Shown in pieces: positions 1 through 32,000 of a DNA stretch of 32,000 nt (the stretch's first letter is position 1; each line of letters begins with the position of its first letter). The notes under the pieces were generated by a model. The model had not been told where the DNA came from, did no database searches, and saw only the letters and a program-made list of their open reading frames with translations. The stretch spans positions 150,659 to 182,658 of the forward strand of contig DAOSXE010000001.1 of the NCBI GenBank assembly GCA_035380285.1, read 5' to 3'. Source of the stretch: a bacterium. Its GTDB lineage: Bacteria > Auribacterota > Erginobacteria > Erginobacterales > DAOSXE01. Position numbers and translations under genes: made by a program.

Positions 1-1
1 C

Positions 2-1291
2 TGCGCCCTGGCGGCGGTCTGGCTCTCGTTGGGAATGGAAAAGATAGCCATCCGCGCCGCAGTCCGCGACCCCGCTTCTTCCGGACGGTATTTCGGGGCG
101 GTCTTCTGCCTGAGAATTCTGGCGTTTCCTTTCTACCTGGCGGTCATCCTCTCGGTCGGCCTGGTGATGGGATGGTCCGGCCGGCTGATCCCGGTCCTGG
201 CGGTGCTCGCGGGCGTTTATTTTCTCAATACTCTCGGAGAAGCGGGCGTGATCGCCTGGAGGTCCCGGGAGCGGATGTGGTATGAAGCCGCCGTCGGCGC
301 CGGCAAGGATCTGTTGCTTTTAGGCATGGTCCTACTGCTAACGGTCCGGGGGGCGGATCTGATCGAGTTTGCCGGGGGATACCTGGCGGTGGCTCTGGTC
401 TGGCTGGCGGGGACGTTGATCCTGATTTACCTGATCTTCTTTTCTCCCCGGCCCGTCTGGGATCTCCGCCTCTTCCGGTTCCTGGTCCTGTCGGGTTTTC
501 CGGTTGCCGTGGCCGTCTTCTGCAACGGATTTCAGGATCTCAGCCGGGTGCTGATCGAACATCTGCTCGGTCCCCGGGCGGCGGGTTATTTCGGGGCCGC
601 CGGACTGCCCCTGAAGGGGTTGGAAATTCTGGCCGTTTCCCTGATGGGGGCGATATTCCCGGGGTTAAGCCGGCAAGGGAGGGGGGGCGGGGACGATGCC
701 TTGGTATTGGCCGCCAAGGCGGGCAAACTGTTCTTCCTGGCCGGCTTGCCGTTCGTCTTTGTCTCGATGATGCTTTCTCCGCGGATCATGGGGGTGCTCT
801 TCGGGGAAGACTATCTTCCCGGCGCCGGGGTTTTGGCGGTTTTGGGGAGTTCCTCCCTGTTTCTCCTTCTTAACCATCTCTGCTACGGAATGATGGTGGC
901 TACCGGCCGCGAGCGCCTGTTCGCGGTGATCATGTTCGCGGCCGCCGCCGCCAATGCCCTTCTCGTCTGTATCCTGGTTTCCCTCTGGGGGATGATGGGG
1001 GGCGCTTGGGCGTTTTTTCTGGTACAAATGGCGGTGTTGGCGGCGTTTCTGCGCATTCTCGGGCCGCGGTTCCGACGGGCGGTGCTGCCCCGGGAGAGGG
1101 GACGGCTGTTGGCGGCTGCGGCCGCCGCCGCCGGGGTTGTCTGGGTTCTGAAACTCGCCGGTTTGGGCTTATGGGCGGCGGCGGGTGCGGGGACGGTCGT
1201 CTATCTGTCCGCGGCGGCGGTGTCGGGCGCGCTGGATAAGGAACTGCTGCGGGCGGCGGCTCTGGTGAGGAATCTGAAAGGAAAAAGATGA
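2..1291 (+). CDS. Polysaccharide biosynthesis flippase (MATE/Wzx-like), 5' end probably outside the window
   Basis: Multi-TM protein with 'QDLSRVLIEHLLGPRAAGYFGAAGLPLKGLEILAVSLMGAIFPGLSR', typical of O-antigen/polysaccharide flippases. Frame is open to the window edge upstream of the TTG at 29. Followed by glycosyltransferases. Confidence 0.8.
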   Translation, partial: CALAAVWLSLGMEKIAIRAAVRDPASSGRYFGAVFCLRILAFPFYLAVILSVGLVMGWSGRLIPVLAVLAGVYFLNTLGEAGVIAWRSRERMWYEAAVGAGKDLLLLGMVLLLTVRGADLIEFAGGYLAVALVWLAGTLILIYLIFFSPRPVWDLRLFRFLVLSGFPVAVAVFCNGFQDLSRVLIEHLLGPRAAGYFGAAGLPLKGLEILAVSLMGAIFPGLSRQGRGGGDDALVLAAKAGKLFFLAGLPFVFVSMMLSPRIMGVLFGEDYLPGAGVLAVLGSSSLFLLLNHLCYGMMVATGRERLFAVIMFAAAAANALLVCILVSLWGMMGGAWAFFLVQMAVLAAFLRILGPRFRRAVLPRERGRLLAAAAAAAGVVWVLKLAGLGLWAAAGAGTVVYLSAAAVSGALDKELLRAAALVRNLKGKR

Positions 1292-2526
1292 AAACGGCGT
1301 TCGTGTTCTCCCAATTTCCCTGCTATGACGAGGCTTTCATGCTCCGGGAGATGGATTTTCTGCAGAAAGAGATCGAGTATATCATTCTTTCCATCAAGAA
1401 AGCTGACCGCGATCCCGTGGTTCACGCCGCCGGGGCCGCCCTGAAACAAAAGACCTGCTACAGTCGCCTGTTCTGGAGTCGACGGGTGCTGCTGGCCAAC
1501 CTGGCGGCTTTCATCGCTTCCCCGCTCCGTTACCTCAAGGCCTTGATCCTGGCGGTCCGGCTCGGGTTCCCCGACCCGGAATTCATGGGAAAGTCGCTGG
1601 CCCTGTTCCCCCAGGCCGTTTATTTCGCCGCTCTCTGCCGGACCCGGGAAATCGCGGCGGTTCACGGCCAGTGGGCGACCTATCCGGCGGTGACCGCCGC
1701 CGTCATCGCGGTCTTCAACGGAATCCCCTTCAGTTTCACCGGCCACGCTCACGATATCTATCTCAAAACGGCCGGCCTGAAGCTCAAAATGGAAATGGCC
1801 CGGTTCATCCTCACCTGTACCCGGGACAACGTCCGTCGTCTTCTCTCGGTGGCCCCGGCCCTGCCGTCCGATAAAATCAGAGTGGTCCACCATGGGGTGG
1901 ATTGCCGACGGTATCCTTTCCGCCCTCCCTCGTTTCACGCCGGGCGGGAATTCAGGATACTTTCGGTCGGGAGTCTTTTCGAATGCAAAGGCTTCGAGTA
2001 TCTGATCGACGCCTGCCGGATTCTGAACGAGAAGGGGGTCGATTTCCGCTGCCGCATCGTCGGCGGCGGCTATCTGGAAGAGAAATTAAAGGAACGCGCC
2101 CGGGCTGCGGCCGTGGGCGGGCTGGTCGAATTTACCGGTTATCAGAGCCAGGAGAAGATGCCTGAGCACTACCGCTGGGGAGACCTTTTCGTGCTCCCCG
2201 CCGTCACCAGAATCCACTGGGGAATTCCCAACGTCCTCATCGAAGCCCTGGCCAGCGGGGTGCCCGTGGCCTGTACCCCGCTGCCGTCGCTCCCGGAACT
2301 GATCGGAAACCCCGTCTGCGGATTCACGATTCCGGAGGGAGACGCCGGGGCCATCGCCGGCCTGGTCCGCCGGGTAGCGTCCGATCCCGGTGTTCTCGGC
2401 GAATACGCCCGCCGGGGCAGAAGAAAAATCGAAGAAGAGTGGGATATCGTCCGGACTTCGGCGATAATCGCCGGGTTGTTGAACGACACCGGCACAACGC
2501 ACAACCGGGGGCAAGATCATGGTTGA
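1288..2526 (+). CDS. Glycosyltransferase family 4-like
   Basis: GT4-style C-terminal domain 'RILSVGSLFECKGFEYLIDACRIL...GGGYLEEKLKERA...YQSQEKMPEHYRWGDLFVLPAVTR...GIPNVLIEALASGVPV'. ATGA overlap with upstream gene. Confidence 0.9.
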   Translation: MKTAFVFSQFPCYDEAFMLREMDFLQKEIEYIILSIKKADRDPVVHAAGAALKQKTCYSRLFWSRRVLLANLAAFIASPLRYLKALILAVRLGFPDPEFMGKSLALFPQAVYFAALCRTREIAAVHGQWATYPAVTAAVIAVFNGIPFSFTGHAHDIYLKTAGLKLKMEMARFILTCTRDNVRRLLSVAPALPSDKIRVVHHGVDCRRYPFRPPSFHAGREFRILSVGSLFECKGFEYLIDACRILNEKGVDFRCRIVGGGYLEEKLKERARAAAVGGLVEFTGYQSQEKMPEHYRWGDLFVLPAVTRIHWGIPNVLIEALASGVPVACTPLPSLPELIGNPVCGFTIPEGDAGAIAGLVRRVASDPGVLGEYARRGRRKIEEEWDIVRTSAIIAGLLNDTGTTHNRGQDHG

Positions 2527-3535
2527 AGTGGGAATTATCGGGATCGGAGGATGGGGGAAGAACCTTCTACGCACTTTTTACTCGCTGCCCGGGGTCCGCG
2601 TGGCCGCCGCCGCCGATCTGGTCGAGGAGAGGAGGGCGGACGCCGCCGAAAAATATCCGGGTTTGAACCTGATCGGCGACCATCGGGAGATCATGGGCGA
2701 CCCCGCGATCGAGGCGGTGGTGGTGGCCACTCCCGGAGCTACCCACCACCGGTTGGTGATGGAAGCGCTGGCGGCGGGGAAAGACGTTTACGTCGAAAAG
2801 CCGATGGCTCTTTCCGCTCAAGATTGCCGGGAGATCGTGGCCAAGGCCCAAGCGGAGGAAAGGATCGTGATGGTCGGTCATCTTCTTCTTTACCACCCCG
2901 CGGTCGTAAAGATGAAGGAAGAACTGGACGCGGGGAACTTGGGCGACCCGTACTACCTCTATGCCCAGCGGTTGAACCTGGGCAAGATCCGCCGCAGCGA
3001 AAACGCGTTGTGGACGTTCGCGCCGCACGACATCTCCGTCGCCCTCCACCTGATCGGGGCCGAACCGGTTTCGGTATCGGCCTGGGGGGAGTCGTACGTC
3101 CAGCCGGAAGTGGAGGACGTGGTTTTCGCGCGCATCGCCTTCCCGGGAAAGGTCATGGCCCATATCCACGTCAGCTGGCTCGATCCGCACAAAGTCCGCA
3201 AGATCACCCTGGTCGGGAGCCGGAAGATGATGGTTTTCGACGATATGGACAAGAACGCCCCCCTGAGGATATACGACAAGGGAGTGCCCGAAGACCTGGA
3301 ATACGACAGCTACGGGGAGTACCTGACGTTGCGTTACGGGGACGAATATGTGCCCGCCGTCAGGGCCGGGGAACCGCTGGGCCTGGAGTGCGCCCATTTC
3401 GTGGAATGCGTGCGGGAGCGGCGTTTCCCCCTGACCGACGGCCGCAACGGCTTGCGGGCGGTCCGGGTCCTGGAGGCGGCCCAGGAATCGCTCCGACGGG
3501 GGGGCAAGGTTATCGCGTTGAACGAGGAACGATGA
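2519..3535 (+). CDS. Gfo/Idh/MocA-family NAD-dependent oxidoreductase (WlbA/WbpB-like)
   Basis: N-terminal Rossmann motif '[20 protein letters not shown]' plus '[15 protein letters not shown]'; followed by a WlbB/WbpD-like acetyltransferase. Confidence 0.88.
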
Positions 3536-3536
3536 A

Positions 3537-4154
3537 ATGAAAAACGGCTTTTTCGTCCACGAATCGAGTTACGTGGATCCCGGGGCTTCCGTCGGGGAGG
3601 GGACCAAGGTCTGGCATTTCTGCCATGTCCTTCCCGGCGCGGTCATCGGGAAGAACTGTTCGCTGGGGCAGAACGTCAACGTCGGGGGAGCGGCCGTCGT
3701 CGGGGATCGGGTCAAGATCCAGAACAACGTGTCCATCTACGACAGCGTGGTGATCGAAGACGACGTGTTCTGCGGGCCGTCCATGGTGTTCACCAACGTG
3801 TTCAATCCCCGCAGCGAAGTGGTGCGCAAGCACGAATACCGCGGCACTCTGGTGAAAAAGGGAGCCTCGATCGGCGCCAACGCCACCATCGTCTGCGGAA
3901 CCACGATCGGAGCCTACGCCTTTGTCGGAGCGGGCGCCGTGGTCACCCGCGACGTCCCCGATTTCGCCCTGGCCTACGGAAACCCGGCCCGGGTTCGCGG
4001 TTGGATCTGCCGCTGCGGGATCAACCTCGATTTCGAGGGGGAATCGGCGGGCTGCGGGAACTGCGGCCGCCGCTACCGGCTGGAAGCCGGCCGGGTCAAC
4101 GAAGTCGGGAACCCGGAGGAAGAGAGCGCGGGCACGTGCGAATCGCCTATGTGA
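3537..4154 (+). CDS. Left-handed beta-helix N-acetyltransferase (WlbB/WbpD-like)
   Basis: Hexapeptide-repeat protein '[44 protein letters not shown]...[16 protein letters not shown]', typical of UDP-2,3-diamino sugar N-acetyltransferases. Confidence 0.88.
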
Positions 4155-5221
4155 TCGACAAGATGGTCCGGGCCGGCGCCCAGCGCCACCTGGCGCAGGT
4201 GATCCGGGGGATCGGGGACCGTGGCCACCAACCGATCCTGTGCTGCCTCCTCTATGCCGGACCTCTGGGTGAAGAGTTGGAGAAAGCAGGTGTGCCGGTT
4301 TCGGTGCTGGGCCTGAAAGGAGTGGTGGGAAGAGATTTTTTCCGGGCGGTGTCCGCTCTCCGCCGGCTCTGCGTCAGCGAGGATATCGATATTATCCACG
4401 CCTATCTCTTCGCGGCCAACATCGTCGCTCCCTGGGCGGGGCTGTTTTCCGGGAGGAGGGTGATCACCAGCCGCCGGGACGACGGTTTCTGGAAACGCCC
4501 CCGGCATATCATCGCCCATCGGCTGGGAAACGTCTTCACCTCCCGGGTGACCGCCAACTCCCGGTCCGTGGTCGAATACCTGCGCCTCCGGGAACACCTT
4601 CCCGGGAAGCGGATCAGTCTGATCTACAACGGCATCGACCCCCGGCCCCCCTCCGCTCCGCGTCCGGCCCGAAAAACGGTTCGGATCGGATGCCTGGGCA
4701 ACATCCGGCCGGTCAAAGGCTACGAAGATATGGTGAAAGCCCTGGCTCGGCTCGATCCGGGGCTCTCCTGGGAAGCGCACATCGCCGGACGCGATTTGGA
4801 GCGCGACCACGCCCTGTTTCTGAAAAACCTGGTCCGGGAAACGGGCCTGGAGAAAAGAGTCGTCTGGACGGGCGAGATCGACGAACCGTACGCCTTTCTC
4901 GAAAGTCTGGATATTTTCGTTCTCCCCTCCCGCTCCGAGGGTTTCTCCAACTCCCTCCTGGAAGCGATGAGCTGTGCGTGCCCGGTGGTCGCGACCGCGG
5001 TGGGAGCGAATGACGAAGTGATCCGCGCCGGCCGCGACGGCATCGTCGTCCCTCCCGCGGATCCCGCCGCGCTCGCCCGGGAACTGGAGAAGCTGGTCGT
5101 CTCCGCAACCCGGCGGGAAAGCTGGGGGCGGTCGGCGCGGCTGCGCGCCCGGGAGTTCTCGACCCGGAAGATGCTCGGGCAAATGGACGCGCTCTACCGT
5201 GAGGTGGGGGGGGGAAGATGA
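4136..5221 (+). CDS. Glycosyltransferase family 4-like; GTG start at 4136 preferred to the long ORF start at 4001
   Basis: '[27 protein letters not shown]...[32 protein letters not shown]'. The ORF-track extension overlaps the upstream acetyltransferase and carries no family signal. Confidence 0.87.
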
Positions 5222-6045
5222 GCAGGCCGGCCCGTGCTATCCGTTCCGGGGCGTTTGCGGCCGGCGCGCTCCCCGCCGCCGCCGCCGCGATCTGGCGGGG
5301 ACGGGGGGTGCGGGTGCTTACCTATCACCGGATCGACGATCTCCCCGGAGACCGACTGGGGGTTAGTCCCGGTATTTTCAGAACCCATCTGAAGACGATT
5401 AGGGACCGGGGGTACCGGGTCGTTACCCTTGACGATCTTCTCGACGCTCCCGCCGCTGCTCGACCCCCCGATTCTCCCCGGCTGGTCATCACGTTCGACG
5501 ACGGCTACCGGGACTGGTATGATAACGCCTTCCCGATATTGCAGGAGTTTTCTTACCCGGGGGTATTTTTCCTGACCGTGGGGCTGGTGGACGGAAGCGC
5601 CGAAATTCCCCGTTATCGGACCTTGGCCGCCGAACGCCGCCGGGCGCTGACGCCGGGGCAGATCGCGGATATGGCCGGCGCGGGCATGCGCTTCGAGTCC
5701 CACGGCGTCACCCACCGGGAAATGCCTGCTTTGTCCCCCGGGGAGAGGAATGGCGAGTTGAAGGAAAGCGCGCGGAAGATCGCGGAATGGACGGGTCGAG
5801 CTCCCGGTTGGTTCGCTTTTCCCCGGGGCAAGTACGTCCCGGAGATGATCGGGGAACTGCGGGGCGCCGGTTATCGGGGTGCGGTGACGGTGGATCCCGG
5901 CAGCAACGTTCGGTTCCGCGGGTACCCGCTGGTGAGAAGAACCGAGATATCCGCCGACGACTCCCTTTGCGATTTCGGGTTCAAGCTCCGCGGAGGTGCC
6001 GATTTCATTCACCGGCTCCGGCGCGGCCGGGGAGAAGGAAGCTAG
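5218..6045 (+). CDS. Polysaccharide deacetylase (NodB-like, CE4)
   Basis: 'VLTYHRIDD', 'LVITFDDGYRDWYDNAFPIL', 'FESHGVTHREM' correspond to NodB-homology motifs. Confidence 0.88.
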   Translation: MSRPARAIRSGAFAAGALPAAAAAIWRGRGVRVLTYHRIDDLPGDRLGVSPGIFRTHLKTIRDRGYRVVTLDDLLDAPAAARPPDSPRLVITFDDGYRDWYDNAFPILQEFSYPGVFFLTVGLVDGSAEIPRYRTLAAERRRALTPGQIADMAGAGMRFESHGVTHREMPALSPGERNGELKESARKIAEWTGRAPGWFAFPRGKYVPEMIGELRGAGYRGAVTVDPGSNVRFRGYPLVRRTEISADDSLCDFGFKLRGGADFIHRLRRGRGEGS

Positions 6046-6046
6046 G

Positions 6047-7228
6047 ATGGACCCCGTGCGGCCGGTCAGGATTCTGCATCTCATCGACAGCCTTCCCCGC
6101 GAAGGGGCGGAGATGCTGCTCTTCGATCTGATTCAAAGAAGCGATCGGAGCCTGCTGGATTTTTCGGTGTGCTCGCTCACGGGCGGGGGAGGGGTGGAGA
6201 AGATGCTGGCGGAGCTGGGAGTCGCCGTTCATCTGCTGGGTCGCCGTTCGCCCGGGGACGTGTCGGCTTTCCGGCGTCTGTGCCGGATTATCCGCTCCGG
6301 CGGGGTCGAGATCGTGCATACGCATATTTTTTCCAGCCATCTGTGGGGGGCGGCGGCGGGCCGCCGATGCGGGGCGAAGGTGATGAGGACCGAGCATAAT
6401 ATGTCCGCCTGGAAGCGGGGTTGGCGGGCGCGGGCCGACCGGGTCTTGGCCCGGATGACCGACCGGGCGATCGCGGTCTCGGAACCGGTGCGGACGTCGC
6501 TGATCGAGGTCAGCGGTTTCGCCCCCGACCGGGTGGTCACGATCGCCAACGGTCTTAATCTGCGCCGGATCGGGGCCATGGCCGGGGAGACGAAGATACG
6601 CCAGGAATTGGGGCTGAGCCCGGCAAGTCTCGTGGCGGGGACTTCGGCCGCGCTTACGCCCAAAAAAGGGCATCGCTACCTGCTGGATGCGGCGGCCCTT
6701 TTACGAGCCGATTTCCCCGGCCTCCATTTCCTCCTGCTCGGGGAAGGGGAACTGCGGGAAGAGATCGCGGAGGGAATCCGCGCCCGGAATCTGCAGGGCA
6801 CCGTGCATCTTCTCGGTTCGCGCCCCGACGCTCTCGAGATCGTCGCCGGTCTCGACGTCTTTGTGATGAGTTCCGTGAGGGAAGGCCTTTCCATCGCCCT
6901 CCTGGAAGCGATGGCATTGGAAAGGCCGGTGGTGGTGACGGCCGTGGGGGGCGCGGTGGATGTCATCGAGGACGGGGTTTCGGGGGTGCTCGTTCCCGAA
7001 CGGGACGCGCGGGCCCTGGCCGCGGGGATAACCTCGGTCCTTTCCTCCCCGGCCCGGTCGGTTCGGATGGGGCGGCGCGCCCGGACCGCCGTCGAGGAAC
7101 GGTTCGACTTCGACCGGATGGTCCGCAGGTACGAAGAGGAATACCTGCGCCTGGTCCGCCCCCCCGGGAAGCGGTTGCCGGAAGAGGTCGGCTCGGGTAC
7201 CATGGCTTCGGGAAAAATCGAGCGATGA
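6047..7228 (+). CDS. Glycosyltransferase family 4-like; ATG at 6047 preferred
   Basis: 'ILHLIDSLPREGAEMLLFDLI...VLIVAGLDVFVMSSVREGLSIALLEAMALERPVVVTAVGG'-like GT4 architecture. Extension to 5996 overlaps the upstream gene. Confidence 0.87.
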   Translation: MDPVRPVRILHLIDSLPREGAEMLLFDLIQRSDRSLLDFSVCSLTGGGGVEKMLAELGVAVHLLGRRSPGDVSAFRRLCRIIRSGGVEIVHTHIFSSHLWGAAAGRRCGAKVMRTEHNMSAWKRGWRARADRVLARMTDRAIAVSEPVRTSLIEVSGFAPDRVVTIANGLNLRRIGAMAGETKIRQELGLSPASLVAGTSAALTPKKGHRYLLDAAALLRADFPGLHFLLLGEGELREEIAEGIRARNLQGTVHLLGSRPDALEIVAGLDVFVMSSVREGLSIALLEAMALERPVVVTAVGGAVDVIEDGVSGVLVPERDARALAAGITSVLSSPARSVRMGRRARTAVEERFDFDRMVRRYEEEYLRLVRPPGKRLPEEVGSGTMASGKIER

Positions 7229-8340
7229 GCGTCTGGAATTACTTCAAATACGGCCGGCGGCTTTTCTATAAACGCAACGCTTCGCCGCTGTACCTGGTTT
7301 TTTTCGTTACCGAGCGCTGCAACGCCCGTTGCCGCCACTGTCTTCTGGGGGGAATCCATCCCGGTCGCGACGAACTTACCCTGGAAGAGATCGAGCGGGT
7401 TTCCCGCTCGATGGACGATTTTCTTTTTCTGCTCCCCACCGGGGGGGAGCCGTTTCTTCGTTCCGACCTTCCCGAGATCGTGGAGGTGTTCTACCGCAAC
7501 AACCATATCCAGAACGTAGGCATTCCCACCAACGGCGGTCTGACGGAGAAAGTGGTGGGGGCGGTGGAAGAGATCCTGCGCCGCTGTCCGGGGCTGGATT
7601 TGATGGTGGATGTCTCCATCGACGGAATCGGCCCCGATCACGACGAGATCCGCCGGGTGCCCGGGCTCTTCGAAAAAGCCATGGAGACCTTCCGGCGCCT
7701 GAAGGAGATCGACGCCGCGCACCCCCGGTTCACGGCCAGCATAGAAACCACGGTTTCTTCCTTCAACGACGATAAACTGGAAGACATGTTCCGCTATTTC
7801 ACCGAGAAAGCCGGAGCGCAATCCATATTCACGCTCCTCTGCCGGGGCAAACCCATGGAGCCGGCCGCCAAATTTTTCGACATCGAACGCTACACCCGTT
7901 ACGCCGAAGCCCTGGAAGCGGGGATGATGCGGCGACGGCTCACCGGGTACGATAAGTTCCCCTTCGCCGACCTGATCAACGCCAAACGGATCGTGCGCCA
8001 CCGCCTCATCGGCAGAATCATCCGCGAGAACAGGATGGTCCTTCCCTGCTACGCGGGGATACTGGGCGCCGCGCTCTTCGCCAACGGCGACGTGCTCCCC
8101 TGCGAGCTGCATTCGGATCTGACCATGGGAAACGTCAGGGAAGCAGGATACGATTTCAAGCGGATCTGGTTCGGCGCCGCCGCCGTCCGCGCCCGGGAAA
8201 CCATCAGGAAACAGAAGTGTTTCTGCACCTATGAGTGTTTTCTCACCCTCAACATCCTCTTCAATCCCCGCATGTATCCGCAGCTCATCAAGGAATATCT
8301 GAAGGTGAAGTGGGCGAAGCTGTTCGGGAGGCGGCAGTGA
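7225..8340 (+). CDS. Radical SAM protein with SPASM-like C-terminal cysteines
   Basis: CxxxCxxC in 'VTERCNARCRHC', 'TGGEPFLR'. Later Cys set 'PCYAGILGAALFANGDVLPCE...KCFCTYECF'. Confidence 0.88.
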   Translation: MSVWNYFKYGRRLFYKRNASPLYLVFFVTERCNARCRHCLLGGIHPGRDELTLEEIERVSRSMDDFLFLLPTGGEPFLRSDLPEIVEVFYRNNHIQNVGIPTNGGLTEKVVGAVEEILRRCPGLDLMVDVSIDGIGPDHDEIRRVPGLFEKAMETFRRLKEIDAAHPRFTASIETTVSSFNDDKLEDMFRYFTEKAGAQSIFTLLCRGKPMEPAAKFFDIERYTRYAEALEAGMMRRRLTGYDKFPFADLINAKRIVRHRLIGRIIRENRMVLPCYAGILGAALFANGDVLPCELHSDLTMGNVREAGYDFKRIWFGAAAVRARETIRKQKCFCTYECFLTLNILFNPRMYPQLIKEYLKVKWAKLFGRRQ

Positions 8341-8672
8341 GCGGACGAGCCAAACCGCCGAAGCTTCATTATGTCCGCCCCCGGCGCTGGATCAGCGTTT
8401 CGTCGCCTCGGGCGGACGATATCGGCAAAAGGCCCCAACTGACCCGAAACTACATCTTTCTGGTGGTGGGGCTGGCGATCGTCGCCGGCGCCCTGATCGG
8501 ATGGGGTATCGGGATCGGGATCAACCGGGCCGTGCACATCAACACCCGCCTGGAGCCCGTCGGCGGTGATTCAGCGAAACCCGCGTCCGGCGCTTTCAGC
8601 GCTTATTCGGAGGCGCCCGAAATCGAACTGTCCGCCGGCGAACTCTCGCCTTCGCTGAAGGCGGTGCGCTGA
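8337..8672 (+). CDS. Small hypothetical single-TM protein
   Basis: GTG overlaps the radical SAM stop codon (GTGA). Clear TM segment 'NYIFLVVGLAIVAGALIGWGIGIGI'. The 3' end overlaps the convergent motB-like gene by 70 nt. Confidence 0.5.
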   Translation: MSGRAKPPKLHYVRPRRWISVSSPRADDIGKRPQLTRNYIFLVVGLAIVAGALIGWGIGIGINRAVHINTRLEPVGGDSAKPASGAFSAYSEAPEIELSAGELSPSLKAVR

Positions 8673-9430
8673 ACGATCTCGATCTCCACCCGCCGGTTCC
8701 GGGCGCGGCCTTCCGGGGTTTCGTTGGAGGCCACCGGTTTTTGGGAGCCGTAGCCGACGGCGCTGAACCGGGCCGGGTCGACCTGGTGGGAATCGATGAA
8801 ATAGCGCAGCACGGCCGCGGCCCGGGCGCTGGAAAGTTCCCAATTGGAAGGATACAGCGGCGTGTGAATGGGCGTGGAGTCGGTGTAGCCGCCGATCCGG
8901 ACCTGGTAGGGGTTGAGTTCGAAAAACGCCGCCAGCCGATCGAGCAGTTCCCGGGCCTGGGGCCGGAGAACGGCTTTGCCCGGAGAGAAGAGGAACGGGG
9001 CCAGGGGCACGATCGTCACCTTCCAGCGCGAAACCTCGACCCGAACGAACCGTTCCAGACCCTGGTCGACGACGTACTGCTTGATCTCCTCCCCGAGCTT
9101 CTGGAGTTCGTCCACCCGCTCCAGTTCCTTGAGCAGGGGCGACTCCAGTTTTTCCAGTTTGACGATCAGATCGGGGTCGGCTTCCCGGACCTCGACCAGA
9201 GGGACGTTGTCCGGGGCCTCGACATCGGCCTGGTCGGTCTGGATGAATTTCTTCCCCGCGATCCAGGCGGGGTTGATCTTGAGGGCGAGCATGGTGGCCA
9301 GGATGATGAAGAAGGTCATGAGCAGGGTGGCCATGTCCGAATAGGTGGTCATCCAATCCGGAGGCCAGGTCGCCTCCAGGTCCCCGGACCCGGTTTCCTG
9401 GGTTCCCCTGGTTCTTCGCCGCGCCGCCAT
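8603..9430 (-). CDS. MotB-like stator protein with OmpA-like peptidoglycan-binding domain (second paralogue)
   Basis: 'DWMTTYSDMATLLMTFFIILATM' (MotB TM with conserved Asp), then 'IGGYTDSTPIHTPLYPSNWELSSARAAAVLRYF...VGYGSQKPVASNETPEGRARNRRVEI'. Confidence 0.92.
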   Translation of the reverse strand: MAARRRTRGTQETGSGDLEATWPPDWMTTYSDMATLLMTFFIILATMLALKINPAWIAGKKFIQTDQADVEAPDNVPLVEVREADPDLIVKLEKLESPLLKELERVDELQKLGEEIKQYVVDQGLERFVRVEVSRWKVTIVPLAPFLFSPGKAVLRPQARELLDRLAAFFELNPYQVRIGGYTDSTPIHTPLYPSNWELSSARAAAVLRYFIDSHQVDPARFSAVGYGSQKPVASNETPEGRARNRRVEIEIVQRTAFSEGESSPADSSISGASE

Positions 9431-9432
9431 GG

Positions 9433-10272
9433 CTATCCCTTGTCCAGCATCTCCGAACTGATATACATGTGAAATTCGATCCGCCGGTTCCGGGCCCGGT
9501 GCTCGGGCGTGTCGTTGGGGAAACGGGGCAGGGAGTCGCCGTAGCCGCTGACCGAGATCAGGCTGGCGGGGATCCCGCCGTGCTCGATCAGATAGCGCCC
9601 GGCCGCCACCGCCCGGGCGCTGGAGAGCTCCCAGTTGCTGGGGAACCGGCGCCGGTGGCAGGGGTGGATGGGGACGGAGTCGGTGTGGCCCTCGATCCGG
9701 ATCGCGGCCCCGGTCCCCCGCAGCAGCGCGGCGATCTTATCGAGGATGGGGTAGAAAGCGGGCTGCAGCGTGTCCGATCCTTCTCGGAAAAGGATGTCGG
9801 TGGTGGTGGGGATGAGAACGACGTCCTCGGCGGTGACCTTGATTTCGATGTCCCGGGCGACGCCGGTTTGGGCCAGGGTCTCCTTGATCTCCTCGGCCTT
9901 CTCCTGGATGGGCCGGAGTTCGTCGACGGCCAACTCCTGTTGGGGGGAAATATTGCGGGCCAGATCGGCCACGCGTTTTTTGACCATCACCTGGCGGGGT
10001 TGATCTCCCTTTTTAATATCGGTCTGTTCTTCGGCGATTCCCCGGACGATCTTGCTCGATGATTCCTTGGCGATCTCGATCCATTCCTGGGGCAGCCCCA
10101 TCATGGTGTTGGCGTACCAGAGCACGAAGAAAGTGAGCAGGATCGTGGTCATATCCGAATAAGTGGTCATCCACTTCGGCGGCCACTCCCCCTCCAGCCC
10201 TCCTTCCTGAACGTCGGGCTCGATGCGGGTCCGCTCGACCAGGGGATCGCCGGCTTTCTTCTTTCTCGGCAA
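9433..10272 (-). CDS. motB: MotB-like stator protein with OmpA-like domain (first paralogue)
   Basis: 'KWMTTYSDMTTILLTFFVLWYANT' with conserved Asp. OmpA-like 'IEGHTDSVPIHPCHRRRFPSNWELSSARAVAAGRYL...RARNRRIEFHM'. Directly downstream of motA. Confidence 0.93.
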   Translation of the reverse strand: MPRKKKAGDPLVERTRIEPDVQEGGLEGEWPPKWMTTYSDMTTILLTFFVLWYANTMMGLPQEWIEIAKESSSKIVRGIAEEQTDIKKGDQPRQVMVKKRVADLARNISPQQELAVDELRPIQEKAEEIKETLAQTGVARDIEIKVTAEDVVLIPTTTDILFREGSDTLQPAFYPILDKIAALLRGTGAAIRIEGHTDSVPIHPCHRRRFPSNWELSSARAVAAGRYLIEHGGIPASLISVSGYGDSLPRFPNDTPEHRARNRRIEFHMYISSEMLDKG

Positions 10273-11028
10273 TCACTGCCTCCCGGCCAGGTAGGCCTTG
10301 AGTTTCTCCCGGACGATCTGGGAATTGTCCCCCGCCTGGATGGATGCGATGCCTTCGATGATGATCTCGCGGGTGAGGGCCATGTTGGTGTTGTAGACCC
10401 GGATTTTGCCGGCGATGGGCATACAGAAAAGCCCGGCCAAAACGATTCCGTAGAAGGTGGTCATCAGGGCCACGGACATGTTGGGGGCGATGGTCTCCAC
10501 GTCGGAGAGGGTTCTCAGCAGCAGGATCAGCCCGACCAGGGTCCCGACCATCCCGAAGAGGGGGGCGTAGACCGAGATGTCGCGCCAGAGCCGTTCGTCG
10601 GTGGAGATCTTCATGTGCAGGTAGTCGGAGACGGTCTCGAGGATCCCCCGGGTGACTTCGGGGTCGGTTCCGTCCGCCACCAGGTCGACGCCGATGTCGA
10701 GCAGGGGGTAGCGGCCGTTGGTGGAGAGCTCCCGGATGGCCATGAACCCTTCCCGGCGGGCCTTGACCGCCATGTCGACGATGATCTCGATCACGGACTC
10801 CGGGCTGAGCACCCGGGTGACCAGAGTGAAACGGAAAGCCTTGAGGCCGTCCACGATCTGGCGGATGCTGAAGTTGATAAGGATGGCGGCCGAGGTACCC
10901 CCGAAGACGATCAGGACCGACGGCCAGTTGACGAAGTACCCCACCATCTCCATGCCCCCCCTGAGGAAGATGGAGAAGAAGATAACGCAGAACCCGATGA
11001 TGAAGCCGATAATGGTCGTCAGTCGCAT
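10273..11028 (-). CDS. motA: Flagellar-type motor stator protein MotA
   Basis: 'FGGTSAAILINF', 'ARREGFMAI', 'YAPLFGMVGTLVGLILLLRTL', 'MTTFYGIVLAGLFCMPIAGKI' are canonical MotA features, including the conserved prolines. Confidence 0.95.
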   Translation of the reverse strand: MRLTTIIGFIIGFCVIFFSIFLRGGMEMVGYFVNWPSVLIVFGGTSAAILINFSIRQIVDGLKAFRFTLVTRVLSPESVIEIIVDMAVKARREGFMAIRELSTNGRYPLLDIGVDLVADGTDPEVTRGILETVSDYLHMKISTDERLWRDISVYAPLFGMVGTLVGLILLLRTLSDVETIAPNMSVALMTTFYGIVLAGLFCMPIAGKIRVYNTNMALTREIIIEGIASIQAGDNSQIVREKLKAYLAGRQ

Positions 11029-11037
11029 GGCCTGTTC

Positions 11038-11238
11038 CTATTCCTTGGGTTGCAGCGGTGCCGCGATCGAACGCTTGTAATCCTTCACTTTCCCGACGAT
11101 TTCGTCCACGCTTTCACGGGCGATGAACTGCTCGCCGGTGGTCAGGGTGATGATCGTATCCGGCCGGCCTTCCACCCGTTCGATGAAATCGGCGTTGAGA
11201 ACCATCTCCTGCCCGTTGAGCCTGGTCACCTTTATCAT
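11038..11238 (-). CDS. flbD: FlbD family protein
   Basis: 66 aa 'MIKVTRLNGQEMVLNADFIERVEGRPDTIITLTTGEQFIARESVDEIVGKVKDYKR' matches the FlbD pattern; position immediately 5' of motA is the classic flbD-motA-motB order. Confidence 0.92.
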   Translation of the reverse strand: MIKVTRLNGQEMVLNADFIERVEGRPDTIITLTTGEQFIARESVDEIVGKVKDYKRSIAAPLQPKE

Positions 11239-11253
11239 GAAATCCGGCCCCCG

Positions 11254-13338
11254 CTAAACCATCTCCTCCTGGAACCTGTGCACCGAAACCTGTCCCTCGC
11301 GTTCGAGCTTGCGGATGGTGGCGATGATCTCGTGCTGGGCCTCCATGGTCTTGCTGCTGAGCTGGCGGAGGATGTTCATGATCTCCTCCTGGGCTTCGTC
11401 GGCCCGCTTGCGGCTGATCGAACCCATCACTTCCAGATCCTCCTTGAGCATGGCCACCGCCCGCTCCGTCAGGCCGGCGAAAAACTTCTCCCGCACCTGC
11501 TCGGACGCCCCCCGCAGCGCCATCTTCAGGACGGTCCGGTCCACGGTCCGGAAGATATCCTCGATCACGTTCTGATCGACTTCCAGCATGGCTTCGTTGA
11601 ACGGCAGTTCCTTTCCTTCGCGCTCGATCTCGACCCGGCGCACGGTTTGGGTGTCTTCTTCGAACATTTCCCGGGCCCGGTCGGTCATGTTGCGCAGGAA
11701 CTTGGCTTTAACTTCGTCGGACGCATCGGAGAGCGAGTTGGCGATCATCTCCCGGGAGATGTTGTGGATAAGGGTTTCGATATCCTTGTCGTCCAGGGAT
11801 GAGATGTCCTCGAAGAGGAACATGCGTTTGCGGACCTCCTCGGCCAGGGTGGTATTCCGTTTCTGCATGTTCTCCAGAATGATCTTGGCCACCGCGTACC
11901 GGCTGGAACTGAGGATGTCGGCCAGAACCCGGTAGCCCATGACCGGGATATAATCTTTCAGCATCTTGATCTGTTTGAGCTTGCGTTCCAGGAAAGCCTT
12001 GATCTCCCCGGCCATGTCCTCCCCCTCGGTCAGAGAACTCATGGCCTGGGCCACCTCCAGCTGTTTTTCCTCCTCCAGCTTGCTCAGGGCATCGGCGGCG
12101 TCCTTGGGATCGACTTGGGAGAGAACCGCGGCGGCCAGTTTCGGTTCCTCGTCCATGATCAGGAGGTGGACTTCGTCGGGCGGCAGGGAGCGCAGGTACT
12201 TGAAGGGCTCGTCGAGGAGCGAGGCGTCGGGGAGCTTCTCCAGTTGCTGGGACATCAGATCTTCGATGTTGCCCAGGACCTCGACCACCTCGGCGCCGAA
12301 GCCGACTCCGGCGGCTCCCGGCGCCGCCGGTCCGGCCGCCTGCGCCGCCGGGGCCGCGGCCGCCGGTGCTCCCGTTCCGGGAGTCCCGGTGCCGGTGCCG
12401 CCGCCGGCGACCAGCTTGCGCTGTTCGTCGAGCATGTCGGAGAGAGTGTCCCGGATTTCGGAGAGCAGGGCGTCCGCTTCCTGGGGCCCGCGGGTGAGGG
12501 CGTCGCGGATCTCCCCCAGCAGCTCGTCGAAATTGGTCCCCTGGCCGCTCCGGTCGAGGGCGTCTCGGATCTCTTCCAGTATTTCTCCGTAATCCCCGCC
12601 GCCGGCGGCAGCCACCACCTGGCGGATTTCCTCCAGTTCCTGGCGCCGCCGTTTCTTCTTGTCTTCCGGGCTTTCCTCGTGCCCGCTCCCCCCCGCTTCG
12701 CCGCCCGCCCCCTGGGCCCCGCCGATGATCGCCGTTTCCGCGCGTTTCTGTTTCCGCAGGGGCAGGAATATGGCGGCGATCAGGATGAGCAGGCCCGCGA
12801 GGGCGATGAGGGCGTAGAGGACGTAGTTCTGTTGGGCCGCCGAGGGAGGAAGCGCCACTTCGGGCCACGGTTCGGGGACGACGGCGACGGTGTCGCCGCG
12901 GGCTTCGTTGATCCCGGCCCAGCGCCGGACGGCCGGTTCGATGGCTTCGATCTGTTCCTGGGGCAGGTTTTCGTCGACCTCGACGGTGATGTGGAGGCTG
13001 GAGATGGTGGGGGAGAAGTTATTGGCCGCCTGAACCAGTTTCTTTTCCTGGGCGGCGTCGACCGTCTTTACCCCGGATATCCGGGAAAGCCCCTGTATCC
13101 TCTGCAGGTTGCCGTTACCGGTGGGATCGCTGAGGGTGACGTCGATGGATACGATCGTTCTTCCCGGCCCCACCAGGGTGTCGAGTTTGGGCTGTAGGTT
13201 GGCTTGGATGGCCGCTTCGGTCTGGGCTTCGGCGCTGCTCTGGGCCACTTGGGCCGCACCGGTCCCGGCCAGGAGGAGGAAGACGGTGGCCAGGACGGCG
13301 CTCGCTCTAACCGGTCCGCGGGAGAGGCTGCCGGGCAT
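11254..13338 (-). CDS. Composite FliF(RBM3/C-terminal TM)-FliG-like protein with signal peptide and duplicated FliG_C-like module
   Basis: FliF-like 'LDTLVGPGRTIVSIDVTLS...LHITVEVDENLPQEQIEAIEPAVRRWAGINEARGDTVAVV' then TM 'YVLYALIALAGLLILIAAIFL'. FliG_M-like 'FKYLRSLPPDEVHLLIMDEEPKLAAAVLSQVDPKDAADALSKLEEEKQLEVAQAM'. FliG_C-like 'TTLAEEVRKRMFLFEDISSLDDKDIETLI...EVKAKFLRNMTDRAREMFEED' and second 'VIEDIFRTVDRTVLKMALRGASEQVREKFFAGLTERAVAMLKEDLEVMG'. Confidence 0.85.
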   Translation of the reverse strand: MPGSLSRGPVRASAVLATVFLLLAGTGAAQVAQSSAEAQTEAAIQANLQPKLDTLVGPGRTIVSIDVTLSDPTGNGNLQRIQGLSRISGVKTVDAAQEKKLVQAANNFSPTISSLHITVEVDENLPQEQIEAIEPAVRRWAGINEARGDTVAVVPEPWPEVALPPSAAQQNYVLYALIALAGLLILIAAIFLPLRKQKRAETAIIGGAQGAGGEAGGSGHEESPEDKKKRRRQELEEIRQVVAAAGGGDYGEILEEIRDALDRSGQGTNFDELLGEIRDALTRGPQEADALLSEIRDTLSDMLDEQRKLVAGGGTGTGTPGTGAPAAAAPAAQAAGPAAPGAAGVGFGAEVVEVLGNIEDLMSQQLEKLPDASLLDEPFKYLRSLPPDEVHLLIMDEEPKLAAAVLSQVDPKDAADALSKLEEEKQLEVAQAMSSLTEGEDMAGEIKAFLERKLKQIKMLKDYIPVMGYRVLADILSSSRYAVAKIILENMQKRNTTLAEEVRKRMFLFEDISSLDDKDIETLIHNISREMIANSLSDASDEVKAKFLRNMTDRAREMFEEDTQTVRRVEIEREGKELPFNEAMLEVDQNVIEDIFRTVDRTVLKMALRGASEQVREKFFAGLTERAVAMLKEDLEVMGSISRKRADEAQEEIMNILRQLSSKTMEAQHEIIATIRKLEREGQVSVHRFQEEMV

Positions 13339-13342
13339 GGTC

Positions 13343-14119
13343 TTAATCCTCCGTAGGTTCGGTTCCGGCCGATCCGGCCGGTTCCGGGACCGCGGCGGGC
13401 CCCCCCACCGTCTCCAGCCCGGCGTAGCGGGGGACGATCAGCACCATTCCCGGGTAGATCAGGTCCGGTTCGAAGATCTGGTCGCGATTGGCGTGGTAGA
13501 GAAGGAGCCAACGGTAGGGGTTGCCGTAAACTTCCGGCTTGCCCGCGATGGTCCAGAGGCACTCGCCCTCGCCGACCAGGTAGGTGTCCATGCCCAGAAG
13601 CTGCGCGGAAACCGGTTCGCCCGCGGCGGTTACCGTGATCCGCGGACCGGTCTCGGAACCGCTCGCCTCGGCCTCGCTGAGCTGCAGCTCCGCCTGGCGG
13701 CGCTTGATTTCTTCGTCTTCGGCCTTGATCGTCAATTCCTCGACCTGGTTTCTCAAGGCCTCGACTTCTTTTTTCAGGGCGTCGGCGGCGGCTTGTTCGT
13801 CCCGCAGGGCCTGGAGAAGCTCTTCCTCGCTGGGGGCGGGAGACTCCGCGGTTCTTCGAGACCCGGCTTCGGGGTAGTAGCGTTCGAGGTCGCGCATCCG
13901 GGGGTTGCGGAAGATGAACCCCTCGTTGCCCCAGAGGACGTCGTCGGGTCCCCCGATGGTCAGCGGCCGGGGGCTGAACGGGTAGTCCATGGGGCGGAAG
14001 GTGCGGCCGCCCGGTTTCCAGACGCTCTCCAGGTCGTAACGGTCCGCGATTTCGGCCGTGTCCGCAAGGAGGTTTCCCGCCGCCCCCGCGGCCAGAATGA
14101 AGATGAACAGTCGCTTCAT
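13343..14119 (-). CDS. Exported coiled-coil protein with C-terminal LysM domain
   Basis: Signal peptide 'MKRLFIFILAAGAAGNLLA', coiled-coil Glu/Lys-rich middle, LysM 'YLVGEGECLWTIAGKPEVYGNPYRWLLLYHANRDQIFEPDLIYPGMVLIVP'. AAGGAG Shine-Dalgarno 6 nt upstream of ATG. Confidence 0.88.
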   Translation of the reverse strand: MKRLFIFILAAGAAGNLLADTAEIADRYDLESVWKPGGRTFRPMDYPFSPRPLTIGGPDDVLWGNEGFIFRNPRMRDLERYYPEAGSRRTAESPAPSEEELLQALRDEQAAADALKKEVEALRNQVEELTIKAEDEEIKRRQAELQLSEAEASGSETGPRITVTAAGEPVSAQLLGMDTYLVGEGECLWTIAGKPEVYGNPYRWLLLYHANRDQIFEPDLIYPGMVLIVPRYAGLETVGGPAAVPEPAGSAGTEPTED

Positions 14120-14156
14120 CAAGGGCTCCTTAGATTGAAGTAATTGCTGAAATCAA

Positions 14157-14186
14157 TTTATAGCAACTGCCGCTTTGAATTGTCAA
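14157..14186 (-). promoter_or_regulatory. Candidate sigma70-type promoter of the motor operon
   Basis: On the minus strand: TTGACA (14186-14181), 18-nt spacer, TATAAA (14162-14157), 37 nt upstream of the LysM gene ATG. Confidence 0.6.
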
Positions 14187-14283
14187 CTCGAAGCGTCGGG
14201 CGCAGCCTTGGATTGACGGCGACCGCTTCGCTCTGCTAGTCTCCTTCAAAACAACACCGAACTCTAACCTATTTGGCGGACGG

Positions 14284-15315
14284 ATGGAAAGAAAAAGGCT
14301 GGCAAATCGCCTGCTCACCGGGATTTGGATTTTCCTGTTCCTCCTGGTGGTGGGACTTTTTTTGGGGAGCCGGTTGACGGAGGTGAAGGGGTGGCTGCGG
14401 GGTTTGGTCCGCGAGCCGCAAGCCGTCATGAACTCCTTCCAGCCCCGTTCGATGGCGGGTTTCCGATGTTCCTTCGAGCAGCCCGGGGATACCGGGATCT
14501 GGGTCACCCACCAGACGGCGCTGGCGGTGACCGACCTGGATCTGCCCGGCGCCCGGCACTGGGCCCGGGTCACGTATTACCCCGGCACCGCTCCGGGGCT
14601 TCTCTGGACCGACGAATCCATGGGCGTGATGGATTGGCGGGGGGTGAAGGCGTTGGAATTCGACGCTTATAACCCCAACGGGTGGCCCGTGGATTTGAAG
14701 ATTAAAATCAAGGACCAGTCCGGGAACTCCTTCCAAAGAGCCCAGAAACTGGCGCCGGGCCGAACTACTTCGATATCAGTACCGCTGTCGGCTGCATCCG
14801 GCCAACTCAACCTGGGGCGAGTCAGCTATCTGAATCTTTTCTTGTGGGGCCCGGGAAGCGAAACGGTTCTCTTCTTTTCCAATTTCAGCCTCCCCGGGGT
14901 CGGCGAGACCCCACCGGCTTCGAACCGGCAGCCGGGGCTTAAATTTCTTGGGTTGGAATTTCCCCGGATTCTCCGCCGGGGGGAGATAGTTGAGGCTTCT
15001 TTCTTCTTCATGCCGGAGGCGGCGTTGCCGGAGGGCTGCCTGCTCTTGGTCCGTCTCAAGAATCGAGCCGGCATCACTCCCTTGGGCGAGGTTTCCCCGC
15101 CGCTGCCCACCTCGGCCTGGGCGCCGGGGCGGATGGCCCGGGTCGGTCCGTTCCCCCTGGAAATCCCGATGACCGCCTCCCCCGGCTTGTACGAACTGGA
15201 AGCGGTCATGGCCCGTCCCTTGGGGGAGAGCGGGGAAGGGGGGGTTGTTTTTCTGCCCTACGCCAACGCCGACCTGCCCGGGCATTCGGTGGCCGAGGTG
15301 GAAGTGATCGAGTGA
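14284..15315 (+). CDS. Membrane-anchored surface/periplasmic protein with CBM-like and Ig-like beta-sandwich regions
   Basis: N-terminal TM 'LLTGIWIFLFLLVVGLFLG'. 'MDWRGVKALEFDAYNPNGWPVDLKIKIKDQSGNSFQRAQKLAPGRTTSISVPL' resembles CBM-type beta-sandwich. C-terminal 'LPEGCLLLVRLKNRAG...TASPGLYELEAVM' resembles the neighbouring protein. Confidence 0.65.
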   Translation: MERKRLANRLLTGIWIFLFLLVVGLFLGSRLTEVKGWLRGLVREPQAVMNSFQPRSMAGFRCSFEQPGDTGIWVTHQTALAVTDLDLPGARHWARVTYYPGTAPGLLWTDESMGVMDWRGVKALEFDAYNPNGWPVDLKIKIKDQSGNSFQRAQKLAPGRTTSISVPLSAASGQLNLGRVSYLNLFLWGPGSETVLFFSNFSLPGVGETPPASNRQPGLKFLGLEFPRILRRGEIVEASFFFMPEAALPEGCLLLVRLKNRAGITPLGEVSPPLPTSAWAPGRMARVGPFPLEIPMTASPGLYELEAVMARPLGESGEGGVVFLPYANADLPGHSVAEVEVIE

Positions 15316-15359
15316 GATTTCGAAACGACAAGCAGCGACTGTAACCGGAGAAAGTGGAG

Positions 15360-16823
15360 ATGCATAAAAAATTGATGGGTTTAGCGATCTTCCTGGTATT
15401 GACTGGGATGGGTAGGAGCGAAACCGTGCTCAGGGAAGGCCCCGCCCGGCTGAAATTCATCAGTTTTTCCCTGCAGACCGAGATTCCCCAGGGGACGTTC
15501 GTCAAGGCCAGCGCTTTTTTCCAGCTTACGGCTCCGGTCGACGGCGACGAGAAGGTGTTTTTCCATCTGGCTCCGGCCGGCCAGAAAAACCCGGTTCTCA
15601 ACGCCGATTTCTATCCCAAATATCCCACTTCGCTTTGGGCGGTGGGCCAGACGGTGGAAGCCGGCCCGATCGGCCTGACCGTTCCCGGCACGATCGCCCC
15701 CGGAGAGTACGATCTCAGGACCGGGTTGATGGAGATCGACCGCACCGGGCAGGAAACCCGGTATATCCGGGAAAAGTTCACCAATCCCGAGATCAAGGAT
15801 TTCACGGTGGGTCGGGTGCGGGTGGTTCCTCCGGCCGACGGAGCCGGGGGAGGGCCGGGGGAAGGGGAGCAGGCTCCCGTCGCCGACCTGGACATAGTCA
15901 GTTTCGAGAAAGACAACGACGTCCTCCTCTGGCAACCGGTGGGGGCGCGGGTCGAGCGCTACGACCTCGACGAGCTCCCGGTGGCCGCGGTCGCCATCGT
16001 CCCCGATCCGTCGGTCCCTTATCCGGGGGTGGAGTTGAACAATTTTTTCCAGATATTCCCCCAATATGCCGACTGGTCGCTGTACGACGCTCTCCAGGTA
16101 GGTTTGTCGGTCCCCGGCCAATCTCCCCTGCGCAGGTTGTTCATACAGATCAGCGACGCTCAAGGACGGATGTATAAAAAGGAAGTCCGGTTGAAACCGG
16201 GGGAGTCGGCTCAGGAACTGCTGGATATGGTGACGCTGGGGGGGGTAATCAATATCTCCCGGATAGCGCGGGTGAAAATCTTTTCGGTCGCCCTCGACCG
16301 GGAAGCCACCTTTTACGTCACCGGGTTGCGGCTGCTGGCGCGGGGGATGCCGACCAGCGAGCCCACGGTCGAGTTCGTGCGCCTGGAATGCCCGGCCAGC
16401 GTCAAGCGGGGGGAAGTCTTCTTCGTCAAGGTGTTCTTTTCCCTGAAGGCTCCGGTCTTCGCCCCCTGCAAGCTGTTCGTCCATATCTACCGGGAAAACG
16501 ACCTCCAGGGAGCGGTGAACGGGGACAACAATCTGGTGGTCCCGGTACGGCAGTGGCCGCTGAAGCAGGAAGTGGGCGCGTTGTCGTCGCCGGTGATGAT
16601 CCGCCCCGACGCCCCTCCCGGGCGATATCTGGTCCGGGCCGGTCTCTATACCCCCATCCAAAGCGACGGGGTCGGGTATATCAAGACCGCGACCTGGGAC
16701 GACGGCCGGGGGCAGGAGGTCGTCAACATCGAGCAGCCGGTGGTCGGGGAAGATTATATCAAGCAGCCCTATACCGATCCCAAGATCGAGGATTGGGTGG
16801 TGGGCTCGATCCAGGTCGAATAA
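15360..16823 (+). CDS. Exported multi-domain beta-sandwich protein with two copies of an Ig-like module
   Basis: Signal peptide 'KKLMGLAIFLVLTGMGRSE'. Modules ending 'EKFTNPEIKDFTVGRVRV' and 'KQPYTDPKIEDWVVGSIQV', each preceded by 'GEYDLRTGLM' or 'GRYLVRAGLY'. ATG at 15360 with GGAG 9 nt upstream preferred to GTG 15354. Confidence 0.7.
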   Translation: MHKKLMGLAIFLVLTGMGRSETVLREGPARLKFISFSLQTEIPQGTFVKASAFFQLTAPVDGDEKVFFHLAPAGQKNPVLNADFYPKYPTSLWAVGQTVEAGPIGLTVPGTIAPGEYDLRTGLMEIDRTGQETRYIREKFTNPEIKDFTVGRVRVVPPADGAGGGPGEGEQAPVADLDIVSFEKDNDVLLWQPVGARVERYDLDELPVAAVAIVPDPSVPYPGVELNNFFQIFPQYADWSLYDALQVGLSVPGQSPLRRLFIQISDAQGRMYKKEVRLKPGESAQELLDMVTLGGVINISRIARVKIFSVALDREATFYVTGLRLLARGMPTSEPTVEFVRLECPASVKRGEVFFVKVFFSLKAPVFAPCKLFVHIYRENDLQGAVNGDNNLVVPVRQWPLKQEVGALSSPVMIRPDAPPGRYLVRAGLYTPIQSDGVGYIKTATWDDGRGQEVVNIEQPVVGEDYIKQPYTDPKIEDWVVGSIQVE

Positions 16824-16850
16824 GCCCGGGGTTGCTATCTCCCCGATCAG

Positions 16851-17702
16851 ATGAGCAGAGTCCGCAGCAGGTTGGCCGTCCTGGGCGTGGTCGGTCTGGC
16901 CGGCCTATGCGCCGTGGCCGGTTTTCTTTTGTTCGACGCCCTGGTCGTCGAACCCAACTGGATCACCGTGCGGCGCGTGCGCATCGAAAACCCGGACCTG
17001 GCCGCCGCCCTGGAGGGGGTCCGGGTCGCCCAGATCTCCGACCTCCACCTGCGGGGGAGCTTGGGGTTCCGGGAACGGTCCCTGATCGCCCGCTTGAACC
17101 GGTTGCGCCCCGATCTGATCCTCATTACCGGAGATCTGGTCGAAGGACCGGGGCAGGGCCGCTTGGCCGTGGAATTCATCCGCCAACTCAAGCCCGGGCT
17201 CTGGTCCTACGGAGTTCTGGGTAACGCCGACCGCAACGCCTTTTCCGTATCCCAGCGGAATGCCCTGCGCCGGGCCGGCCTGGAGATGATCGGGGAAAGG
17301 GCGTTGCGGATGCAGCCGGGAGCGGCTCCGGCCGAATTTTATCTGGCCGGGATCGATTTCCCCGGCTACGGGCAACCGGTGCCCGCCGACCGGATCCGGG
17401 AAATCGTCTCCGGGGTGCCTCCGGGAAAACCCATAATTTTTCTGGCTTATTCCCCCGACGCGGCGGAAGCGCTGGCGGATGAAGGCGTGGACCTGGTGCT
17501 TTCCGGGGATTCCCACGGCGGGCAGGTCGGCCTTCCCGGTTGGGGGAGTCTGTTCGAGGAGTTCGGGAGGTCGCGGTTCGTCCGGGGTCTCTACCGGTTG
17601 AAAAACACCGTTCTCTACGTCAATCGGGGGATCGCCACCAAGACGGTGCCGATCCGCTTTCTCTGCCCCCCCGAAATCACCCTCTTCGAGTTTACCCGAT
17701 GA
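16851..17702 (+). CDS. Calcineurin-like metallophosphoesterase (YkuE/YaeI-like), N-terminal TM
   Basis: 'VRVAQISDLHLRG', 'DLILITGDLVEG', 'YGVLGNADR', 'LVLSGDSHGGQVGLP'. Confidence 0.88.
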   Translation: MSRVRSRLAVLGVVGLAGLCAVAGFLLFDALVVEPNWITVRRVRIENPDLAAALEGVRVAQISDLHLRGSLGFRERSLIARLNRLRPDLILITGDLVEGPGQGRLAVEFIRQLKPGLWSYGVLGNADRNAFSVSQRNALRRAGLEMIGERALRMQPGAAPAEFYLAGIDFPGYGQPVPADRIREIVSGVPPGKPIIFLAYSPDAAEALADEGVDLVLSGDSHGGQVGLPGWGSLFEEFGRSRFVRGLYRLKNTVLYVNRGIATKTVPIRFLCPPEITLFEFTR

Positions 17703-18553
17703 AAGCCGTTCTTGTCGGGCCGCGGAAATTGCTGGGATGGATCGCCCCTTTCCTGCCCCTGCTGGTACTGGCGTGGCCGGCCTGGCGGGCGCTGACCTGG
17801 ATGAACCGCCGGTTCTTCGAACAGGAATCCTACTACTCTCACGGCTGGCTGATTCCGGCCGCCATCGCCTGGCTCATCTATCTGCGCCGCTCCCGGATCG
17901 CCGCCGTGGGCCGGCAGGCCTCTTTTTTCGGGGCCTTCGCGTATGGGTTGGGGGTGTCGATCGCGGCCTCGGGCATCGTCATCGATATCCGATTTCTCGT
18001 CGCCTGGGGGCTGGTTCTGGCCGGGATCGGGTGGTACTGGTCGTGGGCAGGTGCCGCCCGGGCCCGGATCGCCCTTCCTCCTCTCCTCCTGCTCCTGGGC
18101 ATGATCCCCCTCCCCGGAGTCTGGCTGTTGGCGTTGACCGCTCACCTCAAATCCTTAGCCGCCGCCGGGGGGGTTGTCGTCGCCGGATTGTTGGGGGTGC
18201 AAGCGGTGTTGGATGGTTCCACCGTGATCGTCGCCGGTGCCCCTCCCGGGCCGAGCCTGGTGATCGGCGACCCCTGCAGCGGGCTGCGCTCGCTCTTGGT
18301 TTTTGCCTCCCTGGGCTTGTTTTTCGCTCTTCAGGAAGAATCCGGACCGCTGCGCAAGGTTCTCCTGGCGGGGCTGGCGTTGTCGATGGCGCCGCTCAGC
18401 AATCTTCTGCGGGTGGTGTTTCTGATAGTGGTCCGCCGGGTGATCGGGCCGGTGGCTCTCGAAGGTCCGATCCATCTCCTGGCCGGCGCCGGGGCTTTCG
18501 GGTTCTGCTTTTTTCTCTATCTGCTTGCGGTCGGGAGATGGTTCCGCCGATGA
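17699..18553 (+). CDS. Exosortase family protein
   Basis: Multi-TM with catalytic triad motifs 'GDPCSGLRSLLVFASLGLFFAL', 'PLSNLLRVVFLIVV', 'GPIHLLAGAGAFGF'. 'SYYSHGWLIP' near the N-terminus. ATGA overlap with the phosphoesterase. Confidence 0.92.
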   Translation: MKAVLVGPRKLLGWIAPFLPLLVLAWPAWRALTWMNRRFFEQESYYSHGWLIPAAIAWLIYLRRSRIAAVGRQASFFGAFAYGLGVSIAASGIVIDIRFLVAWGLVLAGIGWYWSWAGAARARIALPPLLLLLGMIPLPGVWLLALTAHLKSLAAAGGVVVAGLLGVQAVLDGSTVIVAGAPPGPSLVIGDPCSGLRSLLVFASLGLFFALQEESGPLRKVLLAGLALSMAPLSNLLRVVFLIVVRRVIGPVALEGPIHLLAGAGAFGFCFFLYLLAVGRWFRR

Positions 18554-19197
18554 AAAAACGGGGTGTGATCGTCGTCGTCGAAACCGTTGCGGCCGTTTTG
18601 ATCCTGGGGTTGGCGGCGACGATTTCGAACCGGCGTCACGAGCCGGGCTCGTATCCGGTCATCGATCTCGAGAAGATTCCGCTGGAAATCTCCGGCTGGA
18701 AGGGAAAGCGCGTTTCCCTGGGGCCCGACCATCCCGCCCGGGTCGGAGGAGTCGCCGCGGTGTATATCAGCTATCTCAAGGGGGACAGACATCTCGATCT
18801 CTACGTGGTGGAGGGCGCCCCCGGGACGTTTTCGCTCCACCCTCCCGAATATTGCCTGATCGGCGGGGCCAGCGACGAGACCGCGCGGTCGCGGATCGGC
18901 GTTCCTTACGGGGAGGGGAAGGAGATCGAGGTCAACCGCTTCGAGGCCGAAAGGATGCGGCGCCGGAGCCTGGTGTATTACTGGTACGCGGACGGTAACG
19001 GTTTTACTCCGGATTATCTTCTTCCCCAGGTGGCCAACCTGGCGAAGCGCCTGGCGGGGCGAGAGCGAGCCTTCTGCCTGGTCCGGCTTTCCTGGGACGG
19101 CGACGACGGGCTCGACTACGCGGAAGAATCCTTCCGGCTCTTTATCCGGGAAGCGCTGCCCGCGATCGCTCCGATCTTCTCCGGCGGCGGGAAATGA
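18550..19197 (+). CDS. EpsI-family protein (exosortase-associated)
   Basis: 'IPLEISGWKGKRVSL', 'FSLHPPEYCLIGGA', 'LVYYWYADG...'; directly coupled to the exosortase. Confidence 0.85.
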   Translation: MKKRGVIVVVETVAAVLILGLAATISNRRHEPGSYPVIDLEKIPLEISGWKGKRVSLGPDHPARVGGVAAVYISYLKGDRHLDLYVVEGAPGTFSLHPPEYCLIGGASDETARSRIGVPYGEGKEIEVNRFEAERMRRRSLVYYWYADGNGFTPDYLLPQVANLAKRLAGRERAFCLVRLSWDGDDGLDYAEESFRLFIREALPAIAPIFSGGGK

Positions 19198-19206
19198 CCG
19201 TCGGGC

Positions 19207-20619
19207 TTACCTCGAGCCGCTGCCGCGGAGCACGACCGAGACGGTGCGGAAAATGATAAGAAAATCCAGAGCGGGCGACATGTTCTCGATGTAGAAGATG
19301 TCGTAGAGCAGCTTCTGGCGGTGTTCCTCCGGGGTGGACGCGTAGCCGTGGACGATTTGCGCCCACCCGGTCAGGCCCGGTTTTACCGCCAGCCGCTCGG
19401 CGTAAAAGGGGATCTCTTCCATCAGCTGCCGGATGAATACGGGCCTTTCCGGCCTCGGCCCCACCAGGCTCATATCGTTGATCAGGACATTGTAAAGCTG
19501 CGGAAGCTCGTCGAGCCGAAACCGCCGCAGGAAGCCGCCGAACCGGGTGATGCGGGGATCGTCGTCGGCGGCGAAGGCGGCCCCCGCTGCTTCGCTCCCC
19601 GGGATCATGGTTCGGAACTTATAGAGAGTGAATATCTTCCCATGCAGGCCGGCCCGGACCTGCCGGTAGATCACCGGCCCCGGGGAGGTCAGTTTGATCA
19701 GGACGGCGGCGCCCAGCATGAAGGGAAAAGAGACGATCAGGCCGGCCACGGCCCCGAAGGTGTCGATCAACCGTTTGAGGTCGGGGTACCAGGCCACTTT
19801 CTGATGGGCGGTGGGGCTGATGAGGGGGATGTCCTCGGTCGGACTTCCGGCCATGGTGCCGATGGTGGCCTCGTAGAGACCGGGAACGATCCGGAAGATC
19901 ACGTCGGTTCCGGAGAATTCGTTGATGACCGCCAGGATCTCCTGCCGGGTAATGAGGGGCGAGGCGATGACGACTTCGTCGATGGCCTTCTCCTTGACCA
20001 GGGCGGAAATATCGGATATCCCTCCCAACACCTGTCCGGCGATCGCGGGATCGCTGCGGGCCGAGGAGGGGTTGATGAAACCCACCAGCTTCCGGGTGAT
20101 GGCCGCTTCCCTCACCAGGCGGGTGGCGATCCGTTGCGCTTCGCGGCAGGTTCCGATGATCAGCACCTGGGAGACGAAATAGTTTTTTTTAAGTATCCAG
20201 TTGATGATCCGCTTGGTCGCCAGCCTCCAGAAAACGATCAGGGGAATGGTCAGCGCCCAGGAGATGAGGATCACGGAACGCGGGTAGGCGAAAGACCGGG
20301 CCATGAAAGCGACGACGATGATGATGCCCGTGCTGACGGTGGTGGCCTTGACGGTGCTGAGGACGATGTCGTACGTCGATTTGTATTTGGGCTTGTTGTA
20401 GAGCCCGTAGATGTAGAAACACAGGAGTCTCAGGACGATGATGGGGAGGACCAGGCCCAGCCACGCGATCCGGTTGACCCGCGGGAGCGGACCGTATTCG
20501 AAGCCGAAGCGGATGAAAAAGGCGGCCAGATCGGCGGAGAAGATCAAGCAGGCGTCGACCAGGAGCGAGATCGAGACCAGGAAAGTTTTCGAAGGGAAGC
20601 GCCGCTTGTCAGCCATCAA
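19207..20619 (-). CDS. Undecaprenyl-phosphate / polyprenyl glycosylphosphotransferase (exopolysaccharide sugar transferase)
   Basis: Five-TM N-terminus, CoA-binding-like middle and C-terminal bacterial sugar transferase domain 'RQVRAGLHGKIFTLYKFRTM...RRFRLDELPQLYNVLINDMSLVGPRPERP...VKPGLTGWAQIV'. Confidence 0.93.
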   Translation of the reverse strand: MMADKRRFPSKTFLVSISLLVDACLIFSADLAAFFIRFGFEYGPLPRVNRIAWLGLVLPIIVLRLLCFYIYGLYNKPKYKSTYDIVLSTVKATTVSTGIIIVVAFMARSFAYPRSVILISWALTIPLIVFWRLATKRIINWILKKNYFVSQVLIIGTCREAQRIATRLVREAAITRKLVGFINPSSARSDPAIAGQVLGGISDISALVKEKAIDEVVIASPLITRQEILAVINEFSGTDVIFRIVPGLYEATIGTMAGSPTEDIPLISPTAHQKVAWYPDLKRLIDTFGAVAGLIVSFPFMLGAAVLIKLTSPGPVIYRQVRAGLHGKIFTLYKFRTMIPGSEAAGAAFAADDDPRITRFGGFLRRFRLDELPQLYNVLINDMSLVGPRPERPVFIRQLMEEIPFYAERLAVKPGLTGWAQIVHGYASTPEEHRQKLLYDIFYIENMSPALDFLIIFRTVSVVLRGSGSR

Positions 20620-21451
20620 GGATGACCTTGAAATTTTTCCGCACCTTCCGGGTGGTTTGAGAGGTTTCGATGTCGGCCACCGTCATCCGGTCCAGCACCC
20701 GTCGGGCCACGACTTCACCGACCACGTCGCCGTGGTCCACGATCCGGAAACGGTCGCCGGGCTTGATCCCGTCTTCCCTGCCCAGGCTGATGACGATGAA
20801 ATCGTATTCGCCGTTGACGGCGAGAACGGCTCCCACCACCCCGGAACCGCTCGGCTCCTGTTGGGTAACCAGCATCTGGGGCATTTCGATCGAGCCGGAA
20901 CGGGACGTCTGGGCCAGTTTCTCTTTGAGCGACTCGCGTTCCTGCATCAGGCGCTCGATCTTGGAAAAAAGCACCTTCTGCCCCTCGCGCTCCTCGTCCA
21001 GCTTCGTCCGCGCCTCGGCCAGGGCGGCTTTTTCCTCGGCCAGTCGATCCGCCAGATCGCGGTTCCTGGCTTCGCTGGCTTCGAGTTGGCCGCTCAGACG
21101 CAGGTTTTCGGCGCGAACCCCGCTCAGGTCGGTCTCCAGGCGGCCGTGAGAGGTCTGAATGTTTTGAAGTTCGACCTCGACGGCGGCCAGCCGGGACTGC
21201 TGGGCGGAGATTTCGCCGGCCTGTTCCTGGGCCCGCAGTTCGGCGGATTCCCGCAGCTGGGTCTGTTCGAGCAGATCGGCCCCCTGTTTTTTATACCGGG
21301 CAAGGAGAAAGATGACGGCTACCGCCAGAAGCCCGATAATGGCCGAAACAACGATTTTCTGGAAAAAACTTCCGCCGTCGGTTCCGCCTGAGGCCGGCGC
21401 CGGATCGGTATCGGAACTGAGCCGGTCGTGAGCTGAAACGTCGTTGGGCAT
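20609..21451 (-). CDS. Single-TM coiled-coil protein with C-terminal small beta domain
   Basis: ATG at 21451 ('MPNDVSAHD') preceded by AAGGAGGT. TM 'VVSAIIGLLAVAVIFLLARY'. Long coiled-coil; C-terminal 'VVGAVLAVNGEYDFIVISLGREDGIKPGDRFRIVDHGDVVGEVVARRVLDR'. Confidence 0.75.
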   Translation of the reverse strand: MPNDVSAHDRLSSDTDPAPASGGTDGGSFFQKIVVSAIIGLLAVAVIFLLARYKKQGADLLEQTQLRESAELRAQEQAGEISAQQSRLAAVEVELQNIQTSHGRLETDLSGVRAENLRLSGQLEASEARNRDLADRLAEEKAALAEARTKLDEEREGQKVLFSKIERLMQERESLKEKLAQTSRSGSIEMPQMLVTQQEPSGSGVVGAVLAVNGEYDFIVISLGREDGIKPGDRFRIVDHGDVVGEVVARRVLDRMTVADIETSQTTRKVRKNFKVILDG

Positions 21452-21473
21452 GAAAACCTCCTTGATGCCGAAA

Positions 21474-21510
21474 TTGACAATAATGTAGAAATTAAACTTT
21501 ACGCTGTCAA
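21474..21510. promoter_or_regulatory. Candidate divergent promoter region (best supported for the minus strand)
   Basis: Minus strand TTGACA (21510-21505), 17-nt spacer, TACATT (21487-21482). The plus strand also carries TTGACA at 21474-21479 but with a weak -10. Confidence 0.4.
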
Positions 21511-21539
21511 ACGGTTTCCCGAAGGGCGAGGCGGATGAA

Positions 21540-22661
21540 GTGACGGCCGTCATATTGTTTTTAGGATTCTGGGTCGTGTACACCTATGCCGGGTATTTCC
21601 TGGTCCTGCTTCTCTGGGGGCGGCTGAAGAAGCGTCGCCTCCACCCGGGTTCCCCCCCGGCCGAACTTCCCTCGGCGGTTCTCGTCATTCCGGTTCATAA
21701 CGAGGCCCGGCACCTGGAGAGGAAGCTGGAAAACGCGCTTTCTCTGGAATATCCCCGGGACAGACTCGAAGTGGTGGCAGTGGACGACGGAAGCACCGAC
21801 GGCAGCTCGGCGATTATCGAACGCTACCGCGAACGCGGGGTGAGGCTGATCGCCCTCGAGGCCAACCGGGGAAAAATAACCGCGCTCAACCGCGCGATCC
21901 CCCTGACCGGCGGCGCGATCATCGTTTTCACCGACGCCACCGCCGAATTCGCCCCCGACGCCCTCGGAAAACTGGCGGAAGCCTTCGCCGATCCCGACAT
22001 CGGCGCCGTTTCGGGTCAGCTGGTTCTGAGGGAGGAGACGCCGCAGGCTTCCGGCACGGTCCGGGTAGATGCGTATTGGAAACTGGAAAAGGCGATCAGG
22101 AAGGCGGAATCGAAGATCCATTCGGTGATCGGAGCCACCGGCGCGATCTGGGCGCTGCGCCGGGAATTTTACCGGGCACTCCCTTCCGACACCATTCTCG
22201 ACGACGTGGCGCTTCCGCTGCAGGCGGTGAGGGCGGGGCGGAGACTGCTGTTCGCGGAAGAGGCCGTCGCCTACGAGATGGAAGCCGCGGCTTCGGGGAA
22301 GGAGTTTCGGCGGAAAGTAAGGACCCTGGCCGGCAATTATCAGCTCTTCAGGCGCGAACCCTGGATATTCAACCCCGCCCAGGGGATCGCTTTCCAAGTC
22401 GTCTCCCACAAATTGCTGCGACTGCTGGCGCCGTTCGCGCTCGCCGGTATCTACGTCCTCTCCTGGGTCGCCGGCTTCCGGGCGCTGGCTTTGGCTCAGA
22501 CGGTTTTTTACCTGGCCGCCCTGGAAGGCTGGCGGCTCACCTCCCGCCACCGTCGTTGCCCGCCGTATTTTTCCCTTCCCTTCACCTTTTGTCTTCTCAA
22601 CTGCGCCGCCCTGGGGGCGTTTATCATGTATTTCTTTGCCCCCCGGCGTCTGCGTTGGTGA
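21540..22661 (+). CDS. Membrane-associated family 2 glycosyltransferase
   Basis: 'LVIPVHNEARHLERKLENALSLEYP', 'VVAVDDGSTDGS', 'IIVFTDATAEF', 'TILDDVALPLQAVRAG' and C-terminal TM helices. Confidence 0.9.
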   Translation: MTAVILFLGFWVVYTYAGYFLVLLLWGRLKKRRLHPGSPPAELPSAVLVIPVHNEARHLERKLENALSLEYPRDRLEVVAVDDGSTDGSSAIIERYRERGVRLIALEANRGKITALNRAIPLTGGAIIVFTDATAEFAPDALGKLAEAFADPDIGAVSGQLVLREETPQASGTVRVDAYWKLEKAIRKAESKIHSVIGATGAIWALRREFYRALPSDTILDDVALPLQAVRAGRRLLFAEEAVAYEMEAAASGKEFRRKVRTLAGNYQLFRREPWIFNPAQGIAFQVVSHKLLRLLAPFALAGIYVLSWVAGFRALALAQTVFYLAALEGWRLTSRHRRCPPYFSLPFTFCLLNCAALGAFIMYFFAPRRLRW

Positions 22662-22689
22662 GCCGTCGCCCTTCACGGGTATTTTGAGG

Positions 22690-22718
22690 TTGAAGACGGT
22701 CCCGGAACACTCGATACT
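22690..22718 (+). promoter_or_regulatory. Candidate sigma70-type promoter upstream of the UPF0104/rml gene run
   Basis: TTGAAG (22690-22695), 17-nt spacer, GATACT (22713-22718) in the intergenic gap before the GTG at 22746. Confidence 0.35.
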
Positions 22719-22745
22719 CTGTACTTTACCGCCAGGAGGATTCGG

Positions 22746-23828
22746 GTGAAAGACGGTTACGAAATCGAAGGCAAGGGAAGCTGGAAAAAACGGCTGTTTC
22801 TATTCGCCCGCCTCGCGGTCAGTTTCGGGCTGATCGGCTATATCGTTTATCAAATCGCATCCCGGCAGGACATCTCGGCGTTCCCGGTTTATTACGAGAA
22901 GGCCGACTGGTTGTGGCTGGGGGCAGCGGTTCTGTCGGTCATCCTCCTGCTCAGCGGGGGGGCTCTCCGATGGGGGTTGCTGCTGCGCGCTCAGGGCGTG
23001 CGCCTGAGCAAGGGCAGCATCTTCATGTATTTCATGATCGGAATGTTCTTCAACAACTTCCTGCCCAGTACCGTCGGCGGGGACGCCATCAAGATCTACT
23101 ACCTTCACCGGTTCGCCGGAAAGGGAAAGGAGGCTTTCGTCTCGGTACTCCTCGACCGGCTTCTGGGAATCGCCGGGCTTTGTATCGTGGCGGTCGTATC
23201 TTTGGCTCTCGGGTGGAGGATCATCCTCGGCAATCCCCACATCGCCGTCTATGCCTGGATGATCTTCGGCGTCGTGGGGGGACTGACCGTCTTCCTGGGC
23301 GCGTTTTTCCTGGTGATTTTCAACGACCGGATCATGGGGCTGGTCTTTCGGCTCATTCCGGTGGCGGGGCTGAAGACGAAAATACGCGGCATTCACGACT
23401 CGGTGCTGCTCTATCGCGGGCAGTTCCCCGTTTTATTCAAGGCGCTGGCGGTATCGGTGGCGATCTGGGTTTTCATAGTTTTATCCTGCTGGATGATCTA
23501 TCGGGCCTTTTATTCGCCCGCGGTACCTCCGTCGGAAGGGACCATGGGCCACATATCCATCGGGTATTTCTACCTGTTTCTCCCCACCATCGCCGCCATC
23601 ATGTCCGTTCCCATCTCGTTCGGAGGGGTCGGGACCCGGGAGGCGTTTTTCATACTCTTCTTCGGGAGCCTTCCCGGCATCGGGGAACTGGGGGCCCTGA
23701 TGATCTCTCTCAACTACTACCTTGCTTTTCTTCTGGCTTCCTCGATCGGGGGCTTCGTATACATCGCTAAGGATCAACTGCGATTCCACCGGGAATTGCC
23801 GCAACCTTCGCAGGAGAACGGACCATGA
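22746..23828 (+). CDS. Lysylphosphatidylglycerol synthase transmembrane domain / UPF0104 family protein
   Basis: 'LSKGSIFMYFMIGMFFNNFLPSTVGGDAIKIYYLHRFAGKGKEAFVSVLLDRLLGIAGL' and 'ISFGGVGTREAFFILFF' are family hallmarks. Confidence 0.88.
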   Translation: MKDGYEIEGKGSWKKRLFLFARLAVSFGLIGYIVYQIASRQDISAFPVYYEKADWLWLGAAVLSVILLLSGGALRWGLLLRAQGVRLSKGSIFMYFMIGMFFNNFLPSTVGGDAIKIYYLHRFAGKGKEAFVSVLLDRLLGIAGLCIVAVVSLALGWRIILGNPHIAVYAWMIFGVVGGLTVFLGAFFLVIFNDRIMGLVFRLIPVAGLKTKIRGIHDSVLLYRGQFPVLFKALAVSVAIWVFIVLSCWMIYRAFYSPAVPPSEGTMGHISIGYFYLFLPTIAAIMSVPISFGGVGTREAFFILFFGSLPGIGELGALMISLNYYLAFLLASSIGGFVYIAKDQLRFHRELPQPSQENGP

Positions 23829-24556
23829 AGGGAGTGATACTGGCCGGAGGCCTGGGGACCAGGCTCTATCCGCTGACCAAGATAACCAACAAGCACCTGT
23901 TGCCGATTTACGACAAACCCATGATCTATTACCCCATCCAGACGCTGGTCAACGCGGGCATCGAAGACATCATGGTGGTCACCGGCGGGAACAACGCCGG
24001 GGATTTTCTCCGCCTGCTGGGCAACGGCAAGGAGTTCGGGCTCAAATGGCTGCGGTACGCCTACCAGGAGGGGGAGGGCGGAATCGCGGAAGCGCTTTCG
24101 CTGGCCGAGCATTTCGCGGACGGGGACAGGATTCTGGTGATGCTGGGAGACAATGTCATAGAAAAAAACATCACCGTTCACGTCGGCGATTTTCTCGAGC
24201 AACCTTCCGGGGCCAAGATCCTCCTCAAGGAAGTGGATAATCCGCGCGACTACGGGGTGGCGGTGATAGAGGGGGAGCAGGTGCGGACGATTATCGAAAA
24301 ACCGAAGGATCCTCCGACCAACCTGGCGGTCATCGGCATCTACATGTATGACGGAAAGGTCTTCGACTATATCCGGAATATCGAGCCGTCGGGCCGGGGG
24401 GAGCTGGAGATCACCGACGTCAACAACCTCTATATCGCGGCCGGCCAGATGAGCTACGGGATACTGGACGGGTGGTGGGCCGACGCCGGCTCGTCGATAG
24501 AAAACCTCTCCCGGGTCAGCCGAATGGTATATGATGGCGGCGCCAACAAGATATGA
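23825..24556 (+). CDS. rmlA: Glucose-1-phosphate thymidylyltransferase-like nucleotidyltransferase (short form)
   Basis: 'MKGVILAGGLGTRLYPLTKITNKHLLPIYDKPMIYYPIQTLVNAGI', 'LGDNVIEKN'; followed by rmlB. Confidence 0.87.
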   Translation: MKGVILAGGLGTRLYPLTKITNKHLLPIYDKPMIYYPIQTLVNAGIEDIMVVTGGNNAGDFLRLLGNGKEFGLKWLRYAYQEGEGGIAEALSLAEHFADGDRILVMLGDNVIEKNITVHVGDFLEQPSGAKILLKEVDNPRDYGVAVIEGEQVRTIIEKPKDPPTNLAVIGIYMYDGKVFDYIRNIEPSGRGELEITDVNNLYIAAGQMSYGILDGWWADAGSSIENLSRVSRMVYDGGANKI

Positions 24557-25581
24557 AAGGAACCCGCGCTAAGATGAGCAGGAAGGTATTGGTCACCGGG
24601 GGGGCCGGCTTCATCGGCTCCAATTTCATCCACTACTGGCTGGAAACCCATCCCGAGGACGAGATCGTCAACCTCGACAAACTGACGTACGCGGGAAACC
24701 CCGACAACCTCAAGGATATCGCCGACGACCCGCGCTATCGTTTCGTCAAAGGAGACATCGCCGACGCCGATACGGTCGGGCATCTCTTCGCGGAGGGGAT
24801 CGATCTGGCGGTTAACTTCGCCGCGGAAACCCACGTGGACAGATCGATCGGCGACCCGGACGACTTCATCCGGACCGACATCTACGGCACCTATGTTCTG
24901 TTGGAGGCGGCCAAGCAGAGGGGCGTGGGCAGATTCGTGCAGATTTCGACCGACGAAGTCTACGGCAGTATCGAGAAGGGCTTCAGCGTGGAGACGGACC
25001 CGTTGATGCCCCGTAACCCCTACGCGGCGAGCAAGGCCGGCGCCGACCGTCTGGCTTATTCGTATTTTGCCACCTACGGAGTCCCGGTGGTGATCACCAG
25101 GGCTTCGAACAACTTCGGCCCGTACCAATATCCCGAGAAGATGATTCCCCTCTTCGTCACCAACCTGCTCGACGGTCTTCAGGTTCCGCTCTACGGGGAC
25201 GGGCTCAATGTCCGCGATTGGCTCTACGTCCGGGACCACTGCAGCGCCATCGATGTGGTCGCGGCCCGGGGGACTCCGGGAGAAGTCTACAATATCGGGG
25301 GCGGGAACCTCCTGACCAACAAGGAGCTGACGTTCCTCATGCTCGAATTTCTGGGGGCTTCGGAGTCGATGATCCGGCACGTCAAGGACCGCGAAGGCCA
25401 CGATCGGCGTTATGCCCTCGACTCGTCCCGCCTCAATGCCCTGGGGTGGAGCCCCGCCGCCGAGTTCGATAAGGAGATGAAAGCGACCGTCGCCTGGTAT
25501 CGGGACAACCGCTGGTGGTGGGAAAAGATCAAGAGCGGCGAGTTCAGGGAATATTACCGCAGGCAGTATGCCCACCGTTGA
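24553..25581 (+). CDS. rmlB: dTDP-glucose 4,6-dehydratase
   Basis: 'KVLVTGGAGFIGSNFIHYWL', 'YKV'-type region 'PYAASKAGADRLAYSYFATYGVPVVITRASNNFGPYQYPEKMIPLFV'. Start may be the internal ATG 24574. Confidence 0.93.
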   Translation: MKGTRAKMSRKVLVTGGAGFIGSNFIHYWLETHPEDEIVNLDKLTYAGNPDNLKDIADDPRYRFVKGDIADADTVGHLFAEGIDLAVNFAAETHVDRSIGDPDDFIRTDIYGTYVLLEAAKQRGVGRFVQISTDEVYGSIEKGFSVETDPLMPRNPYAASKAGADRLAYSYFATYGVPVVITRASNNFGPYQYPEKMIPLFVTNLLDGLQVPLYGDGLNVRDWLYVRDHCSAIDVVAARGTPGEVYNIGGGNLLTNKELTFLMLEFLGASESMIRHVKDREGHDRRYALDSSRLNALGWSPAAEFDKEMKATVAWYRDNRWWWEKIKSGEFREYYRRQYAHR

Positions 25582-26467
25582 GGCGAACAATATCCTGGTG
25601 GTGGGAGCGGGAGGGATGTTGGGGGGGATGCTCCTGAAGGTCCTGGCCCGGAGCCGGAAGACGGCCGGGGTGGATATCGGCGAATGCGATATCACTTCCC
25701 CCGAGGCCGTGGCCCGCAACCTGGATATTTACCGGCCGGCCTGGGTCGTCAACGCGGCCGCTTATACCGACGTCGACGGATGCGAAGCCGATCCGGAGCT
25801 GGCCGCCCGGGTCAATGGAACCGCTCCGGGAATCCTGGCCCTGGCCTGTCGGGAGCGCGGTGTCGGGCTCGTTCATATCAGCACCGACTTCGTTTTCGAC
25901 GGCCGGGGAAACCGTCCTTATCGGGAGGGCGATCCGCCGGCGCCGATCAATGAATACGGACGAAGCAAGCTGGCCGGAGAGACCGCGGTAGAGACCGCCG
26001 GGGGCGAATGGATCGTCGTTCGGACGTCATGGCTTTTCGGACCCGGCGGGAAAAATTTTCCGGCCACGATCTGGGGCGCCGCCTGCTCCCGTTCCGAACT
26101 CGCCGTTGTCTCCGATCAAGTCGGTTCGCCCACCTCGACAACGGATCTTTCCGAAGCGGTGGCGGCCCTGGTCGACGGGGAAGGGAGGGGAGTATACCAT
26201 TTCTGCGGACTCGGGGAGTGTTCGTGGTACGAATACGCCCGCTATCTGCTCGACCTGGCGGGATCGGAGACCCGGGTCCTGCCCATTTCCAGCGCGGACT
26301 CCGGGCGCCCGGCGGTCCGGCCGGCCTATTCGGTCATGGACTGCGGGAAGTACAGCGCCCTCACCGGAAAGAAGATCCGGACATGGCAGGAGATGGTGAA
26401 AGACTACTGGCTCCGGGAGCTTGGCCCGGAGTCGGGTGTTAAACGGAAGGGAGGCACCGATGCTTGA
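25568..26467 (+). CDS. rmlD: dTDP-4-dehydrorhamnose reductase-like
   Basis: 'ILVVGAGGMLGGMLL', 'VVNAAAYTDVDGCEADPELAARVNG', 'STDFVFDG', 'YGRSKLAGE', 'WLFG'. Confidence 0.88.
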   Translation: MPTVEANNILVVGAGGMLGGMLLKVLARSRKTAGVDIGECDITSPEAVARNLDIYRPAWVVNAAAYTDVDGCEADPELAARVNGTAPGILALACRERGVGLVHISTDFVFDGRGNRPYREGDPPAPINEYGRSKLAGETAVETAGGEWIVVRTSWLFGPGGKNFPATIWGAACSRSELAVVSDQVGSPTSTTDLSEAVAALVDGEGRGVYHFCGLGECSWYEYARYLLDLAGSETRVLPISSADSGRPAVRPAYSVMDCGKYSALTGKKIRTWQEMVKDYWLRELGPESGVKRKGGTDA

Positions 26468-26669
26468 CGAGAAACTGTTGGCTATTTTGGTCTGTCCGGC
26501 GTGTAAATCGCCCTTGCGCTACGACTCCGGACAGGAACGGCTGTACTGTCTGGATCGCGACCGGGAAACCCGAGAGTTCCGCCGGGGGGAACGCTGCGGG
26601 CTGATCTACCCGGTACGGGACGGAATCCCGGTCATGCTCATCGACGAGGCCGAGGCTCCCGTTGACTGA
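26460..26669 (+). CDS. Trm112/UPF0434 (YcaR)-like small zinc-ribbon-type protein
   Basis: 'LLAILVCPACKSPLRYD...LYC...CGLIYPVRDGIPVMLIDEAE'. Confidence 0.85.
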   Translation: MLDEKLLAILVCPACKSPLRYDSGQERLYCLDRDRETREFRRGERCGLIYPVRDGIPVMLIDEAEAPVD

Positions 26670-27759
26670 ATCTTCCTCCCTTCTCCCGAAACGTCTCGCA
26701 TCGATCCGGAGCAAACTGTCCCTGGTCAAGGGGGAGTACTTTCTGGTCGCCGCCCTCGGCAATGTCGCCTACCTCTCCGGCTTCAGCGGGGATGCGGCAT
26801 GGCTGCTGGTGGGGAGGAGAAAAGCCTGGCTGTTGACCGATCCCCGTTTTTCCGAAGAGGCGGGGGAAGATCTGGCGCCGGGAATAGGCCGCTTCGGAAC
26901 CAGGGCGGGGGTCGACGATCTGGCCGCGCTCCTGAAGGATGTCCGGGCCCGTAAGCTCCTGGTGGAGGACACGGTCTCCTGCCGGGTCCAGCGGCAGCTT
27001 CTCGCGCGTTTACCGGGGTTGAATGTGGACTTTATCCCCGGATCAGTCGAGGAACTCCGTTCCCGTAAGGATTCCGGAGAGCTGTCCAAGATCCGCGCCG
27101 CCGCGGCCCTGACGGACCGGGCTTTCCTGCGGCTGGTCTCAGCGGCCGTTCCGGCGGTCACCGACCACCGCCTGCAGGCGGCGGTCTGCGCCGAGATTTT
27201 CGAAGGAGGCGGAAGTCCCGCCTTCGAGCCGATTATGGCGGTGGGAGAGAATTCTTCGCGCCCTCATGCGCGGGCCCGGGGTTTGAGCCTGGGGCCCGGG
27301 ACCATCCTCCTCTGCGACTTGGGGGCGCGTCTAGATGGATACTGCGCGGACCTGAGCCGAACGTTTTGCCTGGGGCCGCCCCCGCCGCGGTTTGAGGAGG
27401 TCCACCAGGCGGTCGCCGACGCGCAACGGACGGCCATCGACCGGCTGCGGCCCGGTCTCACGGGACATGAGGTCGACGCCGCCGCGCGCGGGCTGCTGGC
27501 CGAACGCGGCCTGGGGGACTATTTCGGGCATGGCTTGGGGCACGGCGTCGGCCTCGACATCCATGAACTGCCCCGCCTGGGTCCGGGTTCGGCCGACGTC
27601 GTAGAGGAAGGGATGGTCGTGACCGTGGAGCCCGGGGTGTATATCCCGGGGTGGGGGGGAGTCAGAATTGAAGACACGGTCCTGGTGACGGGAACGGGGG
27701 TGGAGGTCCTGACCCTTTCGGGCCAGCACCCGCCGCGTTCCGTTTCGGACCGCCGGTGA
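26662..27759 (+). CDS. M24-family aminopeptidase (Xaa-Pro peptidase-like)
   Basis: '[26 protein letters not shown]', '[21 protein letters not shown]', '[26 protein letters not shown]'. TTG start. Confidence 0.92.
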
Positions 27760-27846
27760 AATTTTCGTGTTCACCCCCCGGCGTCGCCGGACTATACTCC
27801 GAATGTTTCTCCGGGGGAAACGCGTGAATATCAAGGAGGAGCTTTC

Positions 27847-29166
27847 ATGATCAAGAGAATCATCGTCGGGGAATCGGGAGGACCGACGCCGGTAATCGAT
27901 TGGGAAATCTCGGGGGTGATGGACGCCGCCCAGAAAGCCGGGGTGGAAATTTACGGCATGATCAACGGTCTGGAAGGTCTTCTCAACGCCGATATCGAGG
28001 GGAATATCGTCGACCTCACGCACCTCGACCACATGGCTTTCGCTTTCAACGGGCCGGGAGCGGGGTTGAGAACGACCAGGATCAAACCCGACGAGGAGCA
28101 GTACCGGCATATCGCGCGCAACCTGGAGGCGCTGGGAATCGACGGAGTCGTGTATATCGGGGGTAACGACAGCGCCGCCCAGCTCCTGGGGCTCACCGCT
28201 CTGGCCGATGTCGCCGCCGTCCACGCCATCAAGACCGTGGACAACGATCTGCCGGTGACGCACCACAGTCCGGGTTACGGTTCCGCGGCTCTCTACAACG
28301 CCACCGCCCTGAAGAACGTCTATAACGATTTTTCTTCCTACCGGGTCTGGGGGCATTTCCGCCGGTCCGGCGAAGTGATCAAATCCCTGAGCACCGCTCC
28401 GGTGGTGATCTACCAGGTGATGGGCCGGAAGGCCGGTTGGCTGGCTCAGTCCACCGCCTTTGCCAAGGTGGACCCCAAGGGGGACATCGTCGACGAGTAT
28501 GCTCCCCATATCGTTCTCAGCAAGGAGGTCCTCTTCGACCCCGACGAATTTCTGGACGCTCTGAGCCGGGTCATAACCCGGCTGGGAGAAGCCGTGGTCG
28601 TGGTCCAGGAAGATCTGACCGACAAGGCGACCGGAGAGGCGTTGGCCAAGATCCACGCCCGGGAAGTGGTGACGGACGCGCACGGCAATATTCAGCACGG
28701 TCGCGCCGGCTCCTTCGTCCCTTCCATCTTTCTGGCCCAGTTGATCAAGCGGAATCTGCGGGTGGAGGCGGTTTCGGGGGAGATCAAGGAAGCCGCCCTG
28801 GCGCCCCAGCATATTCAGCGAAGTTACGTCATGTCCCGGCAGGATGCGTCCGAAGCCTACATGGTCGGGTTTTCGGCGGTGGAAGCGCTGCTCTCGGGGG
28901 AAAACCTCAAGTCGGTGATCCTGCAGCGGGGCGATTGCCGGACCTCGACCGGCCTCACCGATCTGGAGAATATCGCCGCCAAGGACCGCTCCGTTCCCCT
29001 CGAATACATCAACGGCCTTTACGGCCCCACCCAGGAGTTCATCGACGAGTTCATCTACCTGATCGGCGGACCGGTGGGCATTCCCCATTATTCGTCCCAT
29101 TCTTTCTGCCCGGTTCCGGTCCCCTCCGAAATCGGGTCACGGCCCTATGTAAGGGAAGGCCGATGA
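27847..29166 (+). CDS. 6-phosphofructokinase-family protein, probable PPi-dependent type
   Basis: 'GESGGPTPVIDWEISGVMD', 'VVYIGGNDSA', 'IKTVDNDLPVTHHSPGYGSA', 'VMGRKAGWLAQSTAFAK'. Strong AGGAGG-like SD upstream. Confidence 0.85.
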   Translation: MIKRIIVGESGGPTPVIDWEISGVMDAAQKAGVEIYGMINGLEGLLNADIEGNIVDLTHLDHMAFAFNGPGAGLRTTRIKPDEEQYRHIARNLEALGIDGVVYIGGNDSAAQLLGLTALADVAAVHAIKTVDNDLPVTHHSPGYGSAALYNATALKNVYNDFSSYRVWGHFRRSGEVIKSLSTAPVVIYQVMGRKAGWLAQSTAFAKVDPKGDIVDEYAPHIVLSKEVLFDPDEFLDALSRVITRLGEAVVVVQEDLTDKATGEALAKIHAREVVTDAHGNIQHGRAGSFVPSIFLAQLIKRNLRVEAVSGEIKEAALAPQHIQRSYVMSRQDASEAYMVGFSAVEALLSGENLKSVILQRGDCRTSTGLTDLENIAAKDRSVPLEYINGLYGPTQEFIDEFIYLIGGPVGIPHYSSHSFCPVPVPSEIGSRPYVREGR

Positions 29167-29726
29167 GGGAAACCATTCTCAGTTCCATCGAAGAGGGGCT
29201 CGGGGTCGTCCGCAGCCTGAAAAATCTGGCTCCGGAGATCGAGGAAGCGGCTGCTGCCATCATCGCTTCGTTGCGGGGGGGAGGAAAGGTGCTGGTCTGC
29301 GGCAACGGCGGCAGCGCCGCCGATTCTCAACATATCGCCGCCGAATTGATCGGCCGTTTCCGGCGCGAGCGTCGGGCACTCCCCGCCGTGGCTCTGACCG
29401 TCGACACCTCGATCCTGACCTCGCTCTCCAACGACTACAGTTTCGACCGCGTTTTTTCGCGCCAGGTCGAAGCGCTGGGTTCTCCCGGAGACGTTCTTCT
29501 GTTGATATCCACCAGCGGGAACTCGGCCAACCTGTCGGCCGCCGCCGCTGCCGCCGAAGCCAAGGGGTTGAAGGTCATCGCGCTTCTGGGCCGCGACGGA
29601 GGCGCACTGGCGGGGAAAGCTGGAGTCGAAATCATCGTTCCCGCCGCCGACACCGCCAGAATCCAGGAAAGCCAGCAACTCGTGTACCACATCATCTGCG
29701 ATCTGGTCGAAGCCGCCTTCTCCTGA
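29163..29726 (+). CDS. gmhA: Phosphoheptose (sedoheptulose-7-phosphate) isomerase-like SIS protein
   Basis: 'GGKVLVCGNGGSAADSQHIAAELIGRF', 'ALTVDTSILTSLSNDYSFDRVFSRQVEALG', 'ISTSGNSANL'. ATG 29163 overlaps the upstream stop. The ORF-track start at 28437 is an antisense/overlap artefact. Confidence 0.92.
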   Translation: MRETILSSIEEGLGVVRSLKNLAPEIEEAAAAIIASLRGGGKVLVCGNGGSAADSQHIAAELIGRFRRERRALPAVALTVDTSILTSLSNDYSFDRVFSRQVEALGSPGDVLLLISTSGNSANLSAAAAAAEAKGLKVIALLGRDGGALAGKAGVEIIVPAADTARIQESQQLVYHIICDLVEAAFS

Positions 29727-29729
29727 ACG

Positions 29730-30230
29730 ATGTCAGTTCCCGATCCCAGAATTCTCGGTCCCGGAGAGCTCAGGAAGCTGGCGGAGGAGGTCCAGGCCCG
29801 GGGCGGGAAGGTGGTCTTTACCAACGGTTGTTTCGATCTTCTCCACGTCGGGCATATCCGCTACCTGCGCGCCGCCGCCGCTTGGGGGGATATGCTCATC
29901 ATCGGGCTCAACAGCGACGAATCGGTTCGCCGCCTGAAGGGGGCCATGCGGCCCCTGGTCCCCGAAATGGAGCGCGCCGAAATTCTGGCGGCGCTGGAGA
30001 TGGTGGATTACGTCTGTATCTTCCCGGAGGATACTCCCCGGGAATTGATCGTGGCACTCCATCCCGATGTTCTGGTGAAGGGAGGCGATTACGTCCGTTC
30101 CCAACTGGCCGGGGCCGACGAGGTCGAAAGTTGGGGCGGCCGGGTGGTTCTGGCCGAGGAAGTGGAGGGAAAATCGACCCGCTGCCTCCTGGCCGAGATC
30201 AAGCGCCGGCAGGCCGTCGACGGGAGATAA
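29730..30230 (+). CDS. D-glycero-beta-D-manno-heptose 1-phosphate adenylyltransferase-like (RfaE2/HldE C-terminal domain)
   Basis: 'KVVFTNGCFDLLHVGHIRYLRAAAAWGDMLIIGLNSDESVRRLKG', 'PDVLVKGGDY'. Confidence 0.92.
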   Translation: MSVPDPRILGPGELRKLAEEVQARGGKVVFTNGCFDLLHVGHIRYLRAAAAWGDMLIIGLNSDESVRRLKGAMRPLVPEMERAEILAALEMVDYVCIFPEDTPRELIVALHPDVLVKGGDYVRSQLAGADEVESWGGRVVLAEEVEGKSTRCLLAEIKRRQAVDGR

Positions 30231-30240
30231 GGACCGAGGT

Positions 30241-31551
30241 ATGGAAGATATGCTTCTGATCGATTCGCTGGGCCCCTGTCGCTTTCCCTCCCCTCTGGGG
30301 CTCTCCTCGACCCGGGGGGATAAAATCGTCAATTACGTCGGGGACGAAGAGAGGATCATCCTCGACGTCGATCTGGAGACATGCCGCCGCAATTGCGGAA
30401 ATCCGCCCTCCCTGGAAAAGGCCGGACCGCGGGCGGAACTCTTTTTCGACCCGTCCGCCACCACGGCCGCCATCGTCACCTGCGGCGGGGTTTCTCCCGG
30501 CCTCAACAACGTTATCCGGGGAGTCTGCCGGGAAGCCCGTCTCCGCTACGGAGTCCGGAGTATCCTGGGGATAAAATACGGCTACGAGGGGTTGGTTCCG
30601 GAATACGGGCATCAACCGGTGGAACTTACCCCCGAAACGGTTGAAGATATCGGGCATCTGGGCGGAACCGTGTTGGGAACCTCCCGAGGCCGTCAAGACC
30701 CGGCGACCATGGTCGATTTTCTCGTCTCCCGCGGCATCGACATACTCTTCGCCGTGGGAGGAGACGGAACCTTGAAGGGGGCGCTGCAGATCTACCGGGA
30801 AATTGCGCGTCGCGGCCTGCCGATCGCTGTGGCCGGCATCCCCAAGACCATCGATAACGACATCGGGTATATGGACAGGTCTTTCGGTTTTGAAACCGCC
30901 TTTTCCATCTCCAGCATGATCCTGGAAACGGCACACAGCGAAGCGGTCTCCCATTACAACGGGATCGCCGTGGTCAAGCTGATGGGAAGGGATTCTGGGT
31001 TTATCGCCGCCAACGCGGCCCTGGCCAATCCGGTGGTCAACTTCGTGCTGATTCCCGAAATGGATTTCGATCTTACCGGCCCCCGGGGTTTTCTCGAAGC
31101 CCTGGCCCGGAGGATCGAGGAGAAACACCACGCCCTGGTCGTCATCGGCGAAGGCGCGGGCCAGAACTTTTTCCCCGAGGGGGACCGCGAGACCGACGCC
31201 TCCGGCAACGTCCGGTACCACGATATCGGGGTTCGGCTCAAGAACGAGATCGCGAAGTTCATGGAGGCCCGAGGCACCGATTTCACCATCAAATACATCG
31301 ATCCCAGCTATATCATCCGCAGCACCCCGGCCATTCCCGACGACCGCAAGTTTTCGACCCTGCTGGCCCAGTACGCCGTTCATGGAGCCATGGCCGGCAA
31401 GACCGGTTTCGTCGTGGGGCGCCTCCACCAGGAATTCGTTCACATCCCCATCCCCGCGGCCGTCCGGGAAAAGAAACGGATCGATCTGGAAAGCCAGCTC
31501 TGGCTGGATGTTCTTCAAGCCACCGGGCAGCCGGTGAACATGAAAAACTGA
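30241..31551 (+). CDS. ATP- (or PPi-) dependent 6-phosphofructokinase, long TP0108/plant-like type
   Basis: 'AAIVTCGGVSPGLNNVIRGV', 'FAVGGDGTLKGA', 'GIPKTIDNDIGYMDRSFGFETA', 'VVKLMGRDSGFIAANAAL', 'IKYIDPSYIIRS'. Confidence 0.9.
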   Translation: MEDMLLIDSLGPCRFPSPLGLSSTRGDKIVNYVGDEERIILDVDLETCRRNCGNPPSLEKAGPRAELFFDPSATTAAIVTCGGVSPGLNNVIRGVCREARLRYGVRSILGIKYGYEGLVPEYGHQPVELTPETVEDIGHLGGTVLGTSRGRQDPATMVDFLVSRGIDILFAVGGDGTLKGALQIYREIARRGLPIAVAGIPKTIDNDIGYMDRSFGFETAFSISSMILETAHSEAVSHYNGIAVVKLMGRDSGFIAANAALANPVVNFVLIPEMDFDLTGPRGFLEALARRIEEKHHALVVIGEGAGQNFFPEGDRETDASGNVRYHDIGVRLKNEIAKFMEARGTDFTIKYIDPSYIIRSTPAIPDDRKFSTLLAQYAVHGAMAGKTGFVVGRLHQEFVHIPIPAAVREKKRIDLESQLWLDVLQATGQPVNMKN

Positions 31552-31605
31552 AGCGGGTTCCGCTCCCGAACGCCGGGGGCGGGAAGCAAGCGAAGGAGCG
31601 GTTCA

Positions 31606-32000
31606 ATGAGTGTTTTAGTGGTCGGGTCGGTGGCTTTGGATACGGTGGAAACTCCGTACGGACGCGAACGGGAGGTTTTGGGGGGATCGGCCACCTATTT
31701 TTCCGTAGCTTGCAGCCGTTTCGCTCCGGTCAAGCTGGTGGGCGTGGTCGGGGACGATTTTCCGTCCTCGTCCCGCTCGTTATTGGAGAGCAGAGGAGTG
31801 GACCTGGCGGGCCTGGAAGTCGTCCCCGGGAGGACTTTGCGGTGGGGCGGGGCCTATCGGAACGACATGAATGAAGCCGTCACCGATTTCATCCACCTCA
31901 ACGTCTTCGAGAATTACCACCCCCGTCTTCCCGAGGAATATCGAGACAGCGAGTACGTTTTCCTGGCCAACATCGGCCCCGACCTCCAGATCGAGGTTCT
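31606..32000 (+). CDS. PfkB-family carbohydrate/nucleoside kinase, truncated by the window edge
   Basis: Manual translation: 'MSVLVVGSVALDTVETPYGREREVLGGSATYFSVACSRFAPVKLVGVVGDDFP...' open to position 32000 (not in the ORF track because no stop occurs). Confidence 0.85.
   Translation, partial: MSVLVVGSVALDTVETPYGREREVLGGSATYFSVACSRFAPVKLVGVVGDDFPSSSRSLLESRGVDLAGLEVVPGRTLRWGGAYRNDMNEAVTDFIHLNVFENYHPRLPEEYRDSEYVFLANIGPDLQIEV

What the first reader, a model, noticed from the sequence alone, without database searches (positions are those of the whole stretch)
8603..14119. Six-gene motor-like operon without axial flagellar genes: a candidate minimal, non-flagellar rotary or force-generating machine
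Seen: one tightly packed minus-strand operon, in transcription order LysM/coiled-coil exported protein, composite FliF-FliG-like protein, FlbD, MotA, MotB, second MotB. Gaps are 2-15 nt or less. Flanking genes are polysaccharide-related; no rod, hook, filament, export or FliM/FliN gene appears in the window. Known: FliG is the rotor face on which MotA exerts torque, FliF anchors FliG, and flbD-motA-motB order occurs in spirochete and Firmicute flagellar operons. Myxococcus AglRQS shows MotAB-type motors can work without a flagellum. Inference: stator plus membrane-anchored rotor in one cassette could form a stand-alone torque machine, perhaps for gliding, envelope or polysaccharide handling. 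I do not know of a described system with this composition.
Basis: partly seen in the sequence, partly recalled or inferred. Interest (0 to 1): 0.87.

Follow-up and report, generated by a model that had tools for sequence, protein, structure and literature searches.

The report
Flagellum-less rotor–stator motor in polysaccharide locus
Six tightly packed genes encode the torque-making core of a flagellar motor (a fused mini FliF–FliG rotor, FlbD, MotA and two MotBs) with no rod, hook, filament, export or switch parts; the block sits in exopolysaccharide gene clusters in three uncultured PVC phyla, so it looks like an undescribed non-flagellar use of the motor.

Summary
Six minus-strand genes (8603-14122, gaps 0-15 nt) encode an exported coiled-coil/LysM protein, a 694-aa composite rotor protein, FlbD, a MotA/PomA-type stator subunit and two MotB paralogues.

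The composite protein is more specific than "FliF-FliG-like". It has a signal peptide or first membrane helix, a single FliF RBM3 (S-ring) domain with a shortened collar insertion, one membrane helix, a helical/disordered linker, FliG_M, and FliG_C with an inserted partial duplicate. It has no FliF RBM1/2 and no detectable FliG_N, and the FliM-binding EHPQ motif is lost.

Residues needed for torque are conserved: the FliG torque-helix charges, the MotA loop and prolines, and the MotB aspartate in both paralogues. All genes show purifying selection.

The cassette recurs in about 25 loci from Ca. Auribacterota, Omnitrophota and Planctomycetia MAGs. It is always beside exopolysaccharide genes and never beside fli/flg/flh genes. 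One carrier, Ca. Erginobacter occultus, is published as lacking flagella.

Best reading: a filament-less, proton-driven rotor–stator module tied to envelope polysaccharide production. The output and actual rotation are inferred. I found no description in the searched literature. The source genome could not be checked for flagellar genes.

The parts
13343..14122 (-). Exported protein: signal peptide, coiled coil, C-terminal Kbp/YgaU-type LysM domain. First gene of the operon; its stop lies 4 nt before the rotor gene's start.
   Evidence: NCBIfam LysM 2e-10; N-terminal hydrophobic segment; PDB 6ve2 LysM protein 5e-05; family alignment; LysM block ...PYxWLLLYHANRDQIxxPDLIYPGMVLxVPR conserved in all loci, including L005.
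11254..13338 (-). Composite rotor protein (694 aa): mini-FliF (RBM3 + TM) fused to FliG middle and C-terminal domains.
12871..13236 (-). Periplasmic FliF RBM3 (S-ring)-like domain, aa 35-156. Order is alpha-beta-(about 40-aa insertion)-beta-alpha-beta, and it ends in the FliF-like RGDT motif.
   Evidence: Pfam YscJ_FliF_C above cut-off. A family profile hits Salmonella FliF residues 233-271 and 367-453 (E 0.002) and a 144-aa FliF chain over its full length (E 0.012). AF2 secondary structure, pLDDT about 80. Foldseek hits FliF S-ring/RBM3 structures with TMt about 0.5.
12748..12840 (-). Transmembrane helix (aa about 167-197), equivalent to FliF TM2.
   Evidence: Hydropathy, AF2 helix 167-202, conserved in the family.
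12286..12669 (-). Cytoplasmic linker: helices carrying three 'LLxEIRDxL' repeats (aa 224-311), then a Gly/Ala/Pro-rich disordered stretch (aa 313-351). It occupies the place of the FliF C-terminus and FliG_N.
   Evidence: Profile-profile comparison gave no credible FliG_N match.
11959..12210 (-). FliG middle domain (aa 377-460). The EHPQ FliM-binding motif is replaced by DEEPK and is not conserved in the family.
11623..11874 (-). ARM_C, the MFLFED hinge, and the first, truncated FliG_C unit (aa 489-572). This unit is an inserted partial duplicate with its own R...EED helix.
   Evidence: two FliG_C stretches; aa 527-597 unaligned to canonical FliG; the insertion is present in only part of the family.
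11299..11601 (-). Second, complete FliG_C unit (aa 580-680) with the torque helix TERAVAMLKEDLEV.
   Evidence: aligns to T. maritima FliG_C; 1qc7, rmsd 1.7 A; R and ED invariant in all 14 diverse members.
11038..11238 (-). FlbD/SwrD-family small protein.
   Evidence: Pfam FlbD 5e-27; conserved in every cassette.
10273..11028 (-). MotA/PomA-type stator A subunit.
   Evidence: 1e-41 to solved MotA/PomA; ARREG loop, both prolines and TTFYG conserved.
9433..10272 (-). MotB paralogue 1: plug/TM with invariant Asp, plus an OmpA-like peptidoglycan-binding domain.
8603..9430 (-). MotB paralogue 2, 36% identical to paralogue 1, with the same features.
16851..17702 (+). Membrane-anchored YaeI/LpxG-like metallophosphoesterase. 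It is the most constant neighbour of the cassette; whether it belongs to the machine is uncertain.
14284..16823 (+). Two divergently transcribed proteins with no family match (343 aa, membrane-anchored; 489 aa, secreted), built of beta-sandwich/CBM-like modules. They neighbour the cassette in most but not all loci; whether they belong to the machine is uncertain.
   Evidence: AF2 pLDDT 85; CBM11, agarase and xanthanase modules; absent in L093-L095.

Best explanation
The operon encodes a self-contained rotor–stator module derived from the flagellar motor, and it works without a flagellum.

The 694-aa protein is predicted to assemble into an inner-membrane ring. Its periplasmic face would be made of a single FliF RBM3 (S-ring) domain and its cytoplasmic face of FliG_M/FliG_C. 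The two are joined covalently at 1:1, so the usual FliF C-terminus–FliG_N interface is not needed. MotA, probably as a pentamer, surrounds a MotB dimer. Because two MotB paralogues are always kept together, that dimer is probably a MotB1–MotB2 heterodimer. The stator would conduct protons through the conserved MotB aspartates and push on the conserved FliG torque helix. FlbD/SwrD would act as a stator-associated accessory.

With no FliM/FliN and a lost FliM-binding motif, rotation should be unidirectional and unswitched. With no RBM1/2, export gate, rod, hook or filament, the mechanical output must stay in the envelope.

The cassette is embedded in Wzx/Wzy-type exopolysaccharide loci across three phyla. 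Its tightest partner is an exported coiled-coil/LysM (glycan-binding) protein. The most likely output is therefore mechanical work on, or control of, synthesis, export or surface organisation of an amino-sugar exopolysaccharide.

Shown: domain homologies, residue conservation, synteny and purifying selection. Inferred: ring formation, rotation, the MotB heterodimer and the link to polysaccharide handling.
For: Domain identities.

Architecture without RBM1/2, FliG_N or EHPQ.

Conserved functional residues: the MotA ARREG loop and two prolines, and the MotB Asp in both paralogues, in 15-18 orthologues. The FliG torque-helix R...(K/R)ED is invariant in 14 diverse members.

Purifying selection: dN/dS is 0.13-0.50 for every cassette gene in two pairs.

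Old, orthologous MotB1/MotB2 pairs are kept in all complete loci.

Block conservation at 30-37% identity, next to Bac_transf, deacetylase, metallophosphoesterase, Wzy, Wza/Wzz, GTs, GH123 and CBM proteins. In L008 and L056 the two MotB genes lie on the opposite strand from the rest of the cassette; in L008 they sit co-directionally beside the CBM-protein/GH123/GT2 genes, whereas no such genes were detected next to the pair in L056.

No fli/flg/flh gene was seen in the window or in any family locus.

Carriers are Ca. Auribacterota/PVC, Omnitrophota and Planctomycetia MAGs. One is Ca. Erginobacter occultus MAG_3300035698_653. The paper describing it states that none of the Ace Lake Auribacterota MAGs encodes flagella (PMC9324843).

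An exhaustive profile search finds only about 10 clusters with this architecture before ordinary 335-aa FliGs begin.
Against: - No experiment or structure shows a ring, rotation or any link to polysaccharide.
- The whole genome of the window's organism could not be inspected. Related Auribacterota (Ca. Auribacter fodinae) and most Planctomycetia do have flagella, so coexistence with a flagellum is possible.
- The AF2 model of the composite protein is only moderate (mean pLDDT 60), and the FliF match rests on E-values of 0.002-0.01 plus one Pfam hit just above cut-off.
- Synteny within one superphylum can partly reflect inheritance rather than function.
- A peptidoglycan-bound LysM partner would hinder rather than help rotation if it were fixed to the ring.
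- The CBM-type neighbours are missing in some loci.
- One distant member (L005) has no adjacent stator genes.
Confidence: 0.6

Rival explanations
1. Sensor or regulator rather than a working motor. The rotor–stator pair is kept as a proton-motive-force, envelope-stress or load sensor. Its engagement state would control exopolysaccharide synthesis, for example through c-di-GMP signalling, much as the Caulobacter flagellar motor is reported to trigger holdfast production (my own recollection, not checked here).
For: In the Omnitrophota-type loci L004 and L017, a histidine kinase and a response-regulator diguanylate cyclase sit directly upstream of the cassette. L020 has a GAF–HD_5 protein. The stator-less variant L005 lies beside a hybrid kinase and a response regulator. 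No obvious mechanical load or output protein is encoded.
Against: The Auribacterota loci, including the window, have no signalling gene next to the cassette. No PilZ, GGDEF or other signalling domain is fused to any cassette protein. Full conservation of the ion-conducting and torque residues is what a working motor needs, although a sensor could need them too.
Confidence: 0.17
2. Surface-motility (gliding-type) motor. The module powers movement of envelope adhesins or slime along the cell, as AglRQS–Glt does in Myxococcus, with the neighbouring polysaccharide serving as slime.
For: There is precedent for MotAB-family motors with one A and two B subunits driving gliding and rotating a spore-coat polysaccharide (PMC3858216). 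The cassette also has one MotA and two MotBs and lies in polysaccharide loci.
Against: No Glt/Nfs-like, adhesin or outer-membrane track genes were recognised in the window or in related loci. The stator is MotA/PomA-type, not TolQ/R-type. A fixed FliG ring is a rotary element, not a trafficking one.
Confidence: 0.1
3. Ordinary flagellar parts. The operon simply supplies the MS-ring/FliG and stator for a flagellum whose other genes lie elsewhere in the genome.
For: All domains are flagellar in origin, and flbD-motA-motB is a known flagellar gene order. Full-length natural FliF–FliG fusions exist in other bacteria. The source genome could not be inspected, and some relatives are flagellated.
Against: The protein lacks RBM1/2, most of the collar, FliG_N and the FliM-binding motif. 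It therefore cannot house an export gate, hold a rod or carry a C-ring in the known way. The cassette is never next to flagellar genes in about 25 loci. It is present in a MAG reported to lack flagella.
Confidence: 0.08
4. Decaying relic of a lost flagellum with no current function.
For: Partial flagellar gene sets are common in non-motile genomes (PMC12199754).
Against: The reading frames are intact and tightly coupled. dN/dS is 0.13-0.50. Functional residues are invariant across three phyla. Family-specific innovations (the fusion, the FliG_C duplication, the paired MotBs) are conserved.
Confidence: 0.03

Closest known systems
Rotor–stator core of the bacterial flagellar motor (FliF MS-ring, FliG, MotA5MotB2, with FlbD/SwrD in spirochaetes and Firmicutes)
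   Same: There is clear sequence homology of every cassette protein except the LysM protein. The FliG torque-helix charges, the MFxF hinge, the MotA cytoplasmic loop and prolines, and the MotB Asp and OmpA-like domain are all conserved. The flbD-motA-motB order is the same.
   Different: FliF is reduced to one RBM3 domain with a short insertion. There is no RBM1/2, no detectable FliG_N and no EHPQ motif. No FliM/FliN, export apparatus, rod, hook, filament or L/P rings are encoded nearby. There are two obligatorily paired MotBs and a partial duplication of FliG_C. The context is exopolysaccharide genes.
FliF–FliG fusion proteins: engineered in Salmonella and Vibrio (PDB 8z4d/8z4g; PMC10941966, PMC11481574), and natural full-length fusions in the protein library (P0078, P0091, P0159)
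   Same: FliF and FliG are linked covalently 1:1. The engineered fusions form MS/S-rings according to the titles and abstracts of those papers and the PDB entries.
   Different: Those fusions carry complete FliF (YscJ_FliF plus YscJ_FliF_C) and complete FliG (N, M, C) and belong to flagella. The window protein keeps only RBM3 + TM and FliG_M + FliG_C.
Myxococcus AglRQS motor with Glt (gliding) or Nfs (spore-coat polysaccharide) complexes
   Same: It is a proton-driven MotAB-superfamily motor working without a flagellum, with one A-type and two B-type subunits. In the Nfs form it moves a surface polysaccharide (PMC3858216).
   Different: AglRQS is TolQ/R-like and has no FliG-type rotor ring (my own knowledge). 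Its output goes through Glt/Nfs envelope proteins, which were not seen here. The stator here is MotA/PomA-type.
Other 5:2 ion-driven motors (ExbBD–TonB, TolQR, GldLM, ZorAB)
   Same: They share the MotA_ExbB-type channel with a B-subunit dimer carrying a TM Asp.
   Different: None uses FliG or a FliF-like ring (my own knowledge). The PADLOC scan found no ZorA, ZorC or ZorD, only generic MotB/OmpA similarity.

Membership tests
Ordinary bacterial flagellar motor | FliG C-terminal domain with charged torque helix | tested here: met
   FliG_C 4e-40. R...(K/R)ED is invariant in the family. The domain aligns to T. maritima FliG_C.
Ordinary bacterial flagellar motor | MotA/MotB stator with conserved MotB Asp, MotA prolines and charged loop | tested here: met
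Ordinary bacterial flagellar motor | Full-length FliF (RBM1, RBM2, RBM3 with beta-collar) | tested here: not met
   Only the end of YscJ_FliF_C matches, and there is no YscJ_FliF hit. The family profile aligns to the two halves of Salmonella RBM3 only. The periplasmic part is about 130 aa.
Ordinary bacterial flagellar motor | FliG N-terminal domain binding the FliF C-terminus | tested here: inconclusive
   No FliG_N Pfam hit. The NCBIfam fliG match starts at model position 97. hhalign extends over the linker but without convincing similarity.
Ordinary bacterial flagellar motor | Switch complex: FliM/FliN genes and the FliG_M EHPQ(R) FliM-binding motif | tested here: not met
   No FliM/FliN in the window or in family loci. 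The motif reads DEEPK here and is variable across the family.
Ordinary bacterial flagellar motor | Export gate, rod, hook and filament genes in the same genome | not testable with these tools
   These genes are absent from the 32-kb window and from +/-10 kb around about 25 related loci. One carrier MAG is reported to lack flagella. The source genome itself could not be read.
MotAB/ExbBD/TolQR superfamily of 5:2 ion-driven motors | A subunit with MotA_ExbB channel domain; B subunit with a single TM carrying Asp | tested here: met
   The 5:2 stoichiometry itself was not tested.
Agl–Glt/Nfs gliding and spore-coat machinery | TolQ/TolR-type AglR/Q/S and Glt/Nfs envelope proteins | tested here: not met
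   The MotA scores 188 bits to PomA but only 17 bits to TolQ. No recognisable Glt/Nfs-type genes are among the neighbours.
Zorya anti-phage system | ZorA with long tail, ZorB, ZorC/ZorD | tested here: not met
   PADLOC gives no ZorA, ZorC or ZorD hit, only generic ZorB/MotB similarity.
Full-length natural FliF–FliG fusion proteins | YscJ_FliF + YscJ_FliF_C + FliG_N + FliG_M + FliG_C in one chain | tested here: not met
   Compare (P0078, P0091, P0159) (window protein).
Exosortase (EpsH/EpsI) exopolysaccharide locus (context, not the cassette) | EpsH exosortase with EpsI, priming transferase and glycosyltransferases | tested here: met
   EpsH 1e-34. Exosortase NCBIfam hits are below equivalog cut-offs, but the signature model is passed. 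An EpsI homologue lies at 18655-19167. Exosortase is present only in the Auribacterota-type loci, not in L004, L009 or L017.

The most novel reading that the evidence does not exclude
A new class of envelope nanomachine: a filament-less, unidirectional rotary motor. It would be built from a one-polypeptide S-ring/FliG rotor and heteromeric MotA–MotB1–MotB2 stators, and would mechanically drive secretion, spooling or surface arrangement of an exopolysaccharide in Auribacterota, Omnitrophota and Planctomycetota. That would make it the first non-flagellar use of the FliG rotor.
Probability: 0.3. Interest if true: 0.95.

Novelty: new variant of a known kind. Interest (0 to 1): 0.8.

Why it matters
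FliG-based rotation is known only from flagella. All other MotAB-family motors (Tol, Ton, Gld, Agl, Zor) use different partners. A conserved module that keeps only rotor ring, stator and FlbD would have three consequences:
1. It would show that the torque-generating core can be reused on its own.
2. It would offer a natural minimal rotor (about 700 aa, 1:1 FliF–FliG, no switch) for structural and biophysical work on torque generation.
3. It would give a concrete case for the open question of what "half a motor" is for. That question was raised for the 11% of non-motile genomes that keep rotor proteins without filament proteins (PMC12199754).

It may also reveal an energised step in exopolysaccharide or capsule production in poorly known PVC phyla. 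Databases currently label these proteins "flagellar motor switch protein FliG", which would wrongly suggest motility in genome-based trait predictions.

Tried and rejected
- **Zorya or another defence system:** rejected. PADLOC gives only generic MotB similarity.
- **Structured RNA in the window:** none at Rfam gathering thresholds.
- **Promoters and terminators:** the scan found no sigma-70-type site, and terminator-like sites were at background frequency. By eye there is a TTGACA–18 nt–TATAAA match upstream of the first gene, but it fails the scan's rule, so I give it no weight.
- **FliG_N remnant in the linker:** profile-profile comparison was inconclusive.
- **Reaching the source contig:** a 100% identical neighbour protein (P0177) is annotated 'MAG TPA ... 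PLZ73_00755 [bacterium]' on a 242,885-bp contig. The exact-match look-up found no record, so the genome around the window could not be extended.
- **Supplementary tables of PMC9324843** (flagellar gene lists per MAG) are not held.
- **Second homologue search** with a diverse alignment returned the same Auribacterota set and no cultured host.
- **Family and solved-structure sequence searches** for the two unknown neighbours gave nothing. Only fold comparison of the 489-aa protein was informative.
- **Literature:** nine completed searches, plus one rejected for a term-format error, found no description of this cassette.
Full report

Yes. Six minus-strand ORFs occupy 8603-14122 with gaps of 4, 15, 9, 0 and 2 nt. 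Their codon-position GC is typical of genes in this 62% GC window (GC3 0.82-0.91).

Family matches in transcription order:
- A 259-aa exported protein with a hydrophobic N-terminus, a coiled coil and a C-terminal LysM-type domain. Pfam is only marginal (0.068). NCBIfam gives 2e-10 for a LysM peptidoglycan-binding protein, and a solved LysM protein matches at 5e-05.
- A 694-aa protein with YscJ_FliF_C (27.2 bits, cut-off 23.8), FliG_M (8e-11) and FliG_C (4e-40, two stretches).
- FlbD (5e-27).
- A MotA whose best curated matches are PomA/MotP/MotA (1e-55 to 1e-39). It matches solved MotA/PomA at 1e-41 over its full length.
- Two MotB proteins, each with MotB_plug and OmpA domains.

The flanks are polysaccharide genes:
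- Upstream: three GT4 glycosyltransferases, a GFO/IDH oxidoreductase, a hexapeptide acetyltransferase, a deacetylase and a radical SAM/SPASM enzyme.
- Downstream: two unknown proteins, a YaeI/LpxG-like phosphoesterase, exosortase EpsH with an EpsI homologue, a Bac_transf priming transferase with a coiled-coil partner, GT2, a flippase-like protein and RmlA/B/D.

No other flagellar gene is in the 32 kb.

**2. Anatomy of the composite protein**

The AF2 model, built from 28 homologues, has mean pLDDT 60 with structured parts at 70-87. It shows:
- an N-terminal hydrophobic helix (a signal peptide or first membrane helix);
- a periplasmic alpha-beta-(insertion)-beta-alpha-beta domain (aa 35-156);
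- one membrane helix (aa 167-197);
- four cytoplasmic helices carrying three 'LLxEIRDxL' repeats;
- a Gly/Ala/Pro-rich disordered stretch;
- an all-helical FliG-like region.

A profile of the N-terminal 200 residues from 14 diverse family members hits Salmonella FliF at E 0.002. It aligns to residues 233-271 and 367-453, the two halves of RBM3 that flank the beta-collar. It also hits a 144-aa FliF chain over its whole length at E 0.012, and it shares FliF's RGDTL motif just before the membrane helix. Foldseek on the model returns FliG MC structures (E about 1e-7) and then FliF S-ring/RBM3 structures (TM-score to target about 0.5), ahead of injectisome PrgK. The 'FliF-like' part is therefore specifically RBM3 plus TM2, with the about 110-aa collar insertion cut to about 40 aa. 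RBM1/2 are absent.

On the FliG side, profile-profile alignment to 73 ordinary FliGs covers FliG_M, ARM_C, the MFLFED hinge and the C-terminal six-helix unit. It leaves aa 527-597 unaligned. That segment is a partial tandem duplicate of FliG_C with its own 'R...EED' helix. It is present in the Auribacterota proteins and three distant relatives and absent in four others. No FliG_N is detectable. The EHPQ motif of FliG_M that contacts FliM is DEEPK here and varies freely in the family.

**3. Are the parts likely to work?**

Conserved residues across 15-18 orthologous cassettes:
- MotA keeps the A(R/K)(R/K)EG cytoplasmic loop, both conserved prolines and the TTFYG motif.
- Both MotB paralogues keep the channel aspartate without exception.
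- In the complete FliG_C unit, the torque-helix arginine and the acidic pair are invariant in all 14 diverse sequences.

dN/dS is 0.13-0.50 for every cassette gene in two independent pairs. The two MotBs are 36% identical to each other, and each has its own orthologue in every complete locus. The duplication is therefore old and both copies are retained. The simplest reading is a MotB1–MotB2 heterodimer inside one MotA ring, but this is inference.

**4. Distribution and context**

A word-indexed search found 27 close relatives, all 686-710 aa and 49-70% identical. Those that carry names are labelled 'PVC group bacterium', 'Candidatus Auribacterota bacterium' or 'Candidatus Erginobacter occultus'. 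An exhaustive HMMER scan of 1.84 billion cluster representatives found only about ten clusters with this architecture (560-700 aa, down to 29% identity) before ordinary 335-aa FliGs begin.

Scans of one genome per species, and of JGI metagenomes, added loci from Omnitrophota and Planctomycetia MAGs. In about 25 loci the order LysM–rotor–FlbD–MotA–MotB1–MotB2 is conserved, even at 30-37% rotor identity.

Neighbours are consistently exopolysaccharide genes:
- the membrane-anchored metallophosphoesterase, which is nearly always present;
- a polysaccharide deacetylase;
- Bac_transf with its coiled-coil partner;
- Wzy, Wza/Wzz/tyrosine-kinase-like genes (L009), GH123 and glycosyltransferases;
- two unknown proteins, in most loci.

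The 489-aa unknown folds with high confidence (pLDDT 85) into three beta-sandwiches. The central one resembles CBM11 and the carbohydrate-binding modules of agarases and a xanthanase.

In L008 and L056 the MotB pair lies on the opposite strand from the rest of the cassette. In L008 it sits co-directionally beside the CBM-protein/GH123/GT2 genes. In L056 no such genes were detected next to the pair. In L004 and L017 a histidine kinase and a response-regulator diguanylate cyclase lie immediately upstream.

Exosortase is specific to the Auribacterota-type loci. No fli, flg or flh gene appears in any of these loci. One distant member (L005) keeps the LysM–rotor pair but has no adjacent stator.

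**5. Flagella elsewhere?**

A neighbour protein is 100% identical to a 'MAG TPA ... [bacterium]' protein on a 243-kb contig, but the contig could not be fetched.

Indirect evidence points against a flagellar role:
- One carrier is Ca. Erginobacter occultus MAG_3300035698_653. [quoted passage not shown] Auribacter fodinae (PMC9324843).
- The protein's architecture argues the same way. Without RBM1/2 there is no seat for the export gate, and the collar that holds the rod is mostly gone.
- The FliM-binding motif is lost.

**6. Mechanism proposed**

Shown: homology, conserved residues, selection and synteny. Inferred: everything below.

The composite protein would form an S-ring-like ring in the inner membrane, with a covalently attached FliG ring beneath it. 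MotA–MotB1–MotB2 units anchored to peptidoglycan would conduct protons and turn the ring through the conserved torque helix. FlbD/SwrD is a torque-related factor that forms hexameric rings and is predicted, though not confirmed, to bind MotA (PMC13232269). It would act as an accessory here. Without a switch complex, rotation would be unidirectional.

The output must stay in the envelope. The exported coiled-coil/LysM protein is the tightest partner: its gene is nearly contiguous with the rotor gene, and the pair persists even in the stator-less variant. It is the best candidate for coupling the ring to a glycan, either peptidoglycan or the N-acetylated amino-sugar polymer implied by the neighbouring WbpB/WbpD-like (my own reading of the GFO/IDH oxidoreductase and hexapeptide acetyltransferase hits), deacetylase and Rml genes.

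I put 0.6 on 'functional non-flagellar rotor–stator module tied to exopolysaccharide'. A specific mechanical role in polymer export or arrangement gets much less (about 0.3).

Rivals:
- sensor or regulator of exopolysaccharide synthesis (0.17);
- gliding-type motor (0.10);
- ordinary flagellar parts (0.08);
- relic (0.03).

**7. Comparison with known systems**

The cassette works like, and descends from, the flagellar rotor–stator. It fails the membership tests for an ordinary flagellar motor: full FliF, a switch complex and axial parts.
- It differs from engineered and natural FliF–FliG fusions, which are full length.
- It resembles Myxococcus AglRQS–Nfs in being a flagellum-independent motor with one A and two B subunits that acts on a polysaccharide coat (PMC3858216). 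Its stator, however, is MotA/PomA-type, and it has a FliG ring.
- It is not Zorya.

**8. Novelty**

Nine completed full-text searches found no description of this cassette. [quoted passage not shown] It does not identify a system (PMC12199754). Databases call these proteins 'flagellar motor switch protein FliG' or 'FliG C-terminal domain-containing protein'.

I rate it a new variant of a known kind, with high interest (0.8). It would become categorically new if a mechanical role in polysaccharide handling were shown.

Noticed in passing
window 11389-11758 (aa 527-597 of the composite protein): There is a partial tandem duplication of the FliG C-terminal unit, giving two torque-helix-like segments per chain. 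It is present in Auribacterota and three distant relatives (degenerate in P0030) and absent in four others. What two such helices per subunit would do is unexplained.
   Followed up: partly
proteins P0078, P0091, P0159, P0037, P0098, P0111, P0155; loci L032, L034, L036 and others: The protein library contains natural full-length FliF–FliG fusions, and also FliM–FliG and FliN–FliG fusions. In many Solirubrobacterales genomes the tblastn match spans query residues about 52/112-660. That suggests fused or same-frame fliF–fliG there.
   Followed up: partly
L005 499-2181 with the upstream gene at 3-494: This is a distant family member (29% identity, single FliG_C). It keeps the LysM–rotor gene pair but has no FlbD/MotA/MotB next to it. 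It lies beside a hybrid histidine kinase and a response regulator.
   Followed up: partly
L004 6494-9160; L017 4125-6898; L020 1482-2672: In Omnitrophota-type loci, a histidine kinase plus a response-regulator diguanylate cyclase sit directly upstream of the cassette. A Planctomycetia locus has a GAF–HD_5 protein nearby. Both are possible c-di-GMP links.
   Followed up: partly
window 8235-8672 (+): A small ORF with one predicted membrane helix converges on, and overlaps, the 3' end of the second motB. A roughly 100-aa gene is called at the same position in related loci. Those copies are similar to each other, but none matches the window's ORF at E<=1e-3.
   Followed up: partly
window 14284-15315 and 15354-16823 (+): These two proteins have no family match and appear to share repeated beta-sandwich modules. 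The 489-aa one has a CBM11-like central domain. They neighbour the cassette in most loci but are missing in L093-L095.
   Followed up: partly
window 20609-21583 (-): This membrane-anchored coiled-coil protein is always paired with the Bac_transf priming transferase. It has a weak, sub-threshold FlgT_C hit (E 0.002) in its C-terminal beta-rich domain.
   Followed up: no
window 7225-8340 (+): A radical SAM/SPASM enzyme lies inside the glycosyltransferase cluster, convergent with the cassette. It is 72% identical in L011, and L004 has a B12-binding radical SAM enzyme instead. This is an unusual member of a polysaccharide locus.
   Followed up: no
window 17540-19167 (+): Exosortase EpsH is followed by an EpsI homologue (33% identity to the L001 EpsI). 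In L002 and L010 the two appear to lie in one long ORF. No PEP-CTERM substrate was looked for.
   Followed up: partly
window 27847-29166 and 30241-31551 (+): Two phosphofructokinase-family genes flank a cytidylyltransferase-like gene. This is in line with the two PFK types reported for Ace Lake Auribacterota (PMC9324843).
   Followed up: no

Follow-up and report, generated by a model that had tools for sequence, protein, structure and literature searches.

To our knowledge, rotation by FliG together with MotAB is known only from flagella, and the other motors of the MotA/ExbB/TolQ family that have been described all act, as far as we know, on different kinds of partner. In the window (the whole stretch of DNA analysed here, 32 kb in length) a conserved operon combines a FliG rotor that has its own anchor with a full stator of flagellar type, in bacteria that are reported to be flagella-less. 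Together with the position inside a polysaccharide-export locus, this suggests that the rotor and stator of the flagellum have been co-opted for a different purpose at the cell surface.

A fusion of FliF- and FliG-derived domains

The rotor gene and the parts of its product are as follows; the basis of each assignment is given in brackets.

11254..13338, minus strand: mini-FliF/FliG fusion, 694 aa, ATG start (sequence, Pfam, AlphaFold2, Foldseek, family conservation)
13252..13338, minus strand: aa 1-29, signal-peptide-like or TM1 hydrophobic segment (sequence; lowest conservation)
12859..13251, minus strand: aa 30-160, periplasmic ring-building motif of FliF RBM3 type (AlphaFold2, Foldseek, PF08345, profile)
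12751..12840, minus strand: aa 167-196, TM helix, equivalent of FliF TM2 (AlphaFold2, phmmer, conservation)
12208..12750, minus strand: aa 197-377, cytoplasmic linker (sequence, family alignment)
11959..12207, minus strand: aa 378-460, FliG middle domain (ARM_M) (Pfam FliG_M, 1lkv alignment)
11269..11874, minus strand: aa 489-690, FliG C-terminal domain (Pfam FliG_C, 1lkv alignment, self-alignment)

An earlier note on this DNA had described the RBM3/TM region of FliF fused to FliG in one polypeptide. This architecture was confirmed, on the minus strand, and all three peptide strings quoted in the note are present in the 694-aa translation. The base composition of the ORF (GC3 0.83, GC2 0.41) is like that of the genuine genes around it. 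Read from the N-terminus, the order is signal-peptide-like segment, RBM3, TM, linker, FliG_M and FliG_C, and the recurrence of this architecture in homologues is far beyond chance.

The first 29 residues have the n-h-c shape of a signal peptide, as had been proposed for aa ~1-30, and nowhere else in the protein is conservation so low (20% identity in the family). The hydrophobic segment ends just before Q30, which is invariant in the family, and judging from its sequence it may be a cleaved signal peptide. The single TM that had been placed at aa ~172-194 lies close to the AlphaFold2 helix at aa 167-196 (pLDDT 83-97; 67% identity in the family). By phmmer, the TM region aligns to residues 404-475 of FliF in 6scn (Salmonella FliF, residues up to 475).

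The cytoplasmic linker of ~180 aa, helical or disordered, has a basic/acidic stretch. It contains three helices with the motif [IL]L.EIRD.L (at aa 253, 273 and 291), a disordered stretch rich in Gly, Ala and Pro (aa 313-349) and one conserved helix, and its position is that of the FliF C-tail plus FliG_N. The AlphaFold2 model of the full-length protein is poor (pLDDT 61, pTM 0.25) and unusable for the linker or for domain packing.

The FliF-derived part

The assignment of aa ~41-160 to FliF RBM3 was upheld by three independent tests, namely Pfam, Foldseek and a profile search. Pfam YscJ_FliF_C (PF08345) matches aa 110-154 with 27.2 bits (cut-off 23.8), rising to 29.9 bits when only aa 1-197 are scanned, and matches 8 of 17 relatives at E <= 1. 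The AlphaFold2 model of aa 1-197 (pLDDT 71) has a helix (27-56), a strand (61-69), a low-confidence insert (70-110), a second strand (112-122), a helix (127-141), a third strand (150-156) and the TM helix (167-196). As modelled, this is the alpha-beta-beta-alpha-beta fold of a ring-building motif, followed by one TM.

When the N-terminal model was compared with PDB by Foldseek, ranks 1-17 were all FliF RBM3/S-ring (E 1.7e-5 to 2.2e-4, probability 1.00). The first non-FliF match had E 0.06, PrgK and EscJ were at E 0.13-0.16, and a SpoIIIAG structure was absent among the 50 matches listed. The comparison of aa 1-200 with FliF RBM3 and with SpoIIIAG/EscJ, which had been proposed as a check, thus favours FliF. 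A generic RBM of the EscJ/PrgK/SpoIIIAG type was rejected because of the gap between FliF (E <= 2e-4) and the others (E >= 0.06).

A profile of the N-terminal 197 aa, run against 1.84 billion proteins, recovers canonical FliFs carrying PF01514 and PF08345. These match the profile in two stretches, at the positions of RBM3a and RBM3b. Against PDB sequences, the N-terminal family profile gave chance TM matches only and did not find FliF, and the single N-terminal sequence reached Salmonella FliF at E 0.25 only; the homology to RBM3 rests on Pfam, Foldseek and the exhaustive profile search, not on the searches of PDB sequences.

RBM1 and RBM2, whose absence had been noted before, are indeed not represented: PF01514 has no match in the fusion at E <= 1. 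The fusion has only ~135 periplasmic residues, and the canonical FliFs recovered by the same profile carry PF01514. The long beta-collar was not found either. All that stands at the beta-collar position of FliF is a ~40-aa insert (aa 70-110) of low conservation, modelled with low confidence and with 23% identity in the family, compared with 51-53% for the RBM3 core. Between the two profile-matched stretches, canonical FliFs have 40-50 more residues than the fusion.

The FliG-derived part

For aa ~379-690, which had been called FliG-like, Pfam and the PDB match agree: FliG_M is found at aa 389-457 (E 7.6e-11), FliG_C in 3 stretches (E 4e-40), and FliG_MC of T. maritima (1lkv) aligns at E 1.6e-31, with a 66-aa insertion. 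FliG_C is partially duplicated in tandem (aa 509-566 and 581-638), with a self-alignment score of 86 vs 30.8 +/- 5.6 for shuffles. Conservation in the protein peaks in the second copy (77% identity), which has the canonical charges of the torque helix. Here, ALRGA, TERA and KEDL align to ALKGA, SKRA and KDEL of T. maritima, and the torque-helix residues known from E. coli (K264, R281, D288, D289) have their counterparts. The equivalents of R281 and D288/D289 are retained in distant type-A relatives.

In the middle domain the FliM-binding motif EHPQ reads EEPK ('dEEPKlaa' in the fusion vs 'sEHPQtia' in T. maritima), and E397 and K400 are invariant in the fusion family. The sole Pfam match to FliG_N (E 0.054) lies on the ARM of FliG_M, and there is no FliG_N signal in the linker. 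The FliG equivalog TIGR00207 scores 172.6 bits, below its cut-off of 226.7, and its match begins at profile position 97. It had been suggested that a tether replaces the contact between the FliF tail and FliG_N. The tether is present, but FliG_N is missing too; the tether therefore stands in for both partners of the FliF_C/FliG_N interface.

The operon and its stator

The order of the operon is LysM protein, fusion, FlbD, MotA, MotB, MotB, and the gene junctions are translationally coupled. Besides the fusion, it comprises the following genes.

13343..14122, minus strand: secreted coiled-coil protein with C-terminal LysM (peptidoglycan-binding), 259 aa (NCBIfam PRK11198, LipL71)
11038..11238, minus strand: small protein of the FlbD/SwrD family, 66 aa (Pfam FlbD, E 4.7e-27)
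10273..11028, minus strand: stator A subunit of MotA/PomA type, 251 aa (PDB MotA/PomA matches)
9433..10272, minus strand: MotB paralogue 1, 279 aa (Pfam MotB_plug and OmpA)
8603..9430, minus strand: MotB paralogue 2, 275 aa (Pfam, NCBIfam)

The LysM gene comes first; its stop lies 4 nt ahead of where the fusion starts, and GGAGGA is the ribosome-binding site. Its product matches NCBIfam PRK11198 LysM (E 1.9e-10) and LipL71 (E 5.6e-10), and Pfam LysM weakly (E 0.068). A LysM homologue is found upstream of the fusion in seven of the related loci (L001, L003, L004, L011, L012, L014, L015), and FlbD downstream of it in all type-A loci and in L018.

By its sequence, the stator is of flagellar type, with a full-length MotA and with plug, channel Asp and OmpA in MotB. 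MotA matches PDB MotA/PomA over its full length (E 1e-41 to 1e-40), including the cytoplasmic torque-generating region. NCBIfam PomA scores 188 bits, under the equivalog cut-off, as is the case for all NCBIfam flagellar equivalog scores. The position of E. coli E98 is occupied by R, with E one residue later, and owing to this shift the charge pairing differs from the canonical. MotB paralogue 1, whose TTG start overlaps the motA stop, has a plug, a TM with the YSD aspartate and an OmpA-like peptidoglycan-binding domain. Paralogue 2 is 36% identical to it and has like features; both show MotB_plug, OmpA and the motif WMTTYSDM. In every type-A locus a single MotA is followed by two MotB genes. 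The stator of the Aquifex aeolicus type, which we take to be similar (one motA, then two motB paralogues), drives a normal flagellum.

Genomic context and relatives

The operon is surrounded by genes for exopolysaccharide (EPS) synthesis of the Wzx/Wzy type and by an exosortase locus.

14284..15315, plus strand: conserved protein unk343, 343 aa, N-terminal TM or signal segment (divergent from the operon and co-conserved with it)
15354..16823, plus strand: conserved protein unk489, 489 aa, N-terminal TM or signal segment (co-conserved with the operon)
16851-17702, plus strand: metallophosphoesterase (Pfam)
17540-18553, plus strand: exosortase EpsH (Pfam, E 1.4e-34)
about 18590-19197, plus strand: EpsI/DUF3485 (Pfam, E 2.6e-22)
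19207-20619, minus strand: priming sugar transferase Bac_transf (Pfam)
1288-8340 and 21540-26467: exopolysaccharide genes, i.e. glycosyltransferases, deacetylase, RmlABD and others (Pfam)

Neither unk343 nor unk489 has a Pfam or NCBIfam match. Homologues of the former adjoin the operon in L001, L003, L004, L006, L008, L009 and L014, and those of the latter are found in L001, L003, L004, L006, L009, L012 and L014. Exopolysaccharide/exosortase neighbours recur in the loci of relatives, the exosortase being linked to the operon in Auribacterota loci only. No PEP-CTERM tail was found by a regex scan of the 32 kb window. Other flagellar genes are absent from the window, with no FliM/FliN, export apparatus, rod, hook or filament genes nearby.

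Conservation in relatives had been named in the earlier note as the safeguard against an artefact, and it was found. Architecture and operon are shared by 27 homologues of 686-710 aa (49-70% identity), each a single ORF in an independent assembly, and the operon and its neighbours are identical in L001, L003 and L004. Dozens of more distant fusions (453-836 aa), with representatives from NCBI, JGI, ENA and Logan, occur in Omnitrophota and in unnamed lineages. An artefact of assembly or a frameshift joining two genes is refuted by this conservation, and we reject it as next to impossible. It could have been argued from L015, in which the RBM3/TM and FliG parts are separate ORFs in different frames, and from L016, in which the FliG part is fragmented. 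However, the first ORF of L015 stops inside the TM helix, after a change of frame, which points to an error or mutation in that locus and not in the fused forms.

The six-gene operon is maintained across lineages in which the fusions are merely 30-34% identical. Auribacterota loci share 77-87% identity in MotA, compared with 50-70% in the fusion. In Auribacterota, Omnitrophota and unnamed lineages, EPS genes border the operon, among them Wzy, Wza, Wzc and a priming transferase. In other lineages (L010, L013, L017, L018) the fusion and MotAB are found beside giant adhesin-like proteins, whose outer-membrane partners are PorP/SprF- or FadL-like barrels with TPR domains. The giant surface proteins of L017 and L018 have CHU_C/type-B C-terminal domains and PorP/SprF-like partners; proteins with type-B C-terminal domains pair with PorP-like proteins (PMC9143113). 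In all 18 loci examined the operon is located in a polysaccharide or adhesin locus, and never beside flagellar genes. Genes for histidine kinases and for c-di-GMP signalling also lie near relatives or are fused to them, and these would suit a role in signalling no less than one in mechanics.

None of the Auribacterota MAGs from Ace Lake encodes flagella (PMC9324843), and the carriers are reported as flagella-less on the basis of this one paper's statement on related MAGs. The same locus is present with homologue P0024, whose NCBI name is Ca. Erginobacter occultus.

A putative non-flagellar rotary machine

The earlier note had seen in the fusion a stripped-down MS/C-ring. A flagellar version of this idea is disfavoured by the stator operon, the EPS/exosortase locus and the reportedly flagella-less lineage, and for the same reasons the fusion is most likely the rotor of a non-flagellar machine. 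On balance, the operon probably encodes a flagellum-independent, ion-driven module of rotor and stator, made of derived flagellar parts and tied to surface polymers, in which the fusion is the rotor. We infer that the module functions in handling surface polymers or adhesins.

In such a module the RBM3 domains would assemble a membrane ring, as in FliF RBM3, and on the cytoplasmic side this ring would bear as many FliG domains as it has RBM3 domains. Stators of the MotA5B2 type, possibly with a B1/B2 heterodimer, would be anchored to peptidoglycan through MotB, and FlbD/SwrD and the LysM protein might help them. With a flow of protons or sodium the stators would push the FliG torque helix and turn the ring, probably in one direction only, because the switch complex is absent. 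The mechanical output might then cross the periplasm, here to the exopolysaccharide export/assembly apparatus and in other lineages to surface adhesins. Candidate partners of the ring are the LysM protein, unk343 and unk489.

A wider reading is possible, and we offer it tentatively: with the fusion and MotAB, Auribacterota, Omnitrophota and further uncultured lineages might possess a widespread and so far unrecognised class of rotary machine outside the flagellum, whose FliG ring, driven by stators of flagellar type, moves or spins surface cargo. The cargo could, just as tentatively, be exopolysaccharide in loci of the window type and giant adhesins on PorP/SprF-like anchors elsewhere. If true, this would be a novel type of motor for surface transport or gliding, and it would mean that the flagellar rotor-stator core can work stand-alone, without type III export, which bears on the origin of the flagellar motor. 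The operon is a test case for the existence of this core apart from the export apparatus, and in uncultured PVC-related phyla it is a candidate for powering the handling of exopolysaccharide or gliding.

The operon might encode a sensor rather than an engine. The FliG ring and stators would sense load, ion-motive force or a surface, and stator engagement would alter the conformation of the rotor and thereby control EPS via c-di-GMP or a two-component system, with no work done on a cargo. We regard this as unlikely, but several relatives speak for it: P0055 has a complete HisKA-HATPase kinase fused ahead of RBM3-FliG, genes for a histidine kinase and a response-regulator-GGDEF protein are directly upstream of the operon in L011 from Omnitrophota, and there is a GAF-HD protein in L015 and a PilZ protein in L010. 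It also counts in favour that Caulobacter and Bacillus sense surfaces with their flagellar stators, upstream of polysaccharide synthesis. In the window, however, Pfam detects no signalling gene adjoining the operon. A sensor has no obvious need for two MotBs, FlbD, a LysM scaffold and strictly conserved torque-helix charges, and the recurrent giant adhesins and outer-membrane barrels next to the operon resemble cargo, not signalling.

The two flagellar alternatives are less probable still. That the fusion is an accessory or alternative rotor of a real flagellum encoded elsewhere, as a paralogue alongside canonical FliF and FliG, is improbable. It would agree with the genuinely flagellar type of motAB and flbD and with at least one Auribacterota MAG, that of Ca. 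Auribacter fodinae, being reported to encode flagella, and our view of this genome is one of 32 kb only. Yet flagella are reported to be absent from related MAGs in which the locus occurs, and the surroundings of the operon are those of polysaccharide and adhesin loci throughout. Moreover, the fusion is without the parts that build a flagellum: most of the beta-collar is absent, and so are RBM1/RBM2 (the holders of the export gate), FliG_N and the EHPQ that binds FliM. Lacking RBM1/RBM2, FliG_N and this motif, it has no means of holding an export gate or of joining a switch complex. We give very little credence to a decaying remnant of a lost flagellum that is functionless today. In favour of a remnant, other non-motile bacteria are known to retain pieces of flagella that no longer function, and a rotor protein is kept by 11% of non-motile species (PMC12199754). 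Against this stand the intact and translationally coupled ORFs, the retention of all six genes in spite of the divergence of the fusions, the high identity of MotA within Auribacterota, the fact that functional residues are the most conserved ones, and the gain of features such as the FliG_C duplication, the linker motif and a second MotB.

Comparison with known systems

In a literature search on FliG/MotA outside flagella, exosortase, Omnitrophota and PorP/SprB, no description of the fusion family was found, which is not proof of novelty. A FliF-FliG fusion as such has a precedent, since a natural one of the CT719 type has already been described in Chlamydiaceae (Bergeron 2016, PMC4768692). 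This FliF-FliG(M) fusion is the closest precedent. Like the fusion in the window it is one polypeptide in which signal/TM1 is followed by a shortened periplasmic FliF region of ring-building motifs, by TM2 and, in the cytoplasm, by a domain derived from FliG; it comes from a host without flagella, a member of the PVC group. Compared by architecture, not by sequence, the chlamydial protein has ~330 aa, RBM2 plus a second RBM and a FliG_M-like region only, whereas the protein in the window has 694 aa, RBM3 only, and FliG_M plus FliG_C with a torque helix. The latter also has its own stator operon and a polysaccharide context, whereas the chlamydial fusion is discussed with the type III secretion system. 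We know of no MotAB in Chlamydia. On our reading of PMC4768692, the Chlamydiaceae fusion is without the torque-helix domain.

The Agl motor of Myxococcus serves either Glt, in gliding, or Nfs, which acts on spore-coat polysaccharide (Wartel 2013, PMC3858216); together, Agl-Nfs moves this polysaccharide (PMC3858216). As an ion-driven motor of the MotAB/TolQR family that works on adhesion complexes or on Wzy-type polysaccharide, Agl parallels the adhesin- and EPS-type contexts of the fusion family. Agl is a TolQR-like motor of the non-flagellar clade and is not known to have a FliG-type rotor ring. By contrast, the stator described here is flagellar-type and a FliG rotor is present, and the resemblance is one of functional analogy only. 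In Bacteroidota, GldLM/T9SS gliding is alike in that an ion-driven motor of the 5:2 type is encoded with giant surface proteins and PorP/SprF-like partners, a context seen in the distant relatives and not in the window. GldL and GldM are not known to be homologues of MotA, MotB and FliG in the narrow sense, nor is a FliG ring known to be involved. The output proposed above would resemble GldLM moving SprB on PorP/SprF-type anchors.

With the canonical rotor (the FliF MS-ring plus FliG, at the top of the C-ring) the fusion has in common the RBM3 fold, TM2, FliG_M, FliG_C and torque-helix charges facing a stator of the MotA/PomA type. It differs in the absence of RBM1/RBM2 and FliG_N, in the ~40-aa collar, in EEPK for EHPQ and in the duplicated part of FliG_C. 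It is a naturally occurring minimal rotor, a single protein with FliF:FliG at 1:1 and without a switch complex, and as such lends itself to structural and single-molecule work. Engineered FliF-FliG fusions of Salmonella and Vibrio have the same covalent 1:1 ratio and still form rings, and a precedent of this artificial kind, PDB 8z4d, was among the matches when the FliG part was searched.

Domain composition of the fusion protein

The FliF-FliG fusion is encoded by a single open reading frame whose codon-position GC (GC3 0.83, GC2 0.41) resembles that of neighbouring real genes and is unlike that of shadow ORFs.

11254-13338, minus strand, fusion protein of 694 aa

All of the peptide strings cited in the earlier note are found in its translation, and the claim of RBM3, a transmembrane (TM) segment and FliG in one polypeptide is confirmed. 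YscJ_FliF_C (PF08345) is matched at aa 110-154 with 27.2 bits (gathering score 23.8 bits), FliG_M at aa 389-457 (E 7.6e-11) and FliG_C in three stretches (E 4e-40). PF01514, representing RBM1/RBM2, has no match in the Pfam search, in agreement with the earlier claim that these motifs are missing, and FliG_N is undetectable by Pfam. The NCBIfam model TIGR00207 (FliG) scores 172.6 bits, starting at profile position 97, which is below its cut-off of 226.7 bits. No model in the NCBIfam scan names the fusion, and the source databases label its homologues "FliG C-terminal domain-containing protein" or "FliG". Residues 1-29 look like a signal peptide and have the lowest conservation of all segments (20%); they are a putative cleaved signal peptide or TM1.

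The fusion departs from defining features of FliF (no RBM1/2, reduced collar) as well as of FliG (no FliG_N, no EHPQR, a sub-equivalog score). It is best classed as a derived paralogue of the two families and a member of neither. Everything required for building or switching a flagellum has been lost from it.

The N-terminal ring-building motif

In a single-sequence search of the PDB, the only match to the N-terminal part is Salmonella FliF (E 0.25), of which residues 404-475 (last helix and strand of RBM3, and TM2) align with fusion aa 125-192. A profile of the N-terminal family finds no FliF among the PDB sequences. PF08345 is matched by 8 of 17 family members at E <= 1, best by the window protein (9.2e-7). 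The AlphaFold2 model of aa 1-197 (pLDDT 71) has the following elements, in fusion numbering.

aa 27-56, helix
aa 61-69, strand
aa 70-110, low-confidence insert
aa 112-122, strand
aa 127-141, helix
aa 150-156, strand
aa 167-196, TM helix

The predicted fold is thus an alpha-beta-beta-alpha-beta ring-building motif, with the insert at the place of the FliF beta-collar. When the model is compared with the PDB by Foldseek, the best 17 matches are without exception Salmonella or Vibrio structures of the FliF RBM3/S-ring (probability 1.00, E 1.7e-5 to 2.2e-4). The first non-FliF match has E 0.06, PrgK and EscJ have E 0.13-0.16, and SpoIIIAG structures are absent from the best 50 matches. Searched against 1.84 billion representative proteins, the N-terminal alignment profile gives 73 matches, including canonical FliFs with both PF01514 and PF08345. 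These match in two stretches (profile 26-100 with FliF ~215-305, profile 104-200 with FliF ~330-440), between which the canonical proteins have 40-50 extra residues. The proposed similarity to FliF RBM3 is upheld by Pfam, Foldseek and the profile search alike; the domain is therefore a FliF RBM3 whose collar is shortened, and the TM segment after it corresponds to TM2.

Linker and FliG region

A linker of ~180 residues leads from the TM segment to FliG_M.

12208-12750, minus strand, linker with a charged stretch, three helices, a disordered stretch and a conserved helix

Each of the three helices (aa 253-300) carries the motif [IL]L.EIRD.L, and the disordered stretch is rich in Gly, Ala and Pro. 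The motif is present in one to three copies in each of 27 close relatives. It also occurs in six distant relatives examined, including all those from type-A loci, which have the six-gene operon of the window in a polysaccharide setting; among the distant relatives examined it is absent from those of types B and C, the other kinds.

The C-terminal part had been described as FliG-like, and it does align with Thermotoga maritima FliG_MC (1lkv, E 1.6e-31) in two blocks, aa 377-527 and 594-661. The 66-residue insertion between them repeats part of the beginning of FliG_C in tandem; aa 509-566 aligned with aa 581-638 score 86, against 30.8 +/- 5.6 for shuffles. The second copy contains ALRGA, TERA and KEDL, which the alignment places opposite the T. 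maritima equivalents of Escherichia coli K264, R281 and D288/D289. Conservation within the fusion is highest in this second copy (77%), and distant relatives retain its torque-helix motif. At the position of the FliM-binding EHPQ stands EEPK, of which E397 and K400 are invariant.

Conservation of the fusion

The fusion, whose conservation in relatives the earlier note had proposed to check, recurs in 27 homologues of 686-710 aa (49-70% identity). These come from independent assemblies (NCBI, JGI, ENA, Logan), under source names that include Candidatus Auribacterota, Ca. Erginobacter occultus and "PVC group bacterium". Carrier assemblies include GCA_030765265.1, GCA_042566865.1, GCA_964397495.1 and GCA_043808405.1. 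Dozens of more divergent fusions (453-836 aa), some from Omnitrophota, come from the exhaustive search and keep the domain order of N-terminal RBM3, TM, FliG_M and FliG_C. One relative, P0055 (locus L013, 10001-12511), has a complete HisKA-HATPase histidine kinase N-terminal to RBM3-TM-FliG_M-FliG_C.

In two relatives (loci L015 and L016) the RBM3/TM and FliG parts lie in separate ORFs.

L015 8001-9988, RBM3/TM ORF (181 aa) and FliG ORF (459 aa) in different frames

Following a shift of frame, the first of these ORFs ends within the TM helix; the L016 relative has its FliG part broken into fragments. Both cases are read as probable errors or secondary breaks.

Operon and stator genes

Six tightly coupled genes make up the operon, with the fusion gene in second place.

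13343-14122, minus strand, secreted coiled-coil/LysM protein (gene 1)
11254-13338, minus strand, fusion (gene 2)
11038-11238, minus strand, FlbD (gene 3)
10273-11028, minus strand, MotA (gene 4)
9433-10272, minus strand, MotB paralogue 1 (gene 5)
8603-9430, minus strand, MotB paralogue 2 (gene 6)

Over its full length, MotA aligns with structures of flagellar MotA/PomA (E 1e-41). MotB paralogues 1 and 2 share 36% identity, and each carries a plug, the channel aspartate (YSD) and an OmpA-like domain. One motA followed by two motB is the arrangement in every type-A locus, a conserved pairing which suggests that the stator may contain a MotB1/MotB2 heterodimer. Identity among Auribacterota loci is 77-87% for MotA against 50-70% for the fusion, a sign of strong selection.

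Genomic neighbourhood

The gene context changes the interpretation of the fusion relative to a reading of its sequence alone. Outside the operon there is no flagellar gene elsewhere in the 32-kb window. Genes outside the operon encode glycosyltransferases, a priming sugar transferase, RmlABD, a hexapeptide acyltransferase, a polysaccharide deacetylase, exosortase EpsH with EpsI, a metallophosphoesterase, a radical-SAM/SPASM enzyme and housekeeping functions. Operon and neighbourhood are kept in relatives down to 50% identity (L001, L003, L004). Both are also found in Omnitrophota and other lineages at 30-34% fusion identity, where neighbours include Wzy, Wzx, Wza, Wzc, deacetylase, metallophosphoesterase and conserved unannotated proteins of ~340 and ~490 aa. 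In the window, two conserved genes are divergent from the operon.

14284-15315, plus strand, unk343 (343 aa, N-terminal TM or signal segment)
15354-16823, plus strand, unk489 (489 aa, N-terminal TM or signal segment)

Neither has a Pfam or NCBIfam match. They are co-conserved with the operon in Auribacterota, L012 and L014, which makes them candidate partners for the rotor in the periplasm or at the cell surface.

In other loci of the family, the fusion-MotA-MotB unit lies downstream of genes for a giant protein and a TPR-bearing outer-membrane barrel (UPF0164/FadL-like; L010, L013), or precedes FG-GAP and PorP/SprF-like genes.

L010 1-8090, giant protein (16,931 residues as called), directly upstream of the barrel/TPR gene
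L017 13078-19196, FG-GAP and PorP/SprF-like genes downstream of fusion-MotA-MotB
L018 13169-18699, FG-GAP and PorP/SprF-like genes downstream of fusion-MotA-MotB

The L010 giant has no Pfam match, and its position is taken in L013 by a protein of 2,773 aa. The FG-GAP proteins (1,301-1,556 aa) have a CHU_C (type-B T9SS) C-terminal domain and the PorP/SprF-like proteins bear TPR repeats, an arrangement that recalls SprB/SprF of gliding Bacteroidota. The L018 unit is also downstream of Wza and Wzc.

Proposed function

From the demonstrated homologies of the parts, the conserved stator-rotor contact residues, the make-up of the operon and its linkage to genes for surface polymers or adhesins, we lean slightly towards a flagellum-independent, ion-driven rotor-stator module tied to surface polymer handling. 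RBM3 domains would form a membrane ring with one FliG per subunit. MotA5B2 units anchored to peptidoglycan, possibly with a MotB1/MotB2 heterodimer, would push on the torque helix via ion flow, assisted by FlbD/SwrD and the LysM protein. The ring would turn one way only, because the switch complex is absent. Output would pass via the periplasm to a polysaccharide export or assembly apparatus in the window type, and to adhesin/outer-membrane-anchor pairs in other lineages.

Signalling genes (c-di-GMP or two-component) recur near fusion relatives: L011 has RR-GGDEF and a kinase, L015 has GAF-HD, L010 has PilZ, and P0055 is itself a kinase fusion. A purely sensory role is unlikely. An accessory role in a true flagellum is more improbable still. 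Ca. Auribacter fodinae is reported to encode flagella, but none of the Ace Lake Auribacterota MAGs, Ca. Erginobacter occultus included, do so (Williams et al. 2022, PMC9324843), and the non-flagellar state of the window organism rests on this reported status of its relatives. That the protein is a dead remnant is very improbable. An assembly or frameshift artefact joining two genes is ruled out by the 27 independent homologues and the dozens of divergent fusions, and its probability is practically negligible.

A natural FliF-FliG fusion is already known in Chlamydiaceae, but that protein is of ~330 aa, with RBM2, another RBM and a FliG_M-like part only (PMC4768692). Engineered full-length FliF-FliG fusions form rings. 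In function, the favoured rotor-stator module is most like the Myxococcus Agl motor, which works for either Glt or Nfs (PMC3858216), and GldLM, by which SprB is moved on anchors of the PorP/SprF type (PMC9143113). No account of a FliG rotor that has a stator of its own and lies in a non-flagellar locus came up in a full-text literature search, and a 2025 survey leaves open the role of rotor proteins in non-motile species (PMC12199754). That the fusion with MotAB marks a truly new class of machine is a tentative idea, and we rather doubt it.

Other genes of the window

8235-8672, plus strand, small protein with basic N-terminus, one TM and acidic/Ser-rich tail, convergent to motB2
7225-8340, plus strand, radical-SAM/SPASM enzyme, between glycosyltransferases and motB2
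17540-19197, plus strand, exosortase EpsH and EpsI (DUF3485)
27847-29166, plus strand, phosphofructokinase paralogue
30241-31551, plus strand, phosphofructokinase paralogue

L001, L003, L004 and L012 each have a counterpart of the small protein (94-117 aa) at this position. The radical-SAM/SPASM enzyme is 72% identical in L005 and is missing at that position in other relatives. The exosortase accompanies the operon in Auribacterota loci only, and no PEP-CTERM-tailed ORF was found in the whole 32 kb. The two phosphofructokinases agree with the ATP- and PPi-dependent pair reported in Auribacterota MAGs (PMC9324843) and support the placement of the window in that phylum.
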